DNA from: a virus | IMG/VR virus record: IMGVR_UViG_3300029437_000019 | Span: 1 to 41,797 of that record | Reading direction: 5' to 3' (one strand) | DNA: 41,797 nt | Part shown: positions 1 to 41,797 of the stretch, piece after piece | Layout: the number at the start of each line of letters is the position of its first letter | Position numbering within the stretch: the first letter of the stretch is position 1 | Program-made: the position numbers and the translations under genes | Notes under the pieces: model-generated | Told to the model about the DNA's origin: nothing | The model's input: only the letters and a program-made list of their open reading frames with translations | Databases searched by the model: none

Positions 1-99
1 GTGCTTGACATACCACTCATTGAGTGGTATTATATAAGTGTAAAGAGCAAGACCCCACAAAACAAAATATTTGGAGGAAATTAAAATGGCAAAGGTTAT
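1..99. repeat. Terminal direct repeat, copy 1 (identical to 41699-41797)
   Basis: Read directly: gtgcttgacataccactcattgag...aaaatggcaaaggttat is present at both ends. Confidence 0.95.
5..33 (+). promoter_or_regulatory. Sigma-70-type promoter with embedded palindromic operator
   Basis: TTGACA (5-10), 17-nt spacer, TATTAT (28-33). The spacer plus -10 edge forms the perfect palindrome TACCACTCA-T-TGAGTGGTA (11-29). Confidence 0.7.
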
Positions 100-286
100 C
101 AATTCTTACGGCACCGAGATCAACTACAATGCGGCTGTCGAGCTGATGGACGACGAGCTGCGCGAAGAGGTTCACGCTGACCTCGCCCCCTGCACCGAGC
201 AGGAGTTTTTCGATGAGTACGCCCGCCGTCACGCCGAGCGCTTCGGCGAGACCTGGGAGATGGATAAGCGGAATCCCTGCTATTGA
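86..286 (+). CDS. Small acidic protein, unknown function (MAKVINSYGTEINYNAAVELMDDELREEVH...)
   Basis: ATG at 86 sits 8 nt after GGAGG (73-77), inside ORF 71-286, directly downstream of the promoter at 5-33. Confidence 0.7.
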   Translation: MAKVINSYGTEINYNAAVELMDDELREEVHADLAPCTEQEFFDEYARRHAERFGETWEMDKRNPCY

Positions 287-294
287 GGCGCGCC

Positions 295-642
295 ATGCTC
301 GACCCTCATACCCGCGATTATCTCCGCGCCGCGTCCTACTGTTTCAGCGACCGTGAGGCTTTCATCGCCGACCTGTCCCGCGACGACGTGTGGCTCGACC
401 CGGACGACGCAGACATTCCAGCAGATCGTCTGACCCTCCTCGGCAGCATCTACGATCTGACGCACGCCACCGTCCGCGGCCTGTGTAAGCAGTATTCCCT
501 TTCTCACGCCCAGTTCGCCGCCCGGTTCTGCATCCCGCTTCGCACCGTGGACAACTGGTGCACGGGCGAGCGCAAAGCTCCCGCTTATGTAGTCGCCATG
601 GCAGCCGAGCTGCTCGCCGCTGACGAGGCCGCGCGCTGGTAA
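295..642 (+). CDS. Small protein with C-terminal helix-turn-helix (..FAARFCIPLRTVDNWCTGERKAPAYV..)
   Basis: ATG at 295 sits 6 nt after GAGG and follows the upstream TGA (284-286). The HTH-like segment is typical of small XRE-like phage/ICE proteins. Confidence 0.65.
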   Translation: MLDPHTRDYLRAASYCFSDREAFIADLSRDDVWLDPDDADIPADRLTLLGSIYDLTHATVRGLCKQYSLSHAQFAARFCIPLRTVDNWCTGERKAPAYVVAMAAELLAADEAARW

Positions 643-653
643 CTGCAAATCAT

Positions 654-683
654 AATCGCCCGGAGGACGACCTCCGGGCGATT
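654..683. terminator. Bidirectional hairpin between convergent genes
   Basis: AATCGCCCGGAGG (654-666), loop ACGA, CCTCCGGGCGATT (671-683). It sits between the + stop at 642 and the - stop at 682. Confidence 0.7.
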
Positions 684-945
684 ACCATCTCTTGTACACT
701 TTCTCCCGCATCCGGCACAGCGTCTGGATGCTCACATAGTGCTCAATGCTCACGCGCTGCACGTCGCTGTCGTCGTGCAGCAGCCATTCCCGCAGCGCGC
801 CGATGTATGCGGCATCGCCGCCTGCCGCATCAGCGATCAGGCGGTCTATTTTGTCTTGTCGATTTTTTGGCAGGTCGTCGTAGTTGACGAGCGTAAAATA
901 GATCCTCCCCTGCTTGCGGTAGGGCATTTTCAGCCCGCGCTGCAT
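682..945 (-). CDS. Small protein with C-terminal HTH / sigma-region-4-like segment; start ambiguous (945 or 927)
   Basis: ATG at 945 follows the Rep stop (947-949). The C-terminus reads ..VSIEHYVSIQTLCRMREKVYKRW. Last gene of the early operon. Confidence 0.5.
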   Translation of the reverse strand: MQRGLKMPYRKQGRIYFTLVNYDDLPKNRQDKIDRLIADAAGGDAAYIGALREWLLHDDSDVQRVSIEHYVSIQTLCRMREKVYKRW

Positions 946-946
946 C

Positions 947-1831
947 TTAAATCCCACGCTCGCCGCCTCCGTCCTCTGTGCGGCTTTCCCGCTTTTTTGG
1001 CACATAGCGGACGTACTGTACCACTGTCTCCTCGTTATACTCCGCCCGCTCCAGCACGCTGGCGCCCGCCGGGACTCTGATCTCCGGATTTCCCAGCACC
1101 TCTCTCTCCGTAATCACCGGGAGCAGCATTCCGCGGCTCACGGCGTATTTTTTCGCGTCCGGCTGGCGGCGCACCTGCCGCAGCAGGTATACCGCCACCG
1201 GCGTGTAATCCTTTTGCCCTCTCAGCCGGCGGATATCCACGGAGCCGAGCCGCCACTGCTGCTGCAAAAGATCCCACGACAGCCCCGCCGCCGCAATCAC
1301 CAGATGATGGTGGATGCGCACCGCCTCGCCTGTGTCCCCGTCAATGTCCGAGGTCACGGCAATGTATTTCAGGCTCCCGGCCTTCCGCTTGATTCTCCGC
1401 AGCCACAGGTTCATCTGCTTCTCCGCCTCCGCGCGCAGCAGCTCGCAGGCAGCGGAGAATTCGTTTTTCTCTCCCTCTGCCTGCACCGTCTCCTGTCCCC
1501 TTTTCGCGGCCCTCCATTCTCCGATCTCGCCAACCCTTGCGCCCATCGCCCACAGAGTCTGCTCCTCCGTCAGCTTTGCTTTTCTGCACAGCGCTTCCAG
1601 CCCCGCCGGATCGTAGTCCAGCGTGATCAGCAGCCCGTTTTCGTGCGAGTAGTTGCAGTTCAGGATTCTTGCCATCTTCCGCAGGGCCGAATTAAAATTC
1701 GCTTCCTGCTTCCGGTAGGTGGTGTTTCCCTTTTTGCGGGAGGATCTGGGGCGTGCGTGGTCGCCGACGACGTATCTCGTCCGCTCCACCACGCCGTTGG
1801 CGCACACATATTTCCGTTCCATGATCTTCAT
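947..1831 (-). CDS. Putative HUH-superfamily replication initiator (Rep-like)
   Basis: 294 aa. HUH-like motif VRIHHHLVI (H174-H176, nt 1304-1312). Downstream Tyr-containing segment KDYTPVAVYLLRQV. RBS GAGGGAG upstream of the ATG at 1831. Confidence 0.5.
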   Translation of the reverse strand: MKIMERKYVCANGVVERTRYVVGDHARPRSSRKKGNTTYRKQEANFNSALRKMARILNCNYSHENGLLITLDYDPAGLEALCRKAKLTEEQTLWAMGARVGEIGEWRAAKRGQETVQAEGEKNEFSAACELLRAEAEKQMNLWLRRIKRKAGSLKYIAVTSDIDGDTGEAVRIHHHLVIAAAGLSWDLLQQQWRLGSVDIRRLRGQKDYTPVAVYLLRQVRRQPDAKKYAVSRGMLLPVITEREVLGNPEIRVPAGASVLERAEYNEETVVQYVRYVPKKRESRTEDGGGERGI

Positions 1832-1885
1832 CCTCGCTCCCTCATTCCAGTTGGTCGTAAACTTAGGTCTTTACCGAGCCGCGAA

Positions 1886-1905
1886 AATACGCGCGCGCGC
1901 GTATT
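1886..1905. promoter_or_regulatory. Perfect 20-nt palindrome AATAC(GC)5GTATT next to a TA-rich tract; candidate origin/operator
   Basis: Read directly. On the - strand a TATAAT (revcomp of 1903-1908) overlaps its edge, about 70 nt upstream of the Rep start. Confidence 0.4.
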
Positions 1906-1997
1906 ATATATAGTGTTGATCCGGTCCTCTATTTCCTGTCCGCTGCGCGGGCCGGTAATACAATCCCCGATCGCTGGCCGGTTCCCCGGCCAGCTTT

Positions 1998-2219
1998 TCA
2001 TTTCTGTCGCTTCTGCCACCGCCGGAGCGCCGCCGTCTCCACAGCCACCTTTGCCTCCAGCGCCTCTGCGATGTCCACATTGAGGAGGCTTGCGGCCTGC
2101 ATCCTCGCGTCTATCGTCGCGTATGCCCTTACCTCCACCGGGTCGTGCCCCGGCAGCAGCACCTGCATCCGCACCGGCTCGCGGAACACATAGCCGCCCG
2201 CTGCCGCCGTCCCGTGCAT
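1998..2219 (-). CDS. Hypothetical protein (73 aa, MHGTAAAGGYVFREPVRMQVLL...)
   Basis: The ATG at 2217-2219 overlaps the upstream stop (TGATG coupling), inside ORF 1998-2363. Confidence 0.55.
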   Translation of the reverse strand: MHGTAAAGGYVFREPVRMQVLLPGHDPVEVRAYATIDARMQAASLLNVDIAEALEAKVAVETAALRRWQKRQK

Positions 2220-2380
2220 CACGCCCTTCTGAGCCGCAGCACCTCCATGTCCCGCGCCGTTTTCGGCCATCTCACATCCAGCGCTCTTGCCGCGTTCTTG
2301 GTCGCCTCCAGCCTGTCCCTGCCTTTTACCTCCGTTGTCCTGTCGCCAAGCGTCACCCGCCATATGTATTGCACCTCCAT
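2219..2380 (-). CDS. Hypothetical protein (53 aa, MEVQYIWRVTLGDRTTEVKG...)
   Basis: ATG at 2380 sits 6 nt after AGGAGAG and immediately after the upstream stop (2382-2384). Confidence 0.55.
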   Translation of the reverse strand: MEVQYIWRVTLGDRTTEVKGRDRLEATKNAARALDVRWPKTARDMEVLRLRRA

Positions 2381-2381
2381 G

Positions 2382-2690
2382 TCAAGCTCTCCTATCCGGC
2401 AGCCGCCCCGTTGCGTGCACATATCCGCGCAGCTTTCCGTAGCTCCCGTAGCCTTCGCGCCGGTACGTCCACGCCAGCGCCGCGACTTCTTCCAGTTGCA
2501 TCCCCTCCAGTGGGTTCTGCCCGCTTGCCTGTCGCTCCCGCGCCACCGCTTCCAGCTCTGCCGTGTTGATTTTCCCGTGTACGTGGATCGTCCTCCCCTC
2601 CGCCTGGCACTCCTCGCAGATCCACAGCCGCCGGGGATTCATCCGCTTGCCGCAGCATTTGCATATTCTCACTTTAGGTCTGCGTCCCAT
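2382..2690 (-). CDS. Zn-ribbon protein (CKCCGK...CEEC)
   Basis: 102 aa; GGAGGAGG lies 6 nt upstream of the ATG at 2690; N-terminal CxxC..CxxC. Confidence 0.65.
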   Translation of the reverse strand: MGRRPKVRICKCCGKRMNPRRLWICEECQAEGRTIHVHGKINTAELEAVARERQASGQNPLEGMQLEEVAALAWTYRREGYGSYGKLRGYVHATGRLPDRRA

Positions 2691-2691
2691 T

Positions 2692-2946
2692 TCATTCCTC
2701 CTCCACTATTTTCATGCATTCTGATGCGCATTTACTCCCGTTTTTGTACACAACTCTGATCCAGTTGTGCCGCCTGTTGATTTCCTTCACCACGCACCTG
2801 GTAACTCTCCCCACCTTGCTCTCGTCTGCGCAGTTTACCGGCAGCCGGAGCGTCAGCCCAATCTTCAGCTTTTCCGCCGGTATTCGCGCATCCCAGTGCG
2901 CCTCCCCGCCCGGCGTCCGCCGCGGGTTGATCAGTACGTAGGTCAT
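2692..2946 (-). CDS. Hypothetical protein (84 aa)
   Basis: ATGA overlap with the upstream stop (2943-2946); no gaps in the operon. Confidence 0.6.
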   Translation of the reverse strand: MTYVLINPRRTPGGEAHWDARIPAEKLKIGLTLRLPVNCADESKVGRVTRCVVKEINRRHNWIRVVYKNGSKCASECMKIVEEE

Positions 2947-3203
2947 TTTCCCGTCTCCGTCACGACCGTCAGCGACGCATATACGGTGTCGTAGCGTTCA
3001 TTCGGCTCTACCTCAAATTTGATCAGGTGTCCTCGCAGCAGTGCGCGCGCAATGTTGATCGCGACCCACTCCTGCCACGCGATGCTTTTCGTGATGTCGA
3101 CTTCTTTCCGAACCGGATACTCTTGCCGCAGAGTCACCGACTGCGTATATCCGCCAAGCCGCCGAATCAGACATTCCCTCAGTTTTTTAGCCATTTCTTT
3201 CAC
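2943..3203 (-). CDS. Hypothetical protein (86 aa)
   Basis: GTG at 3203 sits 6 nt after GGGAGGAGG; GTGA overlap with the upstream stop. Confidence 0.6.
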   Translation of the reverse strand: MKEMAKKLRECLIRRLGGYTQSVTLRQEYPVRKEVDITKSIAWQEWVAINIARALLRGHLIKFEVEPNERYDTVYASLTVVTETGK

Positions 3204-3514
3204 GCTGTGCCTCCTCCCAAGTCCGCATCATATCCTCCGGAGGCAAAGCCCACACGCACGCGCTGCGGCTCTGCTGTGTTGGTAATACGTTCCGCCCGGC
3301 TGCAATAGTCCTGCGGAGTGATCGTCCCGCCATACTCGCAGCACCACCAGCCCGTCCCGCTCTGCCGCAAGTTCTGGCAATCTTTACACCGCACCACCGG
3401 CGCAACGTCGGCGGCGGGTGCTTCCCAGATTGGGCAACTCTGCCTATCGCAATGCTCATTACTGCATCGGCAATAATTTTCGCAGTATTCTTCCTTGTTG
3501 ATGTATTCAGGCAT
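3200..3514 (-). CDS. Cys-rich protein (MPEYINKEEYCENYCRCSNEHCDRQSCP...)
   Basis: ATG at 3514 sits 6 nt after GAGGAGG, inside ORF 3200-3631. Confidence 0.6.
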   Translation of the reverse strand: MPEYINKEEYCENYCRCSNEHCDRQSCPIWEAPAADVAPVVRCKDCQNLRQSGTGWWCCEYGGTITPQDYCSRAERITNTAEPQRVRVGFASGGYDADLGGGTA

Positions 3515-3803
3515 TGTCGTCCTCCTCTCCTGCTTTTCTGTGCGGCGCTCCCGGAATCCATACCTGCTCACGGCAGGCGTAGCATATCCCGTCCTCTTTC
3601 CACGCGCCTTGCCCGTATTTGCAGTCGCCACACATTGGCATCGCCGTCATCTTCCTGCCACAGTGTGGGCAATAGTCTGTGATCTCTCTCGCATTCGTCC
3701 CTTGACCACGCCGGTATCTTGCAAACGGCATCCACATTCCACAGCTCGTGCATTGCGGAGTGTCTGCCTCATATACTCTCCATTCATCCATTTTCAGCAC
3801 CAT
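3507..3803 (-). CDS. Cys-rich Zn-ribbon protein (CTSCG..CPHCG..CGDC..CYAC)
   Basis: 98-aa ORF with four CxxC pairs; start could be 3803 or 3791. Confidence 0.55.
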   Translation of the reverse strand: MVLKMDEWRVYEADTPQCTSCGMWMPFARYRRGQGTNAREITDYCPHCGRKMTAMPMCGDCKYGQGAWKEDGICYACREQVWIPGAPHRKAGEEDDNA

Positions 3804-4101
3804 TCCATTCTACTTTTGCGCCGAAGTACGTGCGCAGTTTCGGCTTGATGTCGTCCGGCACGTCCGGCTTTAGGATGTTTGCCCACGACAACACCCGCCA
3901 GAACGGATTGTTCCCACCGAGGCTGCTAAAATACCGTCTTTCTGCGTCGTACAAATCGCCGTCCATTTCGACGTCCCCGGCGCTGACAAGCAGCTCGTTG
4001 GTATCCGGATCGCGAATATCCTGCTGCGCCTCAAGGATCACGTAATACTCGCCGCTCTCCGGCGGCGCGATCTTGCCGTTAATCCAGTTTACTTTTGCCA
4101 T
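3784..4101 (-). CDS. Hypothetical protein (105 aa)
   Basis: AAGGAGG lies 6 nt upstream of the ATG at 4101. Confidence 0.65.
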   Translation of the reverse strand: MAKVNWINGKIAPPESGEYYVILEAQQDIRDPDTNELLVSAGDVEMDGDLYDAERRYFSSLGGNNPFWRVLSWANILKPDVPDDIKPKLRTYFGAKVEWNGAENG

Positions 4102-4134
4102 TCTGCGCCTCCTTCAATAATGTCATCCGCTCCA

Positions 4135-4410
4135 TCACACACCCAGCCTTTCCTTGATCGAATTTAACATCGCGTCGATGCGCGCCATGCGCTCGGCGTG
4201 CTGTGCACACACGTCCCGGAAGCAGCGCGGTTCATCCGGCGGAGTATCATGTTCTCCGCAACCAAAGAGGTTGCCATCCAGTACCCGCACAGTTTCCTCA
4301 ATGTTCCTCGCAATCTCTTCCGACTTCGCGACCAGCTTAAAAATGCTCTCCTGATCTCTGATTGATGCTTCGCATTTTGTTTCCGTAAGTGCAATTTTGC
4401 TGTATTCCAT
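4135..4410 (-). CDS. Hypothetical protein (91 aa, MEYSKIALTE...)
   Basis: The ATG at 4410 sits 7 nt after GGAGGT, which makes it preferable to the ORF-track start at 4425. Confidence 0.6.
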   Translation of the reverse strand: MEYSKIALTETKCEASIRDQESIFKLVAKSEEIARNIEETVRVLDGNLFGCGEHDTPPDEPRCFRDVCAQHAERMARIDAMLNSIKERLGV

Positions 4411-4434
4411 TGTTTTTACCTCCATCTTCCTTCT

Positions 4435-4746
4435 TCATATCGTCTCATATGTGACTATCCAGATGCCGCCATACTCCTCGGCACATTCGTGCTCGATTCT
4501 GCATCCGCGTGCTTCTTCCCAGCCCTTGGCAAAGTATGCGATGTCTGCCGTGGAGAGCAGCTCCAGGGATTTTCCGAGGTACCAAAGCGGTTTTGCGTCC
4601 GCCGGGGCACCTTGAATAAAACTGTCGATCACTACAACCTTTTCCATCAGTGAAGCTTCTACTTCATGTTTCGCCTGCGCACGCACCGCCAGAATCTCCT
4701 CGTCCGTCTTGCCCCGCATGGGCTGCGAAATAAATAGCTTTTTCAT
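4435..4746 (-). CDS. DUF4406-like / nucleoside 2-deoxyribosyltransferase-like protein
   Basis: MKKLFISQPMRGKTDEEI... is the N-terminal pattern typical of that family. AGGAGGT lies 6 nt upstream of the ATG at 4746. Confidence 0.5.
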   Translation of the reverse strand: MKKLFISQPMRGKTDEEILAVRAQAKHEVEASLMEKVVVIDSFIQGAPADAKPLWYLGKSLELLSTADIAYFAKGWEEARGCRIEHECAEEYGGIWIVTYETI

Positions 4747-4750
4747 CGGT

Positions 4751-5095
4751 TTACCTCCTGATTTTTTGATCTTTGATAAACGGGTATCGCACTGCAAACG
4801 GCTGCAAATCCCCGCCAAAAATGTCCTTCAGCGCCCGGTCAAGCCTGTCCTGCTGGTAATCCTGCTCCGGGCCGGGAGACCATGCATCCGCAAACTCATG
4901 CACAATCTCCTGTACACGCTGGCACACGGTCTTGACCTTTGCCGGGCCGAGTACGCCTTTCGCGCCCATGACCGCCGGATCGCGCAAGGCCAGCGCCAGC
5001 GCGTCAAAGACCTGCTGCTGCCCGACCTCCGTCCCAATTTGCAGCAGGCGATCCTGCACATCCGCCTGCCGTTTCAGGTATCCGCTCTGTTTCAT
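4751..5095 (-). CDS. Hypothetical protein (114 aa)
   Basis: ATGA overlap with the upstream stop (5092-5095). Confidence 0.6.
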   Translation of the reverse strand: MKQSGYLKRQADVQDRLLQIGTEVGQQQVFDALALALRDPAVMGAKGVLGPAKVKTVCQRVQEIVHEFADAWSPGPEQDYQQDRLDRALKDIFGGDLQPFAVRYPFIKDQKIRR

Positions 5096-5448
5096 ACATC
5101 CACACCCGGCAGCGGCATCCAGTGCGTGACCTCCGACCGGCCGCGATGGATAAAATGGTCAATCGCCCAGTAGCCCTTATCCACATTCCGCACGCCGTTT
5201 TTGCTCTGCGTCAGCACAAGCACTTCCTCTTGATCCGGCGGAATCTTATCCGCTGCCGGAATCCACCTCGGCACCTGCGCTTTCAGCTTCTCGATCTCCG
5301 CCGCCTGCGCCTCGATCAGGTCGGCGGCTTCTGTGTCTTTTTCATTGCAGCGGAACTTCCATGCCGGAATGTTGAAGTATGGGCAAGGTCGGCAGCTTTC
5401 CTCGTTGCCGCACGTCCGCAGCGCCAGCACGATTTCTTCTTTGTTCAC
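5092..5448 (-). CDS. DUF551-like protein
   Basis: GTG at 5448 sits 6 nt after GGAGGAAA and overlaps the methyltransferase stop (GTGA). The C-terminal ..WIPAADKIPPDQEEVLVL...THWMPLP resembles the DUF551 signature. Confidence 0.55.
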   Translation of the reverse strand: MNKEEIVLALRTCGNEESCRPCPYFNIPAWKFRCNEKDTEAADLIEAQAAEIEKLKAQVPRWIPAADKIPPDQEEVLVLTQSKNGVRNVDKGYWAIDHFIHRGRSEVTHWMPLPGVDV

Positions 5449-6386
5449 GTCGTTTCCTCCATTCTTGTCAATTCCTCCCGCAATGCGCGGAAGATTGGAT
5501 ATGCCTGCTGCGGTACTACCGCGTTTCCGAGGCATTTAAGTCTGTCCACCCGATGGGGAATCCCTGAAGCCATTCTACCCACGTCGGGTTCAACTGCCCA
5601 CCAATCTGGTCGTTGAGGTTGTTCGCGCGTTTTGGATCCTCCCACCTTCTTCTCTGCCCCGTCCGATAATCCCTCGCACACGGCGTAGCAAGCATTTCCA
5701 ATGCCACAGCCTGCGTCAGATTGCATTTCCCCAGTTCCTTCTGCCTGGACGGCGGGACGGATTGCAGGACATCCTTGCCCTCGTTCGCCCTCGGCGTCGG
5801 CCAGAGCCTTACTGCTCGCGGAAGGTCTAAACTGTGTCGCGAATTCCCCGCTTGCTGTGTGCTTTTCATCCGTTCCTTCGCAGGATCGAGCGCCGTCGGC
5901 GTAGGCCACAAAGAACACCCTTGCTCTCCTGTGCCACGCTCCGACAGCCGCAGCTTCAAAATTGAACACGACGACGTGATACCCTGCCTGCTCCAGATCC
6001 TTGACCACTTGCCCGGCGGCAATCCTGAGGATTCCAGGTACGTTCTCACCGACAACGCAATGCGGGCGCAGCTCTCGGATAACTCGGAGCATCTCAGGCC
6101 ATAGGTAACGGTCATCCACTTTTCCTTTTTGCTTTCCTGCCACGGAAAACGGTTGACAGGGGAATCCGCCGGAAATAACGTCAACTGTTCGTAGTCCTGT
6201 TCGCTCATAGAAGCTCTCCTTTGTCAAAGTCCGGATGTCGCGCCAGCGCGGCACGTCCGGCCAGTGCTTTTCCAGCACTTTTGTAGGATAGTCGGCAAAT
6301 TCACACTGTCCGACGGTTTCAAACCCGGCCCATTCCGCCGCCAGATCCAGGCCTCCGATGCCGCTAAACAGGCTCAGATGCGTCAC
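5445..6386 (-). CDS. DNA (cytosine-5)-methyltransferase
   Basis: Motif I FSGIGG, motif IV GFPCQPFS, motif VI ENVPG, HRRARVFFVA, and C-terminal RVDRLKCLGNAVVPQ. GTG at 6386 sits 6 nt after GGAGGTG. Confidence 0.85.
   Translation of the reverse strand: MTHLSLFSGIGGLDLAAEWAGFETVGQCEFADYPTKVLEKHWPDVPRWRDIRTLTKESFYERTGLRTVDVISGGFPCQPFSVAGKQKGKVDDRYLWPEMLRVIRELRPHCVVGENVPGILRIAAGQVVKDLEQAGYHVVVFNFEAAAVGAWHRRARVFFVAYADGARSCEGTDEKHTASGEFATQFRPSASSKALADAEGERGQGCPAIRPAVQAEGTGEMQSDAGCGIGNACYAVCEGLSDGAEKKVGGSKTREQPQRPDWWAVEPDVGRMASGIPHRVDRLKCLGNAVVPQQAYPIFRALREELTRMEETT
5516..6208 (-). CDS. Overlapping alternative-frame ORF inside the methyltransferase gene (230 aa); coding status unresolved
   Basis: Frame-shifted reading contains LWPTPTALD, LWPTPRANEGK, MLATPCARDYR and a C-terminal LNPTWVEWLQGFPIGWTDL. 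See findings. Confidence 0.3.
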   Translation of the reverse strand: MSEQDYEQLTLFPADSPVNRFPWQESKKEKWMTVTYGLRCSELSESCARIALSVRTYLESSGLPPGKWSRIWSRQGITSSCSILKLRLSERGTGEQGCSLWPTPTALDPAKERMKSTQQAGNSRHSLDLPRAVRLWPTPRANEGKDVLQSVPPSRQKELGKCNLTQAVALEMLATPCARDYRTGQRRRWEDPKRANNLNDQIGGQLNPTWVEWLQGFPIGWTDLNASETR

Positions 6387-6389
6387 CCG

Positions 6390-7049
6390 TCACACCTCCA
6401 CAAATTTCCCGCCGACGCACTTGTACCACGTCTTTTCTTTGATCGTTACGCCGTCCACGATTCCGGCTGCGACGGAGACAATCTGGTATGTGTTGCCATC
6501 CCATTCGCCACGCTCCACGGCGAAGATCGCGCAGCCGATAGCGCCCATTACACGGCCATCACGTCCGGACGCCATAGCGGCCGACGCTTCGCCAGTCGCA
6601 GAGGCCGCGCCCCGTTCGCCCGTCGCAGAGGCCGCGCCCCAATTGCCCGTCGCAGAGGCCGCGCCCTGATCGCCCGTCACATGCTTATCCGGAGACCCTT
6701 TCGCCTTTTTGATCTTTTCGTCGAAACCTATGGTGTTCTTGACCCATTCGATTTGTGCTTTGACGAGGCCGGGAATCCCGATTTCAGCGCCGATTTTTAT
6801 CGTTTTCGCGCAAATCTTGCTGTCATTGCTTTTCTCGTCGCACACTTCGTCCAGTTCTACCATCCGGTAGATGCTTCCATCTCCCGGCGGATAGTATCCA
6901 AGCACATCCAGCGGCATTGTGCAGGCGTGCGCTCCCTCTTCGCAAAGAACCGCTCTGGGCATGTGATAGGTTTCGCCCTCTTCGTACTGGAAGTCTCTGC
7001 ACTTCATGTTTTTGTCAAAGCCCTTGTAAGCGATAATTGGTTCGCTCAT
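6390..7049 (-). CDS. Repeat-containing phage protein (N-terminal AYKGFDKNMKCRDFQYEEGETY; G-x-x-GAASATG repeats)
   Basis: 219 aa. GGAGGAAA precedes the ATG at 7049. ATGA overlap with the upstream gene. Confidence 0.7.
   Translation of the reverse strand: MSEPIIAYKGFDKNMKCRDFQYEEGETYHMPRAVLCEEGAHACTMPLDVLGYYPPGDGSIYRMVELDEVCDEKSNDSKICAKTIKIGAEIGIPGLVKAQIEWVKNTIGFDEKIKKAKGSPDKHVTGDQGAASATGNWGAASATGERGAASATGEASAAMASGRDGRVMGAIGCAIFAVERGEWDGNTYQIVSVAAGIVDGVTIKEKTWYKCVGGKFVEV
6591..6671 (-). repeat. 27-nt tandem repeat x3, in-frame
   Basis: Units at 6591-6617, 6618-6644 and 6645-6671 (gcc[a/c]gtcgcagaggccgcgccc...) encode GDQGAASAT / GNWGAASAT / GERGAASAT. Confidence 0.9.
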
Positions 7050-7357
7050 GTGTTTTCCTCCATTTTCTCCAGCACCTCCCGCAGCTTGTCCTTCCCCGCT
7101 GCGGCAATCACTGCAACCGCCGTCTCATAGCTGATCTCCGGCGCATCCAGCCCCAGCAGCCATGCCACGGATACATTCAGCTCCTTTCCCACCGCCTTTG
7201 CAAGGCTCAGGCTCATCCTCGCCCGCCCCTGCTCCACATTGGCAATGGTTGACTGCTCGTAATAGCATCGAGCCGCCAGCCTGCTCTGGCCTAACCCCGC
7301 CGCCTTCCGCGCCGCAATCAGCCTTTTCGCAGATGTCATGTCCTCTGCTTTTTTCAT
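7046..7357 (-). CDS. XRE-family HTH transcriptional regulator
   Basis: ATG at 7357 sits 6 nt after AAGGAG. Sequence reads ..LGQSRLAARCYYEQSTIANVEQGRARMSLSLAKAVGKELNVSVAWLLG. Confidence 0.75.
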   Translation of the reverse strand: MKKAEDMTSAKRLIAARKAAGLGQSRLAARCYYEQSTIANVEQGRARMSLSLAKAVGKELNVSVAWLLGLDAPEISYETAVAVIAAAGKDKLREVLEKMEENT

Positions 7358-7534
7358 TCTTTCTCCTTTTGCACCACTTCGGCGGCGCAATTTCCTCTAT
7401 GCCCCGGCACCCCTCCGGGTACCGGCTCACCACCCGCCCGCGCACTCCGCGCAGGCCCTGACCCATGCAGCGCAGGAGGATCGCGCCCTTGTAGTCCGTT
7501 TCCTCTTCCGCCTGCGGGCAGACCGCGCAGTTGC

Positions 7535-7699
7535 CTATTTCTGCCGGCGGCATTTTTCCAGCTCCTCCTTCAGCCGCTCAATCTCCCGCGCCGCCGAGAG
7601 CATCAGGTTCAGTACGCCCCCGCAGCTTGGGTACCCCTCGCATTCGCTGCACCGCTTCGCCCCGGCGCACTCTATGAGCGTCCTCGCCAGATCGTCCAT
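7535..7699 (-). CDS. Small Cys-containing protein (54 aa, MDDLARTLIECAGAKRCSECEGYPSCGG...)
   Basis: The ATG at 7697-7699 overlaps the upstream stop (TGATG). Confidence 0.5.
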   Translation of the reverse strand: MDDLARTLIECAGAKRCSECEGYPSCGGVLNLMLSAAREIERLKEELEKCRRQK

Positions 7700-8016
7700 C
7701 ACAGCCACCCGACCTTCCGCATCACCAGCAGCGCCCCCGCAAATGGGAAAACCACCGTCCACCACGGCCCCGCCGTCACGCACACCGCCATCACGACCAC
7801 CAGCGCAATCACCATCAGAAATGCACCCAGCTCCCGCTTTTCCTTCCGTGCCTTCTCCCGCTTCGCCCGCTCTGCCCGCAGCGTCCGTTCCGCCCGCTGC
7901 GCCCGTTCTTCCGCTTCCTCTCGCGCGGCTCGGTTCCTCCGCTCATCCACGCGATACGCCAAACGGCGAAGCTCCAGATCCTCCGCTTCGCCGTTGTAAA
8001 GAATGATTTCCTGCAT
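7699..8016 (-). CDS. Membrane protein: charged coiled-coil N-terminus plus two hydrophobic segments
   Basis: ATG at 8016 sits 8 nt after AGGAGGG. Hydrophobic stretches are FLMVIALVVVMAVCVTAGPWW and VVFPFAGALLVM. Confidence 0.6.
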   Translation of the reverse strand: MQEIILYNGEAEDLELRRLAYRVDERRNRAAREEAEERAQRAERTLRAERAKREKARKEKRELGAFLMVIALVVVMAVCVTAGPWWTVVFPFAGALLVMRKVGWL

Positions 8017-8029
8017 TGTTAATGCCCTC

Positions 8030-8296
8030 CTATAGATAATTCTTCCCGTATTCCCGCCGGAAGTCGTCCGTGCTGGCCTCGTGCTCGTACATCCACTTGC
8101 GCTCTCCGTACTTCTTGAGTTCCAGCGCCGTCTCGGCGCATTGGTGCGCCGCCCGCGGGCCGTTGCGGTGGCAGGTGTCGCCGCACAGCAGCACCACCAG
8201 CCCGTCCCGCTCCGATTTGTCGCGGTTCGACCCGCCAAAGATGTGGTGGCGCTCCACCGCGCCCACCTTTCCGCATAACCAGCACTTTCCGTACAT
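8030..8296 (-). CDS. HNH/NinG-like Zn-binding nuclease-like protein
   Basis: ATG at 8296 follows AGGAGGAAA. Sequence reads CWLCGK..VERHHIFGGSNRDKSERDGLVVLLCGDTCH. Confidence 0.45.
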   Translation of the reverse strand: MYGKCWLCGKVGAVERHHIFGGSNRDKSERDGLVVLLCGDTCHRNGPRAAHQCAETALELKKYGERKWMYEHEASTDDFRREYGKNYL

Positions 8297-8307
8297 TGTC
8301 TTTCCTC

Positions 8308-8583
8308 CTATATCGCTCCCACCAGCCGCAGCAGGGCGTCCCGCCCCTCCTGCGTGCTGGTCAGCTTCACCGCCGCCGCAAGCTGCCGGATTTCCTTTGC
8401 CGTCAGCTTCTCCGGGTCCTTTTTGCGGTTGTAGTAAGTCATGCGGTTCATCCCGCATTTTTCTATCAGCATCTCCACGCTGATGTTCTCATACCTCCGC
8501 GCCGCCTCCAGTCGGCGGAAGAACTCCTCTCCCGCCTCCGCCTGTCGCATCGCCTCGGTTTTGCACCATGTCACCTTCGGCAT
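8308..8583 (-). CDS. HTH-like small regulator (candidate Cro-type)
   Basis: AAGGAGGG lies 8 nt upstream of the ATG at 8583. Sequence reads ..ISVEMLIEKCGMNRMTYYNRKK... Second gene of the early operon. Confidence 0.55.
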   Translation of the reverse strand: MPKVTWCKTEAMRQAEAGEEFFRRLEAARRYENISVEMLIEKCGMNRMTYYNRKKDPEKLTAKEIRQLAAAVKLTSTQEGRDALLRLVGAI

Positions 8584-8596
8584 TTTTTATCCCTCC

Positions 8597-8734
8597 TTAT
8601 GCACTCTGCTTCTTGATTTCCTGCGCGTCCGCCAGTGCCTCGCCGTAGGTCAGCAGGAATCGCCGCTCCAGGGGCGGCAGCTTCGCCGCCAGCTCGTAGA
8701 GCTTTTCCAGCGTGCTTTTCTTTTCCTCGGTCAT
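8597..8734 (-). CDS. Small protein (45 aa), first gene of the early operon
   Basis: ATG at 8734 is preceded by AAAGGAAG, inside ORF 8597-8860. Confidence 0.45.
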   Translation of the reverse strand: MTEEKKSTLEKLYELAAKLPPLERRFLLTYGEALADAQEIKKQSA

Positions 8735-8752
8735 TTCTCTCACTTCCTTTCG

Positions 8753-8782
8753 TTGACATTCCCTCCCGCCGCGTGCTATACT
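8753..8782 (+). promoter_or_regulatory. Sigma-70-type promoter
   Basis: TTGACA (8753-8758), 18-nt spacer, TATACT (8777-8782). The RBS AGGAGG and the ATG at 8804 follow. Confidence 0.6.
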
Positions 8783-8803
8783 CACGAAAAAGGAGGTTCT
8801 TCT

Positions 8804-9106
8804 ATGGATATGTTCTTTATTGGCCTTACCCTCTCGCTGGGCGCTGCCTGGGCAGTGCAAAGAGATACCTGCCGTCAGCGCGATCGACTCTCATTCTACG
8901 GCAACTGGTATCGCCTTTTTCGCGACATTTGCGACAATCCAAAGTATAAAGACTATAACATCCATCAGATTGATGCCCTCGGCGACCTTATAAGCTTTGG
9001 CCTTTACGACCCGCTCACAAAAAAGCAAAAAATTCGTCGTTCCATTCTTCCTGCTCTCTTCGTTTTATCAGCCATTGCCACTTTCCTCTATTTTGTCTTC
9101 ACCTGA
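8804..9106 (+). CDS. Small two-TM membrane protein (lysogeny-module cargo)
   Basis: 100 aa in a visibly AT-richer stretch. Hydrophobic N-terminus MDMFFIGLTLSLGAAWAV and C-terminus ILPALFVLSAIATFLYFVF. Confidence 0.65.
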   Translation: MDMFFIGLTLSLGAAWAVQRDTCRQRDRLSFYGNWYRLFRDICDNPKYKDYNIHQIDALGDLISFGLYDPLTKKQKIRRSILPALFVLSAIATFLYFVFT

Positions 9107-9113
9107 TTTTCCT

Positions 9114-9205
9114 TCGTTGTGATTTCTCTGTATCTCGTTGTGACTACAATACCACACATCGTGACTATTGTCAATAGTTTTTTAAAATAAATATTGACTT
9201 TGTGA
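9114..9205 (+). promoter_or_regulatory. Operator-like repeat array upstream of the repressor gene
   Basis: TCGTTGTGA at 9114-9122 and 9135-9143 (21 nt apart). TCGTGAC at 9159-9165. TTGTGA at 9200-9205. Palindrome CTATTG-T-CAATAG at 9165-9177. Confidence 0.45.
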
Positions 9206-9222
9206 TTTTTTTATCGTATTAT
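9194..9222 (+). promoter_or_regulatory. Sigma-70-type promoter of the repressor gene
   Basis: TTGACT (9194-9199), 17-nt spacer, TATTAT (9217-9222). Confidence 0.6.
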
Positions 9223-9246
9223 AAAAGCGCCACAGGAGGTGAGATA

Positions 9247-9624
9247 ATGCAAGAACGAATCCGTGAGCTTCGCAAGGCTCTAAATTTAACGCAAGCCGCA
9301 TTTGGTGAACGCATTGCCGTCAAGCCTAATACCATTACCAACTACGAAACCGGCCTCCGTATTCCTTCTGATTCTGTCATACGCTCCATCTGCCGCGAGT
9401 TCAACGTCTCCGAGCGCTGGCTTCGTGAGGGCGAGGGCGAGATGTTCCTCCCGCAGGACGATGCCGCCGAGCTGATGATGCTGGCCGGCCGCTTCCTCGG
9501 CTCTGAGCCGACCGAGTTTCAGCAGCGCTTTGCCCGCATGATTCTTTCCCTCCCGCCGGAGGGCTGGGAGCTTTTGGAGCGCAAAGCCCGCGAGCTCCTC
9601 GGCGAAACAAAAAAAGAGGACTGA
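9247..9624 (+). CDS. CI-like XRE-family repressor
   Basis: ATG at 9247 follows AGGAGGTG. N-terminal HTH reads LRKALNLTQAAFGERIAVKPNTITNYETG. 125 aa. Confidence 0.8.
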   Translation: MQERIRELRKALNLTQAAFGERIAVKPNTITNYETGLRIPSDSVIRSICREFNVSERWLREGEGEMFLPQDDAAELMMLAGRFLGSEPTEFQQRFARMILSLPPEGWELLERKARELLGETKKED

Positions 9625-9650
9625 CAGCACCCGCTGCCAGTCCTCTTTTT
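9616..9650. terminator. Hairpin plus T-run, shared by convergent genes
   Basis: GAGGACTG (9616-9623) pairs with CAGTCCTC (9638-9645), followed by TTTTT. An A-run precedes it, which would serve the opposite strand. Confidence 0.65.
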
Positions 9651-9658
9651 CGCGCTTT

Positions 9659-9772
9659 TCATTTTTCCTCCCCTCCCGCTGCAAGGAATGCCAGAATAAA
9701 CCAGTATAACCTCCTTAATTGCTCCTCCGTCCCCGTCTCGATCAGCCTCCGAATCTCTGCCGCATAGTTCAT
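9659..9772 (-). CDS. Unannotated small ORF (37 aa, MNYAAEIRRLIETGTEEQLRRLYWFILAFLAAGGEEK)
   Basis: Below the 60-aa ORF-track cutoff. The ATG at 9772 is preceded by GGAAGGAG. It ends at the shared terminator. Confidence 0.4.
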   Translation of the reverse strand: MNYAAEIRRLIETGTEEQLRRLYWFILAFLAAGGEEK

Positions 9773-9818
9773 CTTTCCGCTCCTTCCGACATTTTTGTAA
9801 TTTTAATTAAAATATTGC

Positions 9819-9847
9819 TTGACATTTTTCTTCCCGCACGGTAATAT
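9819..9847 (+). promoter_or_regulatory. Sigma-70-type promoter
   Basis: TTGACA (9819-9824), 17-nt spacer, TAATAT (9842-9847). Confidence 0.6.
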
Positions 9848-9860
9848 AAAAGTATCAAAT

Positions 9861-9878
9861 ATTGTACTTATGTACAAT
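9861..9878. promoter_or_regulatory. Operator-like palindrome ATTGTAC-TTAT-GTACAAT
   Basis: Read directly. It lies just downstream of the -10 at 9842-9847. Confidence 0.45.
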
Positions 9879-9907
9879 TACTATTGACTTGGAGGTGATG
9901 CCTTCCT

Positions 9908-10828
9908 ATGCCGCCATCTCCGAGGCTGCCGTTTCCTTTGCCTGATCAGCACGTCACAACGCTGAACATCGACGCGGATGCGGCCGGTGCCCGAATTTTA
10001 TATCCTTTTCTTCCGGAATATGTCGGCCTCCGGAACCCATATAACGGGGAGATCATCCGATCTTCTGACGATTATGAGCGTTATCTCCGAGAACATTGCT
10101 ACTATAACCGCTGCGCCCGTGAGTTTCACTCCATACGCATCCGTCTGGAGGACGCACTCGACGAAAATCTCCAGCTTTCAGTAACCGCCAGCAGAACGGA
10201 AAAGGTAATTGAGAAGAACAGAGAACTTCTTTCCAAAAATGAATCTCTCCGCAGAGAGAACCAACAGCTCAACACTCAGCAGGAAAAACTTCTCTCCTCA
10301 GTTTCTAAACAAAAGCGCGAACATCGTATTTTTGTAAGTATCATTGGTGTCCTTGCTTCTGTAATTGTCCTTCTTTCGGTCTTGCTTATCTGCGGTTCGT
10401 CCTCGCGTAGTTTCTCTTCTACTTCACCCGGTTCTTCTACTTCTTTCACTACTTCCACTTGCCGCTATATAGGAAATTCTAAAACAAAAACAATTCATGA
10501 GCGCACTTGTTCTCATCTTCCCTATAAAGAGTACCGTGTTGAATTTCAAAGTTTGGCAAAGCCCATCCTTGAAGGATATTCACGTTGTCAGTATTGCCTT
10601 GGCGGGAGCGGCCAGTCCGGCACTTCCGCTTCATCCGCTTCATCTACTTCTTCCATTAAACAGACCGAACCGGCAGAGCACCGCTATATTGGGAATAAAT
10701 CAAGTAAAAAGATTCATACCCCGGATTGCAGTTTTTTGCCAGATAAGAACAACCGCATCTATTTTGATGATCTTGACGAAGCGCTCGACAACGGCTACGA
10801 GCCTTGCAAGAAATGCCACCCGCGTTAA
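9908..10828 (+). CDS. Membrane-anchored protein with two C-terminal Ada-like ('sunset') Zn-binding domains
   Basis: 306 aa. Coiled-coil, then TM segment IFVSIIGVLASVIVLLSVLLICG, then Ser-rich linkers. Two copies of the YIGN..SKK.H...C..LP....R..F.....A...GY..C..C pattern. AT-richer than its flanks. Confidence 0.7.
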   Translation: MPPSPRLPFPLPDQHVTTLNIDADAAGARILYPFLPEYVGLRNPYNGEIIRSSDDYERYLREHCYYNRCAREFHSIRIRLEDALDENLQLSVTASRTEKVIEKNRELLSKNESLRRENQQLNTQQEKLLSSVSKQKREHRIFVSIIGVLASVIVLLSVLLICGSSSRSFSSTSPGSSTSFTTSTCRYIGNSKTKTIHERTCSHLPYKEYRVEFQSLAKPILEGYSRCQYCLGGSGQSGTSASSASSTSSIKQTEPAEHRYIGNKSSKKIHTPDCSFLPDKNNRIYFDDLDEALDNGYEPCKKCHPR

Positions 10829-11001
10829 TTCAGCAATCTTGTTTCCTCCCGCTGCCCCGTCCCCACGTCGGCCACGCAGGAGAACAGCAGCGGTGCACCC
10901 TCGATATAGTCCACCGAGAAGCTGTGCAGCCGTTTTAATTCCGCCCCGTCTATAATCACACGGACCTTTCCGTTTTCGGAAATAATGTGGATAGATTGCA
11001 T
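10825..11001 (-). CDS. Unannotated small ORF (58 aa, MQSIHIISENGKVRVIIDGAELKRLHSFSVDYIEG...)
   Basis: ATG at 11001 sits 6 nt after GGGGAGGG. Its stop overlaps the stop of the convergent 306-aa gene. Confidence 0.45.
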   Translation of the reverse strand: MQSIHIISENGKVRVIIDGAELKRLHSFSVDYIEGAPLLFSCVADVGTGQREETRLLN

Positions 11002-11234
11002 GGTGCGCCCTCCCCAATATTGTAGTTATTCTGTTTTGACGAGCCGTGCCGGTTGTACCAGAACCGACACGGCTCTATCGCAGATACCCGCAAATCACTT
11101 CGTCTGCTGCACCTCTATCGTAGCAGGAATGCCGGAGCTTGTCCACGCGCAGTTCTGCTTTTCCCGCGCAGCCGCTGCAAAAACAGCCTTCAGCCGCTGC
11201 GAATTCCGCACAAGCACGAAAGGAGCCGTGAGAA

Positions 11235-11840
11235 ATGACCGCATATCAGAAGCTGTACCCCAAATTTGAATCCTACCCCGAGGCCGTCCGTCAGGCAAAG
11301 CGTCTCAAGGGCCTCACCATCGACGCGCTGGTCGAATCGGCCGGCGTTTCCTATTCCTCCGTGTCCCGCCTCTGCGACGGCACGCAGCTCGATCCCAAGC
11401 TCTATAATTCCGTCGCCCTCTGCAAAGTCCTCGGTCTTTCCATGGACGAGATTTTCGGTCTATCCGCGTCCGAGGCCTGCGCCGAGGAATTGCAGGCGAA
11501 GCTCCACTCCGCCGAGCTGGGAAACGCCCACCTTGCCGAGGAAAACAAGCGTCTGCACGAGGTCAACCGCCTCCGCGCCGAGCAGCTTGCCGCCCGCGCC
11601 CCCGTTATCTATATTCTTCTCTTTGCCTGCGCGCTCCAGTCCTGCGCCTTGATCTTTTATCTGTTCGTCGATGCGCAGATCAAGGATGCCGGCCTCATCC
11701 GCTTCGGCGATATCGGCTTTGTTGCGTGGCTGCTGATCGGCCTGATTCTTGCGGCCATCGGCTCCTGCGTCTGGGCGACCATGCGCTTTGCCCGAAAATC
11801 CAGTAAAAGGAGCGCTGATCATGCACGTCCCCGAGCCTAA
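11235..11840 (+). CDS. Membrane-anchored XRE-type HTH regulator (HTH, coiled-coil, 2 TM)
   Basis: AAAGGAG precedes the ATG at 11235. HTH reads LKGLTIDALVESAGVSYSSVSRLCDG. TM segments are VIYILLFACALQSCALIFYLFV and IGFVAWLLIGLILAAIGSCVWA. Overlaps the int start by 20 nt. Confidence 0.7.
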   Translation: MTAYQKLYPKFESYPEAVRQAKRLKGLTIDALVESAGVSYSSVSRLCDGTQLDPKLYNSVALCKVLGLSMDEIFGLSASEACAEELQAKLHSAELGNAHLAEENKRLHEVNRLRAEQLAARAPVIYILLFACALQSCALIFYLFVDAQIKDAGLIRFGDIGFVAWLLIGLILAAIGSCVWATMRFARKSSKRSADHARPRA

Positions 11841-12849
11841 AAAAACGCCCTCCGGCTGGCGCATCCAGCTGCGCATCGGCGGCCAGTCCATCCCCGTCAC
11901 CGCCGATACGCCCAAGGAGTGCAAGCGTCAGGCCGCCCTCATCAAGGCCGAGGCGCAGGCCGCCGCAAAGCCCGTCAAAAAGTGCAGCCTCACCCTCTCT
12001 CAGGCCATCGACGCCTATATTGCCGAGCGCTGCAATATTCTTTCTCCCTCCACGCTTCGCGGCTACCGCATTATTCAAAAGCATCGTTTTTCCTCCACCA
12101 TGAACCGGCCGCTCTGCAAAATCAGCCCTTCCGAATGGCGCAGCATTCTCAACGATGAGCTTTCCGTCGCTTCCCGCAAGACAGTCAAGAACGGCTGGGG
12201 GCTTGTAAAGTCAGTATTAACCGCGCATGGCATTTCCGTTGATGATGGCATTCTGGTTTCCAATCCACGCAAAAGGCGTGATGCTAACTGGCTGGAGCCG
12301 GACGAGATCAAAAAGTTCGTCGCCGCCGCAGCCGACGACCCCCTCTGCGTCCCAATGCTCCTTGCCCTCATGTCCATGCGCATCTCCGAGATTGATGCGC
12401 TCCGCTGGGAAAACATCCCTCCACACTCCGAATTTATCAGCACCTCCGGCGCCCGTGTCCTTGATGAAAACAACGAATATGTTCTCAAGGCCGAGCAGAA
12501 GAATCTGGAATCTGACCGAACTGTCCCTCTGTTGATTCCCGAACTTCGCGCAGCCATCCGCAGAGACTGGAAGCCAGAAGGCAAGGTTCTCCCATGCAGT
12601 CAGGCAACGCTTCGCAACGCCGTCTCCCGTACCTGTGACCGCGCCGGTGTCCGGCGCGTCACCGTCCACCAGCTCCGTCATAGCTTCGCCTCCCTCTCCG
12701 CGCACCTTCGCATCCCCGCAGAGATCTCCATGGAGATCGGCGGCTGGAGTAACGACAAAATCATGAAAGAGATTTATACCCACATCGCCCGCTCCGACAT
12801 CGAGCGCTATAAAAACGAAATGTGGAAATTCTATAACTCTTCCGAGTAA
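11821..12849 (+). CDS. int: Tyrosine recombinase / phage integrase
   Basis: ATG at 11821 sits 8 nt after AAAGGAG. Catalytic pattern: ..MRISEIDALRW.., VHQLRHSFAS, GWSNDKIMKEIYTHI. attP lies immediately downstream. Confidence 0.9.
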   Translation: MHVPEPKKTPSGWRIQLRIGGQSIPVTADTPKECKRQAALIKAEAQAAAKPVKKCSLTLSQAIDAYIAERCNILSPSTLRGYRIIQKHRFSSTMNRPLCKISPSEWRSILNDELSVASRKTVKNGWGLVKSVLTAHGISVDDGILVSNPRKRRDANWLEPDEIKKFVAAAADDPLCVPMLLALMSMRISEIDALRWENIPPHSEFISTSGARVLDENNEYVLKAEQKNLESDRTVPLLIPELRAAIRRDWKPEGKVLPCSQATLRNAVSRTCDRAGVRRVTVHQLRHSFASLSAHLRIPAEISMEIGGWSNDKIMKEIYTHIARSDIERYKNEMWKFYNSSE

Positions 12850-12869
12850 ATGCTTATGAAAACGCTTAT
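12846..12869 (+). repeat. Arm-type repeat, copy 1 (GTAAATGCTTATGAAAACGCTTAT)
   Basis: 22/24 identical to 13077-13100. The two copies flank the tRNA-like core. Confidence 0.6.
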
Positions 12870-12915
12870 TCATTTTTCAAGCCATTGGAAACACTGGCTT
12901 TTTCACACATCCTCT

Positions 12916-12983
12916 GCGGGTTCGAATCCCTCATCCCCTGCCAATATTCAAAGCCTTGCAAACATTGAGTTTGCAAGGCTTTT
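12916..12983 (+). other. attP core: tRNA 3'-end fragment plus its terminator
   Basis: GCGGGTTCGAATCCCTCATCCCCTGCCA (12916-12943) reads as T-loop, 3' acceptor strand and CCA. No matching 5' half lies upstream. A perfect 14-bp hairpin follows. Confidence 0.65.
12950..12983 (+). terminator. Rho-independent terminator (tRNA-gene type)
   Basis: AAAGCCTTGCAAAC (12950-12963), loop ATTGA, GTTTGCAAGGCTTT (12969-12982), then a T-rich tail. Confidence 0.75.
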
Positions 12984-13076
12984 CCTTTATTTGCAACGGA
13001 TCGCGGGCTTTTGACTGTATAAAAACTTGGAATAAAGGTACTGTATAAAATACACAAATACCTCAAATCATGAACA

Positions 13077-13100
13077 GTAAATGCTTACGAAAATGCTTAT
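13077..13100 (+). repeat. Arm-type repeat, copy 2 (GTAAATGCTTACGAAAATGCTTAT)
   Basis: See 12846-12869. Confidence 0.6.
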
Positions 13101-13104
13101 GCCT

Positions 13105-13488
13105 TTACTCTCTCCCGATGCTCTCCAAGCACCGCCGGATCGCGTCTCTCGTCGCATCATCATCCGTGCCTTGCATCAGCTCCCGGAGCTGCTCTCTCAT
13201 TTCCCCGGTGCTGCGGCTGTAGTGGCCTCTGACATAGTGCATCCCGCGTCTGGCGTAGGAGCCTCCGCGTCCATAGCTTCCGCGCATATCTGCCTGCCAT
13301 TCGCCGTCTCGACTGTAGCCCTCGCGGCTATAGCCATCCGCAGAGCTTCCCTCGCGCATCATGATCTTGTCGATGTTCTTGATCGTGCTTGCCAGCTTGT
13401 GCAGCACGTCCAGATCGCCCGCGCTCAGATTCTCCTTTCGGGAATACCGTTCCAGTTCCTCGCAGAGCTTTTCTCTCAGTTCGTACAT
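13105..13488 (-). CDS. Gly/Tyr/Ser/Arg-rich protein, unknown function (cargo next to attP)
   Basis: 127 aa. GGGGGAAGGA precedes the ATG at 13488. The central stretch reads ..SSADGYSREGYSRDGEWQADMRGSYGRGGSYARRGMHYVRGHYSRS.. Confidence 0.65.
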   Translation of the reverse strand: MYELREKLCEELERYSRKENLSAGDLDVLHKLASTIKNIDKIMMREGSSADGYSREGYSRDGEWQADMRGSYGRGGSYARRGMHYVRGHYSRSTGEMREQLRELMQGTDDDATRDAIRRCLESIGRE

Positions 13489-13502
13489 TGTCCTTCCCCC
13501 TT

Positions 13503-13925
13503 TCAGGAAATCCGGTCAACGGTCATGTTGGAGTTTGCGAAGCTGACCGCCTGTGCGCTGGTGTTCTCCATTGCCACCGTCACGCAGCAGCACTTCGGCA
13601 CCTCCACAATCGCGCTGACGTAGATGTTGAAATAGTTCTCCACCGCCGCCGGGGTGACGGTCGCCGTCGCGCTGTTCAGCGCCTCGCCGTTGATTGCCAG
13701 CGCCGCCGTAATCGCTCCCACTGCGCCCCCGGTCGGAATCGCAATGTTCGCGCCGAACGCCACGCGGAATCTCGCCTTGCACTGCTGGGTCAGCCCCCGC
13801 AGCGTCACGATCCCCGCGCCATCTCTGTGAACGATGCACGGCTTACCGGTGACCGCCGTTTCCGTCAGCGGCACATTCTGCCCTGCCGGTACCGTCACAA
13901 TGCTTGTATTTACAAATTCTGCCAT
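13503..13925 (-). CDS. Small beta-rich protein, possibly BclA-C-terminal/C1q-like fold
   Basis: The ATG at 13925 (MAEFVNTS..) follows AAAGGAG. The hydrophobic/Gly pattern resembles exosporium BclA C-terminal domains. This is recollection-level similarity only. Confidence 0.6.
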   Translation of the reverse strand: MAEFVNTSIVTVPAGQNVPLTETAVTGKPCIVHRDGAGIVTLRGLTQQCKARFRVAFGANIAIPTGGAVGAITAALAINGEALNSATATVTPAAVENYFNIYVSAIVEVPKCCCVTVAMENTSAQAVSFANSNMTVDRIS

Positions 13926-13941
13926 TCTTGTTTCTCCTTTC

Positions 13942-13972
13942 AAAAAACTACGGCGGGACGATTGCCCCGCCG
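13942..13972 (-). terminator. Rho-independent terminator / attenuator between cargo genes
   Basis: On the - strand: CGGCGGG, 8-nt loop, CCCGCCG (13951-13972), then TAGTTTTTTG (revcomp of 13941-13950). Confidence 0.6.
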
Positions 13973-14006
13973 CGTTCGCTCAGTATCCGCAATGCGGCGG
14001 ATCATT

Positions 14007-14022
14007 TTCGTGAGTTCACGAA
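14007..14022. promoter_or_regulatory. Palindrome TTCGTGA-GT-TCACGAA (9-bp arms if extended to 14005-14024)
   Basis: Read directly, in the 99-nt gap between the 239-aa and 146-aa genes. Confidence 0.45.
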
Positions 14023-14042
14023 AAAGCTGAAATGTTTGGTTG

Positions 14043-14762
14043 TCAGGCGCAGTTGCAGTTGCCGCAGCCCGCGTACTGGAACGGTGCCGGAACGCTGAAG
14101 GCCGGAACCGGGCGCGGATTGTTGAGCGCAAACTGGCTTCCGATGTAGCTCTTGAGGCCGTCCGTCTGAACCGCCTGCGAGGCCGCAAGCTGATAACCGA
14201 ACAGAAGCTGATTCTGTTCTGCAATCTTCGCGTCCTTCGCTGCCATCTCCTGCGCGGTCAGGCGCTGCTCGATGCTGCGCATCCCGCAGTTGAACGCCTC
14301 GATGATGTCGCGGGTGTTGTTCTGCATCAGGTTGCGCGTCTGGCAGTCCTGCGTCGCCATGTCGTAGCGCACCTGCGCGATGGCCTCGCGGTTTTCGCAG
14401 CAGCAGTTGGAAATCTGCTGCTGCAGCGCAAAGAGCTGCTGCATGAACTGCATCTGCGCGTTGCACCGTGCCAGCTCTGCGGCCGAGAAGCCGTCCTTGA
14501 TGCTGTTGTTCAGCGCGAAGGTGCTGTCGCAGATCCCGTTGTTGATGCCGTCGAGCTTGCGCTCGATGTTTGCAAAGTCGGAAGCCAGCACATAGCCGTC
14601 CGAAACGCCGCCATTGTTCCCGCCGAAGCCGTTACGGCCCCAGCCGAACAGGAACAGCACGATGATCCAGATCCAGCTGTCTCCGAACATTCCGCCGCCG
14701 TATCCGTTGTAGGCCGGCTGCACAGGCATCGTCACCATGGGGTTTCCTTCCTGAAAAGACAT
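14043..14762 (-). CDS. Cys-rich membrane/coiled-coil protein, unknown function
   Basis: 239 aa. The N-terminal GYGGGMFGDSWIWIIVLFLFGWG resembles tiny YjcZ-type TM proteins. Also contains CCCENREA and QDCQ, and ends in GCGNCNCA. Confidence 0.65.
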   Translation of the reverse strand: MSFQEGNPMVTMPVQPAYNGYGGGMFGDSWIWIIVLFLFGWGRNGFGGNNGGVSDGYVLASDFANIERKLDGINNGICDSTFALNNSIKDGFSAAELARCNAQMQFMQQLFALQQQISNCCCENREAIAQVRYDMATQDCQTRNLMQNNTRDIIEAFNCGMRSIEQRLTAQEMAAKDAKIAEQNQLLFGYQLAASQAVQTDGLKSYIGSQFALNNPRPVPAFSVPAPFQYAGCGNCNCA

Positions 14763-14792
14763 TTCGCTTTTTCTCCTTTCTCAAATTTTTAT

Positions 14793-14817
14793 ATCAATTC
14801 GTGGCCACGAGATTGAT
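14793..14817. promoter_or_regulatory. 25-nt near-perfect palindrome ATCAATTCGTGG/CCACGA(G)ATTGAT
   Basis: Read directly, immediately upstream (on the - strand) of the RBS of the 239-aa gene. Confidence 0.4.
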
Positions 14818-14818
14818 C

Positions 14819-15034
14819 TCACAAAAAAGCCCGGAACTGCTGTGCCATTTCCTGGAGCTGATCAAGCTGCTGCTGATTGATTTTCCCGGACTGCACCAGC
14901 TTCATGACCTCCGCCTTCGGGTCACCCTGAAAATTCGCCTGGAACTGCCGGAAGTCCTGCACCATCCTCTGGAACTGTCCCATTTGCCCGCCCATGCGGT
15001 TCCCGCCGAGCTGCTGAAACAAGCTATTGCTCAT
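14819..15034 (-). CDS. Small Gln-rich protein (71 aa)
   Basis: GGAGGGAAA precedes the ATG at 15034. Sequence reads MSNSLFQQLGGNRMGGQMGQFQRMVQDFRQFQ... Confidence 0.6.
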   Translation of the reverse strand: MSNSLFQQLGGNRMGGQMGQFQRMVQDFRQFQANFQGDPKAEVMKLVQSGKINQQQLDQLQEMAQQFRAFL

Positions 15035-15362
15035 CCTGCTTTCCCTCCATCAGCGCCGATATTCTCTCCTCCAGCGCCTTCAATTCTTCCCGTGTCGCGT
15101 ATTCCTCCGTCTTTTTCTGCGGCTGCGCGGTCCTCTCCGTGTAGTCAAAGATTCTGAGCGGCATCGGCATCCCGCTCTGATCCGTCGATTTGATGTAGAA
15201 TGAATGCTTCTCGCTGTCCATCAGCAGCACGGAATTCCCCGCCGCCACCATGTACGCCTTTGCCGCCTCCTCGCCCTGCACCCACAGCAGCCCATTCTGG
15301 TGCTGCTGATACGGTCTTTGCTGCGGATAGTAGCTGTTGTTTGGATAGTAATAATCAGGCAT
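15024..15362 (-). CDS. Tyr/Gln-rich N-terminus plus small beta domain, possibly GerQ-like
   Basis: GGGAGGA lies 8 nt before the ATG at 15362. N-terminus is MPDYYYPNNSYYPQQRPYQQHQ. The segment ..AAGNSVLLMDS..RIFDYTE loosely resembles the GerQ C-terminal domain (recollection only). Confidence 0.6.
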   Translation of the reverse strand: MPDYYYPNNSYYPQQRPYQQHQNGLLWVQGEEAAKAYMVAAGNSVLLMDSEKHSFYIKSTDQSGMPMPLRIFDYTERTAQPQKKTEEYATREELKALEERISALMEGKQDEQ

Positions 15363-15747
15363 CGTTTATATCCTCCCTTGTCCAAAAATAGATTGGTGTC
15401 TCCCCGCTGGAATCCCAGCTGTCAAATAGCTGTCCGTCCTCCACGCATACCACATGGCCGGATAATGCCAGGATAAAAACGCCGGTTTGATGTTCTTTTG
15501 CAAAATCCGCCACCGTGTAGCACTCCTGGCAGTCGTCCTTCACAATCTCCCGTCGAAAGCCCTGCTTCTTCAGATACGCGCCCCACACCGCATTGCTCGA
15601 CGGCATATCCGCCTCCAGATTCCCCTCGATGCAAAGCCCCCAGTAAACGCTGTCCCAGTCCTTTCCGGTCGCCTTGGCGATGGCCCGCACCGTGCAGTCG
15701 CCTACCGCCTTTCCGCGCGGATTCGGCTGAAAAAACGAATATGCCAT
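15355..15747 (-). CDS. Putative papain-like cysteine peptidase (Cys-His-Asp)
   Basis: ATG at 15747 follows GAAGGAAGG. Candidate triad: GDCTVRAI (Cys), LSGHVVCV (His), FDSWDS (Asp). Confidence 0.5.
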   Translation of the reverse strand: MAYSFFQPNPRGKAVGDCTVRAIAKATGKDWDSVYWGLCIEGNLEADMPSSNAVWGAYLKKQGFRREIVKDDCQECYTVADFAKEHQTGVFILALSGHVVCVEDGQLFDSWDSSGETPIYFWTREDINDA

Positions 15748-15823
15748 ACCGAACACCTTCCTTCTGCGTCCAGTATGGCATATTCTTTTTTCGCTTGTGG
15801 GTCACTTAGGGGTCATTTGCGGC

Positions 15824-18800
15824 TCAGTTCCACGGCATCTGCCACCATCTCACATTTTCGTACTCCTGCCCCATGATCCAGTCCTTCTGTTCTGCCGTCA
15901 GGCTCAGGCTGTCGATCAATTCAATGACCTTTTCCTTCCTGCTGCCGGAGATGCTCTTTCCGTCCTCGTCCTTGTCCGCGTGCAGCTCCTTCGCTCTTGT
16001 CCAGAATTCGGCATAGACCTTCGCCGGAATTCCTTCCGTCTGCGCGGCCCTGAATTTCTCCGCCGTCGAGCCGGTATATACCGCTCCCAGCGCCGCATAG
16101 GCCTCCTTGTCCGATAGCCCGGACTGCATGACCGCCTGCGCCTTGAACGTCTGGTTCAGGTCATTCTCTCCCGCAAGGTCACGCGCTTTTTTCTCTATCT
16201 TCAGCGCGTTTCCCGCGCTCACGCCCGCTGCGGTCATTTCGTTGTAGAATTTCGCAGACTTCGGCACAAGTTTCTCGTCGATTGCCTCGCGCTGTTTCCC
16301 GGAATACTTCTTCCCGTCCAGCCAGTTTGCAAAGTCCGCCGCCCATTCTTTTTCGCTTCTCCCGGCGCCCAACTCTCCGCGCTTGTCGAGAATTTCGGAA
16401 ATGTCCTTCCACTTCATCCCGGCGTCCATCAGCTTGTCAATCTCGTCGTTTTTCCCGCTTTCGACCATCGCGCTGTAGATTCTCATTCTCTGCCCGTCGG
16501 TCAAATTCTCCTGCGCTGCCAGCTCGGCGCGTGCCTTTTTGCGGTGCTCCTCCTTCTGCTGCAAGCGCTTTGCCTTTTCCTCTTCGCTCTCGTCGTCCTT
16601 TGGCTCCGGGATGTCGGAGTAATTCATTGCATCGTCCATCCGCATCATCAGACCGTAGAGCGCATACCCGTTCACGCCCTCCTCCCGCAGCTCGTTCCAG
16701 AGCTGCGTCTGCTTTGCCGTCAGCCCGGAGTCGTCCCCGGCATAATACGCTTTTGCCTCCGGTGATGCGTTTACGCCGAACAGCGCCGTCCGGATGTAGG
16801 TCATCGGATCGTCCATATCCAGCGGATATTGCAGTCTCTTCTTTTCTCCGTAGCCCTTGGTTTTGCCGCCCTCGATCAGCGCCTTCACGCCGAAGCCGGT
16901 CTTGCTGAGCTGCCGCCCGCCCGGAACCAGCTGTGCAAGCAGCTTTGCCACAGCCTCCGCCGATGCGCCGGAGAAGAACCCGTCCGTTTTTATTGCATCC
17001 GCAATATTCTTCCCGCTTCCAAAGATGTCCGGCATCGGCATCGTCCTGTCGCCCACGCCAAACAGGCCGGACAGATTCGATGCAAACGGAATTTCATTCA
17101 TCAGGTTGTACCCCGTGTCCGCAAGCGCCGCCGACGTGTCAAACGTTTCCCGTTCCTCCGGCACGTCAAAGATTTCCGATCCGACTACTTTGTTGATCAG
17201 GCTCTTCATGTAGTCGTTTGTTGAGAGGCCCTTTCCGGAGGCAAAGAAGTTTGCCGTCAGTCCTGCAATGTCCAGCGGTGCGGGCGTGCCGCCGTAAAGC
17301 TCATCCGTCAGCCGGTTCAGCACGAACGCCGCAATCAGGTACCCGAAGATCGTCCGCAGCAGCATCCGCGCCGCACTCTTTTTCCCGTTCTTTTCCGCCT
17401 CTCTCTGAATCTCCAGCGGCATATCCTTCATTACGAACTCCACGGTGTTCAGCGGCTCGATCTGGAAGAGGTTCGCCATTCTTTTCCACATTCCCTTGCT
17501 GTGGAACGCCAGCGGCTTCGCCCCCTTTGTCCGGTCTCCCATCAAGGCTCTGCCGTACCAGTCCGCAAACCGCATGGCTTCCTCGTGGTTTTTCCCATTC
17601 CGGATTGCATCCCAGTATGCCGCGCGCGTTGCAATCGTCGAGAGCATCGAATCCATGAATTCCGCCGGTGCAAACATACCGGAAATGAACTTGTCCGTCC
17701 CGCTCTGCACCAGATAGTCAATCCCCATCTTTCCGGTCAGGAAGTCGATCTCCTTTCGGAATTCTCCCAGCTTTCCCGTGCAGAACTCCTGCGTCGCTTT
17801 CAGGATCGCCCGCTGGCTTCTCGTCGCCTGAAGCATCGCAAGTTGGGCGCTCTGGTTCAGAACGGAGGAGAGGTTTCCGGCCACATTGGCCTTTGCAAAG
17901 GCTCCCACCAGCTTGTTGCCGATGTTCAGCCATTCGCGCCCGCCCATGTATTCCGTGCCTCGGTCGCCGCCGAACTGTTTTCCGGCCAGAATATCCCCGT
18001 AGTTTTTCAGCCATACCACAAGGTCGGAATATCTCGTGTTGTTCTGCGCTTCTCCGAGCATTTCCTCAATCAGCTTGTCAAACGCCTCTGCAAGCTCCGC
18101 GTTGGAGTATTCTCGCATATCGTTTCCGATGCGCCCCATCTCCTGCAGGTATTCCACTTTTTCTTCCACGTTCCCGCTTCTGGACATATCCAGCGCCTTT
18201 TCCAGCGTCGCGGTAAAGCTCCCCCGCAGACCTTTTCTCAGATAGCTTTCCGCCGCGCGTATTTTCTGGATGTCGTCCGTGTGGAAAAGGATATCGCCGA
18301 GATACTGCACGTAGTTCTGGAACGCTTCTTCAATGTCATACGCCGTCTTGTCGCCCTTTCTTTCGAGGAAGAACGGATTCCACCGCTTCTGTGGCCGGAA
18401 CGTTTCCGTTCTGCCCGCAATCTCCGCCGGAAGTCTTGTCACCGTTTCGTCCTTGATCCCCAGCGCCTTCCACAGATCGTCCAGTTCCTTTTGTACGGAG
18501 TTAAACCTTTCCGCAATCGGAATGTGCGGCGTATAGCCCTTAATTTTTCCGATCGGCTGCATCCCGTGCGCAACAAGGAAGTCGTTGATCGCCTCAAAGT
18601 ACAGATCAAATTTTTCCCTGTATTCCTTCATTGCATTCTCGCACTTTACCTTGTCTATCCCCTCCGCGTCCTTGCCGTTGATCCATTGCGCGTACTTTTC
18701 CACGATCTTTGCTTCCTCGCTGTTCAGCGCGAATTCAATCGCCTCGTTTTCCACGCTTTCGCCCCGCGCAACGTTTTCCGCCGCGCTGATCAGGTCTTTG

Positions 18801-21800
18801 CTTCTGTCGCTCTCCTGCGCCTGCTGCACATACCCTTCCACATCCAGCATCATATGCACATAGGCGCTCTCCGTCTGGTTGAGTTCCGACTTTTCCCCCT
18901 TGCTGTCCGTGAATTTCCGCACGTCGTCAAACTGTCCGTTCATCCACCGGTAGCTTTCCGCCGTGTTCCTTACCACCGGCGCAAAGAGGTAGTTGTAGAT
19001 TTCCATCCCGCGCTCCTCGCCAAAGATATTTACCATTGACCGCAGCGCTGTCCGGTAGTTCAGCACCAGCAGCTTCTCCGGCTTAAAGAGCGACGGGTCA
19101 GCCTGAATCTCCTTCTCCGTCGGGAACAGGTCAATCATCTTGTAAAGCAGTCCGTCCCGGATCTCTCCCTTCCGGATCTGGATCAGATCCTCTCCTGTCA
19201 TGCGCTCGTTCAGGTACAGCGCCGCCAGCTGAGATACGACCTCCGGCCGGCACTTGTCCGGCAGCCTGTAGTATTCCGATCGCCCCGATGCGATTTTCTT
19301 CGCCTCCCGAAGCTCCTGCTTTGTCGCATCCCATTTTTTGGCCGTTTTTTCTATCTGCCGCTGGATCGACCGCCGGGTTTCCGCTCCCTTTCGCATTGCG
19401 TCCACCTGGCTGTATTCCGCAATGCCTCCGTCGATCTTTACGCCTGCTTTTTCCAGCGCCGGGGATCCCTTAAAGCTCTCCTTCGGTGTCCCCTCCGGAT
19501 GGATCCCCGCCGCAGTCAGGTCTGCAAAGGTCTTCTTCGATGCCTGCAATTTTTCCAGCGCGGCTTTCGGGCTGATGGAGCTTTTCGGTGCATCTTCCTT
19601 TGTAATGGTCGCCTTCCATGTCCCGTTTGCCCGGTTCGTCAGCTCCCACTTTTTCCCGGTCATTGCCTGCAGGAGTGCCAGCGCCTCTCCCGGCTGCAAG
19701 CTCGTCCCTCTGGAATACATCGGCTTCCCCTTCCCGTATGGGAAGTCCGGTTCACTGGTTCCAAAGCTCTCCAAATAGGCCTTTTGCACGCCCTCCAGCC
19801 GTTCCTGCTTTTTCTTCTCGTATTCCTCCGCCGTCCGCACGATGCTTCCCTTGCGTTCTTCCTCGGCTGCCGCTCTGGTCTCTGCCTTCTGCCTTGCGTC
19901 CGCCTCCGCCGTCTGCGCGTCGTACCAGTTGTAGAATTCCGCAAGATCCTCCGCGTCCGCCGCGTCCTCCAGCTTCTCCTGCGGCATACTCGCAAGCAGC
20001 GCCGCCGTCTCCTGCACGCTCGGCTGATATACCGGGTCAACCGCCGTCAGCAGCTTCGTCTCCATGTCCTTCACGCTTGCAAGCCCGGTCTCCTTGTTCG
20101 TGAACAGCACCGTGAGCATGCCCTTCTTCGTGCTCTTGTCCAGCACAAGGCCGTAGTTGCCCATGTCCGCCGCCTTGACCCACGTCCGCAGGGGGTAGAC
20201 CTGCCGTCCGTTCAGGAAGGGGAAGCCGCGCTTCTGCGCCGCCGCCTCCGAGATCGTCCACGGCTCCGTGATTCCCTCCGGCTTTTTCGCCGGTCTTTCT
20301 CCGTCCGCCTCGCGGATGAGCGATTCCAGCCGCTCGTCCGTTTCCGTTCTTGCCTGCGCTTCTCTTGCTTCCGCGCCTGCCTGCTTTTCATAGCGGTTCA
20401 GCAGCTTTTCAAATTCCTGTCTCTGGTATTCCAGCTGCTCCTCCCGCTTCAGCCCGAAGCGCTTTTCGTTTTCCTCCATGCCCTTTCGCAGGCTCATCCG
20501 CGCATCCTTGCCCTTTTCCGCCGCGTCCACTATCTGCCGCAGCATCTCCGAGGCGATGTATTCCTCCGTGAATTCCGAGGGGTACGCATCCGCCAGCTCC
20601 AGCATATGCACGTCCACGCTCCGGTCGCTCGCCTTGTCCGTGAAGTAGATTCCACTGCTGAATGCCTTCTTTCGGAAGTCTTCCCAGTCGTCGCCGAAGT
20701 CCTCCCGGATTCCCTCCGGCACAAAGATTCTTCTTCCCCTCAGAGCCTCGCGGATCTCTCTGTAGTAGTCGTCCGCCGGGAGCGTTGCCGTGCCGAGGTT
20801 CATCAGCGCTTCAAAAAGGTCGTCCTTTTCCGCCTTCAGCAGCTTCACGCCCTGCTGCATTTCCGCCATCGGCGCCTCTAAGAGCTTCCCCAGCGCCTCG
20901 TTGTCGTAGCTCTGCACCTCAAACAGCTTTTTCAGCCCGCCGGTCAGCTCCCTTTTGTAGCTCTCCTTCGCGGCCTGCTTCGCTTCTTCGGCCTTTACTA
21001 TCGCCGTTTCCGCGCGTTCCTGCGCCCGCTGCGCCTTTTCTGTTGGAGTGAGGGAAAATTTTTGGGGTGTGCTGGATGCTGCCTGAGGCAAGTCTCTGTT
21101 TAACTGATAGCCGCCGCGAAGCGCTTGTTCCAATTGAGCATCGCTCCATCCGTACTTTTCTTTGAAAAGCTCCTTCCCTTTCTGGTATTGCTCCATCCAG
21201 TCTTCAATGACACGCACAAACTTAACCGTATGTACGTCCAGAACAGGTTCCCCGTCTGATCCTATGGAAATTGCTTCGCCTGTCACTTCTACGAGATCCC
21301 CCGGATATTTTGGGTATTCCCATACCGAGTACCCGTCTTCCTTTTCTCCGGTCGCATGGTTTACAGATCGTCTTATCTTTCCGCCTTTTATATAATCAAT
21401 TTCCTTTTCCGACTTTATTATTCTGTAAAAATACCCATCCTTCCTTAACCCCACCATTGAATAAATTTCACTCTCAACCGCACCTTTAATTTTCTCACTC
21501 GTGTTATTGTTTGCTGAGCTTCTGTTTAACGCCATTCTCCCCCCTGAGAGGATATAATTCGGAGTTTCGTCCGACGCGAATTTTGCTCGGTTCGGCAATC
21601 CCGTCACGACGAGAGTATTTTCATCACCGTTTTTTGGCACCTCAATTGAGCCGAGGTTATAGTATTTGCCCTCCTCCCACGTTCCGTCCGGGTTTCTTTC
21701 CCAATATTCCTGTGATATCAGCTCCACCGTGTCCCCTGGCACGGCTTTATATACCTGTCCTTCCCCGCGTCCGTAGACACGGATTCCTTCGTCCGCTTTT

Positions 21801-24800
21801 TCTTCGTCTGTAAGCAACCGTTTACTTTCCGTCTGCTGTCCTAACGAGAACTTCACCCTCTGAGCATAGTACCCCTCCGGATTTCTCTCTTCTCCGAGCA
21901 CCTTCAGATCGTCCTCGTTCAGATTCCGAATGGTCGTGAGATTTTCATTTTCCCTCTTGACATTCTCAGCGCTTTGTGATACATTGTCGTATGGAATCCG
22001 AGTCTTGTTTACCTCTGTGTGCGATCCTTCTTGATCGTCCCTGAGAGAAAGGCCGGATTCCTCTTTTTTTGCCTCCAGCAGAATTTTGTGCATCCAGAAT
22101 TTATTTTTTTCTCTGCTTCCTCTCACTATAATCTCGACTTCATATTCTTTATTGTCAATTTTTGCCATACTAGTGAGATACACATATTTCAGATCACTGC
22201 TTGGATTGTGGTAATTTGCCACATTGTTCATTCGCACCGTCGCGCTCTTTATCAATTCCGGGATCTGTTGTATTGTTGCTATCTTCAGTTTTTTCAGTTT
22301 ACTTGGCAGCGTCTCAAACCGGCTTCCCTTGCCCAACGTCTCGCGGATTCCGTCCTTTGTGATGGCCACTGTCATGCCGGATTCCTGATTCACAACAACA
22401 TTGTTTCCGTCCGCGAAGAATCCGTCCTCAGTCAGCTTTTTCAATACCGCTTTCTGCACACCGATGTAGTCATTGATTGATTTTATCCCGTAGTCCTTCA
22501 TCACGTCCGCCACAGAATACTGCACACTGCTCTCCGTCAGCAGCGCCCGATCCCATCCGAGGTCGGGCATTTTGTTTTTCCGTTCCTCTGCTGTCAGCTT
22601 CCGGCGGCCGGCAGTCTCTCTGGCCTCGATCTCTCCTGCAGAATTGATGTACTGCCCCAGATAGACCTCGCCGGGGTTTTCCATCTGCCGTTTCAGATCG
22701 AGCAGCTTCCCGAACCACTCCTTCGGATAGAGCTTTTCATAGAGTCTGTCGTGCTCCGCGTCCATCCGGTCGTATTTCTCCGCGTCTCCTGGCTTTTCGG
22801 AGTAGAACAGGCGCTCCAGCTCCCCGTCGATCTCCTGATAGCGGATGTAGTCGTTCTGTTCTTCCTTTGTCAGGCCGTTCAGAATGTCGCTGTACTCCCG
22901 CTGCAAGCGCTCCTGCAACCTGTCTCCGCTTTCATAGTCGCGCCGCGCCCAGTATTCCGGGCTTGTTCCGCCCTGGAATCCCTCGTATTTCTGGATGATG
23001 TGCTGAATCTCGTGCAGCAGCGTCTCCGGCCCCTTGCCGAACAGGCTGTCGGAGAGAATAATCGAGCCGTTTCTTTTGTCAAATTTTCCCTTCACGCCGG
23101 GATCCAGCTTTTCAAAGCGCAGCGTCGTGTGCCGCAGCAGAGGATACGCCTCATAGAGTTCGTCGTGCTTCAGGAAATCCTGAAGCTCGTATTTTTTCTC
23201 CCATACCCTGTCGCTGTATTCCTCCTGAAGCGCTTCCATTTCCGCTTCCTCCGCCTCTGTCAGCGGTTCTCCGCCCTTTTCAAAGCTGTCGCCCCATTTG
23301 TCTGTCAGTTCTTCCAGTCTGCGGTATCTCGGCTCGCCCAGCAGCCTTGCGTCCCCGTTCGGTCGGAATTCCGCCTTGCTGTCGTCCACCTCAAACCGCC
23401 ACTGGCCGTCTGCGCCGCGAATCCATCCGGTTTTCCGCCAGATTTCCTCCCGGCTTGCGCCGTCCTCCTCCATGGCCTCCGCAAGTGCAAGGCTCTTGGA
23501 GCTTGCTGTCTTGGCCTTCGGGCCTGCCATACTCGCCCTCGTGCCGCCCCTCCGGGCGGCTTTTTCGTTCCCGTCGCTGTCCTGCGTCCGGCGCACAGCG
23601 GAAGAAACCTCCGCCGCCGGTTCCCGGCTCTCCGTCTCCGACAGGAATTTCCTTGTTGCCTCTCGGATTCTCCGGAAGCTCTTTTCTCCGAAGCGGTTCA
23701 TGCCCGCCGCTGCGTCCGCCAGGATTTCCTCATAGATCGCCTCCAGATCGTCCCCATATACCCCGCGGTACGCCTGTAGATACTTGTCGACGATCTTCTC
23801 CGCTTCCTCGTTCGTCACGTCCTGCATCGCCGCCTCCACCGCGTCGATCAGATTAACGTTCCCGTTCCTCACGCTGTCGTGGAACAGCTCGTGCTCCACC
23901 AGAACCTCCGGCTCGTATTCCGCGCTGCTCACGCTCACGATGATTCGCCCGTCGTCCGGGTTGTACACCGCATCCACGTTCCGGTATTCTCCGTCCCTGT
24001 CCTTCACGGACATTGTGCCCACTACAAATGTCGTTTTCAGGCCTCTTTCCTTTGCCCTTCGCTGCGCCTGCTGCATTTCTCCGGTGTACCTCCGCACCGG
24101 CACCACGCCGACCAGCACATCCGGGTCGCCGTCTGCGGTCAGCTTGTCCATTGCCGTGTCCTGCGCAATGCCCTTGAAGCGCTCTACTCTTTCGTCGAGC
24201 CTCGTCTTGCGAGATACTCCTCCTTCCACGCCTTCAGCTTCGCCCGCTCCTCCTCCGTCACCGGCGCTTCGTGATCCGCCTTCTGCCACGCCGCCAGTCT
24301 GTCCTTCGGAATCCACACGCTCATTCCGCCCTTGGTTTTCACCAGCACTCTCTGGTTGCTCATTGCTCATTCCTCCTTCGGTTTCCTGCGCCGCCGGCGC
24401 ATTGATTTCCTCTGCCTGTTCGACCGTCTCTGCCGCGCTCTGGGTGGTCTCCTGCGCCATCTGTGGCTCTTCCTGCACAGTTTGTTCCGCTTCCGGTGTG
24501 TTTTCCTGTCCGGCGCGTTCCGCCGCTCTCTGCGTCCGTTCTTCCGCTCTGGCAGCCTTTTCCTGTTCCAGAATGTCAAGCCGCTGCTGTGCATCTCGCG
24601 CCGCATAGATGTCCTGCGCCGCCTCGCTGCCTCTCAGGCTGTCGATCATTTCCCGCTCCGAAAGAATCCGGATGTCCAGCGCCCGGTCCGTCAGCAGCGC
24701 CGCCTCGCTCGTCTGGTTCGCAAGGATGGCGTTCTGGAAATCCGCGTCCACAAAGTCGTTGTCAAAGAAGCCCTCCGGCGCTTCGTATCGCCGGAAGCTG

Positions 24801-27556
24801 TCCGACAGGCTCTGCGTACCCTCCAGCCGGTCTGCAAGCGTGTTGAATTCCCTTACGACCGTTTCCCAGTCGCTCCTTGCGCGCTTGATCTCCTTCTCGC
24901 TCCACCCGTTCATGCGCATCAGGTTCTCGTCGCCCGCGAGGTATTCCAGCTCGTATCTCGTCATTGCGCGGTAGAGGCTTTCGAGGTTCGTCTGTGCGTT
25001 CGCATCAAACCTCGTAATCACGTGGGATTTTACATAGCTCTTCGCCCGCGCCGTCAGGTCGATAATGTCCTCCGGTGCGCTCATCACCATGGAAAGCAGT
25101 ACGCCCACGGTAAACTCGTCCACCAGCTCCTTTGCCGTCAGGTCGGTTTCGCCCGTCAGCGCGTAGTCCAGCGCCGCGCCCGCAACGGCCGATGCCACTT
25201 CCTCCAGACCCTCGCCGATGCGGTCGAACACCTTGCTCGATACGATCTTCCGGATGGTCTCATTGTCTGTCATGTCGGTGATATATTTGGAGATCAGCCC
25301 CGCATTCTCCGGGTCTACCACCGGGTTGCCGCCGAACAGGCCGTTCGTCCCGTATTCGATCAGGCCGCCCGCAAGCAGCTTCACCGCCCGCCCGGCGGCG
25401 CTCATTCCGCTGTCCTCCGCTTCGCCGTAGCTGTTCAGCGCCGCGTTTGCGGAAATGATCAGGTTGGAGCTGTTTTTCATCAGGCCTGCCATCTGCGAGG
25501 CAAACTTCATGTAGCCCGTCGCGCCCTTCTGCGCGTTTGCAAGGCTCGACGCATACTTTCCGCCCTGCGAAAGCTGCGCAAGCGCCGTGTTCCCCGCGCT
25601 GATCTGCCCGGCAATCGCGCCCGCTGCGGCCATCTCCAGTGCCGCCTGCGTCAGGTCCTTCGTCATGCCGGCTGTAAATTTCTCAAACTTGCTTCCGTTT
25701 TGCAGCAGGTCGGAGGCATACCGCCCCTGCTCGTATTCTCTCTGTTTTCCTTCCTGCCAGTCCCTGTTTTCGTAGTCGATTCCCTGCTGGCCGCCCTCAA
25801 CAAAGTAGTTTCCCACCGGGTTCTCGCCGAACATATTCAGCACCTTGCCGGTCGCCTTTGTGATATAGCCCAGCCCGCGTGTGAGCACCTGCTCCATGCC
25901 GCCGGGATATTTCAGCATGATGTTGTCCGCTGCGTTCTGGCTGCCGGTTTCAAACATATCAAGGTAGGTCTGCCCGTCGATCTCCTTGTATCTGTCCAGC
26001 GCGGCCTGCTGGCCCTCCGGGTTGGCCTTCAGTCCGTTTGCCTCTCGTTCCTTCCGGAGCTTCGCCTCGTTCGGTGTTCCCTTGATCTGCTGCATAAACC
26101 GGTCGTACTGCTCCTGCGTCATTTCCGTGTTTGCCAGGTATTCCGGCAGCACCTCCTGCCCCATAAAGGTGATCGCGGCTCTCTCCGCTGCGGAGTTGCC
26201 CCAGTTCCCCTCTCCGTAGGTAAAGTGCATCCGGTCAAGCAGCTCGTCCACGGTTTTATATCGGATGTTCTCCCGCGTCAGGTTTGACTTCTGGTAGCGG
26301 AATTCCTTCATCGCGTCTCCCTTGTCCGGGATCGCTTCCGCCGCCCTCCGGATCGCACCCTGTGCGTCCCCTGTCCATTTGTTCGGGTAGTTTTTATAGG
26401 CGTGGTTTGCTTCCTCCAGATATTCCCTTTTCCATCCGTCAACCTTTTCCAGCAGCTGAGCATACTCCTCTTCCGTGCATTTTCCGCTTGCGAGGAGGTA
26501 GTTCAGCCGCGCCGCGATCTCCTGGAAGATTCCCGCATGAATATTCTCCGCAGCGCCCTGAGAGGTTCCGTCCTGTGTGAACTTTTTCAGTGCATCGAAA
26601 TCCTTGCGGATATATTCCTCGTGCTGCTGCACGGTCTGGTTCTGCCAGTCGGCCTTTTGCGCCTTTCGTCCCATCAGGCCGGAAAGCTCCGCGTTCTGCG
26701 CCTCCTCCTGTGCCTGTCCCAGCCGGTATGGGCTTCCCGCGGTGATCTTTTCTCCCGTGCTGTCTGTATATCTCGGCAGGCTCGGATTGATCGCAGCGCC
26801 CATTGGCTTTCCCGTCAGTGGGTTCATTGTCTGTGCGCCCGTTCCGGTTTCCTGCATCTGTGCAAGCTGCGTCTTGTACCGCTGCACCTGCTGCAAGAGG
26901 TCCTGTGCCTCCGCCGTGTTCTTCTTTTTCAGGTAGCTTTCCACCTCGTCGGCATCTTTCAGCAGCTTTTTCGCGCCGCTTGCCCACTGCATCGCCTTGT
27001 TGGCTACTGCCGTTCCCGCCTCCGTTTCGGATGCCTTGGTGAAGTAGTCGTTCGCCTCCGTCCGGAACCGCGCAAGGCCGCTGCCGAGTGCAAGGCTGTC
27101 CTCGTCCGTTTCCTTCCCTTCCAGAGCGCCCTGGTATCTCTTGAGCTGCGTTTCCCATTCGTTCAGCCTGTTCTGGTATTTCTGCGCGTCCTCGCCCATC
27201 ACGCCCGCATAGCGGTTGAAGTAGTCGCGTTCCTTCTCCACACTTTGCAGCATCGCGCCCACGCGCTCTTTCCACCCGCTGCCGCTTGCGCCGATGCGGT
27301 GCTTGCTCTGGAAATATCCGTCCATGCCGCCGAACAGCGTCCCGATGTCCGTCTGCATCCGGTCAAAGCCTGAAGCGCTCAGGCACTTTTCACGTTCCGC
27401 TGTCTGTACCGTATTCAGCTGATTCTGCCCTTTCTGCTGCATATATTCGTCAAAGGTCGCCGGATAGGAAAAACCACCGGAGGCCGCAGGAGTATTCCCC
27501 GCGGCCTGCCGGTTTTTCTGTGCAATGTATTCGTCAAAGGTCTTCGGATAATTCAT
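15824..27556 (-). CDS. Giant 3,910-aa multidomain protein; candidate virion-delivered polyvalent/ejection protein
   Basis: Uninterrupted ORF. GAGGAGG lies 7 nt before the ATG at 27556. It follows portal and the 344-aa gene. Contains two HExxH modules, Gly/Ala-rich hydrophobic stretches, an acidic linker and a long helical C-terminal third. Confidence 0.9.
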   Translation of the reverse strand: MNYPKTFDEYIAQKNRQAAGNTPAASGGFSYPATFDEYMQQKGQNQLNTVQTAEREKCLSASGFDRMQTDIGTLFGGMDGYFQSKHRIGASGSGWKERVGAMLQSVEKERDYFNRYAGVMGEDAQKYQNRLNEWETQLKRYQGALEGKETDEDSLALGSGLARFRTEANDYFTKASETEAGTAVANKAMQWASGAKKLLKDADEVESYLKKKNTAEAQDLLQQVQRYKTQLAQMQETGTGAQTMNPLTGKPMGAAINPSLPRYTDSTGEKITAGSPYRLGQAQEEAQNAELSGLMGRKAQKADWQNQTVQQHEEYIRKDFDALKKFTQDGTSQGAAENIHAGIFQEIAARLNYLLASGKCTEEEYAQLLEKVDGWKREYLEEANHAYKNYPNKWTGDAQGAIRRAAEAIPDKGDAMKEFRYQKSNLTRENIRYKTVDELLDRMHFTYGEGNWGNSAAERAAITFMGQEVLPEYLANTEMTQEQYDRFMQQIKGTPNEAKLRKEREANGLKANPEGQQAALDRYKEIDGQTYLDMFETGSQNAADNIMLKYPGGMEQVLTRGLGYITKATGKVLNMFGENPVGNYFVEGGQQGIDYENRDWQEGKQREYEQGRYASDLLQNGSKFEKFTAGMTKDLTQAALEMAAAGAIAGQISAGNTALAQLSQGGKYASSLANAQKGATGYMKFASQMAGLMKNSSNLIISANAALNSYGEAEDSGMSAAGRAVKLLAGGLIEYGTNGLFGGNPVVDPENAGLISKYITDMTDNETIRKIVSSKVFDRIGEGLEEVASAVAGAALDYALTGETDLTAKELVDEFTVGVLLSMVMSAPEDIIDLTARAKSYVKSHVITRFDANAQTNLESLYRAMTRYELEYLAGDENLMRMNGWSEKEIKRARSDWETVVREFNTLADRLEGTQSLSDSFRRYEAPEGFFDNDFVDADFQNAILANQTSEAALLTDRALDIRILSEREMIDSLRGSEAAQDIYAARDAQQRLDILEQEKAARAEERTQRAAERAGQENTPEAEQTVQEEPQMAQETTQSAAETVEQAEEINAPAAQETEGGMSNEQPESAGENQGRNERVDSEGQTGGVAEGGSRSAGDGGGAGEAEGVEGGVSRKTRLDERVERFKGIAQDTAMDKLTADGDPDVLVGVVPVRRYTGEMQQAQRRAKERGLKTTFVVGTMSVKDRDGEYRNVDAVYNPDDGRIIVSVSSAEYEPEVLVEHELFHDSVRNGNVNLIDAVEAAMQDVTNEEAEKIVDKYLQAYRGVYGDDLEAIYEEILADAAAGMNRFGEKSFRRIREATRKFLSETESREPAAEVSSAVRRTQDSDGNEKAARRGGTRASMAGPKAKTASSKSLALAEAMEEDGASREEIWRKTGWIRGADGQWRFEVDDSKAEFRPNGDARLLGEPRYRRLEELTDKWGDSFEKGGEPLTEAEEAEMEALQEEYSDRVWEKKYELQDFLKHDELYEAYPLLRHTTLRFEKLDPGVKGKFDKRNGSIILSDSLFGKGPETLLHEIQHIIQKYEGFQGGTSPEYWARRDYESGDRLQERLQREYSDILNGLTKEEQNDYIRYQEIDGELERLFYSEKPGDAEKYDRMDAEHDRLYEKLYPKEWFGKLLDLKRQMENPGEVYLGQYINSAGEIEARETAGRRKLTAEERKNKMPDLGWDRALLTESSVQYSVADVMKDYGIKSINDYIGVQKAVLKKLTEDGFFADGNNVVVNQESGMTVAITKDGIRETLGKGSRFETLPSKLKKLKIATIQQIPELIKSATVRMNNVANYHNPSSDLKYVYLTSMAKIDNKEYEVEIIVRGSREKNKFWMHKILLEAKKEESGLSLRDDQEGSHTEVNKTRIPYDNVSQSAENVKRENENLTTIRNLNEDDLKVLGEERNPEGYYAQRVKFSLGQQTESKRLLTDEEKADEGIRVYGRGEGQVYKAVPGDTVELISQEYWERNPDGTWEEGKYYNLGSIEVPKNGDENTLVVTGLPNRAKFASDETPNYILSGGRMALNRSSANNNTSEKIKGAVESEIYSMVGLRKDGYFYRIIKSEKEIDYIKGGKIRRSVNHATGEKEDGYSVWEYPKYPGDLVEVTGEAISIGSDGEPVLDVHTVKFVRVIEDWMEQYQKGKELFKEKYGWSDAQLEQALRGGYQLNRDLPQAASSTPQKFSLTPTEKAQRAQERAETAIVKAEEAKQAAKESYKRELTGGLKKLFEVQSYDNEALGKLLEAPMAEMQQGVKLLKAEKDDLFEALMNLGTATLPADDYYREIREALRGRRIFVPEGIREDFGDDWEDFRKKAFSSGIYFTDKASDRSVDVHMLELADAYPSEFTEEYIASEMLRQIVDAAEKGKDARMSLRKGMEENEKRFGLKREEQLEYQRQEFEKLLNRYEKQAGAEAREAQARTETDERLESLIREADGERPAKKPEGITEPWTISEAAAQKRGFPFLNGRQVYPLRTWVKAADMGNYGLVLDKSTKKGMLTVLFTNKETGLASVKDMETKLLTAVDPVYQPSVQETAALLASMPQEKLEDAADAEDLAEFYNWYDAQTAEADARQKAETRAAAEEERKGSIVRTAEEYEKKKQERLEGVQKAYLESFGTSEPDFPYGKGKPMYSRGTSLQPGEALALLQAMTGKKWELTNRANGTWKATITKEDAPKSSISPKAALEKLQASKKTFADLTAAGIHPEGTPKESFKGSPALEKAGVKIDGGIAEYSQVDAMRKGAETRRSIQRQIEKTAKKWDATKQELREAKKIASGRSEYYRLPDKCRPEVVSQLAALYLNERMTGEDLIQIRKGEIRDGLLYKMIDLFPTEKEIQADPSLFKPEKLLVLNYRTALRSMVNIFGEERGMEIYNYLFAPVVRNTAESYRWMNGQFDDVRKFTDSKGEKSELNQTESAYVHMMLDVEGYVQQAQESDRSKDLISAAENVARGESVENEAIEFALNSEEAKIVEKYAQWINGKDAEGIDKVKCENAMKEYREKFDLYFEAINDFLVAHGMQPIGKIKGYTPHIPIAERFNSVQKELDDLWKALGIKDETVTRLPAEIAGRTETFRPQKRWNPFFLERKGDKTAYDIEEAFQNYVQYLGDILFHTDDIQKIRAAESYLRKGLRGSFTATLEKALDMSRSGNVEEKVEYLQEMGRIGNDMREYSNAELAEAFDKLIEEMLGEAQNNTRYSDLVVWLKNYGDILAGKQFGGDRGTEYMGGREWLNIGNKLVGAFAKANVAGNLSSVLNQSAQLAMLQATRSQRAILKATQEFCTGKLGEFRKEIDFLTGKMGIDYLVQSGTDKFISGMFAPAEFMDSMLSTIATRAAYWDAIRNGKNHEEAMRFADWYGRALMGDRTKGAKPLAFHSKGMWKRMANLFQIEPLNTVEFVMKDMPLEIQREAEKNGKKSAARMLLRTIFGYLIAAFVLNRLTDELYGGTPAPLDIAGLTANFFASGKGLSTNDYMKSLINKVVGSEIFDVPEERETFDTSAALADTGYNLMNEIPFASNLSGLFGVGDRTMPMPDIFGSGKNIADAIKTDGFFSGASAEAVAKLLAQLVPGGRQLSKTGFGVKALIEGGKTKGYGEKKRLQYPLDMDDPMTYIRTALFGVNASPEAKAYYAGDDSGLTAKQTQLWNELREEGVNGYALYGLMMRMDDAMNYSDIPEPKDDESEEEKAKRLQQKEEHRKKARAELAAQENLTDGQRMRIYSAMVESGKNDEIDKLMDAGMKWKDISEILDKRGELGAGRSEKEWAADFANWLDGKKYSGKQREAIDEKLVPKSAKFYNEMTAAGVSAGNALKIEKKARDLAGENDLNQTFKAQAVMQSGLSDKEAYAALGAVYTGSTAEKFRAAQTEGIPAKVYAEFWTRAKELHADKDEDGKSISGSRKEKVIELIDSLSLTAEQKDWIMGQEYENVRWWQMPWN
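17309..17365 (-). other. Hydrophobic, possibly membrane-inserting segment (MLLRTIFGYLIAAFVLNRL, aa 3398-3416)
   Basis: Translated directly from the sequence. It is borderline for a TM helix. Confidence 0.35.
23000..23014 (-). other. HExxH motif 2 (HEIQH, aa 1515-1519 of the giant protein)
   Basis: Revcomp of gtgctgaatctcgtg. Context is GWIRGADGQWRFE...ETLLHEIQHIIQKYEGFQGG...AGEIEARETAGR. Confidence 0.8.
23876..23893 (-). other. HExxH motif 1 (HELFHD, aa 1222-1227 of the giant protein)
   Basis: Revcomp of gtcgtggaacagctcgtg. Context is ..YEPEVLVEHELFHDSVRNG.. Confidence 0.8.
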
Positions 27557-27568
27557 CTTTCTGCCTCC

Positions 27569-28603
27569 TCAGTTCAGCTTTACGGTCGGCCGCTTGTTCG
27601 GGCCTCCATTTTTTCTCCCGGAGTACCCTCCGTCATAGCTGCTCCCGCTCTTTCCTCCCGACAGGTTCGCATAGCTCAGCAGCCAGTTGTAAAGCTCGTT
27701 GTAGTCATAGCCCGCTGCGGCGTAGTACGCAATGTCGCTCTCTATCGCGTCAATCGTCCCCGCCTTGTTCAGCTTTGCCAGCAGCTCCTGCCGCTCCTTG
27801 TAGCCTACCGTCTTTGTTTTCGCGCTTCTGCTGCCTCCTCCGCCGCCGGAGCTCCTCGTGTAGGACGCGCTCTGCGCTGCCGACAGGATCTTCTGCGCGT
27901 CGTCTGCCGAGATTCCCGCCGCCGTCAGCAACTCGCCCGAGGGCATCTGCCCGTTTTGCAGCAGTGTCAGCGCGAGGGAATAGGAGTCGCTCTTTGCCTG
28001 CTGCTGCTTCTGCCATTCAAACTGTTCCTTCTGCCATGCAAGCTGATCCTCCTGCATTTTCCGGTTCCAGTTTTGATACGTCTGGTCTGCCGTCGGTGCG
28101 CCCACCTGCACGCCGAGGATCGCCGCCACCTTGTCGTCTGCCGTCCCCAGCTCCTTCCAGCGGTTCATGGCCGCTTCGATCTGCTGCTGGTACAGGCTCG
28201 GCATCAGCTCGGCCAGCTTGCTCTTCTGGTAGTCCGCCGCCTGCGAGGCAGCCGCCACCGCCTGCGTCGAGGGGATCCCTCCCGTCATGGTCGCGTACTG
28301 TCCCAGCGTGTCGCGTCCGGTTCTGTCTGCCTCTCTCAGGTAGGCTTTTTTATATGCCGAGATCACGTCGTCCCCCAGCAGGTAGTCCACCGTCGATTTC
28401 TGCGTTCCCATCACCTTGTCCAGCTCCGCCGCGTAGGGGCTTACTCCCTGCGCCGCAGGCTGCGCGCCCGTCACACTGTTCAGCTCCGCCACATACGGAT
28501 TGAGCGGCATGATCTGCGCCGCAGGCGGTCCCTGCCATTGCCGCACCCTTTCCAGTTCTGCCGCGTCCTGCAACTGCTTTTCGTAGTCATTCCTGCTTGC
28601 CAT
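27569..28603 (-). CDS. Portal-proximal virion protein, unknown function (344 aa)
   Basis: AGGAGG lies 7 nt before the ATG at 28603, which is 4 nt after the portal stop. Gln-rich coiled-coil and Gly/Ser-rich tail. Confidence 0.7.
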   Translation of the reverse strand: MASRNDYEKQLQDAAELERVRQWQGPPAAQIMPLNPYVAELNSVTGAQPAAQGVSPYAAELDKVMGTQKSTVDYLLGDDVISAYKKAYLREADRTGRDTLGQYATMTGGIPSTQAVAAASQAADYQKSKLAELMPSLYQQQIEAAMNRWKELGTADDKVAAILGVQVGAPTADQTYQNWNRKMQEDQLAWQKEQFEWQKQQQAKSDSYSLALTLLQNGQMPSGELLTAAGISADDAQKILSAAQSASYTRSSGGGGGSRSAKTKTVGYKERQELLAKLNKAGTIDAIESDIAYYAAAGYDYNELYNWLLSYANLSGGKSGSSYDGGYSGRKNGGPNKRPTVKLN

Positions 28604-28606
28604 GGC

Positions 28607-30661
28607 TTAACCTCCTATCTGCTGCGGCATTGCCGCCTGCATCTTCATCATCAGCATCTGCTGCTGAAGCTGCTCCTCTCTGCGCTGCTCCATCAAGGAC
28701 TTGATCTTCCCCGCACCCGGGAAATGATCCTCCTCCATCTTTGTCCAGTAGAGGATCAGCGTGTCAACGCTTCTCGGGTCTCCGAAAGCGCCGGACTGCA
28801 GGTGCGCCGTGGTCTCCTGCCACATCGCCTCGCGGTTCGTGGCAAGGCCGGACGCATCGTCGCAGGAGAACAGGAATTGGTCGTTCCAGTAAAGCTCCCC
28901 GGCGTCGTCCATTCTCAAAAATGCGTAGGAATTCCATTCCTCGTATTCCTGATTCCCCTGATCGTCCCGGTATCTGAGCGGCCGCTTCTCTTCGCAGTAT
29001 GCCAGTTGGTTTTTGAACATCCGCTCAAAGATTCGCGCATACGCCGCTTTCTTCAGCACGCGCTTACTCTCCAAGCGTCCCGCCGACTGTGCCGCCGCAA
29101 ATTCCTTTGCCTTGCCGGACTGCGCCGTCGGGTCTGTCCGTCCCTGATAGCTGTCCGTCATGCCGATCAAGCGTCTGGATTCCTCGTAGGCCTGCGTCAG
29201 CATCGCCATGTTCGGGGTGATGTCCGCCTGAAAGTCTCTCACCGCGATCAGGCTTGCATCCGCCGCATTGCCCACATACCAGATGCCGTTATCCTGCGGG
29301 TCAACTCTCAGGTGCGTCGAATCCGGCAGTGTGATCTTGCTGCCCGCCTTCATCAGCCGGTCTATGGTTTTCTGCTCCAAGCGGTTGATGGTGTTCTGCT
29401 GGTCTGCGATCTTGTCGCAGTCCGATTCACCTAAGAATTTTCCGTGCGCCGTCACGTTCCTGCGCAGCACCGCTGGGAAAATGTCCGGCTTGTAGTACGG
29501 GATTTCAATTTCTTCTTCGTATCTTTCCGCTTCCGGCGCCGGCGCTTCCTCCGCCGGCGCGATCTCCTGCATGGGAACCTCCTGCGCGCCGAGGCTCCCC
29601 ATCGGTGCCTGCATTGCGTCCATAGCAGCCGGTTCCGTTATCTGTTCTTCCGGCCGGTAGAAGATTTTCCCGAATCCGTGCTCTGCTCTCAGCCGCTGCG
29701 TGATTGCCGGGTTTACGCCAAGCTCGTCCAGCTCGTCCAGCCTCACCCTGCGCGATGTCTCCACCACGTCCTCCCAGCTGTTTGCCCCGCAGAAGGAGCA
29801 CACGCCCTTTCTCGGCTTTCTTTTTTCCGCGTCCTCCGGGTAGCTCCCGTCCTGCGTCGGCTCGCTCAGGTCTATGTACGCGCTGTCCACCTCCGTCTGC
29901 CCGCACTTTTTGCAGCGCCGCAGGATGCGCGCCTGGCAGTCTGGCAGGTTCTCCACCTCCAGGTTCCCCACCCACGCAAAGCGGCCCACACCGCCGTCCT
30001 CGTTCCGGTACTCCGCGATCTTCAGCGTTACCACATCCTCCGCGGTGCTCTCCTCCTCGCTTCTGACCTCCGGCATCTCCTCCTGCATATCGCCCACGTC
30101 CACGCCGTAGCGTCTGCGCACATAGCCCTTCGTTACCGGAATCAGCCAGAAGTAATATTCCATCTCGTCAATTTCCTGCACGCCGTTCTGCGGCACAAAC
30201 TGCATCGGGTGGACGCATTTCAGCGTGTTCTCGCCCACGGTCGTGTGCGTCCGCTTGCTCGTGTCCCACTCCGGCAGATACAGGCAGCCGCCCTGCTTGT
30301 AGGTGATGCGCTCGGATTCGTCGTTCAGCTCCTCCGTCGGCAGCCGGTCCAGCTCGTTTCGCAGCATGTTTTCTATCATCCGCGCCAGATGCTCGTCCTC
30401 GCGGCGCATCGGCGTGACCTTCGGCATCGGGATGGAGCTGTCGATCTCCGATTCGATGTTTTCTGCCGTGATGTTCCAGACGTGGCTTGTCTCCTTCTGG
30501 TATCCGTACTTCCTGTCGTTCTCCGTCAGCGGGGTCAGCTTGCGCTCCCCTCTGTACTGCGCCTCTCTGCGCTGCATCTTTTCCTGCTCTGCGGCGTAGG
30601 CGGAAAGATTCTTTTCCAGCCGCTCCTGCCACAGGCTCACGGTTTCCTTTTTCTGTTTCAT
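28607..30661 (-). CDS. Portal protein with an inserted Zn-ribbon
   Basis: 684 aa, immediately after terL. GAGGAGGG RBS. CKKCGQ...CSFCG insertion at aa 250-291. Confidence 0.7.
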   Translation of the reverse strand: MKQKKETVSLWQERLEKNLSAYAAEQEKMQRREAQYRGERKLTPLTENDRKYGYQKETSHVWNITAENIESEIDSSIPMPKVTPMRREDEHLARMIENMLRNELDRLPTEELNDESERITYKQGGCLYLPEWDTSKRTHTTVGENTLKCVHPMQFVPQNGVQEIDEMEYYFWLIPVTKGYVRRRYGVDVGDMQEEMPEVRSEEESTAEDVVTLKIAEYRNEDGGVGRFAWVGNLEVENLPDCQARILRRCKKCGQTEVDSAYIDLSEPTQDGSYPEDAEKRKPRKGVCSFCGANSWEDVVETSRRVRLDELDELGVNPAITQRLRAEHGFGKIFYRPEEQITEPAAMDAMQAPMGSLGAQEVPMQEIAPAEEAPAPEAERYEEEIEIPYYKPDIFPAVLRRNVTAHGKFLGESDCDKIADQQNTINRLEQKTIDRLMKAGSKITLPDSTHLRVDPQDNGIWYVGNAADASLIAVRDFQADITPNMAMLTQAYEESRRLIGMTDSYQGRTDPTAQSGKAKEFAAAQSAGRLESKRVLKKAAYARIFERMFKNQLAYCEEKRPLRYRDDQGNQEYEEWNSYAFLRMDDAGELYWNDQFLFSCDDASGLATNREAMWQETTAHLQSGAFGDPRSVDTLILYWTKMEEDHFPGAGKIKSLMEQRREEQLQQQMLMMKMQAAMPQQIGG

Positions 30662-30677
30662 GCTGCCCTCCTCAAAT

Positions 30678-32186
30678 TCAGAACGGATTGCCCCAGAGCT
30701 TCAGCAGCTCTGCCTTCTCCGCCTCGCTTGCGTTGTCGTAGTCCTCCCACTGGTCGGCGTGCCATTTCACTCGCTCGCCCCGCGGCTTTTCTATTCTTGT
30801 CTCCTGCTGATCCCGGATGTAGTAGGTGATCGCCAGCGCCATCACGCAGTCGTCGTGTGCGCCCTCTATCGCCTCCGGCCGCCCCTTGCTGTTTCTCGCA
30901 AAGGTCAGCATCTCCTGTATCGTGTCCTCGTCGTCCACCAGCTCCGGGTGCTCTCTCATGATTCCCACCAGCCCCGCAATGATTGTCGGCCTTGTCAGCC
31001 GGTCTGTGCGGAAGCCGTAGGACATCCGCACCTTCTTCGTCACGCTGTCCTCCACCTCTCGCAGGTATAGCTTCGGGTATCTCAGCCTTTGCAGCTCCTT
31101 TACCGGGTGCGTCGAGAAGTTCACCTCCACGCCGATGAGCGCCGTGTTGTAGTACATTCCCAGGCAGTAGAGCTGCCTTGCAAACAGATCCTCGTCCGTC
31201 CTTGTCCGGTACTTTGCCACAAGCCGCCCCGTCGCGTTGTCTATCACGTCCGCCACAAACCAGTCGGACCCCTCTCCTGCCGTGTCCGCGCCGATCACAT
31301 AAGGGTGTCCCTGCTCCGGCTGCCTGTATATCACCGTCTCGCCCGCTGCGCCCTCTCGGAATTCCCATCCCGTTACGGCAATCTCGTTGTACGTGTAGTC
31401 AAACTCTCCGCGCGCCTCCGGTTCCGGCAGGCTTTGCAGCTTGCGCATCAGCGTCTCCCGGTCAAATATCGTCTGCGACAGCACGCCCCACTGCCCCAGG
31501 CAGTACACCTGATAGTAGTACGGGTCTGTCTCCTTCATCGCCTCCAGCGTCAGCCGGTCCTCCTCCGGCAGAAACCGGTTGTCCCAGTAGACGCTCCTGT
31601 GCGTCCTCACTCTCTCGTCCTGCCGGTCGAAGAAGCGCTTTTTCAGCCAGTGTGTGATGCTGATGGGGTTAAAGGTCAGGATGATCTGCTTGTAGTATCT
31701 CGTATTGCCGCGGAGGCGGATGTCCAGCTGGTCAAAGTCCCGCTCCTCGATCTCCGACGCCTCCTCTATCCAGATCCCCGTGATATCGTGGATGGATTTC
31801 AGCTTTTCCACGTCGTCCAGCCCCGCGAAGATGATTTCAGAGCCGTTTTTGAATTGCAGGTACATGTCCGAGCCTTTTCCTTTCGGGATTCTTGCAATCT
31901 CCTCCGGGCAGAGCGCCTGCGCCTGTGTCTTTAGTTGGTCAAAGCAGCTCTCCCGCAAGGTTCTGGCTACCTTTCGCACCACCAAAAACCTGTGTTTTTT
32001 CTCCGAGATGCAGCGGTCTATGATCTTTTGTCCTGCAAATATGCTCTTCCCGGAGCCGCCGCCTCCCATCAACACCAGATGCCGGTGCTGGTCGAAAAAC
32101 AGCGGCAGGAACTTCTCGTTGCTGATCTCCTTTAGCCTCTTAAACCACAGCGCCGCCTGCACCGCCTCGTCCAATCCGCGCTTCAT
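30678..32186 (-). CDS. terL: Terminase large subunit
   Basis: Walker A LMGGGGSGKS. Also ..GIWIEEASE.. and a C-terminal nuclease-like region. AGGAGG lies 5 nt before the ATG. Confidence 0.9.
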   Translation of the reverse strand: MKRGLDEAVQAALWFKRLKEISNEKFLPLFFDQHRHLVLMGGGGSGKSIFAGQKIIDRCISEKKHRFLVVRKVARTLRESCFDQLKTQAQALCPEEIARIPKGKGSDMYLQFKNGSEIIFAGLDDVEKLKSIHDITGIWIEEASEIEERDFDQLDIRLRGNTRYYKQIILTFNPISITHWLKKRFFDRQDERVRTHRSVYWDNRFLPEEDRLTLEAMKETDPYYYQVYCLGQWGVLSQTIFDRETLMRKLQSLPEPEARGEFDYTYNEIAVTGWEFREGAAGETVIYRQPEQGHPYVIGADTAGEGSDWFVADVIDNATGRLVAKYRTRTDEDLFARQLYCLGMYYNTALIGVEVNFSTHPVKELQRLRYPKLYLREVEDSVTKKVRMSYGFRTDRLTRPTIIAGLVGIMREHPELVDDEDTIQEMLTFARNSKGRPEAIEGAHDDCVMALAITYYIRDQQETRIEKPRGERVKWHADQWEDYDNASEAEKAELLKLWGNPF

Positions 32187-32195
32187 CGTTTCCTC

Positions 32196-34055
32196 CTAGT
32201 GGATCTCGCTCCCCTCGTACTGCTCCCGCGCCATCGCGTACAGCCGCCACATCCCGGTTCCCTCTATGCGGATGCGGTAGTAGTCGCACCGCCTCGGCAG
32301 GATCGGTATCTGCACGCTGCGCTTGATCCCCTGCGTCAGCGTCCAAAGGGTCTCCCACTGCCCGCCGTCGTATTTGATCTTGATCGTCGCGGTCGCGCCC
32401 GTCTCCAGCCCCATGCGCAGCTGCAGCTTGCTCATTGCCTTGCGGTTCAGGCTCCCTGCGGTGAAATCGCCGAATTCCGCGAAGCTCTCCACGCTTCCCG
32501 CTTCCTCCGTCGGTGCGATTCCTTCTATTTTTCCGTTTCCGATCAGGTCGATGATCGCCCGGTTTTCGTACTGCTCCGGCACGATGCTGTGCTCCAGCAG
32601 CGCGTAGATCGTCCCCTGGTCATAGGTCATTCCGATCACGCCCGGATCGTCCTCTTTCATCCATAGTCCGTGCTTGCTGTCGTATCGGTAGATTGCCTTT
32701 TCCCCGTCCACCGTCAGCCGCGCATAGTATCGCACGCCGTCCGAGCAGGCCAGAGCGTCCTTGATCTCCCCGTTTCCGAATACGCTGTCCTGCGCCCGCG
32801 GGTACTCGTCCGCGTAGATCATCATCCCGTCGCAGGATAGATACAGCAGCATTCCTCCCGCTGCGGCAATGCTGTTCTGCTCGCCTTTTTTTACGCCCGG
32901 CATCGCGATCTCCGAGGTCTGGAACGCATTCGCCGTCGCGCCGTAGATGCGTATCATCGAATCCTCCCGGAAGAAGGTCGGATATCCGCCGAAGCTCACG
33001 CCTCCCGTGATTTCTCCCTTCCTCTGCGTCTCCAGCGCCCATGCGTCCGTGCTCAGCCCCTCAAACACATTCCAGTTTTTCGGGTCTCCCAGCTTGCTTG
33101 CGTAGATCGTTTTGCCCTTCCATCCCCACAGCCTGTTGTCGTGCTCAAAGATCCCGTCCAGGTCCGGCATCGTGCGCTTGAGCGTCACCGTCCCGGAGAT
33201 CGTCACCGAGGTCACGGGGTTTCCGTCCGTCCCCAGCGGCATCTTGAAGCAGTTGTCCGAGAATACGATTTTCTTTTCGCTGATTTCCCGGATGATCGCC
33301 GTCTTTGCGTTTCCCGGCGCTTCTGCCAGCTCCGGGATCTCTATCCCGTCGCCCACCTTGAATATTCCCTCCACCGTTGTCGGGTTGGTAAAAGTCATGG
33401 TGTTTGCCGTCGCCTTTTCTCCGTAGAGCGTCCCGTCCGTCAGCTTCACGCCGGTCATCGTGATGGATGCTTCGATTCTTTCGGCCAGTGCGCAGTAGTA
33501 TTCCCATTCGCTCCCGCTCCACCGGTACACGGTACCGATCGGCGTGCTGTTCTGGAATCCTCTTCCCAATACGACGTATAGTTTCCCATTGTCTGCTTCC
33601 GTCAGCGTCGGAAGCTCTGATTTCACGACCACCGACCCTTCTATGCTCAGGCCGGTCTGGATGAGCCACTTTTCCGGCAGCAGCAGCACCCGGTCGCCGA
33701 ATCTTATAAATTTCCAGTCTTTCTTCTCCGTTCCAAGCCCTGTGGAGATCTTCCATGTGCTTGACCTCAGGTGATATGCATTCTGAAAATCATTCAGAAA
33801 GTGTACGTCCCACATATTCCCGTTGTCTGCGTAGATTGCCTGCTTTGTCCGCGCGTGCGTCCCACCCCTGTCTCCTGCATCCGCAATCCACCGCTTTTCC
33901 CTCGGCTGCAGGATCGGGTACTCCTTGCAGGTCAGGTTTTTCATATCGTAAAGCTCTCCGTCCGAGCAGGAAAGGCTGTGACGCAGACCGCCAAAGGCCA
34001 CCTGCGCCGTTTTTTTGATCCTATCCTCGTATCTCATGCTCGGCAGTTTGCTCAT
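32196..34055 (-). CDS. Large structural protein (619 aa), possibly a beta-propeller-like tail/adaptor component
   Basis: GGAGGGG lies 6 nt before the ATG. ATGA coupling to the upstream gene. It sits between capsid and terL. The function is inferred from context only. Confidence 0.6.
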   Translation of the reverse strand: MSKLPSMRYEDRIKKTAQVAFGGLRHSLSCSDGELYDMKNLTCKEYPILQPREKRWIADAGDRGGTHARTKQAIYADNGNMWDVHFLNDFQNAYHLRSSTWKISTGLGTEKKDWKFIRFGDRVLLLPEKWLIQTGLSIEGSVVVKSELPTLTEADNGKLYVVLGRGFQNSTPIGTVYRWSGSEWEYYCALAERIEASITMTGVKLTDGTLYGEKATANTMTFTNPTTVEGIFKVGDGIEIPELAEAPGNAKTAIIREISEKKIVFSDNCFKMPLGTDGNPVTSVTISGTVTLKRTMPDLDGIFEHDNRLWGWKGKTIYASKLGDPKNWNVFEGLSTDAWALETQRKGEITGGVSFGGYPTFFREDSMIRIYGATANAFQTSEIAMPGVKKGEQNSIAAAGGMLLYLSCDGMMIYADEYPRAQDSVFGNGEIKDALACSDGVRYYARLTVDGEKAIYRYDSKHGLWMKEDDPGVIGMTYDQGTIYALLEHSIVPEQYENRAIIDLIGNGKIEGIAPTEEAGSVESFAEFGDFTAGSLNRKAMSKLQLRMGLETGATATIKIKYDGGQWETLWTLTQGIKRSVQIPILPRRCDYYRIRIEGTGMWRLYAMAREQYEGSEIH

Positions 34056-34237
34056 TTCTTCCCCTCCAAATTTTGCAGGCGCTTCTCCGCCTGCTCGTCT
34101 CTCCTGTCCAGCTCTCCCAGAAGATACTCCAGCGCCCGTAAAAGCTGCTTGTTAAAGCTCTGCTGCGCTTCCAGATCCTTCTTTGTGTCGCCGGTCAGCT
34201 CCGGCGCTCTTACCAGTACGTTGATGTTTTGCAGCAC
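34052..34237 (-). CDS. Small coiled-coil protein (61 aa)
   Basis: GTG at 34237 sits 6 nt after AGGAGG, inside ORF 34052-34333, whose 5' part overlaps the capsid gene. Confidence 0.5.
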   Translation of the reverse strand: MLQNINVLVRAPELTGDTKKDLEAQQSFNKQLLRALEYLLGELDRRDEQAEKRLQNLEGKK

Positions 34238-34295
34238 TTTCTTCCTCCTATGCCGTTTCCGGCGGGACGTGTTGCGCGCCCCGCCGGAGGATGTA

Positions 34296-35306
34296 TCAAA
34301 GGGTATTGCCAAACGACAGGCCGCCTGCCGCAAATGCGCGGAAGTCCACGAAGCCGCCCGTGAATCTTGCGCGGCCCTTCCAGACGTTCGCGTCGTTGTG
34401 CGCGATCTCGCTCTTGACGGTCAGATCCTTGCGCATGATGTCCACCGCGCCGAAATAGCGCTTGTTGTAGCCGGAGTCCATCAGGATCCACGGCACGGTG
34501 GTGCCGCCGGTGCAATACTGGTTCAGCTCGTTCCAGATCAGCACGTTCCACGCGCCGAAGAGGTAGTTGAACTTATTGCTTGCTGCCGTGCCGGGGTCGT
34601 TGTGCGCGCCCAGCACGCCGAACACCTCCGCCTTGATTTCGGCGTCGTTGGGGATGATGATGGTGTCCGGGTTCATCGTCAGCATGTTGCCGTCGTCGTC
34701 CGTCAGGTTCTGCATGGCGGTCGCCAGCTTGCCCAGCGCCGCCGCGGAGAATGCGTCCTTAAAGGCGTTGCACTGGGTTGTGCTCTTTTTCTGCGGCTTG
34801 TGATCCGCTGCAAAGAGCTTCTTGCCGTCGGAGCAGGTGGTCTTAAACTCCACGTTTTTTGCCTTGTAGGCCGCCTGATTCTTGATTGCCGAGCCGAGCA
34901 GTCCCGCGAAGAACGCGCTGCGCTTGCGGTGGTAATCGTCCAGGAATCCCTGCGGCTGCCCCACAAGCACGGAGTCCATCTTGTCCTCCATCATCTCCTC
35001 GGAGATGGCGAAGCTGCCCTTCCACGTCACCGCCACAAAGCTCTGCTCGTCGCTCATGTCCACGCCGCCCGTCGGATATGCGCCGTTTTCTCCCACCGGC
35101 GCGAAGGTATCCACCGCGCCGATGCCGGTAAATGCCTCGGAGTGGTGCGTGCTGCGTACCTGCTTAAAAATCTTGGCCGCAATGTTGCTCTCGTCGTGCA
35201 TCCATGCCTCGTCGCGGCGCTCGATAAACGCCGCGATCGGGGACTGAATCTCGCCAAAGAGCGAGTTGGCCATATTGCTGGATTCACTCAGAATGATCTG
35301 TGCCAT
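34296..35306 (-). CDS. Major capsid protein (HK97-fold type)
   Basis: 336 aa. It follows scaffold-like and decoration-like genes. Size and sequence character are typical of capsid proteins. Confidence 0.7.
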   Translation of the reverse strand: MAQIILSESSNMANSLFGEIQSPIAAFIERRDEAWMHDESNIAAKIFKQVRSTHHSEAFTGIGAVDTFAPVGENGAYPTGGVDMSDEQSFVAVTWKGSFAISEEMMEDKMDSVLVGQPQGFLDDYHRKRSAFFAGLLGSAIKNQAAYKAKNVEFKTTCSDGKKLFAADHKPQKKSTTQCNAFKDAFSAAALGKLATAMQNLTDDDGNMLTMNPDTIIIPNDAEIKAEVFGVLGAHNDPGTAASNKFNYLFGAWNVLIWNELNQYCTGGTTVPWILMDSGYNKRYFGAVDIMRKDLTVKSEIAHNDANVWKGRARFTGGFVDFRAFAAGGLSFGNTL

Positions 35307-35336
35307 ATGTTACATCTCTCCTTTCGTTCCGGCGGT

Positions 35337-35753
35337 TTAGCCGCCGCCTGTGGTCTTGGGAATGCGCGGGAAGCGCACGAGCATCTTGCCGCCCGCCGCC
35401 GTGTCCAGTGCCTCCACCACTTCCACGGCGGTTCCCGCCGTCGCTGTGATCTTGGTGCCTGTCGTGTCGATGGTCAGCCGGCTGCCCGCTGCTGCGGAGG
35501 CATTTGCTACGGAGTTTTCCGTCTCAAACACCGTCTCCTCGTCCACCTTGATTGCCGGGATCACGTCGCCGGATGCGACCGTCCCCCCGTACATGCCGAT
35601 GTACTCCGGCCGGTTATCGCCGCTGCACTTTGTCAGTTTCCCGGCGGAAAGCACCAGCGCCTGTCCCGGCCGGATCTCGCCCAGCGCTGCTGCCTGCTTG
35701 TATTCCCACGGCGTCGGCTGCCCGTCGGCGTAGGTATAAGGGATAAATGCCAT
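35337..35753 (-). CDS. Head decoration / DUF2190-like protein
   Basis: 138 aa, directly upstream of the capsid gene. GAGGAGAG lies 5 nt before the ATG. Confidence 0.45.
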   Translation of the reverse strand: MAFIPYTYADGQPTPWEYKQAAALGEIRPGQALVLSAGKLTKCSGDNRPEYIGMYGGTVASGDVIPAIKVDEETVFETENSVANASAAAGSRLTIDTTGTKITATAGTAVEVVEALDTAAGGKMLVRFPRIPKTTGGG

Positions 35754-35763
35754 TTTTCTCTCC

Positions 35764-36678
35764 TCACTTTCTGTTTTTCCGATAATCCTTCGCGATCTCC
35801 TCGTCCGTGATTCCCGGATTAAATACGCGGTACATCTCCTTCACTTGCTGCGGCACCACAAAGGCCTCGCTCTGGCTGGTCGGTGTACCCTTGATGTGCG
35901 CCTGCGACATTGCAGCGTTTCGCGCCCGCTGCTCTCCCGCTGCGCGGGTTTTCTGCATGATCGCGTCAAAGTTTGCGGTCTTGTACGCCTGTACAAAGCT
36001 GCATCCCTTGCGCACGAGGTCGGCAAAGTCCCCGCCCGTCGGCATCCGGATGATGTCGTCCAGCGTCTTGATCTCCGGGTTCAGTTTCCGGATCTCCGCC
36101 AGCTCCATCTCTCTTCTCGCCGTGAAGTCCTGCACCTCGGCGGTTTCCTTTGTCTCCTTCGCGTCCTTCAGGAGGGCCTGCATCTCCGGAGAGGCCATCA
36201 CCACGCTTTGTAGCACCTCCGGGCTGAGCTTTCCGTTTTTCAGGTCCTGCTCCGCCTTGGCCTGCATCTTCGCCTGCTGGTACGCCGCGAATTCCTCCAT
36301 CGTCGTGACCGGCTGCCCCGTTTTCGGGTCCTTCAGCCCCATCTGGCGGAGGATCTCGGCGGCAGCGTCCTGCCGTCCCTTCTGCTCTGCCTCCAGCTTC
36401 TCCCGGCTTCTCCGCTGCGCCGCGTTTTTGCGGCGCGTTTCCGCGTCCTGCCCGTCCTTTTCAGGCTCCTGCGCATTCTTCTGCGCTTCGCCCGGATTCC
36501 CTTCGCCCGCTTCTGCCGGTTCGGCGGCCTCCGGCTCTTTTCCGCCCTCGTCCTGCTCCGCTTCTGCGGTTTCGGATGCTTCTGCTGGCTGAGCTGCCGG
36601 TTCGGCGGCTTCCGGCTCTTTTCCGCCTGCTTCCGGCGCGGGTACGCCGAAAAGCTCGTAATAATTGGTTTCTCCCAT
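35764..36678 (-). CDS. Scaffolding-like protein (acidic repeat N-terminus, helical body)
   Basis: 304 aa. GGAGGA lies 5 nt before the ATG. Contains a duplicated GGKEPEAAEPA. Positioned before the decoration and capsid genes. Confidence 0.5.
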   Translation of the reverse strand: MGETNYYELFGVPAPEAGGKEPEAAEPAAQPAEASETAEAEQDEGGKEPEAAEPAEAGEGNPGEAQKNAQEPEKDGQDAETRRKNAAQRRSREKLEAEQKGRQDAAAEILRQMGLKDPKTGQPVTTMEEFAAYQQAKMQAKAEQDLKNGKLSPEVLQSVVMASPEMQALLKDAKETKETAEVQDFTARREMELAEIRKLNPEIKTLDDIIRMPTGGDFADLVRKGCSFVQAYKTANFDAIMQKTRAAGEQRARNAAMSQAHIKGTPTSQSEAFVVPQQVKEMYRVFNPGITDEEIAKDYRKNRK

Positions 36679-36696
36679 GTTATCCTCCAGATTTTT

Positions 36697-36834
36697 TTAC
36701 TTTTTCCCGCCTGCCGTGCTCCGCAGGTCGTTTCCGGTGTGCACCTTGCCGCTGTCCTTGTTCTCGTGCTGATACGGTGCCTTTACAACCTGGCTGCCGG
36801 TGTTTCTCACCTTGCCCTCGTATGCCTTTTCCAC
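36697..36834 (-). CDS. Unannotated small ORF (45 aa, V/MEKAYEGKVRNTGSQVVKAPYQHENKDSGKVHTGNDLRSTAGGKK)
   Basis: GTG at 36834 sits 7 nt after AAGGAGGTG. First ORF after the candidate late promoter. Confidence 0.4.
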   Translation of the reverse strand: MEKAYEGKVRNTGSQVVKAPYQHENKDSGKVHTGNDLRSTAGGKK

Positions 36835-36867
36835 TGTCACTCACCTCCTTGCACCTTCTTTTTCTTC

Positions 36868-36901
36868 ATTTTCCCGCATCAGCTCCCCCAGTTACTTCCA
36901 A
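36868..36901 (-). promoter_or_regulatory. Candidate late promoter, copy 1 (TTGGAAGTAACTG-N15-GAAAAT)
   Basis: On the - strand, the 13-mer at 36889-36901 is identical to 41647-41659. The -10-like GAAAAT lies at 36868-36873. Confidence 0.5.
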
Positions 36902-36941
36902 CATTCAGGCTTGACCGCCTGAATGTTTGGCGAATTGCATT

Positions 36942-36972
36942 AAAAAATCCCGGCAGGGTCTCCCCCGCCGGG
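36942..36972 (-). terminator. Rho-independent terminator after the regulator gene
   Basis: On the - strand: CCCGGC, 12-nt loop, GCCGGG (36949-36972), followed by ATTTTTT (revcomp of 36942-36948). Confidence 0.6.
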
Positions 36973-36976
36973 TCTG

Positions 36977-37225
36977 TCAGTTTTTCATGTGTCTTTCTGC
37001 TATCTGCATTTTCTCTACGATCTTCGGCAGCCGCCGCTTGATCGTCGCCTGTGCAAGATAAACTTCCGCCGCCACATCCGCCTGCGGCAGCTTGTCGATG
37101 TAGTAGAGCTTTGCAATTCGCTCGTTCTCGGCTCCTACATTGGCCTGCTCAATTACCCGCTCCATCTCGCCCCTTGTCAGCCCTTGCAGCGCGGGCGGCA
37201 GGCTGATGCGGGCCATCGGTGCCAT
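36977..37225 (-). CDS. Sigma-70 region-4-like / small HTH transcription regulator
   Basis: 82 aa. Sequence reads ..ERIAKLYYIDKLPQADVAAEVYLAQATIKRRLPKIVEKM.. The start overlaps the endolysin stop (TAATG). Confidence 0.55.
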   Translation of the reverse strand: MAPMARISLPPALQGLTRGEMERVIEQANVGAENERIAKLYYIDKLPQADVAAEVYLAQATIKRRLPKIVEKMQIAERHMKN

Positions 37226-37971
37226 TACTTGAGCAGGTACGTCCAGCTATTTTTCCCCAGCAGCCCATCCACGCCGAGGCCGTGCTCCGCCTGCATCTTT
37301 TTCAGCCCCTGCTCCATCTTCGCGCCGAACAACTTGTCCGTCGCCGGGATATTCCAGGGATAATAGCCCTTGTCCTTCATCAGCAGCATGGCCGCGCGGA
37401 CATCGTTGCCGCTCATGCCGCGCTTGAGCATTCTCAGTTCCATTTTGACTGTTTCCTCCTTTGTCGGTGTGGGTGTGGGGCTGATTTCCTCCGCCTCGTA
37501 CTGCGGACGGATGATCATCATGATCTCCGACGGATAGCGGGTTCTGATCTGGACTTCGCCACCGTTGGAATTGTTATCGACGGAGGTATTGCCCTCACAG
37601 GTCTGATAGCTGCCGTTCGCGTTTTTGGCGTCGATAAATCCAATGTGGTCGCCGCTACCGTTGTGGTTCCAATCGAAAAGGGCAAGGTCGCCGTGACGCC
37701 CCTGATCTTTCGAGACTACCAGCCCCTTGGATTTTGCCCAGTCACGGACGGTATCGACCCACGCGGTCTTTTTTCCGTCGCAGAACAGGTTGGACGCGCC
37801 TGCCATGCGGAAGGTGTCCCAAACGAATACGACACACCACGCATAATTCCCGCCACTGACTTCATGCCCGTAGTAGTGGGTGTTGAAGATGACGTTGTTG
37901 CTATATGCTGGGCTTTCCTTCGTACCGACATAAGACTTTGCGAGTTTCATGATCTCGCTTGCTTTTGCCAT
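37225..37971 (-). CDS. Endolysin: CHAP domain plus C-terminal peptidoglycan-binding domain
   Basis: Catalytic-type NYAWCVVFVW (Cys) and GDHIGFID (His). C-terminal ..HGLGVDGLLGKNSW resembles PG_binding_1. Confidence 0.85.
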   Translation of the reverse strand: MAKASEIMKLAKSYVGTKESPAYSNNVIFNTHYYGHEVSGGNYAWCVVFVWDTFRMAGASNLFCDGKKTAWVDTVRDWAKSKGLVVSKDQGRHGDLALFDWNHNGSGDHIGFIDAKNANGSYQTCEGNTSVDNNSNGGEVQIRTRYPSEIMMIIRPQYEAEEISPTPTPTKEETVKMELRMLKRGMSGNDVRAAMLLMKDKGYYPWNIPATDKLFGAKMEQGLKKMQAEHGLGVDGLLGKNSWTYLLK

Positions 37972-37995
37972 TTGATTCTCCCCCTTTCGGATTAC

Positions 37996-38199
37996 TTACT
38001 GCTCCTTCTTGTAAGCAGCGGAGCTGATGCCCAGCAGCACACCGAGGAAGGTGTCCGCAGCCGTGATCGTGCCGACGACCTGCTCCCCGTAGGGAAGCCC
38101 CCAGATACCGGACAGCGCAAAGTACAGCGTGCCCAGCGCGGGCAGCAGATACAGCGCGATCCACTTCAGAATGTCATAGACCTTGTTGCTCAGTTTCAT
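37996..38199 (-). CDS. Holin (Dp-1-type)
   Basis: MKLSNKVYDILKWIALYLLPALGTLYFALSGIWGLPYGEQVVGTITAADTFLGVLLGISS. The ATG at 38199 sits 8 nt after AGGAG. Confidence 0.8.
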   Translation of the reverse strand: MKLSNKVYDILKWIALYLLPALGTLYFALSGIWGLPYGEQVVGTITAADTFLGVLLGISSAAYKKEQ

Positions 38200-38257
38200 T
38201 TCCATTTCTCCTTTCAAAAATTCACCGGTTGCCCGGTTTTTTTCTTTCCCGCTGCGG

Positions 38258-38542
38258 TCAGATCAGCCGCCCCAGCAGCGCGCCCACCAACACCGAGATC
38301 AGCGCCGTCACGACTGCCGTCACCACGCCGTCCCAGCGCTTCGCTGGCTTTTCCAGGAGCTTATCGACGTTGGTTTTAATTGTCGATACGTCGCTCTTGG
38401 TGTGCTCCATGTCCTTCTGCAGGCCGCAAATCGCCGTGACCAGCTTTTCCTGCTCGTCCACGCGCTCCTCCAGCCTGTCCAGCCGGTGCCCGTTTGATTT
38501 GCTCCGCTGCTCGTTCTCGATCACCTTTGTCTCCAGTTCCAT
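38258..38542 (-). CDS. xhlA: XhlA-like lysis-associated membrane protein
   Basis: N-terminal coiled-coil plus a single C-terminal TM (VVTAVVTALISVLVGALLG), directly upstream of the holin. Confidence 0.65.
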   Translation of the reverse strand: MELETKVIENEQRSKSNGHRLDRLEERVDEQEKLVTAICGLQKDMEHTKSDVSTIKTNVDKLLEKPAKRWDGVVTAVVTALISVLVGALLGRLI

Positions 38543-38557
38543 TCGCATCCCCCTCCG

Positions 38558-38923
38558 TCAATCCAGCCAAGCAGGCCTGTCCGGGATGATCAGCGTCGCC
38601 GGTGCGTCCAACCATGCCTTGTACCACTTGCGCAGCTCAACAAGATGCGCGATGCTGACGCCCTCATACCATAGCTGCCCCCGGTTGATCACTGAGTAGC
38701 ACTCGCGCTCTCGACGCGCGCGGATCGCGTTTTGTCTGTCTGCAAGCTGCAATGCCGCAAGCTTGTCCGTATCGAGCGTCAGGACACCGTCAATCAGTCT
38801 GTAAGCCGCATAGTGCTCCGCCTCAAAGCCTTCCGGTAACTCCACATTGATATTGCAAGCACTACCTTCGCCGACAAGCACGTAGTTCTCCACATATCCA
38901 TTTTTATCGACCTGAATTTTCAT
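38558..38923 (-). CDS. Tail-fibre assembly chaperone-like protein
   Basis: 121 aa, immediately after the fibre gene. C-terminal ..LWYEGVSIAHLVELRKWYKAWLDAPATLIIPDRPAWLD is typical of fibre-assembly proteins. Confidence 0.5.
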   Translation of the reverse strand: MKIQVDKNGYVENYVLVGEGSACNINVELPEGFEAEHYAAYRLIDGVLTLDTDKLAALQLADRQNAIRARRERECYSVINRGQLWYEGVSIAHLVELRKWYKAWLDAPATLIIPDRPAWLD

Positions 38924-38933
38924 GTTGCTCTCC

Positions 38934-41057
38934 TTATGCCGTTGCGTATATCCATGCGGTGGTCCCGCTTACGTCACTGTCCATCCGAAGCGTTACCGCC
39001 ATGTTCCCGCCGCTGCCGGTAATCGTTACCACCGCACGGTAGTAATCATTATAGGTCGGCACGAATAAGCCCCATTCGCCGGCCATCGCAGGCAGTGTAA
39101 AGGTTGTATAATAATTACCGCTGTTCTTAGAATCCGACCTGATAATTACCAATAGATTTTTGAAAATGCGGCCATCAAAAGAGCCGGAAACGGTTGCGCT
39201 CGCACTGGCTCCCAGCGTTCCGCTTGTTACGATGGCTGCCCCGCCGGGATAATAGATGTTGCCGTCACTATTCAGCAGAAACTGATGTGTATTACCTGTC
39301 CCGTTGGAATAAGCTGTATCACTGGTGTAATTGATGAAAAGTCCATTATCCAGCGTCCCTATTGTCCAGTCACCATCGACTGTTTTGGACGATATGATAG
39401 GATAGTACAGGCCTCTGTCACTTACTGCATCTGGTCGTCTCAGGATAGCGAGATCTCTGCCGCCAGCCCAATCTGAACTATTGCCCGGATGGGTAATCTT
39501 ACTGCCCGCGTCCATAGTGCCACCAGCCAGAGGGAGGGCTTTCAGGTTTTCCAGCGCCTTCTCCGGCGTCGTTGCCCCGGTACCGCCATTGCTCACTGGC
39601 AGCGTCCCCGTCACATCTCTGCCTCCGAGGTCTACACTGTCTTTGCTGGCCAGTGCGCCGGACGGCACATTCGCAGGGTTCGCCGGTGTGTACCCCAGTG
39701 CCGCCGTGATTGCAGCCTCCGTCACGGTTGCATCCGTGCCCGGCTCTCCTTGCGGGCCTTGCGCGCCGGGTTCTCCCTTTTCCCCCGGCTCTCCCTGTGG
39801 CCCTTGCGCTCCTGTCTCGCCCTTTGCGCCGGTCTCACCCTTCGGCCCCTGATCTCCCTTCGGCCCCTTGATGTTGACCGGTGGCGGATTTTCCAAGCCT
39901 CCGTCGTTTGTCCACGAGATCACGCCCGCTTCGCTCACGCTCGGGGAGAAGGTCGTGCCCGGCTTCCCTGCGCCGCCTCCGCCCGATGTCACGCCGATGT
40001 TACTCCGTGCCTGTGCTTTCTGCGCCTCCGTCAGGCTCTGCGGCGTGTACTTTACGGCATCTGCACCGGCACCTCCCCGTGCCTGCTCCGCCCAGTATTT
40101 CGCGTTGTTGTGGTATGCCGGGTCTGTCGCCGGTACCTCCGCCGTTCCCCGCTTTCCTTCCGCCCATGCCTGCGCGGTCTGCGCTGAGGAATCCGCCTCG
40201 CTCGCAAAGATGTCCGCGTCCTGCGCGGCGTTCTGCGCAGCGTTTTTTGCCGCAACCGCCGCATCTCTCGAGTTTGAGGCAACCAGCGCCGAGTCATATG
40301 CCTCCTGCTCCGAGTCTCCCGCTCGCTGCTGCGCGGCCTGCGCCGCCTCCTTTGCCGCATTTGCCGCTGCCGCCTGCTGGCTTGCCGTGGCCGCAGATCC
40401 CGCTGCGGCTGTTTTTGCCGCCGTCGCTGCCGCCGTCGCCTCCTGCGCCGCCTGATTTGCAGACGCCGTGATCGTCGTCTGTGCAGCCTGTGTGATCTCG
40501 TTCTGGATGCCCTGCATATCCACAAGGTCGTGCCAGTCCTCCGTCCCGTCCGTCGCCCACTGGATCACCTTGCCCTGGTACTGCATCTTGGTCCCCCGTC
40601 CGTCCGCGCCGTGCAGGGATTGCAGCCACTGCTCCTCCGTGCCGGTGTAGCCGTGCTTTTTGGCGATCGCATAGGCCGATAGATAGTATTGCAGCAGATC
40701 CGCCCGCCCGTCTGCCGGTGCGAGCACCTCCGCCACATAATGCACATACTCCGTGTAGTATGCGTTAAACATCTGCATTGTGTTCTGGTATTTGCTGTAC
40801 TCGCCGTTTGCGTAGTCGATCTGCGCCATCAGGTACTGCGTGTAGAGCTTGTCGTATGGCATCGGCGCGGTCAGCTCTGCCGTTGGCAGGCTGCCGTCCG
40901 CCCCGATCTCGTACGGCTTGATGTCCGTCACCGTCACAAGGTGGATTTCGCTCAGCACCATCCCCTCGATCTCGTTGACCCACATCAACAGGATTTCGTC
41001 GTCAAACGGTGTCGGCTTCAGCTTCTTTGCGAGCTTGATCAGTTTGTCGATCGTCAT
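38934..41057 (-). CDS. Tail fibre with collagen-like repeat
   Basis: Motifs: SAYAIAKKHGYTGTEEQWLQSLHGADG; an Ala/Gln-rich coiled region; 14 G-X-Y triplets; ..AALGYTPANPANV; ..LPVSNGGTGATTPEKALENL. The C-terminal domain is AT-richer. Confidence 0.8.
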   Translation of the reverse strand: MTIDKLIKLAKKLKPTPFDDEILLMWVNEIEGMVLSEIHLVTVTDIKPYEIGADGSLPTAELTAPMPYDKLYTQYLMAQIDYANGEYSKYQNTMQMFNAYYTEYVHYVAEVLAPADGRADLLQYYLSAYAIAKKHGYTGTEEQWLQSLHGADGRGTKMQYQGKVIQWATDGTEDWHDLVDMQGIQNEITQAAQTTITASANQAAQEATAAATAAKTAAAGSAATASQQAAAANAAKEAAQAAQQRAGDSEQEAYDSALVASNSRDAAVAAKNAAQNAAQDADIFASEADSSAQTAQAWAEGKRGTAEVPATDPAYHNNAKYWAEQARGGAGADAVKYTPQSLTEAQKAQARSNIGVTSGGGGAGKPGTTFSPSVSEAGVISWTNDGGLENPPPVNIKGPKGDQGPKGETGAKGETGAQGPQGEPGEKGEPGAQGPQGEPGTDATVTEAAITAALGYTPANPANVPSGALASKDSVDLGGRDVTGTLPVSNGGTGATTPEKALENLKALPLAGGTMDAGSKITHPGNSSDWAGGRDLAILRRPDAVSDRGLYYPIISSKTVDGDWTIGTLDNGLFINYTSDTAYSNGTGNTHQFLLNSDGNIYYPGGAAIVTSGTLGASASATVSGSFDGRIFKNLLVIIRSDSKNSGNYYTTFTLPAMAGEWGLFVPTYNDYYRAVVTITGSGGNMAVTLRMDSDVSGTTAWIYATA
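39738..39866 (-). repeat. Collagen-like G-X-Y repeat (aa 398-440 of the fibre)
   Basis: Encodes GPKGDQGPKGETGAKGETGAQGPQGEPGEKGEPGAQGPQGEPG. Confidence 0.9.
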
Positions 41058-41601
41058 TTTCGTTCTCCTCTCCCGGCAGTCTCAGCCCCAGCTCCCGCAG
41101 CAGCTCCAGCTTTTCCTGTGCCGTCATTGTTTTGCTCACGACCTCTCGCGTCTCCTTGTCGAGGCTGATCTCCTGCCGCTCCTTCCATCCGCAGTTGTGC
41201 TGCAGGCTAAATTTCGCGCCCGCTGCGGAGGATTTTTCCAGCACCTTCCCGGCCAGATAGTCCTCCACGCGCCCCCGCGCGCGCTCCACCGTGTCGGCAT
41301 ACGCCTTTTTCTTGCCGTATTCCGCCCACGTCGAGCGGTGGATGCCCAAAAACAGGCATAACCCCGCCATACTTGGCTTTTTGATCCAGATTTCCTCCAC
41401 CGCCGGCGTTCCGTCCGCCGCGACCGGCCGGACGAATTTCTTCCTCGGGTGCCCGAAGGCATCCAGCGTCACGCCATAGGTGCCGTCCGGTTGCTCCTGA
41501 TAGTCGATCTCCTCCAGGATGAGCGGACGCACCACGCGGATGGAGTCAAAATATCTGTCCACGGCCTCCGCCAGCTCCCGCGGCCTGTATCTTGTCTGCA
41601 C
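41002..41601 (-). CDS. terS: Terminase small subunit
   Basis: GTG at 41601 follows GGAGGGAGG. Sequence reads ..AEAVDRYFDSI...KPSMAGLCLFLGIHRSTWAEYGKKK...AGAKFSLQHNCGWKERQE. Its 3' end overlaps the fibre start by 56 nt. Confidence 0.75.
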   Translation of the reverse strand: MQTRYRPRELAEAVDRYFDSIRVVRPLILEEIDYQEQPDGTYGVTLDAFGHPRKKFVRPVAADGTPAVEEIWIKKPSMAGLCLFLGIHRSTWAEYGKKKAYADTVERARGRVEDYLAGKVLEKSSAAGAKFSLQHNCGWKERQEISLDKETREVVSKTMTAQEKLELLRELGLRLPGEENENDDRQTDQARKEAEADTV

Positions 41602-41625
41602 GCATCCTCCCTCCTTTGCACCCTG

Positions 41626-41659
41626 ATTATCGCCTCCCCGCCCCCGCAGTTACTTCCAA
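41626..41659 (-). promoter_or_regulatory. Candidate late promoter, copy 2 (TTGGAAGTAACTG-N15-GATAAT)
   Basis: On the - strand, the 13-mer is at 41647-41659 and GATAAT at 41626-41631, 24 nt upstream of the terS start. Confidence 0.5.
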
Positions 41660-41698
41660 TTCTTCCCGCCGAAAAAATTTTTCGATTTTTTGAAAAAA

Positions 41699-41797
41699 GT
41701 GCTTGACATACCACTCATTGAGTGGTATTATATAAGTGTAAAGAGCAAGACCCCACAAAACAAAATATTTGGAGGAAATTAAAATGGCAAAGGTTAT
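41699..41797. repeat. Terminal direct repeat, copy 2 (identical to 1-99)
   Basis: Read directly. Confidence 0.95.

Follow-up and report, generated by a model that had tools for sequence, protein, structure and literature searches.

A conserved block of six late genes with a TNF/C1q-like jelly-roll protein and a structured leader in diverse phages of gut Clostridia

The window that was analysed here is a whole stretch of 41,797 nucleotides (positions 1 to 41,797 of the IMG/VR virus record IMGVR_UViG_3300029437_000019), in which an initial annotation had singled out a cassette of five genes. All five of these ORFs were found, each on the minus strand: p112 (15024..15362, 112 aa; phrog_21718, E=2e-24), p71 (14819..15034, 71 aa; phrog_22984, E=8e-16), p239 (14043..14762, 239 aa; phrog_16490, E=2e-36), p140 (13503..13925, 140 aa; phrog_20016, E=4e-56) and p127 (13105..13488, 127 aa; phrog_28802, E=7e-8). 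Because all five matched PHROG families, the annotation of which names no function (E from 7e-8 to 4e-56), they can be regarded as real conserved genes. Two details of the cassette had to be revised. The fourth gene is real, but its start had been set too far upstream, giving a product of 146 aa (13503-13943); the homologues of p140 are almost all 139-141 aa long and start with MAEF, and therefore the real gene is 13503-13925 and encodes 140 aa. The five-gene unit, in turn, consists of real genes but was incomplete, since the upstream gene that had been set apart as a peptidase gene, p133 (15355..15747, minus strand, 130 aa from the ATG at 15747; phrog_3754, E=1e-30), belongs to the same conserved block and opens it. 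A Shine-Dalgarno sequence was located 5-10 nt upstream of each of the five ORFs. The genes of the block overlap or are tightly packed and have good ribosome binding sites; the overlap of p112 with p133 measures 8 nt and that with p71 11 nt. The GC3 of the five genes ranged from 0.73 to 0.85, in agreement with the 0.69-0.84 of the other late genes. The six proteins of the block had no match in Pfam, NCBIfam or PADLOC, and for the anti-phage defence models of PADLOC this held for all six at E<=10. A signal peptide was found in none of them. Cysteine was enriched 8-9 fold in p133, p239 and p140.

The conserved order of the block is p133-p112-p71-p239-leader-p140-p127, to which a seventh small gene is added in many loci. 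The six genes were found in the same order and on the same strand in 82/82 loci (80 from IMG/VR and two GenBank phages) as well as in all 60 loci that could be evaluated in a second, independent sample collected by motif, and overall the order was kept in 124 of the 164 related loci; p127 comes after p140 in most of them. Thousands of phages that infect gut Clostridia carry the block, and these phages differ in kind. Among them are siphoviruses, the podovirus-like phage with a giant polyvalent protein that is represented by the window, prophages of Lachnospiraceae with the block in the head module, large TAG-recoded phages and the Butyrivibrio phage Ceridwen. Four types of flanks were distinguished. 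In one of them, a holin, an Amidase_3 lysin and a gene encoding only a sigma70_r4 domain precede the block, which is followed by a Ser or Tyr integrase. In another, the block is inserted between the portal and Phage_min_cap2 genes on one side and the scaffold and major capsid genes on the other (e.g., Dulem virus 35). The third type is that of the window, where the block follows a giant polyvalent protein of 3910 aa with LPD23 and LPD3 domains; a giant protein is absent from the surroundings of most copies of the block. In the fourth type, the block follows tail-fibre genes and is convergent with PolIII-alpha/NrdD genes. Moreover, in phages that have a common lysis module, the homology ends exactly at the stop codon of the lysin. 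Taken together, it is well supported that the block is a portable operon-like module that moves as a unit among unrelated phages of gut and rumen Clostridia, and equally that it is co-oriented with the late genes and transcribed in line with them.

The most conserved member of the block is p140, which retains ~80% identity where the other members have 33-65%. Its family comprises at least 7945 clusters at 90% identity and 922 clusters at 50% identity; the best 150 of these 922 have lengths of 83-196 aa, mostly ~140, and carry no extra domain. Cys113-Cys114 are invariant. The AF2 model of p140 (pLDDT 93.3, pTM 0.86) is an all-beta jelly roll of ten strands that spans the entire chain. A Foldseek search of this model against the PDB returned 157 matches at E<=1e-3, of which the top 50 were all TNF/C1q/BclA-type domains (TM 0.54-0.76). 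The best among them were the C-terminal domains of F-BclA and BclA together with ExsF/ExsFA/BxpB, with TNF and C1q proteins next. The matches to exosporium proteins of the Bacillus cereus group had E values of 4.5e-7 to 1e-5 and TM 0.66-0.76, and the ExsF/ExsFA/BxpB structures 9h3d, 7r1m, 7r5i and 8d02 were matched over the full length (TM 0.63-0.76), with a sequence identity to the ExsF-type and BclA matches of only 10-14%, and of 11-14% for the ExsF type alone. The TM-scores of EDA and C1q to p140 were similar to those of the exosporium proteins. Based on the model, we are confident that p140 is, at the level of the fold, a stand-alone TNF/C1q-type jelly roll that resembles ExsF and the C-terminal domain of BclA. 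The initial annotation had guessed a BclA C-terminal or C1q pattern from motifs and proposed a Foldseek search, and the guess holds at the fold level because of the AF2 and Foldseek results, with F-BclA, ExsF, ExsFA, BxpB and BclA on top. Sequence-based searches returned no relative of this kind. BclA_C (PF18573) was not matched by p140, for which a Pfam hmmscan at E<=1 gave just a chance match to TagH_SH3; the precomputed Pfam assignments were empty for all 240 listed homologues, neither the exosporium-leader model nor any other NCBIfam model matched at E<=10, and a profile search of the PDB sequences yielded nothing. We also considered p140 as a full BclA and rejected it, as p140 has no leader and no collagen GXY region and its 140 aa are filled by the jelly roll. 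The models in BFVD that are nearest to p140 are uncharacterised proteins of 130-143 aa (TM 0.82-0.89) from sipho-, myo- and podovirus contigs, two of which were labelled 'BclA protein' by their depositors. No similarity to p140 was found in the collagen-containing fibre of the window phage.

The compositional features that had been described for the 112-, 71-, 239- and 127-aa proteins were borne out by their composition and alignments; the family resemblances proposed for two of them were not. Homologues of p239 form at least 8000 clusters at 90% identity. Judged from its sequence, p239 is a single-pass membrane protein with a predicted hydrophobic helix that starts at about residue 26 and has Gly-rich flanks; AF2 places this helix at 29-39 in a model of helices only and of low confidence (pLDDT 44). 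Beyond the membrane helix there are long helices, then a Pro-rich stretch and then a Cys-rich C-terminus. In the alignments, Cys78, Cys120, Cys122 and Cys140 are invariant and Cys121, Cys233 and Cys236 are nearly so. There are ~0 Lys/Arg on the N side of the helix compared with 0.85 on the C side, and the helical Cys-rich part probably faces the cytoplasm, this being a weak topology inference. The likeness of p239 to YjcZ was compositional only: no NCBIfam (E<=10) or Pfam (E<=1) model was matched, and p239 was thus rejected as a YjcZ-family sporulation protein. The p112 protein has a low-complexity N-terminus that is rich in Tyr, Gln and Pro, a small conserved globular core (W27...D61-G64-P66) and a charged helical tail. 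A GerQ-like core had been proposed for it, but PF09671 was matched by 0 of 12 diverse members of the p112 family at E<=10, and the window p112 itself had no Pfam or NCBIfam match. The p71 protein is rich in Gln (24%), Phe and Met and contains the conserved motif NPLF-ALGGG ... FQGDP ... LLQSGK, while p127 has N- and C-terminal helices around an Arg/Gly/Tyr/Ser-rich centre that is probably disordered. In p133, Cys18, His98 and Asp109 are invariant across 19 sequences, down to 38% identity, and have a C39/CHAP-like spacing, which makes a papain/C39-like thiol enzyme probable. The 'peptidase' label derives from these three residues only; no peptidase family was among the Pfam matches of the 19 members at E<=10, and no match to p133 was found among the PDB sequences.

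A structured leader of ~100 nt precedes p140 in at least 50 loci. In the window it occupies 13926..14031 (minus strand) and is supported by a terminator scan, RNAalifold and the covariance model R1. A variable hairpin is followed by a small one that covaries, then by a GAYAYTGA-like motif and a GC-rich terminator hairpin with a U-run (13950-13973, minus strand, between p239 and p140), and finally by the ribosome binding site. The covariance model found exactly one copy, upstream of p140, in 50 of 88 sources. In the alignment, which was fitted to the model and hence is biased towards pairing, 97.3% of the cells were paired and 13 of the 15 pairs had compensatory (double) changes; this level of pairing was reached by 0/500 shuffles, and slid controls gave 38-62%. 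The best match of the window leader in Rfam was freshwater-2 (25.2 bits compared with a threshold of 49.9, E=0.59), and at nine further leader loci tRNAs alone reached the threshold. The leader accompanies p140 even when p140 stands alone after the lysin (L152). It is a real, conserved, terminator-containing structured element. The palindromes and the terminator that had been assigned to the last three genes are likewise real and conserved, and additional palindromes lie near 13950-13973. Two further structures frame the block. A repeat search revealed an inverted repeat with 24-nt arms (15731..15791, minus strand) between the giant ORF and p133, which is followed by a T-run on the minus strand and spans the ribosome binding site and start codon of p133. 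At the other end, a perfect 14-bp hairpin with A-/T-run flanks (12950..12982, assigned to neither strand), which was detected by both the terminator scan and the repeat search, is predicted to terminate transcription in both directions between the block and the integrase gene that converges on it; the prophage remnant L085 has kept this hairpin at its end. The terminator/promoter scan gave no sigma-70-like promoter that any gene of the block could use; the sole sigma-70-like match spans the start codon of p140 and cannot serve it. In one lineage, the gene encoding only sigma70_r4 and terminators lie upstream of the block.

The proximity of the block to attP, which was part of the initial annotation, is supported in the window by the integrase (11749-12849) and by the partial 3' end of a tRNA and the hairpin at ~12915-12982. 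However, among the 117 loci with sufficient downstream sequence, a recognised integrase was present within 3.5 kb in 64 and not in the remaining 53. The large TAG-recoded phages carry the block together with their own replication genes and have no integrase nearby. The block is also present in phage Ceridwen, which has no integrase and was seen only in the lytic cycle in vitro; its host is Butyrivibrio fibrisolvens (cultured as DSM 3071), which belongs to a non-spore-forming genus. It is thus well supported that the block is confined neither to attP nor to temperate phages or spore-forming hosts. Its presence in such varied phages, including the lytic Ceridwen, argues against an attP-specific moron that remodels spores. 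The classic picture of a moron for lysogenic conversion fits poorly, with no usable promoter, no compositional anomaly and varied sites of insertion; of the properties of such elements (an own promoter, deviant composition, occurrence in temperate phages only, terminators), the terminators alone are present.

Our best guess, to which we give a probability of about 0.4, is that the block serves as an accessory module of late infection, directed at the host, and builds a complex that is tethered to the membrane and similar to that of ExsF and BclA. Its products would be made late in infection in the cytoplasm, where p239 would be inserted into the cell membrane by its single helix and p140 would form a TNF-like trimer. 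The ExsF trimer binds Pro-rich leader peptides and the N-terminus of BclA is cleaved (PMC12357932). Like ExsF/BxpB, the p140 trimer may dock a short partner peptide, which could be the conserved Pro-containing N-terminus of p239 or its Cys-rich C-terminus; an interaction of p239 with p140 is suggested only by the constant adjacency of their genes. The low-complexity proteins p112, p71 and p127 may act as adaptors or matrix, p133 could be a maturation protease, as could a small HExxH protein in some phages, and the terminator-containing leader would set the dosage of p140 and p127 separately. The assembly, being tethered to the membrane, would act on the envelope of the host; its candidate roles are to exclude superinfecting phages, to control egress or to function once the cell has lysed.

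Rather unlikely, in our opinion, is that the products are virion-associated accessory proteins. They could be packaged in the head and leave it together with the DNA on ejection, p239 being a membrane-inserting pilot and p127 a basic DNA-associated protein, or they could form a fibre with p239 as a coiled-coil shaft and p140 as its knob. The block lies within the late genes and, in three lineages, directly 3' of genes for head-packaged proteins (Phage_min_cap2 in L118, L123, L161 and Dulem virus 35, giant polyvalent proteins in the window and L069-L081), so a role inside the virion would fit as well. Additionally, TNF-like knobs are common on phage fibres (the phi812 spike, the A-1(L) fibre, 'fibritin' and tail-fibre matches), and the Gly-rich hydrophobic segment and long helices of p239 resemble proteins of the ejection/fusion type. 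However, the same block, with p140 ~80% identical, is common to phages whose virion modules are unrelated, namely siphoviruses with tape measure and tail tube, a podovirus-like genome and large phages. This weakens the explanation, since such exchangeability would not be expected of a part that docks on a specific capsid, portal or tail. Moreover, the block of many siphoviruses comes after the lysis genes and outside the virion module, p140 does not resemble the collagen-containing fibre of the window phage and, unlike receptor-binding tips, it evolves slowly. We find it distinctly doubtful that the genes are, as was first suggested, cargo of lysogenic conversion that is expressed from the prophage to remodel the surface of a Clostridia host, either the cell surface or, on the spore, the coat or exosporium. 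The exosporium proteins BclA, F-BclA, ExsF/ExsFA and BxpB are the best structural matches of p140, but the TNF fold is common outside spores and EDA and C1q score similarly; the Cys-rich, Gln/Tyr-rich and protease-like partners recall the chemistry of the coat and exosporium, and signal peptides are lacking as in coat proteins made by the mother cell, but the GerQ, YjcZ, BclA_C and exosporium-leader HMMs all fail. An expression in the prophage state would suit the intact p140 and p127 of the degraded prophage L085, which lies beside a tRNA-Ser, the terminators that insulate the block and the sigma70_r4-only gene just upstream of it in one lineage, as well as the recognised integrase nearby in the window and in 64/117 loci. 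It is harder to reconcile with the lytic, integrase-less Ceridwen and its non-sporulating host, with the large TAG-recoded phages, with the position of the block inside the head modules of some prophages and with the lack of a usable promoter and of a compositional difference.

The sites at which the block is mostly found, after holin/endolysin or tail-fibre genes in the 3'-terminal part of the late operon, could also point to an effector linked to lysis, which we consider improbable and no better than lysogenic conversion. This could be a multi-subunit envelope or egress device with p133 as a CHAP/C39-like catalytic subunit, the p140 trimer as a binder and p239 as a single-pass holin or regulator similar to T of T4; alternatively, it could be cargo that lysis sets free for an action outside the cell, for instance a bacteriocin-like factor or a binder of bacteria or of the animal host. 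The spacing of Cys, His and Asp in p133, the placement of p140 and its leader directly after the endolysin in L152 and the lack of signal peptides are compatible with it. Clostridial toxin and bacteriocin loci have small sigma factors and holin-like release, and the sigma-r4 gene upstream of the block in one lineage is reminiscent of them. However, the phages concerned already own a complete holin and endolysin, the lysis module recombines independently of the block, and the endolysin of the window is ~22 kb away; neither Pfam nor PHROGs nor NCBIfam gave a match to a family of lysins, holins or bacteriocins, and the strong purifying selection on p140 would be unusual for a weapon against variable targets.

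As to its significance, the block is among the more widespread uncharacterised gene sets of gut Clostridia phages and crosses both phage morphotypes and lifestyles. Knowledge of its role could uncover a late function that is new and needed for infecting Lachnospiraceae and Oscillospiraceae, two dominant groups of gut bacteria that are difficult to study, and its leader would add a new cis-regulatory RNA that is not in Rfam. Phage Ceridwen on Butyrivibrio fibrisolvens DSM 3071 offers a cultured test system. A bolder version, which we regard as a long shot, is that thousands of phages of gut and rumen Clostridia carry a self-contained kit for an exosporium-like assembly regardless of their morphology or lifestyle. 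Such a kit would comprise an ExsF/BclA-type trimer that docks on a membrane-anchored Cys-rich coiled-coil protein, a low-complexity matrix and a maturation protease, and would have an attenuator RNA of a new class as its switch. If true, this would mean a new late structure in or on infected cells or released particles and would suggest that phage modules and the surface layers of spores are linked in evolution.

Among known systems, several share some of the features of the block. In P1, small accessory genes beside giant polyvalent proteins can serve the packaging of the giant. As with Hdf/DarA/DdrA and DarB of P1, the block of the window adjoins a polyvalent protein (on polyvalent proteins, see PMC5512222), while no search revealed any sequence similarity between the Dar proteins and those of the block. 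Similarly to prophage morons such as lambda bor/lom and the streptococcal toxins, the block is located between late or lysis genes and attP in the window and in many temperate relatives, is flanked by terminators and is exchangeable between phages. Unlike morons, it consists of six to seven co-conserved and translationally coupled genes, has neither a promoter of its own that could be found nor a deviant composition, and also occurs at other positions in the genome. With the TNF knobs of phage fibres and spikes (the central spike of phi812, the short fibre of cyanophage A-1(L)), p140 shares the jelly-roll fold; in contrast to them, it is not fused to a shaft, is highly conserved rather than hypervariable and has a dedicated regulatory leader. 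Compared with exosporium proteins, p140 is carried by phages, including those of non-sporulating hosts, and its predicted partner p239 is a membrane protein that is alpha-helical and not collagen as in the exosporium nap. Nevertheless, p140 is, like ExsF/BxpB (ExsF-type proteins have ~150-170 aa), a stand-alone domain of ~140 aa with no collagen stalk and, as in the BclA/ExsF system with its N-terminal cleavage and docking, it is accompanied by partners that are Cys-rich, of low complexity or possibly a protease.

We consider, with a probability of about 85%, that the five genes at 13105-15362 in the window, which is the genome of a temperate phage, belong to a portable late module and not to an attP-specific moron that remodels spores. 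The five ORFs lie on the minus strand at exactly the positions proposed in the initial annotation. Because each has a Shine-Dalgarno sequence, their codon GC3 (0.73-0.85) is like that of the other late genes of the window (0.69-0.84) and all five proteins match PHROG families of unknown function, they were accepted as real, conserved phage genes. The compositional descriptions of the five proteins all held when alignments and composition were inspected, and the hairpin and terminator predicted between the 239-aa gene (p239) and the next gene were found there. This next gene exists but had been assigned 146 aa, whereas nearly all of its homologues have 139-141 aa and begin with MAEF; the gene, here p140, was therefore placed at 13503-13925.

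The late genes of the window, all on the minus strand, encode in order a collagen-repeat tail fibre, a CHAP endolysin, the major capsid protein, TerL, the portal, a 344-aa ORF and a 3910-aa polyvalent protein (15824-27556), after which the block follows, beginning with the gene p133 (15355-15747), the upstream 'peptidase' gene of the initial annotation. The polyvalent ORF carries the Pfam domains LPD23 (residues 1342-1397) and LPD3 (1718-1818) and two HExxH motifs, and, because it lies directly after the portal gene and the 344-aa ORF, its product is probably packaged in the head and ejected. Its relatives came from seven loci, all of which had the block, a set too small and too closely related to be telling. 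The endolysin gene (CHAP and PG_binding_1, 37225-37971, minus strand) is situated between the tail-fibre and capsid genes, approximately 22 kb from the block, and no holin adjoining it was identified in the scans made. Three features lie on the 3' side of the block: a perfect hairpin that is bidirectional, the partial 3' end of a tRNA, which makes up the attP core, and a tyrosine integrase gene in convergent orientation. They support the attP-proximal position that had been assigned to the cassette. Inspection of the sequence at 12844-13101 showed that the minus-strand read TGGCAGGGGATGAGGGATTCGAACCC (~12915-12950) is the reverse complement of the tRNA 3' end (GGGTTCGAATCCCTCATCCCCTGCCA on the plus strand), and that a near-identical direct repeat, ATAAGC(A/G)TTTTC(G/A)TAAGCATTTACT, occurs at ~13075-13101 and ~12844-12868; these two copies are possible arm sites of the integrase. 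Related prophages in their integrated state (loci L085, L099 and L088 of the comparison set) terminate at tRNA-Ser or tRNA-Leu genes. In the lysogeny region, a 306-aa protein (9908-10828, plus strand) carries an Ada-type zinc-binding domain at its C-terminus (PF02805, E=3e-9) and, upstream in its sequence, a similar second Cys/His motif; it also contains a coiled-coil segment and a single hydrophobic stretch.

The extent of the unit was mapped using tblastn and HMM searches of the window proteins against related loci. The order and strand of p133 and the five genes were kept in all of the first 82 loci (80 from IMG/VR and two GenBank phages), in 124 of 164 loci overall, when one genome per GTDB species was included, and in 60 of the 60 evaluable loci of an independent sample that was drawn by a DNA motif. 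Where the HMMs missed members, divergent equivalents were usually there (L158, L120). Unrelated genes sit between block members without disturbing the order, namely a C5 cytosine methylase (L123 6825-7937), a DUF4417 protein (L161 5477-6160) and an HNH endonuclease (L001 18785-19336); an HNH endonuclease was inserted in the siphovirus Dulem virus 33. The block is often followed by a seventh gene of about 105 aa. In 75 of the first 164 loci its family is an unknown one; elsewhere it encodes a small HExxH protein that is weakly similar to M78/SprT. Clustering at 90% identity gives at least about 8,000 clusters for each of the p140 and p239 families. At 50% identity p140 forms 922 clusters; the best 150 of them contain short proteins only (83-196 aa, mostly ~140), none with an extra domain. 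The record titles of the loci name Oscillospiraceae, Lachnospiraceae, Ruminococcus, Acutalibacteraceae and their relatives, and a handful of implausible bins probably reflect mis-binning of phage contigs. Only 15 phage GenBank records with block proteins were found using tblastn, and the sole isolate among them is Ceridwen, a phage of the non-spore-forming genus Butyrivibrio. Our literature searches found no studies of the block proteins, and, as far as these tools show, neither the module of six to seven genes nor its wide occurrence nor its leader RNA has been described. A cultured phage-host pair exists for testing the block.

The surroundings of the block differ completely between lineages. 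In the lineage of the window and a second one, the block follows a giant polyvalent protein. In the Oscillospiraceae siphoviruses, it is preceded by a Hol44 holin, an Amidase_3 endolysin, an 80-aa protein that consists of sigma-70 region 4 only (L029 5413-5652, with equivalents such as that in L179 from 8814; PF08281, E=1e-9), a pair of terminator-like hairpins and a 43-aa ORF overlapping the start of p133, and is followed by the 105-aa gene and a serine or tyrosine integrase. The lysis module of this lineage was found in other phages at about 88-93% nucleotide identity, some of which have an integrase directly after the lysin. As this similarity stops with the lysin's stop codon, the block is a module of its own. 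The holin-endolysin pair is a mobile unit in its own right; L179 and the loci that share the pair with it (L195, L198, L210, L215, L222, L223, L236, L239 and L256) had nothing else in common in the compared 16 kb. In Lachnospiraceae prophages, including one in the complete chromosome CP143549, and in Dulem virus 35, the order is portal, minor capsid protein 2, block, scaffold and major capsid, and a C5 methylase or DUF4417 gene is inserted within the block. In the large phages, which have PolIII-alpha, dUTPase, NrdD/NrdG genes interrupted by homing endonucleases (GIY-YIG, HNH and LAGLIDADG genes break up NrdD in L175) and TAG recoding throughout the genome, the block lies between tail-fibre genes and a convergent replication module, and no integrase was present within 10 kb of the block. 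Large carriers with this recoding (L165-L167, L175 and L177, ENA metagenome contigs of 65-207 kb) have in-frame TAG in structural and replication genes alike, and one p112 homologue has eight TAGs, which fits TAG being read as Gln. Recoding was rejected as a clue to the timing of block expression because it is genome-wide. In Ceridwen, the block comes after an endolysin, two small genes and a terminator; this siphovirus was observed in the lytic cycle only and was judged to be probably virulent (PMC7372960). Overall, a recognised integrase was found no more than 3.5 kb downstream in 64 of the 117 loci with enough sequence. A degraded prophage remnant in an Oscillospiraceae MAG (L085 6600-9100, 120-kb contig), located between bacterial genes and tRNA-Ser, holds an N-terminally truncated p239, the leader, intact p140 and p127 and, on the opposite strand, an ISL3-like transposase fragment; the keeping of the p140-p127 pair may reflect chance or selection.

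A structured leader of about 100 nt (13926-14031, minus strand, one copy) lies directly upstream of p140. A variable hairpin comes first, then a small one that covaries and a GAYAYTGA-like motif; last is a GC-rich terminator hairpin, whose U-run stops ~10 nt before the p140 RBS. In 50 of 88 sources (for example, L001 17748-17851, L116 4368-4473 and L152 5356-5462), the covariance model detected exactly one copy, on the coding strand and at this position; among them are the prophage remnant and a phage with p140 alone after the endolysin. The leader accompanies p140 even if p239 is missing. In an alignment of 48 sequences, which was fitted to the covariance model and so favours pairing, 97.3% of the cells pair and 13 of the 15 pairs have double changes, a degree of pairing that was reached by none of 500 shuffles, with slid controls at 38-62%. 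No Rfam family matched the leader, which covaries strongly and is a candidate new attenuator-type cis-regulatory RNA. A leader peptide from a supposedly conserved ATG in it was rejected, as the reading frame and the ATG itself both vary. A second long hairpin in the window spans the RBS and start codon of p133. A promoter scan of the window yielded a single sigma-70-like site, overlapping the p140 start codon and no more than expected by chance; no usable promoter for the block was found. Because of the leader, the start-site hairpin, the two terminators ahead of the block in the Oscillospiraceae siphoviruses and this promoter result, the block genes appear to be read from upstream late transcription, with read-through that appears to be tuned or conditional; p140 and p127 would be dosed separately.

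Pfam, NCBIfam and PADLOC scans of all six block proteins returned nothing meaningful, and PDB-sequence profile searches with p140, p239, p133, p112 and p127 gave chance matches only (E>0.1). In p239, one hydrophobic helix starts around residue 26 between Gly-rich segments, and the N-terminal side is nearly without Lys or Arg in 134 sequences, which weakly favours an N-out, C-in orientation. Beyond it, residues 84-120 and 136-213 form long helices, and the protein also has a Pro-rich stretch and ends in a Cys-rich region. In alignments, four cysteines (Cys78, Cys120, Cys122 and Cys140) do not vary, and three others (Cys121, Cys233 and Cys236) are nearly invariant. Its AlphaFold2 model (118 sequences) is unreliable (pLDDT 43.8), and the YjcZ resemblance suggested for this protein found no match in NCBIfam. 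The p133 alignment shows invariant Cys18, His98 and Asp109 with C39/CHAP-like spacing, and none of its 19 members matched peptidase families. Compared with the other late proteins, p133, p239 and p140 are 8-9 fold enriched in Cys. p112 starts with a Y/Q/P/M-rich region, followed by a small conserved core and a tail that is helical and charged; its supposed likeness to GerQ was not recovered in any of 12 family members, for which the only hits were to YppG and DUF4912 and were low-complexity noise. p71 is a conserved, very small protein rich in Q, F and M, and p127 has two helices around an R/G/Y/S-rich segment. A signal-peptide-like N-terminus was found in none of the six proteins.

The distribution of the block is limited by host clade and independent of phage type and lifestyle. 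Functions aimed at the host, for example lysis, exclusion or takeover, show such a pattern; capsid- or tail-fitted parts and lysogeny-specific cargo do not. A virion-internal or fibre role, to which the adjoining minor-capsid and polyvalent genes in three lineages would point, is unlikely in view of this pattern. Lower still we place the original proposal that the cassette serves lysogenic conversion by remodelling the spore or cell surface of a Clostridia host. The exosporium-like fold of p140, the insulating terminators, the neighbouring sigma-70 region 4 gene and the survival of p140 and p127 in a decayed prophage favour it. The block's place in line with the late genes, the tight coupling of its genes and their normal composition speak against a classic moron. 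An effector linked to lysis or released by it is judged just as improbable as lysogenic conversion. For a portable late module, the absence of signal peptides and the one membrane anchor suggest assembly on the cytoplasmic membrane face or proteins that act after lysis.

The most conserved member is p140, with ~80% identity where p133 has ~60%, p239 45-65% and p112 ~35%. Its AlphaFold2 model, based on a 74-sequence alignment, is ten-stranded and all-beta (pLDDT 93.3, pTM 0.86). The resemblance to BclA/C1q that had been proposed for it was supported at the fold level using Foldseek against the PDB but not at the sequence level, as the structural matches share 10-14% identity with p140 and neither BclA_C nor exosporium-leader HMMs matched. 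The best match was the C-terminal domain of F-BclA (9H38; E=4.5e-7, TM up to 0.76), alongside ExsF with the F-Anchor peptide (9H3D), ExsFA (7R1M), BxpB (8D02) and BclA-CTD (1WCK, 3TYJ); EDA, 4-1BBL, C1q and phage fibre or spike knobs came next, and the TM-scores to TNF ligands were similar to those for the exosporium proteins. The origin of p140 as a copy of the knob of the window's collagen fibre was rejected (hhalign probability 0.15%). The closest BFVD models (TM 0.82-0.89) are uncharacterised 130-143-aa proteins from gut sipho-, myo- and podovirus contigs, and two of them carry the depositors' label 'BclA protein'. p140 is a new sequence family of a known fold, akin to phage ORFs that were labelled 'BclA protein' automatically and not studied. 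In the exosporium, BclA and F-Anchor are cleaved at the N-terminus, and their Pro-rich N-terminal peptides then dock on ExsF (PMC12357932). By analogy, though only tentatively and at somewhat less than even odds for the mechanism as a whole, a p140 trimer may dock a terminal peptide of p239, as ExsF does with its partners, with the low-complexity proteins as putative adaptors and p133 as the putative processing enzyme.

What the first reader, a model, noticed from the sequence alone, without database searches (positions are those of the whole stretch)
15824..27556. Single 3,910-codon ORF (28% of the genome) after portal: candidate injected polyvalent effector / ejection protein
The ORF is 11,733 nt and uninterrupted, has a good RBS, and is packed between a portal-proximal gene and small downstream genes. 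Readable content:
- a duplicated N-terminal YP(K/A)TFDEY motif;
- Gly/Ala-rich hydrophobic stretches (about aa 640-830);
- an acidic low-complexity linker (about aa 1020-1110);
- two zincin-type HExxH modules (aa 1222 and 1515);
- an AT-rich inserted module (about aa 1690-2170);
- a long helical C-terminal region with a hydrophobic segment (aa 3398-3416).

The second HExxH context (W..GADGQWRFE...LLHEIQHIIQ..EGFQGG...AGEIEAR) and several other stretches resemble modules of the 'polyvalent proteins' described for phages and conjugative elements. Those proteins are delivered with the DNA to counter host defences. I see no tail tube, sheath or chaperone genes, so a tape-measure role is unlikely. 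I also found no RNA-polymerase motifs like those of the N4 virion RNAP. My inference is that it combines the roles of internal core/ejection proteins with an anti-defence payload.
Basis: partly seen in the sequence, partly recalled or inferred. Interest (0 to 1): 0.85.

Follow-up and report, generated by a model that had tools for sequence, protein, structure and literature searches.

The report
Giant modular phage polyvalent protein
One gene filling 28% of a 41.7-kb gut Clostridia phage encodes a 3,910-residue "polyvalent" protein: a conserved carrier with two zinc-protease modules and a swappable cargo cassette. It is probably packed in the phage head and injected with the DNA, and it belongs to a known class of protein.

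Summary
An uninterrupted 3,910-codon ORF lies at window 15824-27556 on the minus strand. It fills 28% of a circular 41,698-bp temperate phage genome, one gene downstream of the portal.

Pfam finds LPD23 and LPD3, so this is a phage-type polyvalent protein in the sense of Iyer et al. 2017. Both HExxH modules have invariant zincin signatures and a confidently modelled zincin-like topology.

New here:
- The protein belongs to a very large, unannotated family (about 2,000 clusters at 50% identity).
- The family shares a fixed layout: N-terminal helical module, zincin 1, variable cargo, a roughly 950-residue helical region B with one hydrophobic helix, then a tail.
- The AT-rich segment is a horizontally acquired cassette (46% GC against 58%). 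Relatives 81-97% identical at the DNA level in the flanks carry other cassettes, with breakpoints at the same two positions.
- A short linker motif, [KR][FY]S[LVIM], marks the cassette joints. It is about 8-fold enriched in cargo regions and depleted in region B. These are candidate protease sites.

Packaging, ejection, cleavage and anti-defence function remain inferences. They rest on synteny and on analogues: phi24B gp47, N4 gp50, and the 8-kb ORFs of C. clostridioforme LM41 phi1/phi4. The tape-measure and RNA-polymerase readings are rejected.

The parts
15824..27556 (-). Giant ORF, 3,910 aa, ATG start
27564..27570 (-). GAGGAGG ribosome-binding site, 7 nt before the ATG; overlaps the stop codon of the upstream 344-aa gene
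27527..27550 (-). N-terminal motif copy 1 (aa 3-10, YPKTFDEY)
   Evidence: A duplicated N-terminal 9-mer is significant in 25 of 74 N-complete family members.
27443..27466 (-). N-terminal motif copy 2 (aa 31-38, YPATFDEY)
24152..27556 (-). N-module, aa 1-1135. Includes the G/A-rich segment with the GEGLEEV motif (aa ~635-837) and the acidic low-complexity linker (aa 1020-1135).
   Evidence: The family consensus 'EGxEEV' is seen.
23534..24151 (-). Zincin module 1 (MPT1), aa 1136-1341. HELFH at aa 1222-1226 (window 23879-23893); conserved Glu at aa 1277 in EEILADA.
   Evidence: Alignment A4 has invariant H, E, H, E, A and D. The model is confident. MPT1 is found in 72 of 150 representatives, always N-terminal to region B.
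22523..23533 (-). LPD23 + zincin module 2 (MPT2), aa 1342-1678. Pfam LPD23 at aa 1342-1397; HEIQH at aa 1515-1519 (window 23000-23014); AGEIEAR at aa 1640-1646.
21062..22531 (-). Swappable cargo cassette, aa 1676-2165, GC 0.463. Contains the LPD3 module (Pfam aa 1718-1818) and an unknown beta-rich module (aa 1903-2165).
   Evidence: DNA breakpoints against L010, L001 and L004; GC content; Pfam. The C-terminal half of the unknown module is related to a small ORF next to a MuF-like gene in MT835513.
22511..22522 (-). Junction motif QYSV (aa 1679-1682), 3 residues from the left cassette breakpoint
21842..21853 (-). Junction motif KFSL (aa 1902-1905), between the LPD3 module and the unknown module
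21050..21061 (-). Junction motif KFSL (aa 2166-2169), exactly at the right cassette breakpoint
23534..23545 (-). Variant junction RASM (aa 1338-1341) in the low-confidence linker between MPT1 and LPD23
19487..21061 (-). C-terminal region A, aa 2166-2690. Conserved in close relatives and partly in distant ones.
16628..19486 (-). Region B, aa 2691-3643: the all-helical family-defining module. Includes the conserved hydrophobic helix at aa 3393-3421 (window 17294-17380).
15827..16627 (-). C-terminal tail, aa 3644-3910; helical and charged. Conserved in 66 of 150 representatives.
27569..28603 (-). 344-aa partner gene directly upstream. A homologue sits immediately upstream of the giant gene in 61 of 80 related viral loci. 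It has its own duplicated motif, PY(V/A)AEL.
28607..30661 (-). Portal protein gene (context)
   Evidence: phrog_156, E 2e-33

Best explanation
The ORF encodes a phage-type polyvalent protein built as a carrier plus cargo.

SHOWN:
- It carries LPD23 and LPD3 domains and two zincin-like HExxH modules.
- It belongs to a very large family with a fixed order: N-terminal helical module, zincin 1, variable cargo, the ~950-aa helical region B with one hydrophobic helix, then a tail.
- Its cargo cassette is compositionally foreign. Relatives 81-97% identical at the DNA level in the flanks carry other cassettes, with breakpoints at the same two positions.
- The cassette joints carry a short motif, [KR][FY]S[LVIM]. 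The motif is strongly enriched in cargo regions and depleted in region B.
- The gene lies in the structural operon, paired with a conserved 344-aa gene next to the portal or a phrog_511 virion-protein gene.

INFERRED:
- A few copies are packed inside the capsid during assembly, possibly through the tandem N-terminal motif.
- On infection the chain is ejected through the short tail as an unfolded or beads-on-a-string chain.
- The helical N- and C-terminal modules and the hydrophobic helix help to bridge or insert into the Gram-positive envelope.
- The zincin modules cut the linkers and release the cargo modules into the cell, where they act early on host defence or physiology.
For: Polyvalent identity:
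- Pfam LPD23 (E 3.7e-22) and LPD3 (E 4.3e-10).
- 65 homologues of the central part combine LPD23 with ART-PolyVal, MuF_C, PBECR3, ddrB-ParB, LPD38, SprT and other domains.
- 14 family giants carry ART-PolyVal (5), ddrB-ParB (3), PBECR5/3, SNF2+Eco57I and MuF_C.

Zincins:
- MPT1 has invariant HExxH plus E/A/D, 51-55 residues downstream.
- MPT2 has invariant H1515, E1516, H1519, E1525, E1642, E1644 and R1646 across 36 homologues.
- The model has mean pLDDT 84.7. In both modules a beta-sheet precedes the HExxH helix and a Glu-bearing helix follows.
- The Foldseek list is dominated by anthrax lethal factor, IrrE/PprI and jannalysin, though the E-values are weak.

Family and layout:
- 1,993 clusters at E<=1e-3 and 874 at E<=1e-30, nearly all proteins of 1,500-5,671 aa with region B near the C-terminus.
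- The module order is conserved.

Cassette:
- L010 is 97% identical up to aa 1675.7 and again from aa 2166.0, with unrelated sequence between.
- L001 shows both of these breakpoints. L004 shows the right-hand one (its match resumes at window 21055, against 21061).
- GC is 0.463 against 0.582.

Junction motif:
- It occurs exactly three times in the giant, at aa 1679, 1902 and 2166.
- In 72 family members, cargo regions hold 100 observed against 12.8 +/- 3.6 expected. Region B holds 4 against 15.8.
- The giant's motifs at aa 1338 and 1679 lie at the ends of the low-pLDDT linkers.

Context:
- A g344 homologue lies immediately upstream in 61 of 80 viral loci, preceded by the portal or the phrog_511 gene.
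- No tape-measure, tube or sheath genes were found.

Analogues from the literature:
- phi24B gp47 is a 2,811-aa LPD protein detected in virions by mass spectrometry and proposed as an ejection protein (10.64898/2026.04.10.717836).
- N4 gp50 is described as having a beads-on-a-string architecture and is ejected (PMC13434306).
- Iyer et al. proposed processing of polyvalent proteins by the zincin modules (PMC5512222).
- C. clostridioforme LM41 phi1/phi4 are 41-kb podovirus-like prophages with an 8-kb LPD3-like ORF (PMC11318856).
Against: - There is no direct evidence that the protein is in virions, is ejected, or is cleaved.
- Region B and the N-module match nothing in the PDB by sequence or fold. 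That includes the solved T7, P22 and N4 ejection proteins.
- The region B model is only moderate (pLDDT 63.7).
- Foldseek support for the zincin fold never reaches E<=1e-3.
- The junction motif was defined after it was seen. It could mark recombination joints or a shared domain-start strand rather than protease sites.
- This protein's own cargo has no known activity, so 'anti-defence' is extrapolated from relatives.
- A truncated copy persists in a bacterial chromosome without packaging genes (L001). At least that part can therefore be kept outside a virion context.
Confidence: 0.6

Rival explanations
1. It is purely an ejection / envelope-penetration machine. The whole protein, zincins included, forms or clears the DNA conduit through the thick Gram-positive wall. 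On this reading the cargo modules are structural or wall-acting, not intracellular effectors.
For: - About 75% of the protein is conserved helical carrier with a hydrophobic helix.
- No virion-associated wall hydrolase was recognised elsewhere in the genome; the only lysin found is the CHAP endolysin.
- The phi24B authors propose such a role for the metallopeptidase of gp47.
Against: - Cargo in relatives is typical intracellular weaponry: ADP-ribosyltransferases, RNases, SNF2/methylase and ParB-like domains.
- The cassette is exchanged freely among near-identical phages. That fits an arms-race payload better than a structural part.
- No lysozyme, M23, NlpC or amidase domain is present.
Confidence: 0.2
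2. It is a non-packaged polyprotein. It is made late, or from the prophage, and acts in the producing cell, for example in superinfection exclusion or host manipulation. The zincins process it in the cytoplasm.
For: - A truncated copy with its downstream genes is retained in a bacterial chromosome without portal or terminase genes (L001).
- No direct virion evidence exists.
Against: - The gene sits in the structural operon, with its ribosome-binding site overlapping the stop codon of the upstream gene.
- The pairing with g344, next to the portal or phrog_511 gene, holds in 61 of 80 loci.
- Comparable giants are physically in virions: phi24B gp47 and N4 gp50.
Confidence: 0.12
3. It is a tape measure or other tail-length / tail-tip protein of a long-tailed phage.
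For: - It is very long, helical and G/A-rich in places.
- BFVD lists a few 'minor tail protein' entries, but only at E about 0.08.
Against: - No tape-measure Pfam or PHROG family was hit.
- No tail tube, sheath or chaperone genes were found.
- The flanking genes are the portal and g344, not tube and chaperone genes.
- Relatives are deposited as Podoviridae.
- The published analogues LM41 phi1/phi4 lack a tape measure and give podovirus-like particles.
Confidence: 0.03

Closest known systems
Phage-type polyvalent proteins (Iyer, Burroughs, Anand, de Souza & Aravind 2017, PMC5512222)
   Same: - LPD23 and LPD3 domains.
- Multiple zincin-like metallopeptidase modules interspersed with unrelated domains.
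- Encoded beside portal and terminase genes.
- Relatives carry ART-PolyVal, PBECR, ddrB-ParB, SNF2+methylase and MuF_C domains.
   Different: - About 75% of this protein is a conserved carrier (N-module, region A, region B, tail). Neither Pfam nor PHROGs covers any of it.
- Searches of that paper's text for 'linker', 'cleavage site' and 'transmembrane' found no mention of a junction motif. The fixed layout and the tandem N-terminal motif were not searched for there.
Stx phage phi24B gp47 (2,811 aa; LPD5, LPD1, LPD38, MuF-C), bioRxiv 10.64898/2026.04.10.717836
   Same: - A giant LPD-bearing protein of a temperate podovirus.
- Detected in virions by mass spectrometry, invisible in cryo-EM maps, and proposed to be a capsid-internal ejection protein.
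   Different: - No detectable sequence or profile similarity.
- Gram-negative host.
- Different LPD set.
- The gene lies at the end of the late region, not next to the portal.
C. clostridioforme LM41 prophages phi1 and phi4 (PMC11318856)
   Same: - About 41-kb temperate Clostridia phages with no tape measure or sheath.
- Podovirus-like particles by electron microscopy.
- One 8-kb ORF (about 20% of the genome) similar to an LPD3 protein of 'Podoviridae sp.' and interpreted as polyvalent.
   Different: - Homology to this ORF could not be checked, because that genome is not in the collections available here.
- Their ORF is shorter and sits at the 3' end of the prophage.
- No domain dissection was published.
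Coliphage N4 virion RNA polymerase gp50 (PMC13434306; PMC5512222)
   Same: - About 3,500 aa and capsid-internal.
- An N-terminal helical region for injection, a central payload, and a C-terminal region with a zincin needed for encapsidation.
- Ejected as loosely connected domains.
   Different: - No RNA-polymerase domain or motif is present here.
- The payload is a set of exchangeable cassettes.
- No sequence similarity.
T4 internal proteins with the capsid targeting sequence MKTYQEFIAE (PMC8442874)
   Same: The N-terminus KTFDEYIAQ (aa 5-13) matches KTYQEFIAE at 5 of 9 positions, and the other 4 are similar residues. In both cases the motif lies at the extreme N-terminus of a presumed capsid-internal protein.
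   Different: - Here the motif is duplicated.
- No T4-type prohead protease or scaffold core was identified.
- Across the family, sequences resembling the T4 motif are not enriched at N-termini (13 of 381 hits against 2.3% expected).
- This is a lead only.

Membership tests
Polyvalent protein (Iyer et al. 2017) | One polypeptide combining several unrelated domains from the LPD / effector repertoire | tested here: met
   LPD23 and LPD3 score above the Pfam cut-offs, and two zincin modules are present. Homologues carry ART-PolyVal, PBECR, ddrB-ParB, SNF2/methylase, GNAT and MuF_C domains.
Polyvalent protein (Iyer et al. 2017) | Encoded in a phage with a portal-terminase packaging system, near virion genes | tested here: met
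   TerL, portal, g344 and the giant gene are adjacent. The synteny holds in 61 of 80 related loci.
Polyvalent protein (Iyer et al. 2017) | Delivered into the recipient cell together with the DNA | not testable with these tools
   Needs virion proteomics or an injection assay. The only support is by analogy.
Zincin-like metallopeptidase | HExxH on a helix plus a downstream metal-ligand Glu on a second helix, conserved across homologues | tested here: met
   MPT1 has invariant H, E, H and E142. MPT2 has invariant H1515, E1516, H1519, E1525, E1642 and E1644.
Zincin-like metallopeptidase | Zincin fold: a mixed beta-sheet, then the active-site helix, then the Glu helix | tested here: inconclusive
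   The model (pLDDT 84.7) has the expected order of elements in both modules. Foldseek top hits are mostly anthrax lethal factor, IrrE/PprI and jannalysin, but the best zincin E-value is 0.15 and none reaches 1e-3.
Zincin-like metallopeptidase | Proteolytic activity, including self-processing | not testable with these tools
   Only indirect evidence: enrichment of the linker motif.
Tail tape measure protein | Tape-measure family domain; gene placed after the tail tube and frameshifted chaperone genes and before distal tail genes | tested here: not met
   No tape-measure Pfam or PHROG hit. The neighbours are the portal, g344 and small unknown genes. No tube, sheath or chaperone genes were found.
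N4-like virion RNA polymerase | T7-like single-subunit RNA-polymerase domain | tested here: not met
   No RNA-polymerase family in Pfam at E<=1. No PDB sequence match at E<=1; whether N4 mini-vRNAP entries are among the chains searched was not checked.
MuF / SPP1 gp7 head protein fusions | Phage_Mu_F domain at the N-terminus of the effector fusion | tested here: not met
   No Phage_Mu_F hit in the giant or in g344. Some relatives carry only MuF_C.
T7 / P22-type ejection (internal core) proteins | Sequence or fold similarity to gp14/15/16 or gp7/16/20 | tested here: not met
   No PDB hit by sequence or profile or by fold for region B. The model's confidence is moderate, so the fold test is weak. 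Whether those ejection-protein structures are in the library copies searched was not checked.

The most novel reading that the evidence does not exclude
The roughly 2,000-cluster family defines an undescribed, standardised protein-injection carrier of Clostridia podophages. Its proposed parts are:
- a tandem N-terminal capsid-targeting signal, reminiscent of the T4 capsid targeting sequence;
- a resident zincin;
- protease-site linkers ([KR][FY]S[LVIM]) that also serve as the joints where cargo cassettes are exchanged;
- a C-terminal membrane-engaging ejection module, working with the conserved 344-aa partner.

If this is right, cargo identity is programmable by recombination at the cleavage sites themselves.
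Probability: 0.3. Interest if true: 0.75.

Novelty: new member of a known kind. Interest (0 to 1): 0.55.

Why it matters
Polyvalent proteins are thought to be the first phage molecules to act in an infected cell. How they are packed, delivered and cut into working parts is not known.

This ORF and its family give concrete handles for testing this:
- a fixed carrier layout;
- two zincins with defined catalytic residues;
- three or four candidate cleavage sites that coincide with natural cassette-exchange points;
- a conserved tandem N-terminal motif;
- a conserved partner gene.

The family is abundant in human-gut viromes and is absent from Pfam and PHROGs, apart from its LPD cargo. Naming the carrier would improve annotation of thousands of gut phage genomes. 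If the carrier reading holds, it would also be a natural template for delivering chosen proteins into Gram-positive gut bacteria.

Tried and rejected
Searches that found nothing or failed:
- The full-length protein search timed out and was not counted. The protein was searched in three pieces instead.
- PHROGs, NCBIfam and PADLOC gave nothing for the giant.
- PDB sequence and profile searches gave nothing for the whole protein, region B or MPT1.
- Foldseek of region B against the PDB gave only generic helical repeats at E>0.6.
- megablast and tblastn against GenBank phages found almost nothing: one or two unannotated faecal contigs. tblastn of the cassette against plasmids found nothing.
- The pattern scan with alignment A3 failed for lack of conserved columns. 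It was redone with one protein and with a narrower alignment.

Ideas tested and dropped:
- Homology to phi24B gp47: none by BLASTP or hhalign.
- Tape-measure and virion RNA-polymerase readings: rejected (see the membership tests).
- I considered that motifs in region B (DRGxExxxGR, NLSSxLNQ, YHTDD) might be T7-like polymerase motifs. I dropped this because their order and spacing do not fit and no profile or fold hit supports it.
- Family-wide N-terminal enrichment of sequences resembling the T4 capsid targeting sequence was not significant (13 of 381). That resemblance is kept only as a lead.
- The apparent split of the gene into 932-aa and 1,625-aa ORFs in L008 is caused by an N-run in the scaffold, not by a real split.
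Full report
**1. Observation**

The window holds a single 3,910-codon ORF at 15824-27556 on the minus strand. It starts with ATG, preceded by GAGGAGG 7 nt upstream.

The window ends in an exact 99-bp direct repeat. It is therefore a circular assembly of 41,698 bp, and the ORF takes 28.1% of it.

All listed features are present:
- YPxTFDEY at aa 3 and 31.
- HELFH at aa 1222 and HEIQH at aa 1515.
- One strong hydrophobic segment at aa 3393-3421.
- A G/A-rich stretch and an acidic linker.
- A low-GC stretch.

An ORF of this length cannot arise by chance. It is also intact in independent assemblies: 68 complete homologous ORFs of 1,532-3,957 aa occur in IMG/VR contigs.

**2. Genome context**

Nearly all genes are on the minus strand. 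In transcription order they are:
- TerS (41002-41601).
- A collagen-repeat tail fibre (38934-41057).
- Holin and a CHAP endolysin.
- Two unknown genes.
- An HK97-type capsid protein (34296-35306).
- A 619-aa protein with a beta-propeller and a phrog_511 'internal virion protein' part.
- TerL, then the portal (28607-30661).
- A 344-aa unknown gene, then the giant ORF.
- Three small unknown genes.

After these come an integrase/repressor module on the plus strand and replication and methylase genes.

No tail tube, sheath, chaperone or tape-measure family was found. The phage is temperate. A 90%-identical copy of region B lies in a gut 'uncultured Clostridiales' MAG.

**3. What the protein is**

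Pfam finds LPD23 (aa 1342-1397, E 3.7e-22) and LPD3 (aa 1718-1818, E 4.3e-10).

I mapped homologues from three searches onto the protein. This gives the modules:
- N-module, aa 1-1135.
- Zincin 1 (MPT1), aa 1136-1341.
- LPD23 + zincin 2 (MPT2), aa 1342-1678.
- Cargo, aa ~1680-2165.
- Region A, aa 2166-2690.
- Region B, aa 2691-3643.
- Tail, aa 3644-3910.

The LPD23-zincin 2 unit is a widespread hub. In other proteins it is joined to ART-PolyVal, MuF_C, PBECR3, ddrB-ParB, LPD38, SprT and nucleotidyltransferase domains. This is the repertoire that defines polyvalent proteins (PMC5512222).

**4. The zincins**

- MPT1: across 22 diverse sequences the invariant columns include H, E and H of HExxH, plus E, A and D in EExLADAYAGMNRF, 51-55 residues downstream.
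- MPT2: across 36 homologues H1515, E1516, Q1518, H1519, Q1522, E1525, G1641, E1642, E1644 and R1646 are invariant. A non-conserved insert lies between them.
- An AlphaFold model of aa 1136-1696 is confident (mean pLDDT 84.7). Each HExxH sits on a helix that follows a small beta-sheet and precedes the Glu-bearing helix.
- Foldseek against the PDB gives no hit at E<=1e-3. The list is nonetheless dominated by zincins: about 25 anthrax lethal factor entries, PprI/IrrE, an ImmA/IrrE-like regulator and jannalysin. Lethal factor is also the hit reported by Iyer et al.

I take the signature as met and the fold as supported but not proven.

**5. A large unannotated family with a fixed layout**

Region B alone finds 1,993 clusters (50% identity) at E<=1e-3 and 874 at E<=1e-30. 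Almost all are proteins of 1,500-5,671 aa with region B near the C-terminus.

- MPT1 is detectable in 72 of the best 150 and always lies before region B. The cargo gap between them is 111-2,310 aa.
- The tail follows region B.
- Consensus sequences show a conserved G/A-rich 'EGxEEV' segment in the N-module.
- The cargo of 14 sampled giants includes ART-PolyVal, LPD23, ddrB-ParB, LPD3, PBECR5/3, SNF2+helicase+Eco57I methylase and MuF_C.

Region B is not covered by Pfam, PHROGs or NCBIfam, and it matches no PDB sequence.

Its model is almost all helix (pLDDT 63.7; the first ~310 residues reach 80-90) and matches nothing in the PDB. In BFVD it matches the C-terminal pieces of other giant phage proteins. 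These are named after their LPD, ART, methylase or helicase cargo, and come mostly from 'Podoviridae sp.' or uncultured Caudovirales.

**6. The AT-rich segment is an exchanged cassette**

- At the DNA level, contig L010 is 97.0% identical from the upstream gene to aa 1675.7 and 97.6% identical from aa 2166.0 onward. Between these points it has an unrelated 636-nt segment in place of the window's 1,470 nt.
- L001 (81-87% identical in the flanks) breaks at both of the same positions, window 22532 and 21061. L004 (97%) shows only the right-hand breakpoint, at 21055.
- The cassette has GC 0.463, against 0.582 for the rest of the gene.
- It holds the LPD3 module and a beta-rich module (aa 1903-2165) that has almost no relatives. 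The C-terminal half of that module is 45% identical to a small ORF wedged between a MuF-like head gene and a scaffold-like gene in faecal phage MT835513.

**7. A junction motif**

The pattern [KRQH][FY]S[LVIMA] occurs exactly three times in 3,910 residues, at aa 1679, 1902 and 2166. Each lies at an independently mapped module boundary. A variant, RASM, precedes LPD23 at aa 1338.

In 72 family members with both MPT1 and region B, shuffling within each region gave these counts:

| Region | Observed | Expected |
|---|---|---|
| Cargo | 100 | 12.8 +/- 3.6 |
| Region B | 4 | 15.8 |
| N-module | 16 | 12.2 |
| Tail | 4 | 4.5 |

- The extended logo is G-P-x-x-[RK]-[FY]-S-[VALI]-[DE]-[DE]-[DE].
- In the model, the motifs at aa 1338 and 1679 lie at the ends of low-confidence linkers.
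- Text searches of Iyer et al. for 'linker' and 'cleavage site' found no mention of such a motif.

My reading is that these are the sites where the resident zincins cut, and also the joints at which cassettes recombine. This is an inference. The motif was defined after it was seen, and related sequences are not fully independent.

**8. N-terminal duplication**

- In 25 of 74 N-complete representatives, a 9-mer at residues ~2-10 recurs 20-45 residues later (p<=0.01 against shuffles). The motif sequence itself differs widely between members.
- The giant's KTFDEYIAQ resembles the T4 capsid targeting sequence KTYQEFIAE (PMC8442874). The BLOSUM62 score is 31, against 20 for the next best window in the protein. 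Only one of 391,686 family windows reaches 31.
- Similarity to the T4 sequence is not enriched at N-termini across the family, so this is only a lead.
- The upstream 344-aa protein also has a tandem motif (NPYVAELNSV / SPYAAELDKV).

**9. Synteny**

A homologue of the 344-aa gene lies immediately upstream of the giant gene in 61 of 80 related IMG/VR loci, at 29-100% identity. It is preceded either by the portal gene or by the phrog_511/beta-propeller gene. Distant members (P0013, P0014, P0038) also sit among fibre, virion and lysis genes. The gene pair is therefore a stable part of the structural module.

**10. Mechanism**

Shown: identity, layout, cassette exchange, motif statistics and synteny.

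Inferred: capsid packaging, ejection, cleavage and action in the host.

The inference leans on four analogues:
- phi24B gp47, a 2,811-aa LPD protein found in virions by mass spectrometry and proposed as an ejection protein. It is not detectably homologous.
- N4 gp50, which is ejected and is described as having a beads-on-a-string architecture.
- The zincin self-processing proposal of Iyer et al..
- LM41 phi1/phi4, which are 41-kb podovirus-like Clostridia prophages with an 8-kb LPD3-like ORF.

**11. Rivals**

- A purely penetrative ejection machine is plausible for the carrier. It fits the exchangeable, effector-like cargo poorly.
- A non-packaged polyprotein is not excluded. A truncated chromosomal copy exists (L001). 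Synteny and the analogues argue against it.
- The tape-measure and RNA-polymerase readings fail their defining features.

**12. Novelty and score**

The kind is known, and similar giant ORFs in Clostridia podophages have been noted in print. The protein is therefore a new member of a known kind.

Beyond what I found in the Iyer et al. and LM41 papers, this analysis adds:
- the conserved carrier (region B and its partner gene);
- the junction motif with its enrichment and depletion pattern;
- the recurrent breakpoints;
- the family-wide tandem N-terminal motif.

These make the processing and delivery of polyvalent proteins directly testable. Interest 0.55.

Noticed in passing
window 1-99 and 41699-41797: An exact 99-bp terminal direct repeat. 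The window is a circularly closed assembly of 41,698 bp, i.e. a complete phage genome.
   Followed up: yes
window 27569-28603 (-): A 344-aa protein with no family hit. A homologue lies directly upstream of the giant gene in 61 of 80 related viral loci. It has its own tandem N-terminal motif (NPYVAELNSV / SPYAAELDKV) and a Gly/Ser-rich C-terminus. It is a likely functional partner: a chaperone, a packaging adaptor or a second internal protein.
   Followed up: partly
window 32196-34055 (-): A 619-aa protein. Its N-terminal part matches designed beta-propellers ('Cake', Kelch-like) and its C-terminal part matches phrog_511 'internal virion protein'. In more distant relatives this gene, rather than the portal, precedes the 344-aa/giant pair. 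It is a candidate nozzle or tail-hub protein.
   Followed up: partly
window 9000-11000; ORF 9908-10828 (+): A low-GC island (0.48) carrying a 306-aa ORF with an Ada zinc-binding domain, on the strand opposite to most genes. In relative L004 its 98%-identical copy sits at the scaffold start, just upstream of an N-terminally truncated giant gene. This is either a rearrangement or a mis-join.
   Followed up: partly
L001 9601-20642: A bacterial chromosomal contig (215,979 bp) holds a 2,762-aa copy of the giant gene that lacks the N-module, plus homologues of the three downstream small genes. It has no portal, terminase or capsid genes and is flanked by housekeeping genes. It is a prophage remnant, or a retained fragment of the system.
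   Followed up: partly
window 28607-41601 (-): Unusual late-gene order. TerS is separated from TerL by about 9 kb that holds the tail fibre, holin, endolysin and capsid genes. TerL, the portal, g344 and the giant gene come last.
   Followed up: no
giant aa 5-13 (window 27518-27544): KTFDEYIAQ resembles the T4 capsid targeting sequence KTYQEFIAE: 5 of 9 residues identical and the rest similar. It is by far the best-scoring window in the protein.
   Followed up: partly
L006 (MT835513.1) 20001-20423: The C-terminal half of the unknown cargo module (giant aa ~2022-2148) occurs as a small stand-alone ORF between a MuF-like head gene and a scaffold-like gene in another faecal phage. This is a further hint that the module travels in capsids.
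   Followed up: partly
whole window: GC skew is negative in every 1-kb window, including the plus-strand lysogeny module. No tRNA genes are present.
   Followed up: no
giant aa 1311-1341 (window 23534-23626): The linker after zincin 1 (…AEVSSAVRRTQDSDGNEKAARRGGTRA) is almost identical between relatives whose zincin 1 domains are only about 50% identical. It is either under strong constraint or serves as a recombination substrate.
   Followed up: partly
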